A stretch of 51,206 nucleotides of DNA, from positions 1 through 51,206 of the forward strand of contig JAIEQN010000060.1 in assembly GCA_019747685.1 (NCBI GenBank). The letters run 5' to 3'. The notes below the pieces were generated by a model. It had not been told where the DNA came from, did not search any database, and worked only from the letters and a program-made list of their open reading frames with translations. The stretch comes from Gemmataceae bacterium. GTDB lineage: Bacteria > Planctomycetota > Planctomycetia > Gemmatales > Gemmataceae. A program made the translations under genes and the position numbers. Shown here piece after piece: positions 1 through 51,206 of the stretch. Numbering within the stretch: the stretch's first letter is position 1; each line of letters opens with the position of its first letter.

Positions 1-1
1 C

Positions 2-76
2 AGCTACCTCGGGTTCGTCCACCTGAGCCTCGGGTACATCCGCCTGCGAACCACGACCAACGTCAACAGGCCCTAG
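2..76 (+). mobile_element. 3' end of IS5-family transposase and IS right end (partial, runs off window)
   Basis: Frame 2 reads SYLGFVHLSLGYIRLRTTTNVNRP*, similar to IS5-family transposase C-termini. It ends in AACAGGCCCTAG, with the stop inside a CTAG/TAG target-like site. Confidence 0.7.
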
Positions 77-272
77 TTACGCAGAAGTTCTTTGACAATA
101 TGGGTAACGGTCCAGATTGCTGCAGAATCTGCTCGCAAGAGGGATAGCAAGAACCCTCAACAACTTCCGTGCTGCCCGCCAACTCGACGATTGTTGACGG
201 GTAGAGAGTTACACGAACCGCTCGAACCGCATCATTGAAGGGGGCTTCGGTACTCGTGTTAAGCCTCCCAGG
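77..272 (+). promoter_or_regulatory. Putative CRISPR leader
   Basis: About 196 bp non-coding and much less GC-rich than the flanks. It abuts the first conserved repeat, and the degenerate repeat lies at the opposite end of the array. Confidence 0.65.
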
Positions 273-523
273 GTCTCCACGGCGATCCCGCCGTGGCTGA
301 ATTGAAGCTCAGCCTCACGGCGAGTCTACCCCCCGGTTTGATTCGTCTCCACGGCGATCCCGCCGTGGCTGAATTGAAGCGGGGCGGGCGACGGCGGCGG
401 GGTGCCGGCCTCGGGGGTCTCCACGGCGATCCCGCCGTGGCTGAATTGAAGCTCGAGCCAGTGCGTCAGCCGGTACGCCTGGCCGGCGTCTCCACGGCGA
501 CCATGCCGTGGCTGAATTGAAGC
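273..523 (+). CRISPR. CRISPR array: 4 x 36-bp repeats, 3 spacers (36, 36, 35 bp); resembles type I-G (I-U) repeats
   Basis: Repeat GTCTCCACGGCGATCCCGCCGTGGCTGAATTGAAGC at 273-308, 345-380 and 417-452; variant with loop ACCAT at 488-523. 8-bp stem CCACGGCG/CGCCGTGG and 3' ATTGAAGC handle. Confidence 0.95.
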
Positions 524-599
524 CCGGTTAGCCGCAAGACCCGTGGAACACCCGGGGCGGGACCAGTTCGTACTACATCGGGCACCTCCACACGGGTAT

Positions 600-631
600 G
601 GCCTGCCCCGGTACAGGCACCGGGGCGGGCC
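600..631 (-). terminator. Stem-loop just downstream of the integrase
   Basis: GGCCTGCCCCGGT-ACAGGC-ACCGGGGCGGGCC inverted repeat about 7 bp after the integrase's natural stop at 638. No U-tract. Confidence 0.4.
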
Positions 632-637
632 TCGGAC

Positions 638-1830
638 TCAGCCGACGGCGGCAGCGACTTGGGCGGCCAGGGCAGGTTCTTCTCGGCGTATACCCGGGTG
701 ACGTCCGCCCGCTCGTGCTCCAGGGCGACCTGCGCGGCCTCCAGCCCGAACCGCCTCCGCACCTCGGTCCCGAACAGGTGCCGTAGCTGGTTGGGGTGCC
801 ACGGCCCGACCCCGGCCCGCTTCGCCGCCCGGTACACCGTGGCCGCGAAGGCGTCCGCCGAGTACCGGTCCCGCGGCTTCCGCCGGGGGTCCGCCTTCCG
901 GCGGTACGCTTGGCTGGGCGGGGCGGTCGGCTTCCGCCGGGCCCGGTTGGCCGCGTACCGCTCCTCCCGGGCCAGCTTGGGGGAGAACAGTGGGTCGCCC
1001 GTCGATGCGGTCGGGAACTCGTCGAGCAGGGCACGGGCCCGCGGGCCGAGGGGGACCGCCCGGTCCTTCCCCCGGTGCCGCCCCTTGTGCTGGACCGGGC
1101 GGTGTACCCACGGGTCGCCAGCGGTGTCGATCTGGGCCCGGGTCAGCCGGCGGGCCTCCCCGGGGCGGCATCCGGTCAGCCGGCAGAACGCGACCAGCCC
1201 GCGGACGTGGCGGGACGGGAAGGGGAGGGTGGCGTCCACCACCGCCGGGTCGACCGGCCGGCCGGGGTCCCGCTCCTTGGCGTCGGTCCGCCCCCGCTGG
1301 AGACCGGCCACGTGCTTGAGGGCGTCCGGGACCGACCCCGGGACGAGCTCCTGGCCGGCCGCCCACTTGAACGCCCGGCGGACCCGGCCGACCTGCTTAT
1401 TCACCCGGGTGCGACACCACCCCGCCTCGACCATCGCCTTCCCGACCGCCTGGAGGGCCAGGGGGCCGAACCCGGCGGCCGGGGTTCGGCCGTACAGCCG
1501 GCGGACCGGGCCGAACGCCCGGCGGTACTCGCCCAGCTCTCTGGTCGGGGTGCCGTCGGGGTGACGGTAGTGGCCCTCGGCGTGCCGCCAGAAGACGAGC
1601 AGCAGCTCGTCGACGGCGAAATCGGGCGGGCGGCCCGGGGCGACGACGGCCGGGGAGGGGGCGGCCGCCAGCTCGGCGACCACCCGGGCGTGTTCCTTGT
1701 GCGACTCCGGGGAGCCGTGCGGGCCGAGGTAGACATCGTGCCGCCGCCCGCCCCCGAGGGGGACGGTGACGACGGCCTGGCCGGACGGCTTGTGGAGACG
1801 GTAGGACGGGACGGGCGGCTTTCGGGCCGC
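638..1830 (-). pseudogene. Tyrosine recombinase/integrase (Planctomycete-type), degraded
   Basis: TGCRPGE, HPNQLRH and DVTRVY catalytic motifs. The frame extends upstream of the called ORF to (A)ARKPPVPSYRLHKPSGQAVV with GCG where a start codon is expected. A 1-bp frameshift near 670 puts the natural tail ALAAQVAAAVG* in another frame. Confidence 0.85.
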
Positions 1831-1884
1831 GCCCGGGACCGCCCCGGGGTAAGCTGAAGTGCTTGGGCCGGCAGAGCTTTAGGC

Positions 1885-2154
1885 AGCTCCCCGAGGCGGA
1901 CTCAACTCGAACCAGGGTTCATCGAACGGGGAGTATTTTGCATCAACAGGTTACGTCGAGCGGCCGTCTTCACTTTGCTCCCGTGGGGTGACGCTTTCCC
2001 CGAGAAACCGGCTGCCAAACCGCCCGCCGACCCGCTCCGGTTGGCCCACCACTACAAGGCCCTGCTCGACTCGGGCAAGTTCGAGAACCGGGCCGCCCTC
2101 GCCCGCCACCTGGGCGTCAGCCGGGCGAGGGTGACGCAGGTGCTGCGGCGGTTG
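1885..2154 (+). repeat. Direct repeat copy 1: 50-bp structured att-like core plus headless HTH reading frame
   Basis: Colinear with 6643-6912 (constant offset 4758); 48/50 identity over the first 50 bp. Confidence 0.9.
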
Positions 2155-2178
2155 CAGGATGTACCTGCGGATGCATGA
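1975..2178 (+). CDS. Small HTH protein or recombinase C-terminal fragment (LARHLGVSRARVTQVL)
   Basis: HTH-like motif; paralogous to 6691-6936. The conserved frame extends upstream to 1885 without a start codon. Confidence 0.55.
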   Translation: MLPWGDAFPEKPAAKPPADPLRLAHHYKALLDSGKFENRAALARHLGVSRARVTQVLRRLQDVPADA

Positions 2179-2189
2179 TTGGGCTTCGG

Positions 2190-5100
2190 TCACTTCACGG
2201 GTTGCGGCGGCGGGGCGACTTCCCTGGCTGGCACGGGCGGGACTGGCCCCGGCGTCCGCCAGGCGTCCGGTTCCGGCTTGGGTCGATTCCGACCCGTCAG
2301 ACGTCGCCATTCAGCGATCAGCCGGTCATGCTCGCGGCCTTCTTTGAGTTCATTCGCCCGGATGCGCCACCACAGGTGCGGTTCGGTGGTGGCCCAGCCG
2401 GGGAACGGAAAGTCGGCATACGGCGGCTTCGCTGCGGCCAGTTCGCGCTGTTTGGTTGCCCAGGTCGGATGGTCCCATGCCTGGAACCGGCCGTCCGGTC
2501 CGAGTTCCCCTCCGACGACGACCTTGGCCCAAAGTTCCACCAGTTCCGGCGGGATGTCCAGCCGCTTCGGGTCGGGCAGGACGCGGAGTTCGGCGTCGTC
2601 ATAGTACCGCGGGTTGTCCTCGCCGGCCTCGCCGTAGGTGCGGACGGCGACCTGGCCGAACCCGTGGACGTGTGGACCGTTCACGGCGTAGGGCAGGTCC
2701 TTTTCCGTGACGGTGTCGAAGTCGTGCCCGAGTCGGTCGCCTCTGAGGAACTGGCCGTCGAAGAATTGTTTCTGCCCGTACCACTCAACGCTGCCGAACG
2801 AGTGCCCGTGGCTGTACCATCGCCTGAACCCGTCATCAAGGGACATCGACTGGTGGAAGCGGACGCGGGCGGTCGACCAGAACCGGCCGTCGGGAGCGAG
2901 CCTGGCGAGGGTGGGATGATACCGCCGGCCCGCCGGCGGCTTGAGGCGTTCGATCGTGTCCGTGGTGAATAGGTCGTCGAACCAGCGGAACAGGGGCGAG
3001 CCGTCGACCGGTCGCTCGACGGTCGGCAGCCCCCACGCCAGGACGCTGTTCTGCGACGGCCGCCACGATCCCCGCTGTCCAAGGCAGAGCCAGCCGGCAA
3101 AGTGGTCGTCTGGGTTGCTGGGTTCGCTTTGTACAGCTAGCCAATCGTCCGTCACAAACCGCAGGTCGATGGCGTCCGGCACTCGGGCGAGCGCGTCAGC
3201 GAGGGCAGCGTCCGCGACGGGTTGCCAGTCACTGCTACGGTACAGCCGCACTCCATCGGCTGCGATGATCCATTCGTCCTTGTAGTCGGGGTTCATCGTC
3301 AACACCCACTTCCCGCTTGGGCTGACGGCGAACCGGCACTGATCCGAGGTTTTCCCCGCGAACCCGAGCCGGGCCAGTTCGCGGCCGTCTGCGGCGGAAA
3401 GAAGAACGAGGTTCGCCTTCGACGACTTTTTCCCGAACTGGCCGCGCTCGTCGCAGTCGTCTTCGACGGCAACAATCCACCGCATGTCGGGAGACAGTTC
3501 CAACTTGGCGAACATCCGCCCAGGCGGGGTCAATCGCCGGATGAACCGCCCTGTCTGCGTGTCGTACACGTCGTAAGTACCGGCCCGTCGATTCGTCCGC
3601 GTCATGGCGAAGTTGTTCCCGTCGCCGTCTTTGTCAATCTCCCCCTTGTCGTTCTTCTTCCATTCCCAATCGGCCTGGTGACTGCGGACGAGGGCGACGC
3701 CGTCAGCGACGATCAACTCGTTCGCGTCGTCCCACGGCATGAGCGACCGCCGCAACTGGCCCATCGACAGCCCCGGCGGGTAGACGCAGCGCTCCGGCCG
3801 CGGCGGCGTCTTCGCCCGGAACGTGCCGTCGCGGTTCCAGAAGCGGGCGACGCCGTCGGTGTCTTGCGTGTAGACGGTTCGGCCGTCCGGGCTGAAACCC
3901 CACTGCAACAACCGCTCGGTACCCTCACGCAGCACGCCGACCCGCTTCAAGCTCGGAATCTCGATCAGCCGCAGCCCGTCGCGTTCGGCGCCGGCGATGC
4001 ACAGCCGGCTATCCGGGGTGATGCGCTCGACCTTGTTCGTGTCCAGTGGTGGCACGAGCGGCACGAACTCCTGCCCGGCGGCGATGACGGCGGCGGTCTG
4101 GAACTCGCGGAGCTTCTTGAGTTCAGGGTCGTCCTCGAAGCCCATCCAGTGTTCCGCATTCGGAGCTGGGAAATCACTCTTGATTGGACCGATACGACCC
4201 TTGAGTGGGCGAGCCAATCGGAGCAGCCCCACCCGCGGGTCGGACTTGTACTCCAGCAGATCGGCATCCAGCCGCGAACCGTTGTTTCGGATCTCAGCTT
4301 CCACGGCTGCTTCCAAGTAGCCTTCCTGTAGCGAAGAAGCTGTTGCGAACAATCGTTCGGCCTTGTCCCGCTGTTCCTGGGCTTCCTGCTCTTTCGCCCG
4401 GGCCAACGCCTCGGCCTGCCGGGCGATCCAGGCCAGCCCGAGCGCGATCGCCGCCGAGGACGCCACGAAGAACACGAACAGGCCGGTCACCCAGATCGCG
4501 ACGACGTTCTTCCGGTACGCCTTCTTCAGCCGATACCCCAGCGTCGGCGGGCACGCCTCGACCGCGTCCCCGGTCAGGTACCGCTGCACGTCCTTCGCCA
4601 GCGCCGTCGCCGTGTCGTACCGGCGGGTGCGGTCCTTCTCCAGCGCCTTCATCACGATCCAGTCGATCTCGCCCTTCATGAGCGCCGACAGCTTCGCCGG
4701 GTCGCACTGGCGGGTCGCGGCGATCGTCGCCTTCGCCTGCGAGGTGCTGAGGCGTTGCGACGGGCGGGGCGGTTCCTCGTCGCGGACGATGCGCAGCACC
4801 TCGTCGAGGGCCGCCTTCTTCAGCCGCTCGGCCTCCACCGGCGGGCTACCGGCGAGCAGTTCGTAGAGCAGCACGCCCAGGGCGTACACGTCCGCCCGCG
4901 TGTCGATGTCCAGAGCGTTGAAGGTCGCCTGCTCCGGGGCCATGTACGCCGGCGTGCCGACGAGTGTGCCGAGGCCGGTGTAGATCGTTTTCTCCGTCAG
5001 TTGCTGGCCGACCGCTTTCGCCACTCCGAAGTCGATCACCTTCGGCAGGAGCCGGTCGTCGTGCAGCTCCACCAGCACGTTCGACGGCTTGATGTCGCGG

Positions 5101-5714
5101 TGGATGACGCCCTTCTGGTGGGCGTGCTGGATCGCCTGGCAGACCGGCACGAACAGTTCGAGCCGCTCTTTCGGTGTGAGTTTGCGTGCATCGGCGAACT
5201 CCGTGATCGGCGTGCCCTTGACCAGTTCCATGACGAAGTACGGCCGGCCGTCGGCGGTCGTGCCCGCGTCCAGCACCCTGGCGATGTTCGGGTGGTCCAT
5301 GACGGCGAGCGCCTGCCGCTCGGCCTCGAACCGGGCCAGCACGCCCCGCGAGTCCATGCCCGGCTTGATGAGCTTGACGGCCACCCGCCGCCGGACCGGG
5401 GCGAGCTGGTCGGCGACCCACACCTCGCCCATGCCGCCTTCGCCGATCCGCTCCAGCAACTTGTACCGCCCGTCGATGAGCTGACCGACCGCGAGTGCGA
5501 CCCCGTCGGCGGCCCCGACGTAGGCGTGTGTCGCGCCCGAGGGCGGTTCCAGAAACCGCCCGAGCTTCGGGTGGGCGGCGAGCAACTCGTCCACCCGTCG
5601 ACGCAGGTCGGCGTCGGCCCCGCAAGCGTCATCGAGGTAGGCGGCTCGCTCGGCCGGGTCGGACCGCTCGGCGGCGGCCAGGTAAATCGCTTCGACTTGC
5701 GTTACGTCGCTCAT
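2190..5714 (-). CDS. Ser/Thr protein kinase with TM segment and WD40/beta-propeller-like C-terminal region
   Basis: GEGGMGEVW, VAVK, HRDIKPSN, DFG, GTPAYMAPE. Planctomycete-type N-terminus (ERAAYLDDACGAD), a TM helix and FSPDG repeats. ATG at 5714. Confidence 0.93.
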   Translation of the reverse strand: MSDVTQVEAIYLAAAERSDPAERAAYLDDACGADADLRRRVDELLAAHPKLGRFLEPPSGATHAYVGAADGVALAVGQLIDGRYKLLERIGEGGMGEVWVADQLAPVRRRVAVKLIKPGMDSRGVLARFEAERQALAVMDHPNIARVLDAGTTADGRPYFVMELVKGTPITEFADARKLTPKERLELFVPVCQAIQHAHQKGVIHRDIKPSNVLVELHDDRLLPKVIDFGVAKAVGQQLTEKTIYTGLGTLVGTPAYMAPEQATFNALDIDTRADVYALGVLLYELLAGSPPVEAERLKKAALDEVLRIVRDEEPPRPSQRLSTSQAKATIAATRQCDPAKLSALMKGEIDWIVMKALEKDRTRRYDTATALAKDVQRYLTGDAVEACPPTLGYRLKKAYRKNVVAIWVTGLFVFFVASSAAIALGLAWIARQAEALARAKEQEAQEQRDKAERLFATASSLQEGYLEAAVEAEIRNNGSRLDADLLEYKSDPRVGLLRLARPLKGRIGPIKSDFPAPNAEHWMGFEDDPELKKLREFQTAAVIAAGQEFVPLVPPLDTNKVERITPDSRLCIAGAERDGLRLIEIPSLKRVGVLREGTERLLQWGFSPDGRTVYTQDTDGVARFWNRDGTFRAKTPPRPERCVYPPGLSMGQLRRSLMPWDDANELIVADGVALVRSHQADWEWKKNDKGEIDKDGDGNNFAMTRTNRRAGTYDVYDTQTGRFIRRLTPPGRMFAKLELSPDMRWIVAVEDDCDERGQFGKKSSKANLVLLSAADGRELARLGFAGKTSDQCRFAVSPSGKWVLTMNPDYKDEWIIAADGVRLYRSSDWQPVADAALADALARVPDAIDLRFVTDDWLAVQSEPSNPDDHFAGWLCLGQRGSWRPSQNSVLAWGLPTVERPVDGSPLFRWFDDLFTTDTIERLKPPAGRRYHPTLARLAPDGRFWSTARVRFHQSMSLDDGFRRWYSHGHSFGSVEWYGQKQFFDGQFLRGDRLGHDFDTVTEKDLPYAVNGPHVHGFGQVAVRTYGEAGEDNPRYYDDAELRVLPDPKRLDIPPELVELWAKVVVGGELGPDGRFQAWDHPTWATKQRELAAAKPPYADFPFPGWATTEPHLWWRIRANELKEGREHDRLIAEWRRLTGRNRPKPEPDAWRTPGPVPPVPAREVAPPPQPVK

Positions 5715-5773
5715 GACGCGGCCCTCGCCCGTGGGTGTCCGCCCTGCAAGGCGAGAGAACCGTCGAAAACCCC

Positions 5774-6343
5774 TCACGGATTCTCCTGCGGGTCGGCCAG
5801 CAGGGTGTACAGCCGGGCGCGGGCGTAGGCCCAATACCGCTCGGCGGTGGCGACGGACACGCCGAGAGCATTGGCGGCCTCGGTCATCGTCAGCCCGGCG
5901 AAGAAGCGCAGCTTGACAAGTTCGGCCCGGACCGGGGACTCGGCCGCCAGGGCGTCCAGCGCCTCGTTTAGGTCCAGAAGGGCCGGGTCATCGGAGGTGA
6001 TGGCCAGCCGGTCCAGGTCGGCGGCCACCCGGCCACGGCCCCCGCCGCGCCGGGCACCGTGCTTCCGGCGGGCGGCCTCAATGAGGATGCGGCGCATGGC
6101 CTCGGCCGCGGCGGCGAAGAAGTGCCCCCGACCAGCCCACCGGTCCGACCGCCCGGGGCCGACCAGCCGCAAGTACGCCTCGTGTACCAGGGCGGTGGCG
6201 TCCAGCGTTTGTCCGGGCCTCTCACCGGCCATGCGGGCCGCGGCCAACTGTCGGAGTTCGGCGTAAACCAGGGGCAACAAGTCCGCTCCGGCGTTCGGGT
6301 CGCCGCCAGCGAGGGCGTCCAGCAACTGGGTGACATCGGCCAT
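5774..6343 (-). CDS. ECF RNA polymerase sigma factor (TIGR02999 / kinase-associated type)
   Basis: LLPLVYAELRQLA, TLDATALVHEAYLRL, HFFAAAAEAMRRIL, LRFFAGLT...WAYARARL. Directly upstream of the kinase. Confidence 0.93.
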   Translation of the reverse strand: MADVTQLLDALAGGDPNAGADLLPLVYAELRQLAAARMAGERPGQTLDATALVHEAYLRLVGPGRSDRWAGRGHFFAAAAEAMRRILIEAARRKHGARRGGGRGRVAADLDRLAITSDDPALLDLNEALDALAAESPVRAELVKLRFFAGLTMTEAANALGVSVATAERYWAYARARLYTLLADPQENP

Positions 6344-6642
6344 CAACCGGTACCCGTCGGTGTCGGTACCGGGCCAGCAACCGGACCGGATCGTATGCCG
6401 TCAAGTGCTGATTAGGGTACGGACTCGAACCAGAAGAGTAAGCCTGCAGGAGATCGCAACCCATTGCCCACGTGCGGGTTACCTTTTCGATGCGGGGACA
6501 ACCAATTCCCGGCGAGTAGGGATGTGATGGCAGCTATGGCGGAGCATGCCCTTCCGATCCGTGAGCGTGATGTTCACAAGTAACAGTCAGGTAGTGGGTT
6601 GCGGCGAGGCGTAGTGGTTCGAAATGTGTTCCGACTTGCTCA

Positions 6643-6912
6643 AGCTCCCCGAGGCGTACTCAACTCGAACCAGGGTTCATCGAGCGGGGAGTGTTCCAGG
6701 TCAACAGGTTACGGCGAGGGGCGGTCATCGACCTTCGGCCCTGGGCGGACACTTTCCCGGAGAAATCGGCTCCCAACGCACCCCGCGACCCGCTCGCGTT
6801 GGCCCGACACTACCAGTCGATCCTCGACTCGGGCCGGTGCGAGAGCCGGGCGGCCCTGGCTCGGTTCTTGGGCGTCAGCCGGGCGAGGGTGACGCAGGTG
6901 CTCCGCCGTTTG
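6643..6912 (+). repeat. Direct repeat copy 2 (att-like core plus HTH reading frame)
   Basis: Begins AGCTCCCCGAGGCGTACTCAACTCGAACCAGGGTTCATCGAGCGGGGAGT and matches 1885-2154. Confidence 0.9.
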
Positions 6913-6936
6913 CTGGAAACGACCGCTCGCCAGTGA
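6691..6936 (+). CDS. Small HTH protein or recombinase C-terminal fragment
   Basis: DPLALARHYQSILDSGRCESRAALARFLGVSRARVTQVLRRL; paralog of 1975-2178. Confidence 0.55.
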   Translation: MFQVNRLRRGAVIDLRPWADTFPEKSAPNAPRDPLALARHYQSILDSGRCESRAALARFLGVSRARVTQVLRRLLETTARQ

Positions 6937-6971
6937 TGCCGGGGAGCCTGTATCCTCCGCGAGCCAGTCCA

Positions 6972-7568
6972 ACCGCCGTAGTTGGTCAGTCGGGCGGTTT
7001 GGCCCCTCGGTTCCGGTAGTGGCACTCCCGCGGCCGGTGCTGGTGTCGCCGACGCCAGAGCGACCACGCCAGCATCCGCTCGGCCGGCGGAACGGCGGCC
7101 CAGATCAGCCGCAGGAGCAACTTCCGCACTTCGGGTATGCTCAGGCGGATCAGCCGCTCGCCCCTTTCCCGCCGCGGTACGGGCACCCGAGAGCGGACGA
7201 CCGCCACCCCCGCCAGGGCGAGCAGGCTGAGGGTGACGTGCAGGTGCCAGCCCGTCCAACTCCGCACCTCGTACCCGTCCAGCCCGCACTCGCCCTTGGC
7301 CAACTCCAGGCACTCCTTCACCCGCCACCTCGCCCCCGCCACTCGGATCAACTTGCCCGCCGTGGTGTCCGCCGGCCCCGCGGGCGAGGAAGTACGCCCG
7401 CTCGTCGGGCAGCTCGCAGTGCCGCAGCACCACTAGCCACAGTTGCCATCGCCGCTTGTCCGCCGCCCCGAACGCCCGCACCGCCCAATCGTACGCCTGA
7501 GGCCCCTTGCTCCCATCCCCGGCGCTCGCCCGCACCCACTCGGCGGGCGGGAAGGCGTCGGCGATCAC
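6972..7568 (-). mobile_element. IS701-family transposase remnant (5'-truncated, frameshifted)
   Basis: SAGDGSKGP..YDWA, RWRVKECLELAKGECGLDGYEVRSWTGWHLH and WSLWRRRHQ split across two frames. Confidence 0.85.
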
Positions 7569-7569
7569 C

Positions 7570-7767
7570 CCCGCTATCGAGCGGACCGGCCCCGGCTTCT
7601 TCGTGTACTACAACTCGGCCCTGGGGGTGAACCGGCTCGTCTTCACACCCGATCTGGCCAACGGCGAGGCCCCGTTGACCGTTCTGGCCGCCCTGTGTAA
7701 CATGAACGGCCAGGCCGCCATCGACACCGTGTCACTGTTCAGCCAAGAGAAATTCGTGCTGGTGTAA
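7570..7767 (+). pseudogene. C-terminal fragment of an unknown (possibly surface) protein
   Basis: Coding-like GFFVYYNSALGVNRLVFTPDL...FVLV* begins abruptly at the IS701 junction with no start of its own. Confidence 0.35.
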
Positions 7768-7837
7768 CTCGCCCCGGACCCGATGAGCGGGTGCGGGGCG
7801 GGTGCGTTTCGGCCAACGGTTGGTGATGAAATGCCCG

Positions 7838-9568
7838 TCAATCGGACGCCCGCAGTCTCTCCAACTCGACCCGCTCGACGCGAACGGCCCGGCCGTCGGT
7901 GCGGAGTCGGAAGCGGCCGGCAGCCGGCTCAGGGGTGCGGATGCCGCCCACGTGCCGGTGGTCGAACCACACGTCCCAGCGGTCCCCGACCCGTTGCACC
8001 TCCGCCGACAGGTACGGCACCAGCCCCTCGCGGGCCTCCGCCGCCGGGTACGGGGCAACCGGCGTGAGCGGGCGGAACGTCCCGTCCGGGCGGAACTCGC
8101 CGGCCGCCACCCCACCCGTGCGGCTGACCCGCAGGCCGAGGCCGTCGGCGAACAGCAGGTCCACCGTCTCGGCCCGGTGCGGGTCGAGGCCCACCGACAG
8201 GCGGTCCGCGTCCGATGGGCGGAACGCCCACCGCACCGAACCGCTGGTGGTGAGCACCGACATCCCCTCGCCGTCCGGCTCGTAGGTTGCCTTCCCTTCG
8301 ATCTCCCACGCCGTGAAGTTAGTCCGATCCGACAGCACCTCCGGGCGGCCTGTGGCGGCAACCGCCGGGGGCGGCCCGTTTGCCGGCCGCGGGCCGGAAG
8401 CGGCGAGGGTGCTCGCCAGCAGAACACCCGCCACGACCGCAAGGCCGGCGATGATTCCGGCCAGACGGATTCGGGTGCCCTTGGGGCGGGCCGGCCGGTC
8501 GTCCGTCGTTCGGGCCGCTGTCGGGAGCGCGTCGATGCGGCGGATGAGGTCGTCGTAGTCGGCCACCCGCCGGGCCGGGTCGGGGGTGAGCATGGCGGCG
8601 ACCAGGCGGGCCGACTCGACCGACACCCCGCCGGCGAGTTTGGGGGCCGATTCGCCCTTCTTCGCCATCACCTCCCACACCGTCGTGCCGGTGACCGGCG
8701 GGCGGCCGGCCAGGGCGTGGTACACGGTCGCGCCGAGGGCGTAGATGTCCGCCCGGTGGTCCACGTCCGTGCGGGCGAACTGCTCCGGGGCCATGTACGC
8801 CGGGGTGCCCACTACCACCCCGGCGCGGGTCAGCCGACCGCCGTCGTCGGACAGGTCAGTCCGATTCGTGAATGCCAGTCCGAAGTCCATCACCTTCACC
8901 ATCGGCAGGTCTTCGGGAAGGCCGAACCCGGACGGCGGGGGGACCAGGAACAGGTTGGCCGGCTTGATGTCGCGGTGGGTGATGCCGAGTTTCGTCGCGT
9001 GGGCCAGGGCGGCGGCCGTCTGGCGGGCGATCGCCCACCCGGTCCGCTCGTCCAGCCGCCCGAGCCGCTTGATCCGCCGCTCCAGGTCTTCCCCGTCGAG
9101 CAACTCCATCGCCATGTACACCCGCCCGTCATGGTGCCAGTAGTCGAACACGCCGACGATGTTCGGGTGCTGGAGCTTGGCGAGGGCGACCGCCTCCCGC
9201 TCGAACCGGGCGAGGGCGGTGCCCGGGGCGTTCGCCTGGAGGCGGATCGTTTTCAGGGCGACCACCCGGCCTAATCGGAGATGCGTCGCCCGGTACACGA
9301 CCCCGCACCCGCCGGCCCCGAGCACCGCATGGACATCGTACCCTGGGAGACAGAAGGTGGCGTCCGGATCGACGGCCGGGTGGATGATCACGGTCGGGAG
9401 CGTTCGGCCGGCGGCGCTGTTCGCGTCGAACCTCAGCCCCTTGACCTTGCTCGCGACCGCCCACCTCCGGCCGTCCGGGCTGACCCGGTCGGCGTCGGCG
9501 TCGTCCACCACCAGTAGAAGCATTGTGCAGGCCGGCATCCCTTGCCCGGCGGCCACACTTCGACCCAA
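7838..9568 (-). CDS. Ser/Thr protein kinase with TM and extracytoplasmic domain; start uncertain (N-terminus fused to VOC remnant)
   Basis: GAGGCGVVY, VALK, HRDIKPANL, DFG, GTPAYMAPE, then TM (LAGIIAGLAVVAGVLLA). Confidence 0.85.
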   Translation of the reverse strand: MGRSVAAGQGMPACTMLLLVVDDADADRVSPDGRRWAVASKVKGLRFDANSAAGRTLPTVIIHPAVDPDATFCLPGYDVHAVLGAGGCGVVYRATHLRLGRVVALKTIRLQANAPGTALARFEREAVALAKLQHPNIVGVFDYWHHDGRVYMAMELLDGEDLERRIKRLGRLDERTGWAIARQTAAALAHATKLGITHRDIKPANLFLVPPPSGFGLPEDLPMVKVMDFGLAFTNRTDLSDDGGRLTRAGVVVGTPAYMAPEQFARTDVDHRADIYALGATVYHALAGRPPVTGTTVWEVMAKKGESAPKLAGGVSVESARLVAAMLTPDPARRVADYDDLIRRIDALPTAARTTDDRPARPKGTRIRLAGIIAGLAVVAGVLLASTLAASGPRPANGPPPAVAATGRPEVLSDRTNFTAWEIEGKATYEPDGEGMSVLTTSGSVRWAFRPSDADRLSVGLDPHRAETVDLLFADGLGLRVSRTGGVAAGEFRPDGTFRPLTPVAPYPAAEAREGLVPYLSAEVQRVGDRWDVWFDHRHVGGIRTPEPAAGRFRLRTDGRAVRVERVELERLRASD

Positions 9569-9722
9569 CTATCACCGGCGGGGAAGCGGCACCCGCGAAA
9601 GGCTCAGCCCGTCCGTCGGGGTCACCGAGCGGCCGGCGTTGCAGGCCCAGCGCACCAAAGAACTGGGCCAACTGCTCCGCGCCCCCGCTGACCGAGCAGT
9701 ATCGAATGCCGAGCAGGTTCAT
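9490..9722 (-). pseudogene. VOC/glyoxalase-like gene remnant
   Basis: MNLLGIRYCSVS..LAQFFGALGL, then frameshifted SWVEVW and MLLLVVDDADA. RBS-like GAGGGA upstream. Confidence 0.5.
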
Positions 9723-9759
9723 TCGTAGTCCCTCGAAAGTCGGTTGCCCGAATATCGAT

Positions 9760-10641
9760 TCAGGGCACGAGGGCGGCCTTCAGGGCGGCTTCGATTTTCA
9801 CCGCATGGCTACTTCCCGCGACCGCGAAGACCCGATGCCCGCCGCGCACCAGGCTGGCGACGATGCGGACGAAGTGTTCGTCCCGAGCGGTGTTGGTATC
9901 GATTTCGGCCAGGAACCCCGGGAGTCCGTACTGGTCCGACACCTCACGCCAGTCCGGCCCGTCCGGGAAGTGGGACTTCCATGCGGCCTCTAAATCCCGC
10001 ACGGTCGGCAACGTGTCTTCCAGCCCTGGCCACTTCGACCCGTTCCCGACGGCGTCGGCGACGAACGATTCGGGGTCGGCGGGTCGGCCGTGTCGGCGGT
10101 TCGAAAAGTAGGCACCAAACTTGACGCGGAGTGCCAACTGCTCTTTCGTGAACGGTTGGCGTTGCAGGTGGGTCATGTATTGGGCCGGCGTCGGCTCCCA
10201 GGTATACGTGGGGATTCCTCGCTTCCTGGCCAGCGCGTGAACCAGGCCCGGCTCACCGAACTCGCGGACCGGGTCCATGAGTTGCGGGAACAGTACGCCC
10301 AACCGGCTCTCGCACAACGCCACGGTCGGCTCGAACGCCTCCCACTCGCGGCGGATGGCGTCGAGCGCGGGGTCGGCCGGGCTCTTGGTGTGCTCCGCGC
10401 CGTAGATGAGCGCCGATCCCCTGCCCGTATCGACGCGGACGAGATACGGCCGCGGGTGCGTGTCGATGACTCCGGCGTACTCCTTTCCGGGCATGATCGG
10501 TACGGTCAACGGTGCTTCGGAGGCCACGTCGAAGTGTGGAAGCCGTCGCCAACTTGTGACCCAGCCCCAACTGACGACGGCGGTCACGAGGATCGCCATC
10601 GTACCTGCCAGAAGCAGCCAGCGGCGTCGACTCGTGCGCAT
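9760..10641 (-). CDS. Membrane-anchored hypothetical protein
   Basis: 293 aa with an N-terminal hydrophobic segment and GAGGTG RBS; C-terminal RDEH...VFAVAGSSHA. Confidence 0.75.
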   Translation of the reverse strand: MRTSRRRWLLLAGTMAILVTAVVSWGWVTSWRRLPHFDVASEAPLTVPIMPGKEYAGVIDTHPRPYLVRVDTGRGSALIYGAEHTKSPADPALDAIRREWEAFEPTVALCESRLGVLFPQLMDPVREFGEPGLVHALARKRGIPTYTWEPTPAQYMTHLQRQPFTKEQLALRVKFGAYFSNRRHGRPADPESFVADAVGNGSKWPGLEDTLPTVRDLEAAWKSHFPDGPDWREVSDQYGLPGFLAEIDTNTARDEHFVRIVASLVRGGHRVFAVAGSSHAVKIEAALKAALVP

Positions 10642-10848
10642 CGTGAAGTCACCTCGTTGTCTCGGTCGTCAGCCGTCAAGCCACGGACAACCACCCCAAA
10701 CGGGGCAGGTTTCGCGGGCGGTACACGCGAGCCTTCTCATCGCCAAGTCGGGTCAGACCGTGCAATGCGGCAACCTGTCTGGCACATGATACACGGCCTG
10801 CCGAAGCCGACAGGGTTGGCACCGGCGTTCCAGCCGAGGGGATTTCGC

Positions 10849-11520
10849 TCAGCGGAAGGTGACGATCTCGTCGAGCGGCTTCTTGGTGATCTGCGGTACC
10901 TTCGCGTCGTCGGCCGGGTAGCCGACGACGAGCAGCAGGAACGGCCGCTCGTGGGCCGGGCGGCCGAGCAGGTCGGTGAGGAACCCCATCGGGCTGGGGG
11001 TGTGGGTGAGCGTGGCCAGCCCGGCGTGGTGCAGGGCCGCGATCAGGAACCCGGTGGCGATGCCGACCGACTCCTGGGCGTAGTAGTGCTTGACGGTCTT
11101 GCCGTCGGGGGTGAGGCCGTGCGGCTGCACGAACACGGCGATCAGATACGGGGCCGCCTCCAGGAACGGCTTGTCCGCGTCGGTGCCGAGCGGGGCCAGT
11201 GCGGCCAGCCACTCTTGCGGTGCGCGGCGGGCGTAAAACTCCCGCTCCTCCTCTTCCGCGGCGACCCGGATGCGGGCCTTCAACGCCGGGTCCGACACGA
11301 CCACGAACTGCCACGGCTGAAGGTTCGCCCCGCTCGGCGCGGACCCGGCCGCCCGCAGGCTGTCCTCGATAACGGCCCGCGGCACCGGCCGTGACGAGAA
11401 GTGGCGGACGGTGCGGCGGCGACTCAGGTCGGCGTGGAACGCCGCCGCCCTCCGGGCCATCTCCTCGGCGGGGTACTCGACGAACGCGAGCGGGTCGAAC
11501 GTCGGTTCGGGCATCGCCAC
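10849..11520 (-). CDS. Nitroreductase family protein, iodotyrosine deiodinase-like
   Basis: [70 protein letters not shown]. Confidence 0.9.
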
Positions 11521-11547
11521 CCTCTCCCGGTCGGGCCACCGGATCGA

Positions 11548-12132
11548 CTACTTCTTCTTCAGTGCTTCGGCCGCCTTCACCAACTCAGCCACCGAGTGCC
11601 GCTCCTTGTACCCGTCCACGAACAACTTCGCGCGGACCACGCCGTCCGCATCGACCAGCAGCGTACCGGGGTACGGCACCCCGTCGAGGTCGACTTTGCC
11701 GAACGTCTTCCCGACCGTCTCCTTGTTCTTCAGCGCGTAGGCGGTGATCGTCTTGCTGTCCGGGTCGGAGAGGAGCGGGAACGTGATTTTCTGTTTGTCC
11801 GCGAACGCTTTCAGCACGTCCACCGGGTCGTAGCTGACGCCCACCACCTTCACCCCCGCCGCTTCGATCGCCTTCAGGTCGCGTTGCAACTGGACCAGTT
11901 GCTTCTGGCAGTACGGTCACCAACTCGCCGACCGGTAGAACACGAGCGCGACCGGACCGCTCTTGAGCAAGGCGGCCAGTTCCTGCTCCTCGCCGGACTG
12001 GTCCTTCAGCTTGAACGCCGGGGCCTTTTCGCCCACCTTGATGCCGGTCTTCTCCGGGGGCGGGTCGGCCGCCGGGGCGGCCGCCGACAGTGCGACGGCC
12101 AGGCCGAGCGCACATGTGATCACACGGTTCAC
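11548..12132 (-). CDS. Exported peroxiredoxin-like (AhpC/TSA, redoxin) selenoprotein; TGA at 11917-11919 read as Sec
   Basis: ORFs 11917-12132 and 11548-11889 are in frame and read FYRSASW-U-PYC-QKQLVQLQ. Signal peptide present; SECIS-like hairpin downstream. Confidence 0.9.
11886..11902 (-). promoter_or_regulatory. Bacterial SECIS-like hairpin
   Basis: GCAACUG-GUC-CAGUUGC perfect 7-bp stem starting 14 nt after the UGA. Confidence 0.75.
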
Positions 12133-12243
12133 TGTAAGTTTCCTCCGGTCGGGACCGACAAATGGACCGGGACCGCCCCGGCACCCCCCGTTATACTCAT
12201 GCGGGCGACGACCCTGTCACCCGCGTTCATCCCCGAGGGACGT

Positions 12244-13641
12244 ATGCGTCATTCGCTTCTGGCGGTGCCGGCGGCGGTCCTACTTTCCCAGCTCGCGCTC
12301 GGCCAGACGCCCAAGGTCGGCGACCGGCACCCCGACTTCACCCTGCCGGACGTCGCGGGCGGCAAGCCGAAGACCCTGTCCGACTTCCGCGGCAAGAAGG
12401 TGCTGCTCGTCCAGTTCGCGTCGTGGTGAGCGGGCTGCCGCTAGCACGTGCCGGTCTGGCACGACGCGACCAAACAGTGGGCGACGGACGGCAAACTCGT
12501 CCTCCTCGGCGTCACCCAGGAGCAGCACCCGGAGCGGTGCCGGCTGTTCGCCCAGTGGAAGGGGTTCGGCTGGCCGATCCTGCACGACCCGATCAACGTG
12601 TTGGGGTCGGCGGCGGTGCCGGTCGTGCTGGCCATTGATGAGCACGGGATCGTCCGCTCCACCCGCCCCAACCCGAAGACGTTCGCGGCCGACTTCCTCG
12701 ACAAGGCGTTCGCCGACGACGCCACCAACAAGCCGGTCCCGCCCACCCCGGCCCACCCGCCGAAGTTCGACGACCTGAAGGCGGCAGCCGAGGCGGCGAA
12801 GACGGCGGACGCCTGGCGGCGGTACGGCGACACCCTCGCCCTTTGGGGTGGCGAAGAGAAGTTATCAGCGGCCATCGCCGCGTACCGGCAGGCGGTGACG
12901 CACGACCCGAAGGACGGGCCGGCGTGGTTCCGGTCGGGCGTGTGCCTGCGGCGGCGGTCCGAGACCACGGCCCGCGAGGCGGACGACTTCCGGGCGGCGG
13001 TGGCGGCGTGGGGGACGGCCCTCGACCTCGACCCGAACCAGTACATCTGGCGGCGGCGGATCCAACAGTACGGCCCGCGGCTGGACAAACCGTACCCGTT
13101 CTACGACTGGGTGCCGGACGCCGAGGCCGCCGTCCGCAAGCGGGGCGAGACGCCGGTCGCCCTCCCCGTCCGCCCGGACGGGTCCGAGATCGCGCAACCG
13201 GCGAAGGCGTTCGCCGCCGTGAAGGACGCGCCGACCAACCCGGACCCGAAGGGGAAGGTGAACCGGGATCCGGGTTCGGTGACGTGCGAGGTCGTGGTGG
13301 TGCCGGCGGTGGTAAAGCCGGGGCAGTCGGTTCGCGTCCACCTCACCTTCCGCGTCGCGTCGATGAAAACCGACCACTGGAACAACGAGGCCGAGCCGCT
13401 GCGGGTGTGGGTCGATCCGCCGGCCGGGGTGGCCGTCCACGAGCGACTGATCGCGGCCGAGCGGCCGAAGGCGGCGACTTCAACCGAACCCCGGACCGTC
13501 GGGTTCGAGGTGCAGGTGCCGAAGGACGCCGCGGGCACCATCCGGGTGCCGGTCTACGCTCTGTACCACCTGTGCGACGAGGTGGGCGGAACGTGCCGGT
13601 ATGTCCGCCTCTACGCGACGGTCGAAGTGAAAGTGAAGTAA
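12244..13641 (+). CDS. Exported TlpA/redoxin-TPR-DsbD(N)-like selenoprotein; TGA 12427-12429 (Sec) and in-frame TAG 12442-12444 (possibly pseudogene)
   Basis: MRHSLLAVPAAVLLSQLALG signal; PDFTLPD..LSDFRGKKVLLVQFASW-U-AGC-R-*-HVPVW, continuous in frame with ORF 12448-13641. TPR-like helices; C-terminal YHLCDEVGGTCRY. Confidence 0.8.
12447..12463 (+). promoter_or_regulatory. Bacterial SECIS-like hairpin
   Basis: CGUGCCG-GUC-UGGCACG (6 Watson-Crick pairs plus G-U) starting 17 nt after the UGA; same loop as the partner gene. Confidence 0.7.
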
Positions 13642-13647
13642 ACTCGT

Positions 13648-14253
13648 TTATGTCCGACGGAGGTCTGCAAGTTCGGCTTCGAGCGCACTGATCCGCTGCC
13701 GCAGTTGCTCCATCACCGGAGCAACTTGCCGGCGTGAATACCGCTTGTGGATGTGCTGCGGGCAGTTCACGTCCCACGCCTCGACGGCGAACACGATCGC
13801 CCGCTCCACCCGGCCCGGGTACGCCGGGTCGCTCAGCTTCGCCAGCAGTTCGGAATCGCCCTCCACCACCGTCGCGGTCCCCCACACCTTCACCCGCCGG
13901 CTGTTGGCGTAGTCCATCAAGAACAGGATCGCCTTCGGGTTCTCGGACAGGTTGCCCACCGAGATGTACTGGCGGTTGCCGCCGAAGTCGGCGAACGCCA
14001 GGGTGCGGCCGTCGATCACTTTCAGGAAGCCCGGCGGGCCGCCGCGGTACTGGATGTATGGCTGCCCCTCGGCGTTCGCCGTGCCCAGGTAGAACATGTC
14101 GAGGTCGGCGAGGAACTCCGTCAGGTCCGAGGTGACGGTCGTTTGCCACCCGTCGGTCTGTTCCATCCGGGCGTAGTTCTTCCGGGATCCTTTCTGGTGT
14201 TGGATCGCCTTCACGGCGGGGGTGAAGGCGATGTCGCTGGGGAGGTGGCTCAT
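13648..14253 (-). CDS. Pyridoxamine 5'-phosphate oxidase family FMN-binding protein
   Basis: IAFTPAVKAIQ, PYIQYRGGPPGFLKV, ADFGGNRQYISVGNL, WDVNCPQHI. Confidence 0.9.
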   Translation of the reverse strand: MSHLPSDIAFTPAVKAIQHQKGSRKNYARMEQTDGWQTTVTSDLTEFLADLDMFYLGTANAEGQPYIQYRGGPPGFLKVIDGRTLAFADFGGNRQYISVGNLSENPKAILFLMDYANSRRVKVWGTATVVEGDSELLAKLSDPAYPGRVERAIVFAVEAWDVNCPQHIHKRYSRRQVAPVMEQLRQRISALEAELADLRRT

Positions 14254-14300
14254 CGGATGGCCTCGGTCGGGTGCGTCACGGGCGTGGTGTGAAATGTGGG

Positions 14301-14328
14301 ACCGCCGCCGAAGTGCTTCGGCGGCGGT
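14301..14328. terminator. Perfect 13-bp inverted repeat (intergenic hairpin)
   Basis: ACCGCCGCCGAAG-TG-CTTCGGCGGCGGT between the hydrolase stop and the PNPOx gene. Could be a terminator or an mRNA-stabilising hairpin. Confidence 0.5.
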
Positions 14329-14337
14329 TCGGGGGCG

Positions 14338-15273
14338 TTACTTGACGTGCTTCCCGAGGAACTCCCGCATCAGCTTGGCGATCTCGTCGCCGTTCGTTTC
14401 CAGGGCGAAGTGCCCGGCGTCGAGCAGGTGGTACTCCAGCGTTTTCAGATCCTTCTTGTACGGCTCGGCCCCGGCGGCGGGGAAGATCTGGTCGTGCTGG
14501 CCCCAGGCGATCAGCACCGGCGGCTGGTGCTGGCGGAAGTACGCTTGCCACCTCGGGTAGAGCGGCGGGTTGCTGCCGTAGCTCAGGAACAGGTCGAGCT
14601 GGATGTCGGCGTTCCCGTCGCGGTCGAGCAGGTACTGGTCCGTCGTCCAGGCGTCGGGCGACACCAGTTCGGCGTTCTTCACCCCGTGCGTGTACTGCCA
14701 CTTGGTCGCGTCGAGTTTCGTGAAGCCCCGGAGCGCCTCCCGCTTGTCCTTGCTCGCCGGCTCCTTCCAGTACGCCTTGATCGGCTTCCAGAAGTCGTTG
14801 TCCAGGCCCTCGTCGTAGGCGTTGCCGTTCTGCACCACGACGGCCGTGACCCGCTCCGGGTGCTTCACGGCTAGTCGGTAGCCGACGGGTGCTCCGTAGT
14901 CCTGCACGTACAGGGTGTACTTCTTGAGGTCCAGCTTCTCGGTGAACTGATCGACGACCTCGGACAGGTGGTCGAAGGTGTACGCGAACTTGTCGCGGGC
15001 CGGCATCGAGCTGTGCCCGAAGCCGGGGTAGTCGGGGGCGATCACGCGGTACTTGTCCGCCAGTTGCGGGATCAGGTTGCGGAACATCTGCGAGCTGGTC
15101 GGGAAGCCGTGCAGGAGCAGCACGACGGGGGCGTCCTTCGGGCCGGCCTCGCGATAGAAGATGTCCAGGTCGCCGACCTTCACGGTCTTGTGGTGCGTCT
15201 TCGGCGGTTCGGCCGCGGCGACCGAGGAGAGTGTGATGGCCAAGCTGGCCAGAAGCAGTGCGGTGCGAAACAT
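14338..15273 (-). CDS. Exported alpha/beta hydrolase (epoxide hydrolase/dehalogenase-like)
   Basis: Signal peptide; [19 protein letters not shown] (Asp nucleophile), DAGHFALE. Confidence 0.92.
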
Positions 15274-15315
15274 GGGTCGGTCTCCGATTGAGTGGTTGAG
15301 TTTGTGGGTTGTGAG

Positions 15316-15783
15316 TTACTTCACGTCCGGGATGCCGGGGTGGTCCGCCGGGCGCGGGCCCGGCGCGGGCCAGAAGAACGTCCGCTCGCCCTCGCGGATG
15401 GCGACATCGTTAATGCTCGCCTCGCGGCGACGCATCAGCCCGCGGTCGTCGAACTCCCATAGCTCGTTGCCGTAGCTACGGGACCAGTTCCCCGCCGCGT
15501 CGTGCCACTCGTACCGGAACCGCACCCCGATGCGGTTGTTGGTGAACGCCCAGAGCGCCTTCACCAACCGGTAGTCGAGTTCGCGGTCCCACTTGCCGGT
15601 GAGGAACGCCCGGATCTCGTCGCGGCCGACGAGGAAGCGGTCGCGGTTGCGCCACACCGAGTCCTCGGAGTAGGCGAGCGCCACCCGGTTCGGGTCGCGG
15701 GAGTTCCAGGCGTCCTCGGCGAGCCGCACTTTCCGGGTCGCGGTTTCGAGGGTGAACGGCGGGACGAGGAGTGTTGCTGTCAC
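15316..15783 (-). CDS. DUF1348 / SnoaL-like NTF2 family protein
   Basis: [58 protein letters not shown] start after CAGGAG. Confidence 0.92.
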
Positions 15784-15800
15784 GGTAGTCTCCTGGTGCG

Positions 15801-16340
15801 TTACGCCAGGGGTTCGGCCTTGGGGAAGTCGATGTCGGTGTCGGCGACGTGGTTGAAGTAGTTGGTGAGCACGTTCAGCGCGACGTGGGCGACGACCTCG
15901 GCGATGGCCCCGTCGTCGTGCCCGGCCTCGCGGACCGTCTGGAGGTCGGCCCCCGACACCCGGCCTTTGGTGTCCACGACCGCGCGGGCGAAGCGGACGA
16001 GGGCGTCGGCCTTCGGTTCCACCACGGTGCCGCGGCGGCTGTCGCGGATCTGGTCGGCGGTCAGCCCGGCCATCTTGCCGAGGGCGGTGTGGGCGGCCAG
16101 GCAGTAGTCGCACCCGTTCGCCTGGGCGACGGCGAGGGCGATCTGCTCGCGGGTCTTGGCGGGCAAGGCACCCTGGGCGAGCGAGCCGCTCAGTTGGAGG
16201 TAGCCGTTGAGGGCCGCCGGGGCGTTGGCCATCGCCCGGGTCATGTTCGGGACGAGGCCGAGTTTGCCCTTCACGGCGTCGAGCAGTTCCTTGGCCTTGC
16301 CGGTGGCGGACTCGGGGGCGATCTGGGTCAGGCGGGACAT
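15801..16340 (-). CDS. Carboxymuconolactone decarboxylase / AhpD-like protein
   Basis: [41 protein letters not shown]. Confidence 0.92.
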
Positions 16341-16407
16341 GGTCGTCGTCCTATCGAGGTCGGGTGGCGGATCGCTCAGGGAGTTCTGGGCGATTGGAGC
16401 AGTGAGA

Positions 16408-16425
16408 AATCAGCTTCCGTGCCAA
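16408..16425 (-). promoter_or_regulatory. Putative sigma-54 -24/-12 promoter for the CMD operon
   Basis: TTGGCAC-GGAAG-CTGA on the minus strand: canonical -24, non-canonical -12. Confidence 0.55.
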
Positions 16426-16493
16426 AATGGACAATATGTCGCAAAGCATTTAATTGCAGTGCTTTATGTAAAGAACACTTGAAATGCAGCCGG

Positions 16494-16546
16494 CACGATT
16501 TTTCGTGAATCGACGAGATTTCGTATCTGAGGCACGATTTTTCGTA
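16494..16546. promoter_or_regulatory. Three palindromic enhancer (UAS) sites, ACGA-N4-TCGT
   Basis: 16495-16506, 16513-16524 and 16534-16545, between the divergent CMD and activator genes. Confidence 0.7.
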
Positions 16547-16556
16547 AATCAGCCGC

Positions 16557-18161
16557 ATGGAACTGCCACTCACCTCGTCCCTCTTCACCGACCCGAAACG
16601 ATTGCTGCTGGACCTGGCGAAAGAACACCACCTGTCCGAACTCCTGCGACTGCTGGTCAACCGTCTGGCTGACTCGCCGCGGGTGGCGCTGGCTCGGGTC
16701 TGGCTCGTTCGGCCGGGGGACATCTGTGACGCCTGCCCGATGCGGGGAGAGTGCCCGAACCGCGACCGCTGCCTGCATCTGGTGGCGAGCGCGGGTCGCT
16801 CGAAGGCCGCCCCGGCCGAAGAGTGGACCCGGCTGGACGGCGCGTTCCGCCGGTTCCCGCTCGGGGTTCGTAAGGTCGGGCGCATCGGGGCGAGCGGGGA
16901 GTCGATCGAGGCTCCCGACCTGTCGGCGGGTACCCCGGACTGGATCGCCCGACCGGAGTGGCTCCGGGCCGAAGGGGTCAGCGGCTTCGGCGGGCAACCG
17001 CTCGTCCACCGCGGCGAGACGCTCGGCGTCCTGGCCGTGTTCGCCCGCGGCCCCATCGGCCCCGAGTGCATGGACTGGCTGCGGACGATCGCCGACCACA
17101 CGGCCGCCGCCATCGCCACGGCCCGGGCGTTCGAAGAGGTCGAGGCGTTGAAGAAGCGGTTGGAGTTGGAGAACGAGTACCTGCGGGAGGAGGTCACCCG
17201 GAGCGGCGCGTTCGGCGAACTGGTCGGCCAGAGTCCGGCGTTGGAGGCGGTATCCCGGCAGATCGACCTGGTGGCCCCGACCGACTCGGCCGTCCTCATC
17301 CTGGGTGAAAGTGGGACCGGGAAGGAACTGGTCGCCCGCGAACTCCACCGCCGCAGTCGGCGGGCGGCCAAACCGCTCATCAAGGTGAACTGCGCCGCGA
17401 TCCCCCGCGAACTGTACGAGAGCGAGTTCTTCGGCCACCTGAAGGGGTCGTTCACCGGGGCGACGCGGGACCGCGTCGGGCGGTTCGAACTGGCCGACAA
17501 CGGCACACTCTTTCTGGATGAGATCGGGGAGATCCCGCTGGACCTGCAAGCGAAGCTGCTCCGGGTGCTCCAAGAGGGGGAGCTCGAACGCGTCGGTGAG
17601 GAGAGGACTCGGAAAGTGGACGTGCGGGTCGTGGCGGCGACCAACCGCGACCTGAAGGCGGAGGCCGAGGCGGGGCGGTTCCGGCAGGACCTCTACTACC
17701 GCCTGAGCGTCTTCCCGGTCGAACTGCCACCGCTGCGGAAGCGGCCCGAAGACATCCCACTCCTGGCCGACCACTTCTTGACCCTGCTGTGCCGGAAACT
17801 CGGCCGGCCGAAGCCACGCCTGACGCTGGCGAACGTCCAGACCCTCCAGAAGTACCCCTGGCCGGGAAACGTGCGGGAACTCCAGCACGTGATCGAGCGG
17901 GCGGTCATCACCGCCGAGGGCGGACGCTTGGCCATCGAATTGCCCACCGCATCGCCCCCGGCCGGCCGAGTCTCACCAACACCCGCGGCGAACCGGATCT
18001 TGACCGACTCCGAGTTACGACAGTTGGAGGCGGACAACATTCGGGCGGCGCTGAAGCAGGTGAAGGGCAAGGTGTCTGGCACGGGCGGGGCAGCGGAGTT
18101 GCTGGGGATGAAAGCCACCACGCTGGCATCGCGGATCAAGTCCCTCGGCATCACGGAGTGA
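16557..18161 (+). CDS. Sigma-54-dependent enhancer-binding protein (GAF-AAA+-HTH) with Cys-rich insert
   Basis: GESGTGKE, GSFTGA, LFLDEIGE, RFRQDLYYRL, WPGNVRELQ; GAF region with CDACPMRGECPNRDRC. Confidence 0.95.
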   Translation: MELPLTSSLFTDPKRLLLDLAKEHHLSELLRLLVNRLADSPRVALARVWLVRPGDICDACPMRGECPNRDRCLHLVASAGRSKAAPAEEWTRLDGAFRRFPLGVRKVGRIGASGESIEAPDLSAGTPDWIARPEWLRAEGVSGFGGQPLVHRGETLGVLAVFARGPIGPECMDWLRTIADHTAAAIATARAFEEVEALKKRLELENEYLREEVTRSGAFGELVGQSPALEAVSRQIDLVAPTDSAVLILGESGTGKELVARELHRRSRRAAKPLIKVNCAAIPRELYESEFFGHLKGSFTGATRDRVGRFELADNGTLFLDEIGEIPLDLQAKLLRVLQEGELERVGEERTRKVDVRVVAATNRDLKAEAEAGRFRQDLYYRLSVFPVELPPLRKRPEDIPLLADHFLTLLCRKLGRPKPRLTLANVQTLQKYPWPGNVRELQHVIERAVITAEGGRLAIELPTASPPAGRVSPTPAANRILTDSELRQLEADNIRAALKQVKGKVSGTGGAAELLGMKATTLASRIKSLGITE

Positions 18162-18351
18162 TCTGCGACATGAAAACGAGCGGAGAATGGTTCAAGATGT
18201 TGGTCCGGATCGACTACCGCCATTCGGGCGCACGGAGTGGAATCGGCTCGACGCGAATGGCCAGGAGGTACGGATTGTGCTCCTCCGGTGGGGAGTCCCC
18301 AGGCGCTCCCATCTCTGCCACATAGGTATCAGCACCGTCGCCGGCTTGCAA

Positions 18352-18632
18352 TTACCCACAACTTGCCGTGTTCAGTTCGGCACCGAGCAGGACATCGGCG
18401 AGGCGGGTGATGCCGCGCCAGACGACCATGTTGCCGGGCGGTGGGTCCTTCGTCCGGACCAGGTAGCCACCCAGTTTGGCCACCGCCAACAGGTAGTGGG
18501 CGATCGTCCGCTCGGATGCCGGTGGCGGGCAGCCGGCGAGGCGGTCGAGGACGGCGACCTCGGCCGGGGTGAAGGCCACCTCGGGCGGGCGCTGGGGGCC
18601 ACCCGGCGGGTCATCGTCAGCCAGAACACCCG
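18352..18632 (-). mobile_element. IS4 (Tn5/IS50-like) transposase C-terminal remnant
   Basis: VFWLTM..., AVAKLGGYLVRTKDPPPGNMVVWRGITRL..CG*. Confidence 0.8.
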
Positions 18633-19048
18633 CCACCCGCCACCGGTCCCGGACGTACTTGGCGACCTTCGGGCCGGTCCACAGCCCGCCGTCGGGCGGT
18701 CGCTCCTGGAGGGCCGCGTACAGGGCGGCCCGCCGCCGGGCGGTCAGTTTGGGGTCGGCCCCGTTGTCCTTCCGGCGGTCGGCCACCCCGTCGGGGCCGT
18801 GGTCGTTCCACCGGTGAAGGACGGCCCGGACCGTCACCGCCGACAACCCGACCACGTCGGCGACCTCGGACGGGTTCCGGGGCGCGTCCACCCGGGCGAG
18901 CAGCCAGAGTGCGTGCCACCGGGGCTTCTCGACCGGGTGCCGGCAGGTCCGGTACTTGTACCGCAGCTTGCCCACCGGCAGGTGCCGGACGAACGGCAGG
19001 CGTCGCATGGGATTCCCTCCCCTGACTCCGGATTGCGGAATCAGAGTA
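18633..19048 (-). mobile_element. IS630-family winged-helix ORF remnant with left end
   Basis: RWHALWLL, TVRAVLHRWNDHGPDG, PPDGGLWTGPKVA. Probable end at TA 19047-19048; fused in frame to the IS4 remnant. Confidence 0.75.
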
Positions 19049-19105
19049 GGGAATCAACACCATCCGGTATGACCCCACCCCCAACACCCGAACCGGACAC
19101 TCCCC

Positions 19106-20039
19106 ATGACCGCCTTCGTTCGCTCCCTGTTGATCGCGGCCGCCCTCACCGGCCCGCTGCTCGCCGCCGAACCACCGAAGGTCCACCACAAGACGGTGAA
19201 GGTCGGCGACCTGGACATCTTCTACCGCGAGGCCGGGCCGAAGGACGCCCCCGCCGTCCTGCTGCTGCACGGCTTCCCGTCCGGCTCGCAGATGTTCCGC
19301 AACCTCATCCCGCAACTGGCCGACAAGTACCGCGTGGTCGCCCCGGACTACCCCGGCTTCGGGCACAGCTCGATGCCGAGCCGCGACAAGTTCAACTACA
19401 CCTTCGATAACCTCGCTGATGTGGTCGAGCAGTTCACCGAGAAAGTCGGGCTGACGAAATACGCCCTGTACGTGCAGGACTAATGCGCACCGGTCGGCCA
19501 CCGGTTGGCCAGCAAACACCCCGACCGCGTCACGGCCATCGTGGTGCAGAACGGTATCGCCTACGACGAAGGGCTGGACAACGACTTCTGGAAACCGCTG
19601 AATGCGTACTGGGCGGATCCGAAGAACGAGAAGCTTCGTGAGGCGCTGCGGCAGTTCACCAAACTGGAAGCCACCAGGTGGCAGTACACCCACGAGCTGA
19701 AGAACCCGGAACTGGTGTCGCCGGATGCGTGGGTCACGGACCAATACTTCCTCGACCGCGACGGGAACGACGACATCCAGCTCGACCTGTTCCTGAGCTA
19801 CGGCAGCAACCCCCGCTGTACCCGAAGTGGCAGGCGTACTTCCGCACGCACCAGCCGCCGGCCCTGATTGTGTGGGCAAGCACGACCAGGTCTTCCCCGC
19901 CGCCGGGGCCGAGCCGTACAAGAAGGACCTGAAAACGCTCGAGTTCCACTTGCTCGACGCCGGCCACTTCGCCCGCGAATCCCACGGCGACGAGATCGCC
20001 GCCCTGATGCGGGCGTTCCTCGCCAGGCACGTTCGGTGA
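19106..20039 (+). pseudogene. Alpha/beta hydrolase, disrupted paralog of 14338-15273
   Basis: Near-identical peptide blocks ([23 protein letters not shown]). TAA at 19481-19483 replaces Tyr of QDYG; frameshifts near 19812 and 19877. Confidence 0.9.
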
Positions 20040-20053
20040 TCAGGAGTGCTGAT

Positions 20054-20069
20054 TGGACCGAACGGTACA
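20054..20069. promoter_or_regulatory. Putative TetR operator 1
   Basis: TGGACCGAACGGTACA, an imperfect palindrome upstream of tetR that matches operator 2. Confidence 0.6.
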
Positions 20070-20102
20070 CACAACCTACGATTCCCACAGGAGGGCCGAG
20101 CC

Positions 20103-20702
20103 ATGCCGTGGGAAAAGCAGTTCGATGAGACCGAGGTGCTGGAGAAGGCGACGCGGGCGTTCTGGGCCGGCGGGTACGAGGGCACCCCGATGGCCGACCT
20201 TCTGGAGCAGATGGGCATCCAGAAGGGCAGCTTCTACGCCACCTTCGGCAGCAAGCACCAGGTCTACCTGGACGTGCTGGAGCGGTACGTGGCCGACCGC
20301 TACGCCGGCACCGGGGCGATGGCCGCCGCCGACTCGCCGCGGTTCGAGTTGGAGAAGCACTTCCGTTGGATCGCCGACGACGCGGTGAGTGACGACGGGC
20401 CGATGGGCTGCCTGGTGGTCAACGCCGCCGTCGAGGTGGCACCGAAGGACTCGGCGGTGAAGGCGTTCGTCCATCGCACGTTCGACAGGCACATCGGGTT
20501 GTACCGTCGGGTACTCGACGCCGCCAAGGCGAAGGGCGAGGTGCCGACCGGGACGGACACCCTGGCCGTGGCGCGCACCCTTTTCGCCCTGGTGCTCGGC
20601 ATCCGAGTCCTGTCGCGTGCCGGCATGGGACGGGCCGTTATCTCCGCCCTGCGGGATCAGGCGCTGGGGCTGATCCGCGGGAATTCCGCCGCGGGCGCGT
20701 AA
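20103..20702 (+). CDS. TetR/AcrR family regulator (NemR/ComR-like)
   Basis: MPWEKQFDETEVL, FWAGGYEGT, MGIQKGSFYATFGSK, GCLVVN motif. Confidence 0.92.
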   Translation: MPWEKQFDETEVLEKATRAFWAGGYEGTPMADLLEQMGIQKGSFYATFGSKHQVYLDVLERYVADRYAGTGAMAAADSPRFELEKHFRWIADDAVSDDGPMGCLVVNAAVEVAPKDSAVKAFVHRTFDRHIGLYRRVLDAAKAKGEVPTGTDTLAVARTLFALVLGIRVLSRAGMGRAVISALRDQALGLIRGNSAAGA

Positions 20703-20720
20703 GCCCCGCCACGCCGGGTT

Positions 20721-20736
20721 TGTACTGATCGGTACA
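20721..20736. promoter_or_regulatory. Putative TetR operator 2
   Basis: TGTACTGATCGGTACA, one change from the perfect palindrome TGTACCGATCGGTACA, upstream of the SDR operon. Confidence 0.65.
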
Positions 20737-20872
20737 GACAACCGCACACGCCCGGCGATCGGGTGAACGAGGTCCGGTGGTTCCGGGCCGCCCGGTTGGT
20801 GTCTACAGGCTTGGGCCCGTGGTCCACGGCCCGGCACCGGCGTGTGCCACTCGCCTCACACAGGAGAACGTC

Positions 20873-21622
20873 ATGGGCCGGCTGGAAAACAAGATCGCGG
20901 TCATCACCGGCGGGAACAGCGGCATCGGGTTCGCCACCGCCCAGCGGTTCCTCGAAGAGGGGGCGACGGTGTACATCACCGGCCGCGACGCTGGGCGGCT
21001 GGAGGAGGCAAAGAAGAAACTCGGCGGCAAGGTGACGGCCATGAAGGCAGACGCCGCCAGCCCGGCCGAGATGCAGGCGGTGTACGACCGGGTGAAGAAG
21101 GACCACGACAAACTCGACGTGCTGTTCCTGAACGCCGGCGTCGCCCCGGTCGCCCCGATCGAGGCCACCACCGAGCAACTCTACGACGACCTGTTCGCCA
21201 CCAACGTGAAGGGGGTGTTCTTCGGGGTGCAGAAGGCCCTGCCCCTGCTGGCCACCGGGAGCAGTGTGGTCATCAACTCGTCCACGGTGAACAGCAAGGG
21301 GATGCCGGGGTTCGTCGCCTACGCCGCCACCAAAGCGGCCGTCCGGAGCTTCGCCCGCGGCATGTCGGCCGAGTTGGCCCCGAAGGGCATCCGGGTGAAC
21401 ACCGTCAGCCCCGGCCCGATCGGAACTCCGCTGTGGGGCAAGACCGGGCTGAACGAGGAGCAGACGAAGCACGCCGGCGAGGGGATCGCCAAGCAGGTTC
21501 CGGCCGGACGGTTCGGCACCGACCGTGAGATCGCCGACGCGGTGGTCTACCTGGCCAGCGACGAGAGCAAGTACGTCGTCGGGGCCGACCTGTACGTCGA
21601 TGGCGGCATGGGCCAGGTGTAA
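20873..21622 (+). CDS. SDR family oxidoreductase
   Basis: TGGNSGIG, NAG, YAATK, VNTVSPGPI; CAGGAG RBS. Confidence 0.95.
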   Translation: MGRLENKIAVITGGNSGIGFATAQRFLEEGATVYITGRDAGRLEEAKKKLGGKVTAMKADAASPAEMQAVYDRVKKDHDKLDVLFLNAGVAPVAPIEATTEQLYDDLFATNVKGVFFGVQKALPLLATGSSVVINSSTVNSKGMPGFVAYAATKAAVRSFARGMSAELAPKGIRVNTVSPGPIGTPLWGKTGLNEEQTKHAGEGIAKQVPAGRFGTDREIADAVVYLASDESKYVVGADLYVDGGMGQV

Positions 21623-21720
21623 CTCACGTCGCGGCTTCCCCCTTCACAACCAACAAACACGGCGCAGGGCGGCGGGTCTTTCCGACCTGCCCCAGGCCCC
21701 GCACACTCTGGAGTCGTGTC

Positions 21721-22574
21721 ATGAACAAGTTGACCAAGTATGGCAAATGGGCGGTGGTGACGGGCGGGTCGGCCGGGATCGACCGGGAGTTCGCCGAGCA
21801 GATCGCCCAAGCCGGGATCAACGTCATCCTCGTCGCCCGCCGCCGCGAGCCGCTGGCCGTCGCCGCCACCGAACTGCGTGCTCGCTACCGGGTGGAGGTG
21901 GAGACCGTGTCCGCCGACCTGAGCACCGAAGACGGCATCGCCGAGGTGCTGCGGGTGGCCGACGAACGGGAGGCGGGCCTGGCGGTCATCAACGCCGGGG
22001 TGGGTTACGGCGGCGACTTCGTCCGCCGCGAACTGGACGACTACCTCCGCGAGGTGCGGGTGAACGTGGAAGGGCTGGTGCGCATGCTCCACCACTTCGC
22101 CCGCGGGTTCGCCGAGCGGCGGCGGGGCGGGATCGTCCTCACCTCCAGCATGGGCGGGTACTTCTCCGCCCCGTACCTGGCCCACTACGTGGCCACCAAG
22201 GCGTACCAACTGTCGCTCGGCGAGGCGCTGTCGAAGGAACTGGCCGCCTACGGGGTGGACCTGACCGTGCTCGTGCCGCCGGCGACCGACACGCACATGG
22301 GCAAGCACGGGGTGCCGGGCATCGACGCCGGCAAGCTCCCGATGCTGTGGTCGGACCCGGCGAAGGTGGCGCGGGCCGGGCTGAATGCCCTCGGCCGTCG
22401 GTGCTACCCGGGTTCCTCAACCGCGTCATGCAGTTCACCCTCACCCGCCTGTTCCCGCGGCGGCTGTCGCTGGCGGTCTGGGCGTTCATCATGGGCCGGG
22501 CCGCCACCGCGGACGTGGCCCCGCCGCACCGCCGCCCGGCCGAGGCGAACGCCGAACCCGCCGTCACCGCGTAA
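21721..22574 (+). pseudogene. SDR family oxidoreductase, frameshifted near 22395
   Basis: TGGSAGIDR (G-to-D change in the glycine motif), NAG, YVATK. The natural C-terminus (PSVLPGFLNRVM...VTA*) is in another frame. Confidence 0.75.
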
Positions 22575-22608
22575 CCCGTTCACCCCCAACCCCACCCGGA
22601 GACCTGAC

Positions 22609-23607
22609 ATGAACCGCACTGTCCTGTTCTCCCGCTTCGGCGGGCCGGAAGTCCTCGAAGTCGTCGACACCCCCGTCCGCACCCCCGGCCACGGGGAGGT
22701 CCGCTTCCGCGTCAAGGCCCTCGGGTTGAACCGGGCCGAGGTGATGTACTACCGCCGCAACGCCTACACCGAGCAGGCGGTGTTCCCGTCCCGCATCGGG
22801 TACGAGGCGGCCGGCACAGTCGAGGCCGTCGGCGACGGCGTCGTCGGCCTGCGGGTGGGCGACCGCGTCAGCACCATCCCCGGCTTCCAACTGAACGACT
22901 ACGGCGTGGCCGGCGACACCGCCGTGGTGCCGCAGAAGCACGTCGTCAAAATCTCCGACTCGCTCTCGTTCGCGGAAGGGGCGGCGGTGTGGATGCAGTA
23001 CCTCACCGCCTACGGGGCGCTCGTCGAGCACGGCAAGCTGAAGGCCGGCGACGTGGTCGCCGTCACTGCCGCCAGCAGCAGCACCGGCATCGCCGCCATC
23101 CAGATGGTGAACGACGCCGGCGGCACCAGCGTCGCCGTCACCCGCAAGGCGGACAAGAAGGCGGGCCTGCTGAAGGCCGGGGCCAATCACGTCATCGTGA
23201 CCGACGACGAGAACCCGGTCGAGCGGGTGAACGCGATCACCGGCGGGCGGGGCGTGGACGTCGTGTTCGACCCCGTCAGCGGGCCGATGCTGGCCACCGC
23301 CGGCGACATCGTCCGCGAGGAGGGGCTGGTGATTCAGTACGGCCTGCTGTCGTCGGAGCCGCCGCAGTTCCCGCTCTGGTCGAGCATCGTGAAGGGCTAC
23401 CGCGTGCAGGGCTTCCACCTGACCTTCCACGTCGTGAACAAGCCCGACCGCCTGACGGCCGGCGTCGAGTACGTATCCGAGCGGCTGGCGAGCGGGGCGT
23501 TCAAGCCGCTGCTGGCCGAGAAGAAGTTCACCCTGCCGGGCATCGCCGACGCCTACCGCTACATGGAGTCGAACGAGCAGCTCGGAAAGATCATCGTCGC
23601 CGTGTAG
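22609..23607 (+). CDS. Zinc-independent MDR / NADPH:quinone oxidoreductase-like protein
   Basis: FGGPEVL, GLNRAE, GYEAAG, AASSSTG, YRYMESNEQLGKII. Own RBS (GGAG) and ATG. Confidence 0.92.
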   Translation: MNRTVLFSRFGGPEVLEVVDTPVRTPGHGEVRFRVKALGLNRAEVMYYRRNAYTEQAVFPSRIGYEAAGTVEAVGDGVVGLRVGDRVSTIPGFQLNDYGVAGDTAVVPQKHVVKISDSLSFAEGAAVWMQYLTAYGALVEHGKLKAGDVVAVTAASSSTGIAAIQMVNDAGGTSVAVTRKADKKAGLLKAGANHVIVTDDENPVERVNAITGGRGVDVVFDPVSGPMLATAGDIVREEGLVIQYGLLSSEPPQFPLWSSIVKGYRVQGFHLTFHVVNKPDRLTAGVEYVSERLASGAFKPLLAEKKFTLPGIADAYRYMESNEQLGKIIVAV

Positions 23608-23641
23608 TCCCAAACCCCCGAACCCGAACCGGAGACCTGCC

Positions 23642-23938
23642 ATGAAAGTGATCGCGCTCATCGACCTGTCCGCCGGAAAGACGATGGCCGACCTGGCCCC
23701 GCACCGCGAGGCCGAGACCCGTGCCCTGTGGGAACTGGTGAAGGCCGGCCGCGTGCGGGCCGCCCACTACCGCGAGACGATGACCGGGGCCGTACTCGAA
23801 CTGGAAGCGGCCAGCACCGCCGAAGCCCACGGCTGGCTGGGCGACCTGCCCGCCGTGAAGGCCGGCGTGCTGACCGTCAGCGAAGCCGTCGGGCTGCTTC
23901 CGTACTCCGGGTACGAACTGCTGTTCGCCACCAAGTAA
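23642..23938 (+). CDS. Small muconolactone isomerase-like protein
   Basis: 98 aa; EAETRALWELVKAGRVR..GAVLELEA..LPAVKAG pattern; GGAG RBS. Confidence 0.6.
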   Translation: MKVIALIDLSAGKTMADLAPHREAETRALWELVKAGRVRAAHYRETMTGAVLELEAASTAEAHGWLGDLPAVKAGVLTVSEAVGLLPYSGYELLFATK

Positions 23939-23971
23939 CCCACCACCCACACCCTCAACCGGAGACCGACC

Positions 23972-24832
23972 GTGTTCGCCATCGACTTCAACAAGCTGCC
24001 GACGCCCCGCGTCCGCACCACCGTGGCCGGCGGCTTGGGAACCAAGATGGCCATCCAGGAGTGGGGCAACCCGGCCGGCAAGCCGGTGGTGTTCGCCCAC
24101 GCTTTCGGCACGAACCACCTCGGGTGGCAGGCCCAGATCACCTCGCGGGCCCTCGCCGACTACCGGCTGGTGACGTTCGACCACCGCGGTCACGGCGAGT
24201 CCGAGAAGCCCGAAGACCCGAACTTCTACGCCACCGCCGACGTGTGGGCGGACGACTTCGAGGCCGTCCTCAAGCATGTCGGCGAGAAGGCCGTCGTGAA
24301 CGCGTGGTCGATGAGCGGCTCGTACCTGGGCGACTACCTCGGCAAGTACGGCGCGAGCCGCATCGCCGGCATCAACCTGGTGGCGGCGTCGAACACCTTG
24401 GGCGGGCCGCTGTTCACCAAGCAGGCCGGGGCGGCGTTCGGCGGGGCACAGGGGCTGTTCTCGGACTCGATCTCGGACCAGATGGCGGCCAGCTTCGCCA
24501 TCAACAAGTACATGACGGCGAAACCGATGGACGCGGCTACCGAGATCGCCGCGTTCGGCTGGCTGCTCATGCTGCCGGTCGCCCCGCGGCGGGTGATGTT
24601 CGCGCGGGACGTGGACCACCGCGAGTTCTACTGCCGGGCCGGGGTGCCGATCCTCGTCAGCCACGGGCGGGACGACCGGATCGTGCTACCGGCCGCCGCC
24701 GAGATGCTGAAGGAGTTGGTGCCGGCGGCGGAGGTGAGCTGGCACGACGCGGTCGGGCACTCGCCCCACTGGGAGGGGCACGAGCGGTTCAACCGTGAGT
24801 TGGCCGTGTTCGCCCGCCGGGTGTTCGGCTGA
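23972..24832 (+). CDS. Alpha/beta hydrolase (non-heme haloperoxidase/perhydrolase-like)
   Basis: DHRGHGES, AWSMSG nucleophile elbow, HGRDD, GHSPHWE. Confidence 0.88.
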   Translation: MFAIDFNKLPTPRVRTTVAGGLGTKMAIQEWGNPAGKPVVFAHAFGTNHLGWQAQITSRALADYRLVTFDHRGHGESEKPEDPNFYATADVWADDFEAVLKHVGEKAVVNAWSMSGSYLGDYLGKYGASRIAGINLVAASNTLGGPLFTKQAGAAFGGAQGLFSDSISDQMAASFAINKYMTAKPMDAATEIAAFGWLLMLPVAPRRVMFARDVDHREFYCRAGVPILVSHGRDDRIVLPAAAEMLKELVPAAEVSWHDAVGHSPHWEGHERFNRELAVFARRVFG

Positions 24833-24893
24833 CCCCCCATCACGGTCACGGGTATACTGGTCTTCGATCCGTTTCCCCGCGTTCCGGTGGCGC

Positions 24894-26228
24894 ATGACCC
24901 GCTGGCTCCTGTTCGCCGTGTTCGTCGTCACCGCGGTCTTGGTCAGCGCAGGCTGTCGCCGCCCGGCGGCCCCGCCCGAACCGGCGCTGCCGGCCCCGAG
25001 CGAGGGTGCCGTCGATCGGTACGGCGGGCGGACGGCGGTGAAGCGCGAGGCGACCGGCCGGTTCCGGGTGGAGCAGGTCGGCGGGCGGTGGCTGTTCATC
25101 ACCCCGGACGGGCACGGCTATCTGACGATCGGTGCGAACCACGCCGGCAAGGTGCTCGACGACCCGGCCCAGAACGGCCCACTGCTCGAGCGGTTCGCCG
25201 GCGACCGCGACCGGGCGGCCGACGCCGTCCTCGCCGAGCTGAAGGCCCAAGGGTACACCGCCGGCGAGGCGTACCCGCCGCTCCACCCGCGGTTCCGCGA
25301 CTTCCCGCACGTCGCCCACATCCACTACCCGTTCCCCAACCAGTCTCAGTTCGATGTGTTCGACCCGGCGGTGCGGACGAAGCTGGCCGACCACGTCCGC
25401 GAGCAGGCCCGCCGCGGGGCGTCCCCGTTCTGCCTCGGGTTCGCCTTCGCCGACCTGCCCGAGTGGGGCACCCGCCGGGCGGCGCACTACCGCGGCCTGC
25501 CGCCCAACGCTCCCGGTCGCCGCCGGTACGTGCAGTTCCTGCAAGAGCGCTACGCCGCCGACGTCGCCCGGCTGAACGCCGCTTACGGCACCCGGTTCGA
25601 GAGTTTCGACGCCGTCGCCCACGACAAGTCCACCCCCGCCACCCGCCCGGACGATGAGGCATTCCTCGGGGTGGTCGCCGACTCGCTGTACGGGCTGCTG
25701 AAGGGGGCTGTGGCGGACGGCGCTCCCGGTCACCTGTTCCTGGGCGAGCGGTTTGTGCTGCGATCCGTGCCCGAGTCGGTGCTGACGGCGGTGGGGAAAC
25801 ACGTCGACGTGTTCTGCACGCAGGCGCTGATCCTGTCGAAACACCGCCCGCCCGAGTGGCAAACATTCCAGCCCGACGGGTACGACCGCGAGCACGAGTT
25901 GACCGGCGGCAAGCCGGTGCTGGTGATCGACTGGGCGACGCCGTTCAGCACCGGCGAGGGGATCGTCAGCGAGCACGGCCGCATCCGAACGGAGGGGGAC
26001 GCGGCCGACGACGCGGCGGCGTGGCTGGCGGCGGCGTTCGAGCGGCCCTACCTGGTCGGCGTGTTCCGCTGTCAGGCCATCGGCACGCACCCGAACGACC
26101 GCTGGTTCGCCGGGCACCCGGTCACCCGCACGCCGCTGCTGCCGGACGGCCGCTCCCGGCCGGCGTTCGGCGGGAAGCTAGCGGCGGCCCACCGGGCGGT
26201 CCTCGACCGGGAGCTGAGTGGCCGGTAG
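24894..26228 (+). CDS. Beta-agarase-like (GH50-like) lipoprotein
   Basis: Lipobox VSAGC; TGRFRVEQVGGRWLFITPDGH, FLQERY..VARLNAAYGT, HLFLGERF. Confidence 0.65.
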   Translation: MTRWLLFAVFVVTAVLVSAGCRRPAAPPEPALPAPSEGAVDRYGGRTAVKREATGRFRVEQVGGRWLFITPDGHGYLTIGANHAGKVLDDPAQNGPLLERFAGDRDRAADAVLAELKAQGYTAGEAYPPLHPRFRDFPHVAHIHYPFPNQSQFDVFDPAVRTKLADHVREQARRGASPFCLGFAFADLPEWGTRRAAHYRGLPPNAPGRRRYVQFLQERYAADVARLNAAYGTRFESFDAVAHDKSTPATRPDDEAFLGVVADSLYGLLKGAVADGAPGHLFLGERFVLRSVPESVLTAVGKHVDVFCTQALILSKHRPPEWQTFQPDGYDREHELTGGKPVLVIDWATPFSTGEGIVSEHGRIRTEGDAADDAAAWLAAAFERPYLVGVFRCQAIGTHPNDRWFAGHPVTRTPLLPDGRSRPAFGGKLAAAHRAVLDRELSGR

Positions 26229-26236
26229 CCGTCGGC

Positions 26237-26696
26237 TCACGCCCGGATGAGGGGCGAGAGTTCCGCACGCAAACGGACTTTCGCCCGGTGCAACCGCACC
26301 TTCGCCGGCGCCGGGCTGATCCCGAGCCGGTCGGCCACCTCGTCCGTGGACAACCCGTCGAAAAGCCGCAACCGGACGACCGCCCGGACGACCGCCGGCA
26401 GCCGCTCGACGCCGGCCCGCACCCCTCGGCCGTCCTCGCTCACGCTGAACGCTTCGAGCGGGGACGACGAGCCGTCGGGGACGTCCGGGGGAGGGGTTGA
26501 GCGCGTCGGTAACGCCGGCGGCACCACCGCAGCCGCATCAGGCAGACGTTCACCTGGATGCGGTGCAGCCAGGTGCCCAGGGCGGCGGTGCCCCGGAACG
26601 TGCCGATCGTCTTCACCACCGACCGGTGGCGGTGGTTCCGCGTACCGCGGCATACGCTCGCGGATCAGGTGTGGCGGACGAAGGGGGTGCGGGTGT
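26237..26696 (-). pseudogene. ECF sigma-70 factor remnant
   Basis: Region 2 (FRGTAALGTWLHRIQVNVCLMRLR) and region 4 (LRLFDGLSTDEVADRLGIS..KVRLHRA) lie in different frames; N-terminus missing. Confidence 0.75.
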
Positions 26697-26919
26697 GGGC
26701 GGGCCACGCGGTCAAGCCCTTGACCACAACCCCGTGGTCGGCGGCGAACAGCACCACCCGCCGGGGCGTGGTTCGCGGGGCCAGCGTCCGTTGGATCACG
26801 CACAGCCGAACGGCGAGGTCTTCCAGCCGCCCCAGACTCCCCGGCGGTTTGACCAGGGCGTCCAGATGCGCGCGAGCGAGTGGGGGGTCATTCCGATTCC
26901 CGGGTCGTTCGAGGCACAC
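26697..26919 (-). pseudogene. cobT: Nicotinate-nucleotide:DMB phosphoribosyltransferase, N-terminal fragment
   Basis: LDALVKPPGSLGRLEDLA and VLFAADHGV motifs, truncated after about 75 codons. Confidence 0.85.
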
Positions 26920-27091
26920 TCCCGTTAGCCGCCTGCTCGCGGTCGGCGAGTGAGTTCCCGAACGGGCAGTGTCGGCAGACGTTTCTGCAACAGTGGCCGC
27001 CCTTCCGGTGGTACGCGGCGGTGAAGACCCACCTGTCGTTCTCGACGTAGTAGTCGATGCCCTTGATGAGGGTTGTGTCCGGGCGGCTCAT
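26888..27091 (-). CDS. DUF5522-like small Cys-rich protein
   Basis: DYYVENDRWVFTAAYHRKGGHCCRNVCRHCPF; ATG overlaps the upstream stop. Confidence 0.8.
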   Translation of the reverse strand: MSRPDTTLIKGIDYYVENDRWVFTAAYHRKGGHCCRNVCRHCPFGNSLADREQAANGSVPRTTRESE

Positions 27092-27774
27092 CGGGTTCCT
27101 CCTTCCCCCGGAATCAGGTCGGCGAACCAGAACCCGTCCCGCTCGACCACGTCGCCCACCCGCACCGGGATCGGGCGGTCGAACACCGGCCCGGCGTGGC
27201 AGAACGTGTGGAACTCGCCGTTCTCGCCGCACGGATCGACGCCGGGCGGGAGGTCGGCGAGCAGCCCGAGGTCGAATGCCCGGCCCGCGAACGCCGGCGG
27301 CAGGTGTCGGGGATCGACGCACGCCAGGGTCGCCTTCAAGCCGGTGGCGATCATCGCGCGGGCCAGGGCCGGGGTGTCGTCCACCGTCCCCCAGACCGGG
27401 AACAGCGGCTCGATCCCGGTGCCGGCCAGTTGCCGGACGCGGTAGGCCCGGATGTCTTCGAGGAACAGGTCGCCGAACGCGAACCCGGTCACCCCTTCGG
27501 CGACCGCTTTCCCGATCACCCCCCGCATCCCGACCTCGTACCCGTCGTTCGAGCAGGGCCAGGGCAGCGGCACCCGCCACAGCGGCAGGCCGACGGCGTC
27601 GGCCTGAGCCTGCACCAACGTCGCCCGCACCCCGTGCATGGCCACCCGGTCGAACGCCTCGTTCAGGGTCGTCACCAGTCCGATCACCTCGACCTCGCCG
27701 CGCTGCCGCAAGACGTGCAGCGCCCAGGCCGAGTCCTTGCCCGAACTCCACGACAGGAGGACTCTCGGCTTCAT
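27088..27774 (-). CDS. Adenine nucleotide alpha hydrolase (PP-loop, DUF71/diphthine-ammonia ligase-like)
   Basis: SWSSGKDS PP-loop, RVAMHGVR, FGDLFLEDIRAYR, DPCGENGEFHTF. Confidence 0.9.
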   Translation of the reverse strand: MKPRVLLSWSSGKDSAWALHVLRQRGEVEVIGLVTTLNEAFDRVAMHGVRATLVQAQADAVGLPLWRVPLPWPCSNDGYEVGMRGVIGKAVAEGVTGFAFGDLFLEDIRAYRVRQLAGTGIEPLFPVWGTVDDTPALARAMIATGLKATLACVDPRHLPPAFAGRAFDLGLLADLPPGVDPCGENGEFHTFCHAGPVFDRPIPVRVGDVVERDGFWFADLIPGEGGTR

Positions 27775-28718
27775 GCCCCCACCGCCTCGCCCACGCCCAG
27801 TTCGGCGGGCGTGAGATGGCGGGCGGCGGGTAGGCCGCGCGGGAGCGAGTGGACGTCCGGGTGGAGGGCGTGGGCGAGAATCTCCAGGCTGTCCACCAGT
27901 CGCGGCCCCGGTCGGCTGAAGTAGGCGTTCCCGTCCGTGACGTACACCCGCCCCGCCCGCACGGCGGGCAGGTCCGCCCAGCCGGGGCGGGCCGCGAGGC
28001 CCGGCACATCGACCAGGGTGCGGTCCAGCGAGAAGCCGCAGCACGCGATGAACACCACGTCCGGGCGGGCGGCGACGACTTCCTCCCAGGTGAGCGTCCG
28101 CGACGGCCGCCCGGCCCGCCCGATCACCTCGTCCCCGCCGGCCAACCGGACCAGTTCCGGCGACCAGTGGCCGCAACTGAACGGCGGGTCCAGCCACTCC
28201 AGCAGGACGACGCGCGGGTGGGCGGCCACCCGTTCGGAGCGGGCGGCGACGACGTCCGTTCGCCGCCGCAGGTCCGACACGACGGCCTCGCCCCGGTCCG
28301 CCACGCCCGCCGCCCGGCCCACCGCCCGGAGGGTGTCCAGCACGCCTTCGAGGGACATCGGTTCGAGGTTGATGACCCGTGGGCGGCCCCGCAGCGAGCA
28401 GGCGACGGCGGTCACCTCGGCCTCGGCCACGGCGCACACGTCGCACAGCGCCTGGGTGACGATCAGGTCCGGGGCCAGCCGCTCCAGCGTCGGCAGGTCG
28501 AGGGTGTACAGCGCCCGCTGCGTCTTCAGCCGCTCCCGCACCAGGGCGTCGATGTCGCGGCTGCCGGCGTCGTGCGGGACGAGCGTCCGGGTGACCTTCG
28601 GCAGGTCGGCCACGAACCGCGGGTGGTCGCATTCGTGGGTGACGCCGACGAGGTCGTCGCCGAGGCCGAGGTCGCACACGATCTCGGTCGCGCTCGGGAG
28701 CAGGGACACGATTCGCAT
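27771..28718 (-). CDS. Cobalamin-binding protein (BtuF-like, no signal peptide)
   Basis: MRIVSLLPSATEIV, LVGVTHECD, TQALCDVCAV, EWLDPP..GHW.PE, YFSRPGPRL. Confidence 0.88.
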   Translation of the reverse strand: MRIVSLLPSATEIVCDLGLGDDLVGVTHECDHPRFVADLPKVTRTLVPHDAGSRDIDALVRERLKTQRALYTLDLPTLERLAPDLIVTQALCDVCAVAEAEVTAVACSLRGRPRVINLEPMSLEGVLDTLRAVGRAAGVADRGEAVVSDLRRRTDVVAARSERVAAHPRVVLLEWLDPPFSCGHWSPELVRLAGGDEVIGRAGRPSRTLTWEEVVAARPDVVFIACCGFSLDRTLVDVPGLAARPGWADLPAVRAGRVYVTDGNAYFSRPGPRLVDSLEILAHALHPDVHSLPRGLPAARHLTPAELGVGEAVGA

Positions 28719-28739
28719 TTCGCACCTCCGGTGAAACCA

Positions 28740-29303
28740 TCAGGACGCGACGGCGGTCGGGGCCGGTTCGCGGAGGACGGGGAAACCGCGTTCGGCCACG
28801 GCCAACGTGCCGAACAGGGCCGTGACGAAAACGGCGTCGCCCAAGAGGGTGTTCTGGAAGAACGGGATGGCCGCAACGTAGCACCCCGCGAACCCTTCGG
28901 CGGTTTGAGGGTACCACAGCCACCAGCAGGCGAAGTTGGTGACGACGAAGAACTGGACCGAGCCGAGCAGGGCGACGACGGCGGTGTTCGCCACCGTGCG
29001 GCGGGACCGCAGCCACCGCCCCAGGAGGACGTTGAGAGCGAAACTGCCGTACACGACTGGGATCAGAATGTGCAGGCCGAGGAACAGGTCGCTCAGGAAC
29101 AGCGCGGCTAGCGGGAGCAGCAGGGCGAGCCGGCGGTCGGTGAGGCACGCCCCGCCGAACAGGGCCATCGCCCCCACCGGGGTGAAGTTCGGCGGGTGCG
29201 GGATCAGGCGGGCGAGGGCGGCGGACGCGACCATCGCGGCGAGGACGGTGACACGGGGCCAGGGCGAGAACCCGGCTTCGGTCGGGGAAATGGGAGGCGG
29301 CAC
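28740..29303 (-). CDS. DUF6580-like membrane transporter (ECF S-component-like, probably B12)
   Basis: RLIPHPPNFTPVGAMALFGG, LSDLFLG, FFVVTNF, CYVAAIPFFQNTLLGD. First gene after the riboswitch. Confidence 0.85.
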   Translation of the reverse strand: MPPPISPTEAGFSPWPRVTVLAAMVASAALARLIPHPPNFTPVGAMALFGGACLTDRRLALLLPLAALFLSDLFLGLHILIPVVYGSFALNVLLGRWLRSRRTVANTAVVALLGSVQFFVVTNFACWWLWYPQTAEGFAGCYVAAIPFFQNTLLGDAVFVTALFGTLAVAERGFPVLREPAPTAVAS

Positions 29304-29440
29304 AGGTCAACTCCTCTTCGCCGGGACGGGCGAAAGGGTGCCTGCGGGTGGCCGGCGACGGACGGACAGGGTGTGCGCGACGGCGCAGACGGAACGGCCT
29401 GTCGGTCCGGTCGCCTGGGTCCGAGGCACCGAACAACGTG

Positions 29441-29725
29441 TGACAGGCAGGTCTTCTGGCTTACGGCTCGTAGCGAGGTCCGGGCGGCCTTCCCGTGACG
29501 GGCGTCACAGTGGCGAAGAATGCCCGGACCTCTGGCCGAATACAGCAGCGGCCCTGCGCCGGACTCTCACCGGCTTCCCTTTTCATCGCCCCGCACGCAG
29601 CGGGGTGAACCGGCTTTGCACAAAAACCCCGCCGGAGGCGCCAAGAATAAAGACTTACGGCAAACCAATAAGGACTTACGGCGAAAATTCGGGGTTTTTG
29701 TGCAAAGCCGGGGTGAACCTGTCGA
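29441..29725 (-). ncRNA. Cobalamin (B12) riboswitch, interrupted by a MITE
   Basis: Minus strand: GACAGGTT...AAAAGGGAAGCCGGTGAGAGTCCGGCGCAGGGCCGCTGCTGT...GCCACTG...GGGAAGG...AGCCAGAAGACCTGCCTGTC (B12 box). Upstream of B12 genes. Confidence 0.92.
29612..29709. mobile_element. 98-bp MITE with 20-bp perfect TIRs and 10-bp target-site duplication
   Basis: TIRs GGCTTTGCACAAAAACCCCG / CGGGGTTTTTGTGCAAAGCC; GGGGTGAACC duplicated at 29602-29611 and 29710-29719. Confidence 0.9.
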
Positions 29726-30175
29726 CGAAATACTTTGTATGCCTCCTGCAATACATCGGCCACGGACCACGTCCACTGGCACACGCACCCGGACCGAGTG
29801 CCTCAGCCGTCGGTCCGCAATCTGGGGAGCATGGCCGAGTGCTTCAACAAATCGGCCCATCAACTGAACGGGTTCATCCTGGTGATCGTCGGACAGGCCG
29901 CCGACCCGGCTGAGCTTTACGTCAGTGTTCACGATGGGTCTGGCTATTACCGCCTCATGCCGCGGCCGTGTGCTTGATTGTGGGTCGAGTCGCCGGAGTA
30001 CGAGACGGGTTCAGGGCGGGGCCGGATTATCGGCTCATGTCGTCCTCTCACAACTCCTCGCGGAAGCCACGGCCAAGGATCGCCGGGAGTGTAGCGTCGT
30101 GCGCATTGACATCTGGATGGAGGGGGGTCAAGAACGGAAAATGTCCCCGGAACCCACTCAGGCCCTTGGCCTGCG

Positions 30176-31765
<1,590 letters not shown>

Positions 31766-31774
31766 GGATGGCTC

Positions 31775-31831
31775 TCCCAGGAAGATGGGATCGCACATCC
31801 TGAGATTATGGGAAATCCCAAAATAATGGGA
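31775..31831. promoter_or_regulatory. Three palindromic enhancer (UAS) sites, TCCCA-N6-TGGGA
   Basis: TCCCAGGAAGATGGGA at 31775-31790, TCCTGAGATTATGGGA at 31798-31813, TCCCAAAATAATGGGA at 31816-31831. Confidence 0.7.
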
Positions 31832-31898
31832 GCGCCACATTGTCCACTGAGGTGACGCAAGCCTCTACCGGGATGTTACTTGTAGCAAAGTTTCGGCG

Positions 31899-31915
31899 TT
31901 GGCACGTGGCGTGTA
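31899..31915 (+). promoter_or_regulatory. Putative sigma-54 promoter for the second CMD operon
   Basis: TTGGCAC-GTGGC-GTGT: canonical -24, non-canonical -12, about 70 bp from the UAS. Confidence 0.5.
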
Positions 31916-31970
31916 TTCGGTGGAAGCACCCGGCTAGCGGGAACCCGACTTCAGTACAAGGAGAACGACC

Positions 31971-32516
31971 GTGCCTCGCATCCAACCGATCGACCCGGCG
32001 ACCGCCACCGGCGACGCCAAACCGCTGCTCGACCAAATTCAGAAGAGCTTCGGCATGGTGCCGAACCTGATGCGGACATTCGCCGTGTCCCCGGCCACCC
32101 TGAGCTTCTTCCTCCAGGCGACCGCCGCCCTGTCCAAGAGCACCCTCGGGCCGAAGGTCCGCGAGCAAATCGACCTGGTGGTGTCCGAGCGGAACGACTG
32201 CGGCTACTGCCGGTCGGCCCACACCGCCATCGCCAAGAAGCTCGGGCTGACCGACGCCCAGGCCGAGGACGCCCGCCGAGGCCGGTCGGACGACGCCCGG
32301 ACGGACGCCGCCCTGAAGTTCGCCGCCGCCGTGATCGACCGCAAGGGTCATGTGACCGACGCCGAGCTGGCCGCCGTCCGAGCCGGCGGGCTGACCGAAG
32401 GCGAGGTCGCCGACGTGATCGCCATGGTCAGCCTGAAGGTCTTCACCAACTACTTCGGGCACGTCGCCCAGCCGGACATCGAGTTCCCGGTCGTCCCCAA
32501 GCTGGCCGCGGCGTAG
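31971..32516 (+). CDS. Carboxymuconolactone decarboxylase / AhpD-like protein
   Basis: FGMVPNL, REQIDLVVSERNDCGYCRSAH, TNYFGHVAQPDIEFP; AAGGAG RBS. Confidence 0.92.
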   Translation: MPRIQPIDPATATGDAKPLLDQIQKSFGMVPNLMRTFAVSPATLSFFLQATAALSKSTLGPKVREQIDLVVSERNDCGYCRSAHTAIAKKLGLTDAQAEDARRGRSDDARTDAALKFAAAVIDRKGHVTDAELAAVRAGGLTEGEVADVIAMVSLKVFTNYFGHVAQPDIEFPVVPKLAAA

Positions 32517-32551
32517 CCGGCCCTTACCCGCAGCACCCCTGGAGAGCAGTC

Positions 32552-33283
32552 ATGGCGCTGGACATGAGGCGGGTCGAGGCCCGGCTGGGCGAGCTGTACG
32601 CCCGACACCACGGGGACGGGGTGAACGCGGTGGCCGCCGCGTTCCGGGACTACTTTACCGGCGAGGTGTTCCCCTCGGCGGTGAACGCGGCCATGCAACG
32701 GGGGCTGGACAGCCTGACGGCTGCCCGGCTCGCGGCCCGGGCGGCGAAGCCCGGGGACCGGGTGCCGGACTTCGAGCTGCCGGCCGCGGCCGGCGGGTCG
32801 GTCCGGCTCTCCGACCGGCTCGCGGCCGGCCCGGTGGTGCTGGTGTTCTACCGCGGCGGGTGGTGCCCGTACTGTAACCTACACCTGAACATGCTCCAGC
32901 GACTGTTGTCTGAGTTCCGGGCCGCAGGGGCAACCTTGGTCGCCGTTTCCCCGCAAGACCCGGACCACTCGCTGACCACGGCCGAGACGAACGGCCTGGG
33001 GTTCGAAGTCCTGTCCGACCCGGCCAACCAGGTGGCCCGGGCGCTCGGGCTGGTGTTCCCGTTCTCCGACGAGCTGCGGACTACATACCTGGGCAACGGG
33101 GTGGACCTGCCGGCGTTCAGCGGGTCAGCCCGGTGGGAGCTGCCGATGCCCGGGACGTTCGTGATCGCCCCCGACGGGATGGTCGCGGCCGCCTGGGTGG
33201 ACGAGGACTACCGCACCCGGGCCGAGCCGGCCGCGGTGCTGGCCGCGGTCCGCCGGCTGCCAGCCCTGGGCGCCACGCCCTGA
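32552..33283 (+). CDS. Peroxiredoxin-like AhpC/TSA family protein
   Basis: PVVLVFYRGGWCPYCNL, WELPMPGTFVI, DYRTRAEP. Confidence 0.92.
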   Translation: MALDMRRVEARLGELYARHHGDGVNAVAAAFRDYFTGEVFPSAVNAAMQRGLDSLTAARLAARAAKPGDRVPDFELPAAAGGSVRLSDRLAAGPVVLVFYRGGWCPYCNLHLNMLQRLLSEFRAAGATLVAVSPQDPDHSLTTAETNGLGFEVLSDPANQVARALGLVFPFSDELRTTYLGNGVDLPAFSGSARWELPMPGTFVIAPDGMVAAAWVDEDYRTRAEPAAVLAAVRRLPALGATP

Positions 33284-34441
<1,158 letters not shown>

Positions 34442-34497
34442 CCCGTCGTCCGACGCGATCGCGGCGTGGCGGATCAGGATGCGGTGGCAGTGGGCGT

Positions 34498-35859
34498 CTA
34501 CTTCGTCGCCGCACCGGGCATCGCCGGCATCGCCAACGGCCCGGGGGCGGTCAACCCACCGGCTTCCGGCTGTCGGGTGTCGATCGCCGGGCCGTTCCGC
34601 TCCTCGGTCAGGGTCGTGCCGAACCGCTCACGCACGGTCTCCCCGGTCCCCGCCCCGGGCGGCGTCGACCGCCACGCCCGGCCGCCGACCGCCAGTTGGT
34701 ACCCCTCGCCGTAGAGGCGGGTGAGCGGCCCCGGCTCGAACTCGGTGGCCGACTTGGGGGCGTCGAACCCCTCCGGGATGGCCGTCTGCCGGTACTCCAT
34801 GCCGGCCAGCAGGCAGCCGGTGTAGATGCGGAGCAGGTCGCCCCGGGTCTGGGCGTAGATGACGGCCGACACGCTGCTGCCGGCGATCCCCAGCGCGCCC
34901 GTCTTGAGCGGGGCCGGGTCGGCGTACAGCTTGCCGGCCACCACGCACCACACCCGGGTGCCGGCCAGCGCCGTGCCGTTCGCCATGACGCCGGCGTCCG
35001 GGTGGTACGGCGGGCGGAAGAACAGGCCCTGGCTCACCCCCCCGTCCCCGTGCTTCTCCACCAGTTGTCGGCCGTCCACCGTCACCGGGATGTCGCTGTG
35101 CGGGAAGAACCCGGGGATGGCCGACGACCCCAGCAGGATCCGTTTGACCAGCTCCCGGCCGGCGGGTCCGTCCCGGACGGCGATGGCCCCGAGGTCCCAC
35201 ACCACGAACCGCTTGCCCTCCAGATCGGTGGTGCCGACATAGAGCCGGCGGCCTTTGCGGTGTTCGGCCGCCAGCTCGGCCATCAGCTCCGGCGTCAGGC
35301 TGCGGTCGATCCGACCGGCGAGCGGCGAGTTGTCGGCCAGGGCACCGATGAACAGCCCACGGACCGGCCGGCTGGTGTAGATGTCGGAGGTGCGGACGTC
35401 GGTGTAGAACCGCTTCAGGTCGGCGTCGTACTTCGGCCCGAGGAACGCCAGCGGGGCGATCAGCGCCCCGGTGCTGATGCCGGTCACCACGTCGAACTCG
35501 GGGCGGGTGCCGGCCGCCGTCCAGCCGACCAGCACCCCGGCGGTGAACGCCCCGTAGGAGCCGCCGCCGGACAGACAGAGGACGTTCTTGGGGCGCCGGC
35601 TCGACCGCCCCGGGTCGGCCCGGTCCGCCCGCTCGACCGCCATCCGCCGCACGTCGTCGGCGACCATCACCAGGTTGTTGACGTTGTACAGGGCGTCGGC
35701 CTCCCGCTGGGCCGGCGGGTCGATCAGGTCGCGGCTGTTCAACCCCACCTCGGCCGGGGTCGGAAAGCGGGCGGACGGGTCGCGGCTCCCGACGCAACCG
35801 GTTACCGCCGCAAGCAGCGAGAGGGCTGTCAGGCGGGGGACAGCCGTGCGGGATGACAT
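34498..35859 (-). CDS. Patatin-like phospholipase lipoprotein
   Basis: Lipobox VTGC; LSGGGSYGAF, GISTG, DGG. Confidence 0.9.
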   Translation of the reverse strand: MSSRTAVPRLTALSLLAAVTGCVGSRDPSARFPTPAEVGLNSRDLIDPPAQREADALYNVNNLVMVADDVRRMAVERADRADPGRSSRRPKNVLCLSGGGSYGAFTAGVLVGWTAAGTRPEFDVVTGISTGALIAPLAFLGPKYDADLKRFYTDVRTSDIYTSRPVRGLFIGALADNSPLAGRIDRSLTPELMAELAAEHRKGRRLYVGTTDLEGKRFVVWDLGAIAVRDGPAGRELVKRILLGSSAIPGFFPHSDIPVTVDGRQLVEKHGDGGVSQGLFFRPPYHPDAGVMANGTALAGTRVWCVVAGKLYADPAPLKTGALGIAGSSVSAVIYAQTRGDLLRIYTGCLLAGMEYRQTAIPEGFDAPKSATEFEPGPLTRLYGEGYQLAVGGRAWRSTPPGAGTGETVRERFGTTLTEERNGPAIDTRQPEAGGLTAPGPLAMPAMPGAATK

Positions 35860-35914
35860 GGGGCCTCCGGTAACAGCGGCCGGGACTGGTGTCAACCCCA
35901 CCCCTCCCGGCCGC

Positions 35915-36469
35915 TCACCGCGGCCGCGGGGCCGGCTCGGCCAGCAGCCCGTCGATCAGGCCGGTCAACTTCTTGTAGCCGGCGTCGCCGAGTTCGCCCT
36001 CCCAGGGGTGGCGGACGGTCCCGGCCTTGTCCACAAGGTAGACGCACGGCCAGTAGCGGTTCCGCCACGCCTTCCAGGTGGCCCCGTCGTTATCGACGGC
36101 CACCGCGAAGGTCAGCTTGTTCTTGGCCATCCGCTCCTTGATCCGGTCCACGTCCTTCTCGGCGTCGAACTCCGGGGTGTGGACGCCGACCAGCAGCAGC
36201 CCCTTGTCGTCCTTGTACCGGTCCTGCCAGGCCCGGTAGTGCGGGTAGTTGTGGACACAGTTGATGCACCCGTTTGTCCAGAAGTGGAGGACCACGACCT
36301 TCCCCTTCTGGTCGGACAGCTTGAGCGGTTTCGTATTCACCCAGCCCGTCACCCCGTCGAATTCCGGGGCCGGCGTCGGCCGGTCGGCTCCGCCGGCCGG
36401 GGCGGTGCAGAGGACGGCCCAAATCCCGAGACCGACCGTCCCGGCCGCGATCACCCACTTGACGGACAT
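35915..36469 (-). CDS. Exported redoxin (DipZ/TlpA-like thioredoxin fold)
   Basis: Signal peptide; WVNTKPL, HFWTNGCINC, GVHTPEF, NRYWP. Confidence 0.9.
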   Translation of the reverse strand: MSVKWVIAAGTVGLGIWAVLCTAPAGGADRPTPAPEFDGVTGWVNTKPLKLSDQKGKVVVLHFWTNGCINCVHNYPHYRAWQDRYKDDKGLLLVGVHTPEFDAEKDVDRIKERMAKNKLTFAVAVDNDGATWKAWRNRYWPCVYLVDKAGTVRHPWEGELGDAGYKKLTGLIDGLLAEPAPRPR

Positions 36470-36485
36470 GGCGTGCTCTCCGTGT

Positions 36486-36517
36486 GACGGCCGGACGGCC
36501 GGACGGCCGGACGGCCG
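36486..36517. repeat. Tandem repeat (GACGGCCG)4
   Basis: Four perfect 8-mers in the divergent intergenic region, just upstream of the redoxin RBS. Confidence 0.85.
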
Positions 36518-36645
36518 GTCGGGTTGGATGCCGGCGGCGGGTGCCGGGTTACGCCCGGCCAGGGAACCCGGCCTCGCCGCCGGCCGACGGTCCGGGTATG
36601 TGTGCGCCGGTGACGACCGACACGCCGGCCGAGACGGGTCCGTCC

Positions 36646-37494
36646 ATGCCGCGGACGCTCTATCTGATGCTCGCCGCACTCGCCGTCGCGGCCGGCGGGT
36701 GCCAATCGGTGGAACGGCACCTCGTCTTCCGCCCGACGCACACACCCGAGCCGTCGGACGGGGCGGCCGGCATCCCGCTGTCGGGTACCGCCCCGGACCG
36801 GCGGGCGTACCCGCTCGACCTGACGACGGCCGACGGGACGCCGGTGCGGGCGTGGTGGTGTCCGGTCCCGGGGGCCGGCGAGGCGGTCCTGTACTGCCAC
36901 GGGAACGCCGGCGACCTGTCCGACCGGGCCGAGCCGGTGGCCCGGGTGATGGCCGAACTCGGCCAATCGGTACTGGTGTTCGACTACCCGGGGTACGGGG
37001 GGAGCGGCGGGCGGCCGTCGGAGGCCGGGTGCTATGCCGCGGCCGACGCCGGGTACGACTGGCTGACGGCTAACGGGTTCCCGGCCGACCGGGTCACGCT
37101 CGTGGGGGTGTCGCTCGGCGGCGGGGTGGCGGTAGACGTGGCCTCCCGCCGGCCGGCCCGGGCGGTGGTCCTGGTCAAGACGTTCACGAGCGTCCCGGAC
37201 GTGGCCGCCCACCTGCTCCTCGGCCTGCCGGTCCAGCCGCTGGTGCGGACCCGGTTCGACAGCCTGGCCAAGATCGGCCGCTGCCCGCAGCCGACGTTCG
37301 TCGCCTCCGGCACGAAGGACCGGCTGATTCCATTCCGACAGGGCGAGCGGCTGTTCGCGGCCGCGGCCGGCCCGAAGCGGTTCCACCCGATCGCCGGCAG
37401 CGACCACGACGACCCGCTGACGGCCGGCTTCTTCGCCGCCCTCCGGGACTTCCTGGACACGGCCGCCACGCTCCCGGCCGCCGGTGGCCCGTAA
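36646..37494 (+). CDS. Alpha/beta hydrolase lipoprotein (ABHD13/17-like)
   Basis: Lipobox AGGC; YCHGNAG, DYPGYGGS.GRPSEAG, GVSLGG, GTKDRLIP. Confidence 0.9.
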   Translation: MPRTLYLMLAALAVAAGGCQSVERHLVFRPTHTPEPSDGAAGIPLSGTAPDRRAYPLDLTTADGTPVRAWWCPVPGAGEAVLYCHGNAGDLSDRAEPVARVMAELGQSVLVFDYPGYGGSGGRPSEAGCYAAADAGYDWLTANGFPADRVTLVGVSLGGGVAVDVASRRPARAVVLVKTFTSVPDVAAHLLLGLPVQPLVRTRFDSLAKIGRCPQPTFVASGTKDRLIPFRQGERLFAAAAGPKRFHPIAGSDHDDPLTAGFFAALRDFLDTAATLPAAGGP

Positions 37495-37544
37495 CCGGCC
37501 ACGGGGGCGGGGCATCCAACCCGCACACAACTGGGGAACCGCCC

Positions 37545-38213
37545 GTGATCCGACGACTTGCGTGGCTGACCATCGCCGGCCTGACCGCGGCCGGCGTGCT
37601 GCTGGCCGTCCCCCGCCGGGCGTTCACGCCGCCGGCCGACTTTCCCGCCCCCGAGCCGGCCGCGGTCGACCCGGACGAGCCGACGGTCGCCACCTTCGGG
37701 GCCGGCTGCTTCTGGTCCACCGACGCGCTGTTCCGCCGGGTGAAGGGTGTGACGGGGGTGGCGTCCGGTTACAGCGGCGGCACGGCCGCGGACGCCACGT
37801 ACAAAACGGTGTGCGGCGGCGGCACCGGCCACGCCGAGGCGGTGCAGGTGAGGTTCGACCCGGCCGTGGTGAGCTACCCGGAACTGCTGCACGTGTTCTG
37901 GCGGTCGCACGACCCGACCACCCCCGACCGGCAGGGGGCGGACGCCGGCCCGCAGTACCGTTCCGTGGTGTTCGCCCACTCCAACCGCCAGCGGGAGCAG
38001 GCCGAGCGGTACAAGGCGGCCATCGACGCGGCCGGCGTCTACCCCGACCCGGTGGTGACGGTGGTGGTGCCGTTCGCGGCGTTCTACCCGGCCGAGGGCG
38101 AGCACCAGGACTACTTCGCCAACAACCGCCGGGCCGGGTACTGCCGGGCGGTCATCGCCCCGAAACTGGACAAGTTGCGGGCGGTGTTCGGCGACAAGCT
38201 GCAGCCCGAGTGA
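37545..38213 (+). CDS. msrA: Peptide-methionine (S)-S-oxide reductase with N-terminal anchor
   Basis: GAGCFW, SGYSGG, TGHAEAV, HDPT, QYRS, FYPAE..HQDY, GYC. Confidence 0.93.
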   Translation: MIRRLAWLTIAGLTAAGVLLAVPRRAFTPPADFPAPEPAAVDPDEPTVATFGAGCFWSTDALFRRVKGVTGVASGYSGGTAADATYKTVCGGGTGHAEAVQVRFDPAVVSYPELLHVFWRSHDPTTPDRQGADAGPQYRSVVFAHSNRQREQAERYKAAIDAAGVYPDPVVTVVVPFAAFYPAEGEHQDYFANNRRAGYCRAVIAPKLDKLRAVFGDKLQPE

Positions 38214-38730
38214 CCCGCCGGCCGAGGGCCGTCAGGGCCGCCCCGGCGGCCAGCCCCTGGGCAAGTGGCAGGTCGGTGCGGGTGGCGACGGCGTGTGCTA
38301 CCCGCAGCGGCCAGAGGTGGCGGTCTTCGGCCGGCACCCACTCGACCCACTCGATCAGGTCTCGACCGATCACCGCGCCGGCCACCACCAGCGCGGCCAG
38401 AAACAGGACGACGCCGGCCGGTCGGACCATCCCCGGCCGTAGCCGACGGACGGCCCAGACACCGGCCCCCAGCCCGACCGCCCACAGCAGGTGGACGGCC
38501 AGGAGGGGCGGCAGCGGCGGGAAGCAGCCCCACATGCCGCACAGCGACTCGCCCACGTCCAGCGGCAGGGCGGCCACGGACACGGCCCCACCGGCGGCGG
38601 CTAGCCAGCCGGCGGCCGCCCACAGCGGCCCCCGCCAGGCGTGCCACCGGCAGCCGGCCGGGCAAGGGGAATCGGGGACGTCGGACACGGCGGCACTCGG
38701 ATGAGGGGTAAGCAGACGGCTCTCGGCCAT
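38152..38730 (-). CDS. Hypothetical membrane protein (about 4 TM)
   Basis: Hydrophobic helices and a LCGMWGC motif; the 3' end overlaps msrA. Confidence 0.55.
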   Translation of the reverse strand: MAESRLLTPHPSAAVSDVPDSPCPAGCRWHAWRGPLWAAAGWLAAAGGAVSVAALPLDVGESLCGMWGCFPPLPPLLAVHLLWAVGLGAGVWAVRRLRPGMVRPAGVVLFLAALVVAGAVIGRDLIEWVEWVPAEDRHLWPLRVAHAVATRTDLPLAQGLAAGAALTALGRRVTRAAACRRTPPATCPVSGR

Positions 38731-38792
38731 CTATACCCGGACGAGGCGGCGATCAAAGAACGGTGTGCCTCGCACCCGAACGGGAGAGCATC

Positions 38793-39320
38793 ATGACGAG
38801 TCGATCGGTGGCGGGCGTCACGCTGGCGCTCGGCGTGGCGGTGGGCCTGGCGTACCTGGTGAACGGCCCGCTGTCGGTGCGGCCGGCACGTGAGGTGCCG
38901 TCACCAACCCTGCCGCCCGGCGAGCGGGTGGAGCTGGCGGACAGCGAATGGCGGACGCGGCTCAGCCCCGAGGCGTACCGGGTGACCCGCCGGGCCGGCA
39001 CCGAGCGGCCGTTCCGCGGGGCGTTCTGGGATCACCACGCCGACGGGGTGTACCACTGCGTGGGGTGCGAACGGCCGCTGTTCGACTCGGCCGCCAAGTT
39101 CGACTCCGGCACCGGCTGGCCGAGCTACTGGCGGCCGGCCAGCCCCGCCGCCGTCGCCCTGCACGAGGACCCGGACGGCTCCCGCACCGAGGTACTGTGC
39201 CCGCGGTGCGACGCCCACCTGGGGCACGTGTTCGACGACGGCCCCCGGCCGACCGGGATGCGGTACTGTATGAACTCGGCAGCTATGACGTTCACCCCCC
39301 GCGCCGCGGAGGGGAAGTGA
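38793..39320 (+). CDS. msrB: Peptide-methionine (R)-S-oxide reductase with N-terminal anchor
   Basis: GTERPF, YHCVGC, KFDSGTGWPSY, CPRCDAHLGHVFDDGP.PTGMRYCMNS. Confidence 0.95.
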   Translation: MTSRSVAGVTLALGVAVGLAYLVNGPLSVRPAREVPSPTLPPGERVELADSEWRTRLSPEAYRVTRRAGTERPFRGAFWDHHADGVYHCVGCERPLFDSAAKFDSGTGWPSYWRPASPAAVALHEDPDGSRTEVLCPRCDAHLGHVFDDGPRPTGMRYCMNSAAMTFTPRAAEGK

Positions 39321-40144
39321 TGCGAGTCGCGCTCGTGCAGCATTCCGCAGGATCGAACAAAGCGGCCAACCTGCTCCGCGGGCTGGCCGCGATCGAGGCC
39401 GCCGCCGCCGGTGGCGCGAACCTGGTGGCGTTCGCCGAACTGGGGTTCGAGCCGTTCTACCCGCGGGTGCCGGCGGCCGGGCCGGTCGCCCACCTGGCCG
39501 AGCCGATCCCCGGCCCGACTGCTGACGCCTTATGTGCCGCCGCCCGCCGGTACGGCGTCATCATTGTGGCCAACCTGTTCGAGCGGGCCGGCGATCACTG
39601 CTTCGACAGCTCGCCGGTGATCGACGCCGACGGCACCCTGCTCGGCGTCACCCGCATGGCCCACATCACCGACTTCGCGGGGTTCCACGAGCAGGGGTAC
39701 TACGCCCCCGGCGACGGCGGCCTGCCGGTGTACGCCACCCGGACCGGGCGGGTGGGCGTCGTCATCTGCTACGACCGGCATTTCCCGGAGGCCATGCGGG
39801 CGGTGCGGGACGCGGACGTGGTGATCGTCCCCTAGGCCGGCACCGCCGGCGAGTGGCCGGAGGGGCTGTACGAGGCCGAACTGCAGGTGGCGGCGTTCCA
39901 GAACGGATACTTCGTGGGACTGTGTAACCGGGTCGGCCGGGAGGAGGAACTCGACTTCGCCGGCGAGTCGTTCGTGTGCGGCCCGGACGGGGTCATGCTG
40001 GCCCGGGCCGGGACCGGCACCGAGGAGGTGTTGGTCGCCGACCTCGACCTGACAGCCTGCGACCGGTCGTTCGCCCGCCGGCTGTTCTTGCGGCACCGCC
40101 GGCCGGAGCTGTACGCCGGGTGGCTGGGCAGCACCCCGACGTGA
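39320..40144 (+). pseudogene. Carbon-nitrogen hydrolase (N-carbamoylputrescine amidase-like) with in-frame TAG at 39833-39835
   Basis: FAELG, FHEQGYY.PGD, ICYDRHFPE; the frame continues VIVP*AG...QNGYFVGLCNRVG.E...FAGESF...RRPELY. Confidence 0.85.
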
Positions 40145-40156
40145 GCCGGGCCGCAG

Positions 40157-40558
40157 TCAGGCACCGACCGCAACCCCGGACGGCCGGGCCGACACGGTCG
40201 GCGGCCGGGTGGCGGCGTTGAACACGAACGTCGCTGCCAGCACGGCCGCCGCGTTCGCCCAGTAGTACCAGGCGTCCAGGCCGACGAACCCGAGGACCAG
40301 CGGGGCGACCGCGAAGGTCACCCCGACCAGCCGGTCGACCGCCACGTGCAGCCAGTACGGCACCACCCGGATCAGGCCGGTCTCGTGGTCGGTGAACACG
40401 GTGAGCACGAGTGCGGCCGCCCCGACTACGACGGACAGCCACTTGGCGGCCGGGTTCGACCCGCCCAGCCCCAGCACGAACGGGAGCACCAGCAGGGCGG
40501 CGGCGATCGGGTAGTCGATGTAGGCGTGGATCCGGCGGTCGATGAATCGCATGGTCAT
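40157..40558 (-). CDS. Small membrane protein (SPW-repeat-like)
   Basis: IHAYIDY..LPFVLG and HVAVDR..APLVLGF form duplicated hairpins. Confidence 0.7.
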   Translation of the reverse strand: MTMRFIDRRIHAYIDYPIAAALLVLPFVLGLGGSNPAAKWLSVVVGAAALVLTVFTDHETGLIRVVPYWLHVAVDRLVGVTFAVAPLVLGFVGLDAWYYWANAAAVLAATFVFNAATRPPTVSARPSGVAVGA

Positions 40559-40697
40559 GACGAGTCTCCAGGTCCGTTGGTCGGGAGTGGAGCCGGCCTG
40601 GACTGCCAACGGGGCGTTCCGGGCCGGCGGGTTCGAAGGCCGGGCCGCCGGCGAACAGCGCTGCTTGCCGCTTCGGCGATCGACCCCGGCGGGCGAG

Positions 40698-41540
40698 CTA
40701 CACCGACCGCAGCCCGAGCAGCTTCGCGTACGCGCCGAGCGTCTCGCCGAGGCCCGGCCGCCGGGCCGGCCCGGCGTTGTGATACAGGACCAGGGCCGTC
40801 AGGTCGTCGTCGGCCGGCCGCCCGCCGCGGAAGGCGTCCACGGCCGCCAGCAGGCCCCGCCCGAACGCCCGCGGGTCGGTCGGGGTGGCCAGCCCGGCGG
40901 CCAGCCCGAGGAGGCCCGCCTCGCCGAGCTGTCGGTCCGCCGGGTCGCGGGCCTCGGTCAGGGCGTCGGTGTAGAACACGACCACATCCCCACGCCCGAG
41001 TTCGACGGCGAACTGGCTGTACGTCGTGCCGTCGTCCACCCCGAGGGGCAGGTTGCCGGCGGCCGGCTCCGGCCCGCCGGCCAGCACCTCCCACCCCCCG
41101 CCCGCGGCCCGGTACCACAGCGGTCGCGGGTGGCCGGCGTTGCAGATCGTCAGCCGGCCGCCGGTCAGGTAGGTGGCGACCACGGCGGTGGCGAACCGGT
41201 CGGACCGGGCGAGGGCGGTGAACTCCCGGTTCAAGGCCCGGGCCAGCCGGGTCTGGCTCCGGCGGTTGATGTTCCGTCGCATCAGCCGCCGCAGCGACCG
41301 CGCCACGTCGGCCACGACCGCCCCGTGCCCGGCGACGTCGGCCACGACGAGGCGGGTGATCGACCCGCCCCCGCAGAGCGACACGTAGTGTACGTCGCCG
41401 CCGCGGGCGGCCCCCTCGAACGGGCGGCTGAACACCCAGGCGTCCAGCCCGGGGGTGCTGACGACCCGCTCGGCCGTCCGGCTGCCCTGCCAGATCTCCA
41501 TGCACTGGAGCGGGTGCGGGTCAGACGGGATCATCTTCAT
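40698..41540 (-). CDS. PP2C/SpoIIE-family Ser/Thr phosphatase
   Basis: CMEIWQG, GGDVHY, VADVAGHG, NAGHPRP, FYTDAL, DDLT. Confidence 0.9.
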   Translation of the reverse strand: MKMIPSDPHPLQCMEIWQGSRTAERVVSTPGLDAWVFSRPFEGAARGGDVHYVSLCGGGSITRLVVADVAGHGAVVADVARSLRRLMRRNINRRSQTRLARALNREFTALARSDRFATAVVATYLTGGRLTICNAGHPRPLWYRAAGGGWEVLAGGPEPAAGNLPLGVDDGTTYSQFAVELGRGDVVVFYTDALTEARDPADRQLGEAGLLGLAAGLATPTDPRAFGRGLLAAVDAFRGGRPADDDLTALVLYHNAGPARRPGLGETLGAYAKLLGLRSV

Positions 41541-42048
41541 CCTCACGCGGCCGATCGCGGCTTGAGAGAGTGGCGGCCGGTAGTGCGACCCGCCGGGCCG
41601 GGCGAGCCGCCAGCGCCTCGCCGGCCGTCCACAAGGCGACGCCCAGCAACACGATGTCCTTGAGCACGAACTGCCCCGGCATCGCCGACAGGGCCGGGAA
41701 CCCGCCCAGGGTCGGCTCCCACCCCGGGGTGGTGAACAGGAAGCTGAAGGTGGTCAGGAACATGCCGGCCGCCAGCCCGCTGCCGGCGGCCGAGCCGATC
41801 GGCCACACCGGCCGCAGGGCGATCAGCACCGCGATGGCGATCTCGATCACACCCAGCACGGCCGAGAACGCCGTCACGCTCAGGACGCCATACGCCCAGC
41901 CTGTCAGCGGGCTGTTGGCCGCCATCGGCTTGATCCCCTCGGCCTCATAGGCAGTAAACTTCATCCCACCGATCCAGAGCAACACGACCACCAGCCCGTA
42001 CCGGGCGACGTGGGTGCCGATCATCCGCAGCCGGTCACTGGTGGTCAT
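41521..42048 (-). CDS. DUF417 membrane protein (YkgB/RclC-like)
   Basis: RYGLVVVLLWIGGMKFTAYEAEGI.P..ANSPL, TFSFLFTTPG, GQFVLKD. Confidence 0.9.
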   Translation of the reverse strand: MTTSDRLRMIGTHVARYGLVVVLLWIGGMKFTAYEAEGIKPMAANSPLTGWAYGVLSVTAFSAVLGVIEIAIAVLIALRPVWPIGSAAGSGLAAGMFLTTFSFLFTTPGWEPTLGGFPALSAMPGQFVLKDIVLLGVALWTAGEALAARPARRVALPAATLSSRDRPREDEDDPV

Positions 42049-42050
42049 GA

Positions 42051-43394
42051 TTACCTCGGTGCCGACGCCGATTCGGCCGGATGGGGGTCGGGGACGTTCA
42101 CCGGGACGGCCGCCGCGCCTCCGGTCGTGTGCAGCGACCGCAGGTAGACGATGTCCCGGGCGAAGAACAGGTCGAGCGTCCAGTCGAGGGCCACCCGCAC
42201 CTTCCGCTCGAACCCCGGCAGCTTCATCAGGTACACCGTCCGCCACAGCCACCAGGCGAAGAAGCCGCTGAACCGCAGCCCCATCACCTCGGCCACCGCC
42301 GACCGCCGGCCGAGGCCGGCCATCAGCCCGAGCGGCTTGTACTTGAACGGCGTCGGGTCGCCGCCGGCCAAGGCGGCGGCCACGTTGTCGGCCACCACCT
42401 TGCCCTGCCGCAGGGCGTGCTGGGCGGTCGGCGGGCACACCCCCTCGCGGGCCAGGTCGGGCACGGCCGCGCAGTCGCCGAGCGCCCACACCTCCGGCCG
42501 GCCGACCGACCGCAGGCAGGCATCGACCTCGACCCTTCCGCCCGCCCCCTTCGGCAGGTCGAGGGCCGCGAGCAGCGGGTGCGGGGCCACGCCGGCCGCC
42601 CACACCAGGGTGTGGCAGGCCAGCTCCTCGCCGGTGGACAGGGCCACCCGGTCCGCGGTCGCCCCCTTCACGCGGGTGCCGAGCCGCACCTCGACGCCCC
42701 GCCGGCCGAGCTGGCCGAGGGCGTAGGCGGACAGCTTCTCGCTCACCTCCGGCAGTACTCGTGGGCCGGAGTGGACCAGCACCACCCGCACCGCGGTCGG
42801 GTCGATGCGCGGGTAGAACTGGCCGGCCGCCCGGACGAAGTCGTTCACCTGGGCGGCGGTCTCCACACCGGCGAACCCGCCACCGGCGACGACGAACGTG
42901 AGCAGCCCGCGGCGGGCCGCCGGGTCGTCCTCAAGCTCGGCATGTTCCAGCTTGTCGATGAGGTGGGCGTGCAAGGCCGTTGCGTCGGCCAGCGACTTCA
43001 TGGTGCGGGCGTACTCGGCCAACCCCGGCAGGCCGAAGAAGTTGGTGGCCCCGCCGAACGCCAGGACCAGGTGGTCGTAGGGCAGCGGGGCCTCGTGGCA
43101 CTTGGCGCAGTGGGCGGCCACCACCACCCGCCCGTCGAGGTCGATGTGCCGCACCTCGGCCTGCCGCACCGCCGTCCTGCGGAGGGCCGCCCGGAGCGGG
43201 TAGACGATGTGCTTGGCCTGGAGTGAGCCGGACGGCACCTCGGGCAGCAACGGGGTGAACAGGGAGAAGTTCTCCGCGTCCACGATCGTCACCTGCACTT
43301 CGGCCCGCCGGCCGAAGTGCCGCTCCAGCCGGCAGGCCGCCGTCACCCCGGCGAACCCGCCGCCCAGGATCACGATCCGCTTGGTGCCGTCCAT
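42051..43394 (-). CDS. Type II NADH dehydrogenase-like FAD/NAD oxidoreductase
   Basis: ILGGGFAG, FTPLLPEV, GGGFAGVE, ALGDCA, PPTAQHA, FFAWWLWR.VYL. Confidence 0.92.
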   Translation of the reverse strand: MDGTKRIVILGGGFAGVTAACRLERHFGRRAEVQVTIVDAENFSLFTPLLPEVPSGSLQAKHIVYPLRAALRRTAVRQAEVRHIDLDGRVVVAAHCAKCHEAPLPYDHLVLAFGGATNFFGLPGLAEYARTMKSLADATALHAHLIDKLEHAELEDDPAARRGLLTFVVAGGGFAGVETAAQVNDFVRAAGQFYPRIDPTAVRVVLVHSGPRVLPEVSEKLSAYALGQLGRRGVEVRLGTRVKGATADRVALSTGEELACHTLVWAAGVAPHPLLAALDLPKGAGGRVEVDACLRSVGRPEVWALGDCAAVPDLAREGVCPPTAQHALRQGKVVADNVAAALAGGDPTPFKYKPLGLMAGLGRRSAVAEVMGLRFSGFFAWWLWRTVYLMKLPGFERKVRVALDWTLDLFFARDIVYLRSLHTTGGAAAVPVNVPDPHPAESASAPR

Positions 43395-43422
43395 CCGCCC
43401 CTCCTGGTGTCACTTCCGACCG

Positions 43423-44004
43423 CTACTTGGCCGCCAGTGCTTTCAGCACGTCCGCCACCTTCGCCCGGTCGCCGTGCCCGGTGCTAACCTTGGCGAATCG
43501 TACGGCCCGCTTGCCGTCGAGGACGAAGGTGGCCGGGTAAGCGGTCTCGTTCTTCGCGTCCCACCGCAGTCCGTAGGCGGTGGTGAACGTGTAGTCCGGG
43601 TCGAGCAGGAGCTGGAAGTGGTCCGGGTAGTCTTTCCCTTTTACGAATTCCCCGGCCCGCTCCTTCAGCTTCTCGGCCGGCCCGGGGTAGACGAGAACCA
43701 CCTTCGCCCCGGCCGCCTTGAACTCGTCGGCCTTGCCCAGGAACTCGCCGGCCTGGCGGGTGCAGAGCGGGCACTGGTAGCCGGGATAACCGCGGAGGAC
43801 CACCAGCACCACCGGCCCGGCTTCGGTCAGCTTGGACAGCTTCACCGCGTCCCCGCCGAGGGCGGTCAGCTCGAAGTCCTTGGCCTGGTCGCCGACCGCT
43901 GGCGGCTTCTCGGCCGCAGCGGACGCCCCGACCGCGACCGTCGCGAACACGGCCGCCAACAGCCCCTTCGTCGCCGTCGCCAGTCTGAGCATGTACTTCA
44001 GCAT
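43423..44004 (-). CDS. Exported peroxiredoxin-like (AhpC/TSA) protein
   Basis: Signal peptide; VVLRGYPGYQCPLC, AYPATFV. Confidence 0.88.
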   Translation of the reverse strand: MLKYMLRLATATKGLLAAVFATVAVGASAAAEKPPAVGDQAKDFELTALGGDAVKLSKLTEAGPVVLVVLRGYPGYQCPLCTRQAGEFLGKADEFKAAGAKVVLVYPGPAEKLKERAGEFVKGKDYPDHFQLLLDPDYTFTTAYGLRWDAKNETAYPATFVLDGKRAVRFAKVSTGHGDRAKVADVLKALAAK

Positions 44005-44126
44005 CGCTGCTCCTCCGGAGTCGTAGATTCGGCAATAGCGTCTCGACCGGGGTTGGATGCCGGCGGGCCGGAACGGTTACTGACCGCCCGACGGGCGGTA
44101 AACGTTCCCGGGGTCGTGGCGGCCGG

Positions 44127-44747
44127 CTACTTTCCCTTCGGCTTGTCCTTCAGCACCGGGTATCCGCGAACGTACAGCCAGTCGTCCTGCTTGGCTGGGA
44201 CGTGGCACGCCCGGCAGTCCGTCTTGTAGTCGGTGGCGGTCTGCTTTGTCGGGTTTTTGCTCTGGAACAGCGCCCACCCCCACCCGTCGCCCCACAGGTC
44301 GTTCCGATTGAACCGGCCCTTCGCGTCCTTGACCATCACGAACCAGATGTCGATGTCGGTCGCCCACGTCACGGTGCCGGTTGTCAGGTCCGCGGTCTTG
44401 GTCTTGTACACGTCTTTCACGATGACCGCCCCGTCCGGGAATTTGCCGTCCGTCTGATACGCTTTCACGTCCTCCGGTCGCGCATACACGCCGTGGAGTT
44501 GATCGACAGGACCACCAACTTTGCTCGCCGTCGCGAAGGTACCCAGGTGCGTGAACGCCGTCCTATAGTCGGCCGGGAGCGTGATGTTCCCCTTGTCGTC
44601 GACGTACGCGGAGAACTTCTCCGGCTCGGCCGCCACCGCCGAGCGGCTTGGGGTGACCGACCCGGACCAGTGTCCGAGGCCGCCGACGAGGGCGGCCGCG
44701 GTGATGGCACCGGCGCGGCAGGCCCGGCGGGGAGTTGACACGGTCAT
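44127..44747 (-). CDS. Cytochrome P460 / c'-beta family protein
   Basis: LPADYR, FPDGAVIVK, FVMVKD, WGDGWGWALF, C-terminal CRACH. Confidence 0.88.
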   Translation of the reverse strand: MTVSTPRRACRAGAITAAALVGGLGHWSGSVTPSRSAVAAEPEKFSAYVDDKGNITLPADYRTAFTHLGTFATASKVGGPVDQLHGVYARPEDVKAYQTDGKFPDGAVIVKDVYKTKTADLTTGTVTWATDIDIWFVMVKDAKGRFNRNDLWGDGWGWALFQSKNPTKQTATDYKTDCRACHVPAKQDDWLYVRGYPVLKDKPKGK

Positions 44748-44784
44748 CCGAGATCCTCATGATGGTGGTTCGAGGGATGTTGTC

Positions 44785-45144
44785 ATGCCGGCCGAGATCG
44801 TGGCGAAACGGGTTTACGACGAAGTTGGTGAGGAGGACGGGTGTCGCGTTCTCGTCGATCGCCTGTGGCCGAGAGGCGTGTCCAAGGAGGCCGCGCGGAT
44901 CGATCTGTGGCCGCTGGCGTTCACCCCGTCCGACGAGCTGAGGAAGTGGTACCACGCGGCCTCCGGGCGGTCCGACGATTTCGCCGCACGCTACACGGCG
45001 GAACTGGTCGGTCGGCGACTGGAGATCGAGCAGACGCTTCGCTCACTCACCCACCGGCGCGTCACGCTCGTGACCGCGACCAAGGATCTTGAGCGCGGTC
45101 ACGTTGGGGTGTTGATGCGGTTCCTACAGGCCGTCGCCACCTGA
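44785..45144 (+). CDS. DUF488 (YeaO-like) protein
   Basis: KRVYD, DGCRVLVDRLWPRGVSK, PSDELRKWYH. Confidence 0.9.
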   Translation: MPAEIVAKRVYDEVGEEDGCRVLVDRLWPRGVSKEAARIDLWPLAFTPSDELRKWYHAASGRSDDFAARYTAELVGRRLEIEQTLRSLTHRRVTLVTATKDLERGHVGVLMRFLQAVAT

Positions 45145-45147
45145 TCG

Positions 45148-45756
45148 CTACTTCTTCGGGGCCGCCGCCCGCAGGACCGGGTAGTACTGGGTGAACACGT
45201 AGTCCTGCTTGGCGTTCGCCTGATGGCAGGCGTTGCACGAGGCGGTGGCAGCCGTGGTGGCCGTCTCCTTGAGCGGGTACTTGTGGCCGAAGCTGAAGTA
45301 CGCCCAGTTCCCCGGCTCGTCCTTGAACCGCTTGGCGTCTTTCATCGACACCTCCAGACCGATGTACTCGCCCATGAAGTACCCCTTGCCGCTGGTCGCT
45401 TCCTTGGTCCCGACGCTCGTCAACTCTTTGACGAGCACGGTCCCGTCGCGGTACTCGCCGGTCTTCTCGTAGTGGACGAAGCTGTCCGGATCCATGTAGA
45501 CGATGTGGAACTCGGGGAACGGGGCGTCCCCTCCGTTCATGTCGTTCGGGGTGACGGGGGTGCCGACGAACGGCCACTTGCGGTAGCCGGTGGGCTGTTT
45601 CATCTTCCCGTCGTCGCTGAACTCCACCACCGGCTTGTCGGCCGGCTTATCGGCGGCGATGACGGCGGACGGTTGGGCCACGTTCCACAGGGTGAAGGCG
45701 AGCACGCCGGCGATGGCCACGCCACCGCCCACCCAGCCGCGAATCGATCTGGACAT
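45148..45756 (-). CDS. Cytochrome P460 / c'-beta family protein
   Basis: PTGYRKW..VGTPVTPNDMNGG.APFPEFH.VY, DGTVLVKEL, GYFMGE, CNACH, VFTQYYP. Confidence 0.9.
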   Translation of the reverse strand: MSRSIRGWVGGGVAIAGVLAFTLWNVAQPSAVIAADKPADKPVVEFSDDGKMKQPTGYRKWPFVGTPVTPNDMNGGDAPFPEFHIVYMDPDSFVHYEKTGEYRDGTVLVKELTSVGTKEATSGKGYFMGEYIGLEVSMKDAKRFKDEPGNWAYFSFGHKYPLKETATTAATASCNACHQANAKQDYVFTQYYPVLRAAAPKK

Positions 45757-45943
45757 GAGGAGACTCCTTCAAACGGGGACAGGCACGACGAGAAACCCCG
45801 GATGGGGTGATGGTGAGACCCGTCGTGCCAGACGAGTCCCAAGGAACAGACCGTGGCCGAGGCACATCTCGGCCCGGCGGATTTCGTCGGGTGCGGCCGC
45901 TTCCTGCCTCACCCGGCAACTTCGGTAAACCGCCCGAACTGAC

Positions 45944-46324
45944 TCAACCGTGCTTGGCCTGGGCGTAGTGCTTGTTCGCCTTGACCATGCAGGCCGCGTC
46001 GCCGTCCTTCTCCCACAGGGCCTTGGCGTCCACGTCGGCGCTCTTCAGGAACAGCAGCAGCTTGCCGTCCGCGATCTTGAAGCAGGTCGGATCGACCGGG
46101 AACTCCTTCTCGACCGAGTGGCCGAAGGCGCAGGTGCCGCCGAACGCCGGGGTGTACTTGGCCGGATTCTTCTGGAAGGTGGCGACTTGGGCGGCCGACG
46201 TGAACAGGTAGCGCTTGCCGAGATGATCGGCGTGGAACTCGGCCCGGCCCAACTCGGGCTTGTGGGCCTCGAAGTAGGACACTGGACTGTACCCGCCGAT
46301 GGAGGCCTCAGCGGTGCTTGTCAT
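45944..46324 (-). CDS. YHS domain-containing protein (Cys form of a family that includes selenoproteins)
   Basis: GGYSPVSYF, YLFTS, FQKNPAKYTPAFGGTCAFG, DP..FKIADGKLLLF. Confidence 0.85.
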   Translation of the reverse strand: MTSTAEASIGGYSPVSYFEAHKPELGRAEFHADHLGKRYLFTSAAQVATFQKNPAKYTPAFGGTCAFGHSVEKEFPVDPTCFKIADGKLLLFLKSADVDAKALWEKDGDAACMVKANKHYAQAKHG

Positions 46325-46423
46325 GAAGATCTCCTGGTCCGGACCTGGGACGGAATGCCGACCGACCGTCGGCTGTGGGGGAGAGGTGCTTCCCACGGGT
46401 TAGATTCCGCAGGGCCGGATCGG

Positions 46424-47734
46424 TTACGCCCGCTTGCAAGTATTTTTCCGGCGAAGTAACCAGAGGCTGACCAGGCACAGCCCGAAAACGGACCCCCACC
46501 ACCAGACCGCCGCGGCGATGAGGGTCGATCCGATGACCAGGCCGGCGGACAGGGGCAGCCAGCGCGCCAGCGCCACCGTCGCCCTCCGGTCGGCAGCGAG
46601 GCGGCGAGCCAGCCCGCCGAGCGCGCACCCCAGCCACCCGGCGAACGGGTCGATCCGGTCCCACCCGGCTGAGAGGCCCGTGACCACGCATCCCCCAACC
46701 GGGCTAAGCAGCCCCAGGCTGAACGGAACGCCGAACTGAATGCCCGCCGGCCACAGCGTCCGGGCCGGCAGGTCGGGCGGGTCGTCGGTCACCGCCACCC
46801 CCGCCTCGCCGTACCAGACGACCCGCGACCGGGGCGGCGCAGGGGCGGGACCACAGTGGCGGTCGAGGAACGGCGCCAGGGCGGCCGCCAGCCGGTCTGT
46901 ACCGTCGGCCGAAAAGAGCATGAAGTGGCTGTCCGGGAACAGGTGAAGCTCACCGTCCGGGTGGAGCCGGTGGTGTTCGACTGCGGCCCACGCCGGCACC
47001 AGCGGGTCCCGCCGACCGTGAAGGACGAGCAGTGGTGGGCGGAGGCGTTCCAGGACGCCGCGGAGCGGCCGCTGGTCGGTGTCCCAGAAGTTGCGGAAGA
47101 ACGTCCACCGGAACGACCGCGATCCGAGCAGTCCGAAGTGCGGCACGAACTCGGGCGCGACGACAGCGGCCGCCCCCAGTCCGGCGTACTTGGCGTGTTC
47201 CAAGTGGTAGTCGCCGCTCCCCTCCCCCTCCTGGACACCGATCCCGCCGAACAGGGCAACCGACCGCACCCGGTTCGGGGCGAGGTCGGCCAGGTGGAGC
47301 GCGACGCCGCTCCCCTGCGAGAATCCGACGACCTGGAACTCGGCCACGCCGAGGGCGTCGAGCCAGGCGAGCACGTACCGGGCGTGGGCGGCGACCGAGT
47401 AGTCCGGCAGCCACCGGGACGACCGGCCGAACCCAGGCAGGTCGGGCACCAGCACCCGGAACCCGGCCAGGTGCGGCAGCAGGTGGCGGAAGTCGGCCAC
47501 AGCCCCGGGGCTGCCGTGGAGCAGGACGACGACCGGCCCGGCCCCGTGGTCCTGGTACGCGACTTCGACCGCCGGGCCTGGCCGCGGGCCGTCCGCCGCC
47601 TGCCGGGCGACGGACGCTACCGAATGCCCGGGAGCAGGGGAAGGCAGGCCCGGTCGGACGGTCTGGAACACACACGACGCGGCCACGGCTACCACATACC
47701 CGGCCCGCCAATGTCGCCAGGCGAATGACTTCAT
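46424..47734 (-). CDS. Alpha/beta hydrolase with C-terminal membrane segment
   Basis: LLHGSP, PDLPGFGRS, GFSQGSG, GVQEGEGSGDY..HAKY, RNFWDTDQRPLR, HGRRDPLVP. Confidence 0.85.
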   Translation of the reverse strand: MKSFAWRHWRAGYVVAVAASCVFQTVRPGLPSPAPGHSVASVARQAADGPRPGPAVEVAYQDHGAGPVVVLLHGSPGAVADFRHLLPHLAGFRVLVPDLPGFGRSSRWLPDYSVAAHARYVLAWLDALGVAEFQVVGFSQGSGVALHLADLAPNRVRSVALFGGIGVQEGEGSGDYHLEHAKYAGLGAAAVVAPEFVPHFGLLGSRSFRWTFFRNFWDTDQRPLRGVLERLRPPLLVLHGRRDPLVPAWAAVEHHRLHPDGELHLFPDSHFMLFSADGTDRLAAALAPFLDRHCGPAPAPPRSRVVWYGEAGVAVTDDPPDLPARTLWPAGIQFGVPFSLGLLSPVGGCVVTGLSAGWDRIDPFAGWLGCALGGLARRLAADRRATVALARWLPLSAGLVIGSTLIAAAVWWWGSVFGLCLVSLWLLRRKNTCKRA

Positions 47735-47745
47735 TCTCGCCCCGG

Positions 47746-48447
47746 TCACGAGTCGGCCCCGGCCGGCCCGTGGTGCAGTCGCTCCACCTCGGCCACCAGC
47801 GCCCAGGCGAGGTCGGGACGGGCGACCCGCCGATAGGAGTCGCCGGCCCCGACGAGCGCCCAGCCGTGCATCCCCTCCAGGGTGTTGGCGATCATCAGGT
47901 CGGCGGCCGACGCCGTCCGGGACCGCTCGGCGGTGGCGAGCAGCTCGGCGTCCGTCACCCCGACCTCCAGCTTGAACTTCACCAACACCCCCCGGAACCC
48001 CCACCCGGCCCGCACCTTGTCCACCAGCTTCGGGGCCGGGACGAGCCGCAGCCACAGCTCCGGGTGGTCCCCCTTGATTTTGCTGGCGGCCGCGTCCACC
48101 AGATCGCCGTCTCGCCGGGCGAGGACGCCGGCGACGTGGTAGTCGCTCACGGCCGCCGCGTGGACGACCGCGTCGTACCCGCCGGCCGAGACCGCGTCGG
48201 CCATCAACCGCTCTAGATCGTCGAACGTCTGGTACGAGCAGACCCGCCAGTCCGGACCGGTACGGGGCCGGACAGCGGGGACAGCGGCAAGCACGTCCGG
48301 GTGGGATGTCAACAGGGTGACGGTGTGCCCGCGGTCGAAGGCGGCTGCCGCCACCTGCGCCCCGGTCCGGCCGGAGAAGACGTTGGTGATGCACCGCACC
48401 CGGTCGATCGGGGTCTGGGTGTTCCCGGCGGTGACGAGGACGTTCAT
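47746..48447 (-). CDS. Stand-alone phosphopantothenate-cysteine ligase-like (CoaB/DFP domain) protein
   Basis: LVTAGNTQTPIDRVRCITNVFSGRTG, HAAAVSDY, LVPAPKL, LVKFKLE, MIAN. Confidence 0.85.
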   Translation of the reverse strand: MNVLVTAGNTQTPIDRVRCITNVFSGRTGAQVAAAAFDRGHTVTLLTSHPDVLAAVPAVRPRTGPDWRVCSYQTFDDLERLMADAVSAGGYDAVVHAAAVSDYHVAGVLARRDGDLVDAAASKIKGDHPELWLRLVPAPKLVDKVRAGWGFRGVLVKFKLEVGVTDAELLATAERSRTASAADLMIANTLEGMHGWALVGAGDSYRRVARPDLAWALVAEVERLHHGPAGADS

Positions 48448-48470
48448 CCGTACTCTCCGTGCGGCCCGCT

Positions 48471-50117
48471 TCAGTCCGAGAGGGCGGCCACCGTCCGCCC
48501 GCGGTAGTGGGCTCGGATCAGCCCCAGAAGCTCCCGGACCGTCACCGCGGGGTGGCCGCGGTCCCGGTTCGCGCGGCCGATCCGGAACAGGATGGCCCAC
48601 TGCCGGAACAGCGTCCGGTAGGCCCGCCAGAGCGGCCAGGACGGGTCGTACAGGTTGGTCGATTCGGACGTCGCCCCGTTCAGCTCGACCACCGCGAACC
48701 CGCGGCCGGCTCTGAACTCGGCCTCGTCCGCGTACCGCACGTCGAACCGGCCGAAGTGGAAGCCGTCGAACGTCCGGGCGATGGCGTCGATCCGGCGTTC
48801 GAGGGCCGGCGTGACGAGCCGCCCGCCGTCCCGGAACAGTGTCCCCTGGCAGTGGTTGCCGGCGAGTGCCAGCGGCCACCGCTCGCCGTCTGGCAACACG
48901 CGATCACGGTCGGCGGCGTGGCGGGCGAGGAACGTGCCGGCCTGCATGCGGTACCGCGGGTGCCGCCAGACCAACTCCTCCAGCGTGGACCGGCCGTCCC
49001 CGACCAGCACCGGGAACACCTTGTCGGTGACCGAAAAGATGTGCCCCTCCGGCTCTCCCGGGAGCCGGTAGTAGAACACGCCGGCCTCGAACGGCCCCGG
49101 GTGGTACGGCTGGGCGATCACCGGGTCGGGGTTGGCGGACAGGTACTTGTCCACGTCCGCCGCGTCCCGGCACAGCTTCACCCCGGCCCCCCGCTGGCCG
49201 GCGTCGGGCTTGAGCACCAGCGGGTACGCCCAGCCCCGCTCGCCGACGGTTGCCAAGGCGGTCTGTGCCCGCCGGCCGGCCTCACCACACGGCACTAGCA
49301 GCGTCGGGACGGTCCACTCGGCCGGCAGCCGGGCCAGGATGTCCGCCTTCGACTCGCCGACCACCCCGCCGGCCGGCAGACCGGGGTTGGCCGCCGTCCA
49401 GACGGTCAGCCCGCGGTGCCGCACGGCCAGCCAAGCGTACCACGGGCCGATCGGCAGGTAGAACACCCAGGCCGGCCAGAACTCCCACCGCCAGAGCCGT
49501 GCCAGCCGGGCCGACGTACCTGCCCGGCCCGCCGGGGTCGTCAGCTTCGGGGCGACCCGCAGCGCGAGGTAGAGTGACGTCGCGACGACCGGGAGGACCA
49601 TCCAGCCGGCATGTGAGACCTCCAGCAGCGGGCCGACCAGCACGTCGCCGAGCAGGGCGACGGCCAGCACCAGCGCCGGCGTCCAGACCGCGGCGGCGAC
49701 CACCGCCCAGCCGAGGAACCGCCACCAGCAGGTGCCGAGGACGCCGGCCGCCAGGAACAGCGGCACCCGGGTGCCGGGCAGGAACCGGGAGACGATCGCG
49801 GCCCGCCCGCCCTGTCGGCAGAGCAGGCCCGACAGCTCCGCCAGCCGCCGCTCCGGCAGCACCCGCCGGCCCCACCGCCAGCCGAGCACCCGCCGACCGG
49901 CCGCCCGGCCGAGCAGCCAGACGCCGAAGTCGCCGAGCACGATGCCGACGAAGCAGCCGGCCAGTCCGGTGAGGAGGTCCACCCGGCCGGCCGCCGCCAG
50001 CAGCCCGACGGACACGCACGTCAGGTCTTCGGACACGAAGGTGGCCAGCACGACGGCGAGAATTACCGCCACCGGACCGGCCATCATATCAGGGTCGAAC
50101 GGCAGGGGCGGGATCAT
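48471..50117 (-). CDS. DedA/VTT membrane domain fused to ATP-grasp (D-Ala-D-Ala ligase-like) domain
   Basis: ATFVSEDLT, SRFLPGTR (DedA); WEFWP, AANPG, GESK, LKPDAGQRGAGV, EAGVFY, GNHCQG, FGRFDVR, ELNGATSESTNLYDP. Confidence 0.9.
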   Translation of the reverse strand: MIPPLPFDPDMMAGPVAVILAVVLATFVSEDLTCVSVGLLAAAGRVDLLTGLAGCFVGIVLGDFGVWLLGRAAGRRVLGWRWGRRVLPERRLAELSGLLCRQGGRAAIVSRFLPGTRVPLFLAAGVLGTCWWRFLGWAVVAAAVWTPALVLAVALLGDVLVGPLLEVSHAGWMVLPVVATSLYLALRVAPKLTTPAGRAGTSARLARLWRWEFWPAWVFYLPIGPWYAWLAVRHRGLTVWTAANPGLPAGGVVGESKADILARLPAEWTVPTLLVPCGEAGRRAQTALATVGERGWAYPLVLKPDAGQRGAGVKLCRDAADVDKYLSANPDPVIAQPYHPGPFEAGVFYYRLPGEPEGHIFSVTDKVFPVLVGDGRSTLEELVWRHPRYRMQAGTFLARHAADRDRVLPDGERWPLALAGNHCQGTLFRDGGRLVTPALERRIDAIARTFDGFHFGRFDVRYADEAEFRAGRGFAVVELNGATSESTNLYDPSWPLWRAYRTLFRQWAILFRIGRANRDRGHPAVTVRELLGLIRAHYRGRTVAALSD

Positions 50118-50866
50118 CCGACACCCGCCGCGGTGAACGGCAGGGCGAGCGTGACCGGCTCGCCCGCACTCCCTGGCGCGTCGGCCCGGTAGGTGAACTC
50201 CGCCCCGTCCGGCCCGAGGACGACGGCCGCGTAACTAACGGTCCGCGCGTCCGCCCGAGCCATGTTCACCCCGAGGTGCTCGCGGCCCGGCAGGGGACAT
50301 CGGTGGTAGCGGTCCTGGGCTGCCGCCCAATCGTCCGCCGGCCCGGCGAAGGCGTCCTCGAACAGTTCCCGGCGGATGTCTTCGACCAAGTGGTCGCCGA
50401 GGCCGGACGAGGTGTACAGGAGCGGTCCACCCCCGACCAGCCGGGTCACCACCATCGTCCGGAGGCCGTCCCACCGCACGTCGGCGGCCACCCCGCTCCC
50501 GACCAGTACCAGCCGGAACGGGGCGAACTCCGCGTACTCGATCACCTCCTCCACCGTCCCCACGGCGGCCGCCGGGGAGTCACACCCGAGCAGGGCCGGA
50601 ATTACCTGCCCGCGGCTCCGCCCTGCCGCCCGCGGGCGGGTGGCGGGGTTGTGCGGGTTGACGTTCAACAGGGCAAGGAGCAGGCCGGCGTCGTTCACCG
50701 CCAGCCAGGTGCCGCCGGACTGGGGATCGACCGGGAAAACGGCCCGCCGGCCGCCCACCCGCCACCGCCGCGGCGGCCGGGCAGGCGGGCGGGACCGCTG
50801 CTCGTCCCGGTTGAACGCCACCCGCACCCGGCCGCCCGGGAGCGGGACCACGGTCATGGTGCACAC
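50114..50866 (-). CDS. NRDE family (TANGO2-like) protein
   Basis: GGAG RBS, then GTG start giving M-C-T-M-T...AFNRDE, DPQSGGTWL, LLN, RSRG, PFRL, TVS. Confidence 0.9.
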   Translation of the reverse strand: MCTMTVVPLPGGRVRVAFNRDEQRSRPPARPPRRWRVGGRRAVFPVDPQSGGTWLAVNDAGLLLALLNVNPHNPATRPRAAGRSRGQVIPALLGCDSPAAAVGTVEEVIEYAEFAPFRLVLVGSGVAADVRWDGLRTMVVTRLVGGGPLLYTSSGLGDHLVEDIRRELFEDAFAGPADDWAAAQDRYHRCPLPGREHLGVNMARADARTVSYAAVVLGPDGAEFTYRADAPGSAGEPVTLALPFTAAGVG

Positions 50867-51135
50867 GGCCGGCTCCGGAGGTGGGCGGTGGTGGACGGGG
50901 CGTACCCGAAGTCGGCCGGCGGGACGGCCCCGACGAGCCGAGCGATGACCGCGATCAGGGCGTTGTGGTGGACCATGTGGCTGAGCACGAACACCACCTC
51001 CCGCTCCGGGGTGGTCCGGACTTCCACCGCCGGCAGGTCGGGGGCGACCAGGGCCGCGAGCGGAAGTGTCGGCGGTGCCGCCGCCCAGGAGAAGGCGAGC
51101 AGGTCGGCTCGGAGACGATCGGCCGCCGCCGGTAG
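50854..51135 (-). pseudogene. DinB-family protein, C-terminal half only
   Basis: TTPEREVVFVLSHMVHHNALI..DFGYAPST..CAP* overlaps the NRDE start. Upstream sequence lacks the expected N-terminal His motif. Confidence 0.65.
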
Positions 51136-51206
51136 TGGCCCGTTGGTGGGGATGCCAGTAACCTGCTGACATGCAGGACGCATCTCACCCCCACTCCCCG
51201 ATCCCG

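What the first reader, a model, noticed from the sequence alone, without database searches (positions are those of the whole stretch)
11548..13641. Back-to-back pair of exported thioredoxin-fold selenoprotein genes with matching SECIS hairpins
Seen: two divergent genes about 110 bp apart are each split by an in-frame TGA exactly at the first position of a CxxC-type motif (SASW-U-PYC; FASW-U-AGC). Both start with signal peptides. Each TGA is followed by a 7-bp hairpin with the same G-GUC loop (GCAACUG-GUC-CAGUUGC; CGUGCCG-GUC-UGGCACG). Known: the E. coli fdhF SECIS has an apical GGUC(U) read by SelB, and Cys versions of the fold occur in this window (WCPYC at 32552, QCPLC at 43423). Inference: this is a co-regulated periplasmic selenium-dependent redox module that standard gene callers split into four ORFs.
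Basis: partly seen in the sequence, partly recalled or inferred. Interest (0 to 1): 0.85.

Follow-up and report, generated by a model that had tools for sequence, protein, structure and literature searches.

The report
Selenoprotein gene pair, one freshly broken
Two back-to-back genes that annotation cuts at a UGA "stop" likely encode exported selenocysteine redox proteins, but in this strain the larger gene also carries a second, ordinary stop mutation, so only the smaller one would be made whole.

Summary
Both in-frame TGAs sit at the first position of a UxxC motif, both hairpins exist, and the genome holds selA, selB, selC and selD. Gene A (11548-12132, minus; redoxin/Prx-like): TGA in 25 of 26 homologous loci, Cys in 15 of 29 full-length database homologs, compensatory synonymous changes in the hairpin. 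Gene B (12244-13641, plus; TlpA-like + TPR + Ig-like Cys-pair domain): TGA in 78 of 78 loci. However, this copy of B has a second in-frame stop (TAG, 12442-12444) five codons later. It is CAG (Gln) in runs from two other studies, so B is a strain-level nonsense allele here. The pair is one clade's arrangement (10 of 80 B loci) with a conserved palindromic -10-like site, not a phylum-wide module. New here: stop-free B homologs without Sec also lack the distal Cys pair (0 of 8 keep both, against 134 of 135), which points to an internal redox relay. This genome's selA has an unresolved frameshift. UxxC redoxins are a known kind. I found no catalogue entry for B's architecture, but this scan has reported the B family several times on other DNA.

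The parts
11548..12132 (-). Gene A: 194-aa exported redoxin/Prx-like (AhpC-TSA) protein with a U72-P-Y-C75 motif; intact apart from the Sec codon
   Evidence: (PF00578 119.7 bits, PF08534 75 bits)
11917..11919 (-). In-frame TGA of gene A, inferred Sec72
   Evidence: TGA in 25 of 26 distinct homologous loci; Cys in 15 of 29 full-length protein homologs
11886..11902 (-). SECIS-like hairpin of gene A: 7 bp, loop GUC 22 nt after UGA
   Evidence: 98.3% of cells paired in 25 homologs, two pairs with compensatory synonymous changes, 0 of 500 shuffles as high
12142..12146 (-). GGAGG ribosome-binding site of gene A
   Evidence: sequence
12190..12197 (.). GTTATACT: candidate shared (bidirectional) -10 element; TATACT on plus, TATAAC on minus; exact palindrome AGTATACT in relatives
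   Evidence: no sigma-70 -35/-10 pair found
12244..13641 (+). Gene B: 465 codons; signal-like N-terminus, TlpA/ResA-like thioredoxin domain (U62-A-G-C65), TPR-like helices, Ig-like C-terminal domain. Broken in this strain by a TAG at codon 67
12427..12429 (+). In-frame TGA of gene B, inferred Sec62
   Evidence: TGA in 78 of 78 loci covering the site (2 of 80 do not cover it)
12442..12444 (+).
   Evidence: T in runs X1 and X3 (study P1; X1 may be the source); C in X2 (P2, depth 514) and X4 (P3); sense codon in 78 of 78 homologs
12447..12463 (+). SECIS-like hairpin of gene B (GUGCC/GGCAC core, GGUCU loop)
   Evidence: Val69 is GTG in 77 of 78 homologs (entropy 0.10 against median 1.64 of 15 conserved Val columns); stem of 5 bp or more in 75 of 76 distinct homologs
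13234..13638 (+). Ig-like beta-sandwich of gene B with invariant Cys444 (13573-13575) and Cys451 (13594-13596); likely DsbD-N-like

Best explanation
Both TGA codons likely encode selenocysteine, read with the help of the downstream hairpins, in two predicted exported thioredoxin-fold oxidoreductases; gene A would give a full 194-residue UxxC redoxin, whereas gene B in this strain is cut by an in-frame TAG that is a Gln codon in other strains. Mechanism (inferred): SelB binds the hairpin and delivers Sec-tRNA. Both proteins leave the cytoplasm on an N-terminal signal peptide. A reduces envelope disulfides or peroxides through a selenenylsulfide/selenolate cycle. Intact B, found in relatives, would be a two-centre relay. 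Its DsbD-N-like Ig-domain Cys pair would take electrons from a membrane DsbD/CcdA-type protein and re-reduce the UxxC centre of its TlpA-like domain, with the TPR helices holding client proteins. In one Gemmataceae-like clade the two genes sit head to head on a redox-gene island and are likely transcribed from one overlapping bidirectional -10 element. B is dispensable there: nonsense allele here, destroyed in a congener. Shown: codons, conservation, hairpin covariation, Sec genes, predicted folds, the TAG polymorphism. Inferred: Sec insertion, export, chemistry, electron flow, promoter activity.
For: Sec machinery: selA 507.6 bits, selB 379 bits, selD 381 bits, tRNA-Sec(UCA) 72.3 bits, all over cut-off. 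Gene A: TGA in 25 of 26 loci, the exception (L031) being a decayed copy with TAA and other stops. Full-length protein homologs have Cys 15, Trp 13 (all JGI records, probably TGA read under code 4; not verified) and Ser 1; 91 of 120 hits start downstream of the site. Hairpin covariation. Gene B: TGA 78 of 78. All 120 best protein hits cover at most 86% of the query, and 142 of the 150 best 50%-cluster representatives do not cover the site. 28 of 29 phylum genomes with B have selA, against 198 of 271 without B (Fisher p 0.003, kin not independent), and the exception has selB. A hairpin at the modal position occurs in 73% of homologs, against a median of 15% at 400 codon positions. Hydrophobic leader in 71 of 76 B homologs, against 52 of 595 control windows. 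Relay: both C-terminal Cys are kept in 134 of 135 N-truncated representatives that cover them, and in 0 of 8 stop-free ones (7 Ser, 1 Cys at the Sec site), which fall in 4 separate places on a FastTree tree. HHalign of the Ig domain with 12 planctomycete DsbD_N domains: 80.9%, E 1.2e-5, Cys pair aligned, 20 column shuffles at most 3%. Two DsbD_TM genes in this genome. TAG allele.
Against: No protein, RNA or 75Se data. This assembly's selA has a frameshift near residue 403 of 455, and no laid contig covered the site; if real, neither gene would be decoded here. Hairpin energies are not better than shuffles. The QLVQLQ peptide makes a hairpin easy to form with common codons. Solved DsbD-N structures are not among the listed matches of three fold searches; the best are generic Ig folds, Z 10.9. 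Only 1 of 73 members hits PF11412 (E 0.07), and the Atlas row with 11% DsbD_N scores 0.86, a lead only. The Sec-less homologs are divergent, so loss of the Cys pair may reflect general loss of redox function. The leftward -10 in this strain is imperfect (TATAAC), and the palindrome could be inherited within one clade.
Confidence: 0.82

Rival explanations
1. This strain is losing selenium use altogether: the selA frameshift is real, so neither TGA is decoded and the TAG in B is a neutral follow-on mutation.
For: selA is in two frames, with a 4-nt insertion against congener G078. B is broken here.
Against: Depth at the selA site is about 1 in X1 and about 0 in X3 and no contig bridges it, so an assembly slip is plausible. 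selB, selC and selD read intact. Gene A and three CFY-U genes with GGUC-loop hairpins look intact around their TGA. 136 of 150 family genomes keep selA.
Confidence: 0.12
2. The genes are real selenoprotein genes but only neighbours that travel together on an island; they do not work as a module.
For: Divergent pairing in 10 of 80 B loci, all among the closest relatives. A without B in 12 of 15 family genomes, and B without A in 4 of 7 (some at contig ends). Both in 1 of 300 phylum genomes, on different contigs. G078 keeps A and has B split and mostly deleted. Integrase and IS fragment in the window.
Against: The spacer palindrome is kept while the rest of the spacer has 36% mean column identity. 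Both genes are exported UxxC proteins. All 3 family genomes with both genes have them head to head. This rival is compatible with the core of the best explanation.
Confidence: 0.5
3. The TAG in B is also read through (pyrrolysine or an amber suppressor), so both proteins are full length.
For: The frame stays open and conserved after the TAG.
Against: The TAG is a single C>T difference from other strains and never occurs in 78 homologs. No PylS over the cut-off (23.9 against 178 bits). The only CUA 'tRNA' call arose at a lowered threshold and is an inverted repeat.
Confidence: 0.03
4. The TGAs are true stops (conserved split genes), or are read as Trp or Cys rather than Sec.
For: 13 JGI records show Trp at the site. 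Databases hold the downstream fragments as proteins.
Against: The site aligns with the attacking Cys of CxxC. The stop is TGA and never TAA or TAG in 78 of 78 B loci. The hairpin covaries. Carriers hold Sec genes. ARAGORN lists one tRNA with a UCA anticodon, the tRNA-Sec. TGA ends ordinary genes in this genome.
Confidence: 0.03

Closest known systems
'Prx-like thiol:disulfide oxidoreductase' (PF00578, UxxC) and 'Redoxin family protein' (PF08534, UxxC) selenoproteins, Table 1 of PMC13188914
   Same: Gene A: same Pfam families over cut-off, UxxC motif, Cys homologs, and a hairpin fitting the bSECIS model (3-9 nt loop, G in the first two loop positions, 16-37 nt from UGA).
   Different: Gene A has a leader peptide. 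Whether it is the same subfamily as the listed representatives was not tested. Below cut-off for every NCBIfam model hit (best selenoprotein-related hit NF040769, 56.3 against 120).
[quoted passage not shown]
   Same: Gene B's N-domain is TlpA/ResA-like. NF041054 is its best NCBIfam hit and spans residues 28-275; all 53 aligned members hit it.
   Different: Score 62 against cut-off 300; the motif is W-U-A-G-C, not U-G-C; B adds an Ig-like domain with an invariant C-x6-C. No row seen in the table names a Trx+TPR+Ig/DsbD-N architecture.
[quoted passage not shown]
   Same: Ig-like fold with a Cys pair in a late beta-hairpin; profile match to planctomycete DsbD_N domains. That DsbD-N reduces TlpA/CcmG-type partners is recalled knowledge.
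   Different: Here the domain is fused to its presumed partner and has no membrane domain; spacing is C-x6-C; solved DsbD-N was not among the fold-search rows. TsoB has Sec in another setting (UxxxxU).
Bacterial bidirectional promoters with a shared -10 element (PMC12825309)
   Same: Divergent genes with one pseudo-symmetric -10-like site in the middle of the spacer.
   Different: No TSS data. A start 7 nt from each hexamer would put the starts about 21 bp apart (my estimate), whereas 18, 10 and 23 bp are reported as common.

Membership tests
Bacterial selenoprotein gene (general) | In-frame UGA aligned to a catalytic Cys of homologs | tested here: met
   A: 15 Cys of 29 full-length homologs. 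B: 1 Cys (CxxS) of 8 stop-free homologs; the site aligns with the CxxC of ResA/TlpA-type proteins by family match.
Bacterial selenoprotein gene (general) | UGA conserved in homologs | tested here: met
   25 of 26; 78 of 78
Bacterial selenoprotein gene (general) | [quoted passage not shown] | tested here: met
   Loops at +22 and +25; -9.2 and -18.6 kcal/mol for the 46-nt segments; covariation and synonymous constraint; model from PMC13188914 Fig. 2 legend
Bacterial selenoprotein gene (general) | selA, selB, selC and selD in the genome and intact | tested here: inconclusive
   All four present over cut-off; selA has an unresolved frameshift in this assembly
Bacterial selenoprotein gene (general) | Open frame apart from the Sec codon | tested here: not met
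   Met for A. Not met for this copy of B (TAG at 12442), though met in 6 of 6 family homologs that cover the site.
Bacterial selenoprotein gene (general) | Selenium incorporated in the protein | not testable with these tools
   needs 75Se labelling or mass spectrometry
PF00578/PF08534 redoxin (gene A) | Score over the Pfam gathering cut-off | tested here: met
   119.7 against 26; 75 against 26.6
True peroxiredoxin (gene A) | PxxxT/SxxC peroxidatic motif (recalled) or an NCBIfam Prx model over cut-off | tested here: not met
   Motif is RSASW-U-PYC; NF006960 71 against 140, NF053650 49.8 against 260
NF041054 ResA-like WAxxUGC (gene B) | WAxxUGC motif and score of 300 or more | tested here: not met
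   FASW-U-AGC; 62.2 bits, 59.8 for the intact homolog
TlpA/ResA-like thioredoxin domain (gene B N-domain) | Thioredoxin fold of ResA/DsbE type | tested here: met
   PF00578 50.4 and PF08534 42.3 bits over cut-off; Foldseek top rows are DsbE/ResA-type, TM by target 0.70-0.81 (model of homolog L034)
DsbD N-terminal domain PF11412 (gene B C-domain) | Ig-like fold with a conserved Cys pair in a late beta-hairpin | tested here: met
   AF2 pLDDT 94.8 all-beta model; C444 and C451 invariant
DsbD N-terminal domain PF11412 (gene B C-domain) | Sequence or structure match to DsbD-N | tested here: inconclusive
   HHalign 80.9%; Pfam 1 of 73 at E 0.07, under cut-off; not listed in fold searches
Exported (Sec-pathway) protein | Cleavable signal peptide | tested here: inconclusive
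   Hydrophobic leader in both genes and in 71 of 76 B homologs; no predictor available

The most novel reading that the evidence does not exclude
Gene B defines an uncatalogued, almost Sec-only family (474 clusters at 50% identity with E below 1e-30; named loci from Planctomycetota, Acidobacteriota, Gemmatimonadota, Verrucomicrobia and others). It would be a self-contained periplasmic selenium relay: a DsbD-N-like Cys pair fused to, and recycling, a UxxC TlpA domain. In one clade it is co-transcribed from a single palindromic -10 element with a second exported selenoprotein that it may also reduce.
Probability: 0.35. Interest if true: 0.68.

Novelty: new variant of a known kind. Interest (0 to 1): 0.45.

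Why it matters
Exported selenoproteins of aerobic planctomycetes are mostly invisible because databases store them as fragments: 91 of 120 gene-A hits and 142 of 150 gene-B representatives lack the active site. B has almost no Cys version, so Cys/TGA-pair filters are prone to miss it (limitation stated in PMC12013277). The joint loss of Sec and a Cys pair some 380 residues away gives a direct biochemical test of a fused DsbD-N/TlpA relay. Gene A gives a clean case of a bacterial SECIS held by compensatory synonymous codon swaps. For this genome, the practical point is that B is a nonsense allele, so experiments should use an intact strain or homolog.

Tried and rejected
Folding z-scores of the hairpins against shuffles were uninformative. 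The sigma-70 promoter and terminator scan found nothing in 11400-13800. No RNA holder was listed for the stretch, so expression was not tested. Laying contigs on selA did not cover the frameshift. Fold searches of the Ig domain gave generic Ig folds and did not list DsbD-N; the PDB sequence search gave one weak row (E 0.17). PF11412 was not found in this genome at E 0.001. The selA co-occurrence test within the family has little power (all 19 carriers selA-positive, base rate 136 of 150), so I repeated it at phylum level. Pyrrolysine/amber read-through was rejected. Clustering flank ORFs of the 80 B loci gave no widely shared neighbour other than gene A (12 of 81 loci, window included); the other large clusters were alternative frames of B or A. 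A codon-score scan for other Sec genes was dominated by true stops (145 candidates, output cut). The first tree run did not finish; FastTree was used on 143 of 150 representatives, 7 dropped for low coverage, without the two redox sites. Literature searches found no paper describing the B architecture; supplements were not read, and subscription papers are not covered.

Full report
Observation. Gene A runs 12132 to 11548 on the minus strand (GTG start behind GGAGG) and reads FYRSASW-TGA-PYC. Gene B runs 12244 to 13641 on the plus strand and reads FASW-TGA-AGC. The gap is 111 bp. Both hairpins are as described, with loops 22 and 25 nt after the UGA.

The TAG. Contigs of four public runs were laid on the stretch. 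X1 (possibly the source) and X3, both from study P1, carry T at 12442. X2 (study P2, depth 514) and X4 (study P3) carry C, giving CAG (Gln); X2 differs from the window at 7 listed places in 2401 bases and X4 at 6. None of 78 homologous loci has a stop there. There is no PylS over cut-off. So this is a recent nonsense allele of one strain, and B would end after 66 residues here. B is also broken elsewhere: 2 of the 80 loci are interrupted (L104, L105), and in the closed same-genus genome G078 only residues 20-61 and 434-465 remain, on either side of an inversion, while A is intact.

Sec machinery. selA, selB, selD (Cys form) and tRNA-Sec(UCA) all score over cut-off in the genome (97% complete, 1193 contigs). 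selA changes frame near residue 403 of 455. No laid contig bridges that site, where depth falls to about 1, so error or mutation cannot be told apart. selA is in 136 of 150 family genomes. In a phylum sample, 28 of 29 genomes with B have selA, against 198 of 271 without B (Fisher p 0.003; kin inflate this). The exception has selB.

Gene A. PF00578 and PF08534 score over cut-off; no NCBIfam model does. It is found in 15 of 150 family genomes. Of 26 distinct homologous loci, 25 have TGA and one decayed copy has TAA. Of 120 protein hits, 91 begin after the site; the 29 full-length ones have Cys 15, Trp 13 (all JGI; read-through under code 4 is my inference) and Ser 1. In the 25 TGA homologs the stem is paired in 98.3% of cells. 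Two pairs show double changes (AU/GC 8, CG/UA 5) made by synonymous codon swaps; 0 of 500 shuffles reach this, and slid registers pair 0-39%. Relatedness inflates that test, and the QLVQLQ peptide favours a hairpin anyway.

Gene B. 361 candidate stretches in the genome collection encode a relative. Of the best 80, 78 cover the site and all have TGA. The closest named loci are Fimbriiglobus, Gemmata and Limnoglobus, which places the window near Gemmataceae (inference). Val69 is GTG in 77 of 78 (entropy 0.10 against a median of 1.64 over 15 Val columns). A stem of at least 5 bp is found in 75 of 76 distinct homologs, and a subgroup of 17 uses a shifted register with a UGC loop. The AF2 model of an intact homolog (L034, 76% identical; pLDDT 93.9, pTM 0.90) has a thioredoxin domain matching ResA/DsbE structures, TPR-like helices and a beta-sandwich. 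The sandwich holds invariant C444 and C451. It matches 12 planctomycete DsbD_N domains by HHalign at 80.9% with the Cys aligned (shuffles at most 3%). However, Pfam is under cut-off and three fold searches list only generic Ig folds, so 'DsbD-N-like' is likely, not shown. A profile search found 474 clusters at E below 1e-30; of the best 150, 142 do not cover the Sec site and 8 are stop-free. Seven of the 8 have Ser at the site and one has Cys (CxxS). None keeps both distal Cys (7 have neither, the Cys form has one), against 134 of 135 truncated representatives that cover them (7 do not cover them). The 8 fall in 4 places on a tree built without the redox sites (one clade of 5 at support 1.0 and three singletons with moderate support). 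This co-loss is the best evidence that the two centres work together.

The pair. A divergent A lies next to B in 10 of 80 loci, all among the closest relatives, plus one tandem case; flanks were at most 3 kb and some end early. In the family sample 3 genomes have both genes, 12 have A only and 4 have B only. In the phylum sample B is in 29 of 300 genomes, A-like genes in 3, and both in 1. The spacer of paired loci is divergent (36% column identity) but keeps a central AGTATACT in 7 of 10, with near variants in 2 more and in the window; TATACT is upstream of 0 of 65 unpaired B genes. This reads as a -10 hexamer on both strands, as in bidirectional promoters (PMC12825309, passages seen). It is untested, and shared ancestry is an alternative. 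The surroundings look like a mobile redox island: integrase at 466-1683, IS fragment at 18352, nitroreductase, two AhpD-type genes, three Cys redoxins, MsrA and MsrB, and GC 0.67-0.68 at 9-21 kb against 0.72 for the genome.

Mechanism. Shown: codons, conservation, covariation, Sec genes, predicted folds, the TAG allele. Inferred: SelB-dependent Sec insertion; export (hydrophobic leader in 71 of 76 B homologs against 52 of 595 control windows); A acting as an envelope thiol-disulfide reductase; intact B passing electrons from a membrane DsbD/CcdA protein (two PF02683 genes here) through the Ig Cys pair to its UxxC. DsbD chemistry and the peroxiredoxin motif are recalled knowledge.

Comparison with what is known. 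The 2026 catalogue (PMC13188914; parts 1, 2 and 4 of 10 read, plus passages covering the head of Table 1) lists UxxC Prx-like, redoxin and cd02966 selenoproteins, so A is a new member of a known kind. No row seen names a Trx-TPR-Ig protein, and B fails NF041054 (62 against 300). Five paper searches found no description (listings and abstract starts only). PMC12013277 (passages) notes that families lacking Cys homologs can be filtered out. Supplements were not read and could list such sequences. Eight earlier findings of this scan on other genomes share words with B and describe the same family, so the family is not new to the scan. The nonsense allele, the spacer palindrome and the hairpin covariation of A were not in the lines shown.

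Verdict. Real selenoprotein genes of a known kind, with an uncatalogued three-domain variant. The 'working module' claim fails for this strain. Interest 0.45.

Noticed in passing
G000:C1171:20224-20232 (L001 about 1501-1509): selA changes frame near residue 403 of 455 (4-nt insertion against G078); assembly slip or real mutation unresolved.
   Followed up: partly
G000:C148:1428 (-), C938:4011 (+), C1106:13002 (-): Three paralogous CFY-TGA-(L/M)GH genes, each with a GGUC-loop hairpin 27 nt after the TGA: likely CxxU AhpD/CMD-type selenoproteins (family name recalled).
   Followed up: no
G000:C1166:10416 (+), C109:864 (+), C463:1568 (-): Further Sec candidates: MT-TGA-GGC and MT-TGA-ATC (metal-binding-type UxxC), and LRHLA-TGA-IPC with a 7-bp hairpin.
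   Followed up: no
window 11400-13800 in runs X2 and X4: These runs hold the locus at about 99.7% identity, but no long near-identical contig of this genome's selA region was listed (X4 has a 92% piece). This is a weak hint that the locus is shared between species; holes prove nothing.
   Followed up: partly
L164 (G078:C1:3559000-3571000): In this closed congener the block matching window 13543-18313 is 90% identical and inverted relative to gene A; one breakpoint falls exactly at gene B's TGA codon, with a GA microhomology.
   Followed up: partly
window 18352-19867: An IS-like HTH fragment followed by a second, split copy of the alpha/beta-hydrolase gene at 14338-15273 (85% DNA match in G078 comparison).
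   Followed up: no
window 30176-45756: Second redox cluster: sigma-54 activator, AhpD-type gene, three Cys redoxins (WCPYC, CINC, QCPLC), MsrA, MsrB, NDH-2-like protein and two cytochrome P460 genes.
   Followed up: no
L053, L054, L058, L062, L074-L087 group: 17 gene-B homologs with AVPAW/TVPVW/AVPVW use a shifted hairpin register (8 bp, loop UGC at +20) in place of the GUGCC/GGCAC stem.
   Followed up: partly
L071:1554-2021 (-): Another TGA-containing redoxin (VYGDT-TGA-PVC) lies upstream of a gene-B homolog.
   Followed up: no
P0283, P0295, P0306, P0356, P0358: A clade of Sec-less (SxxC) gene-B homologs without the distal Cys pair, possibly non-redox TPR scaffold proteins.
   Followed up: partly
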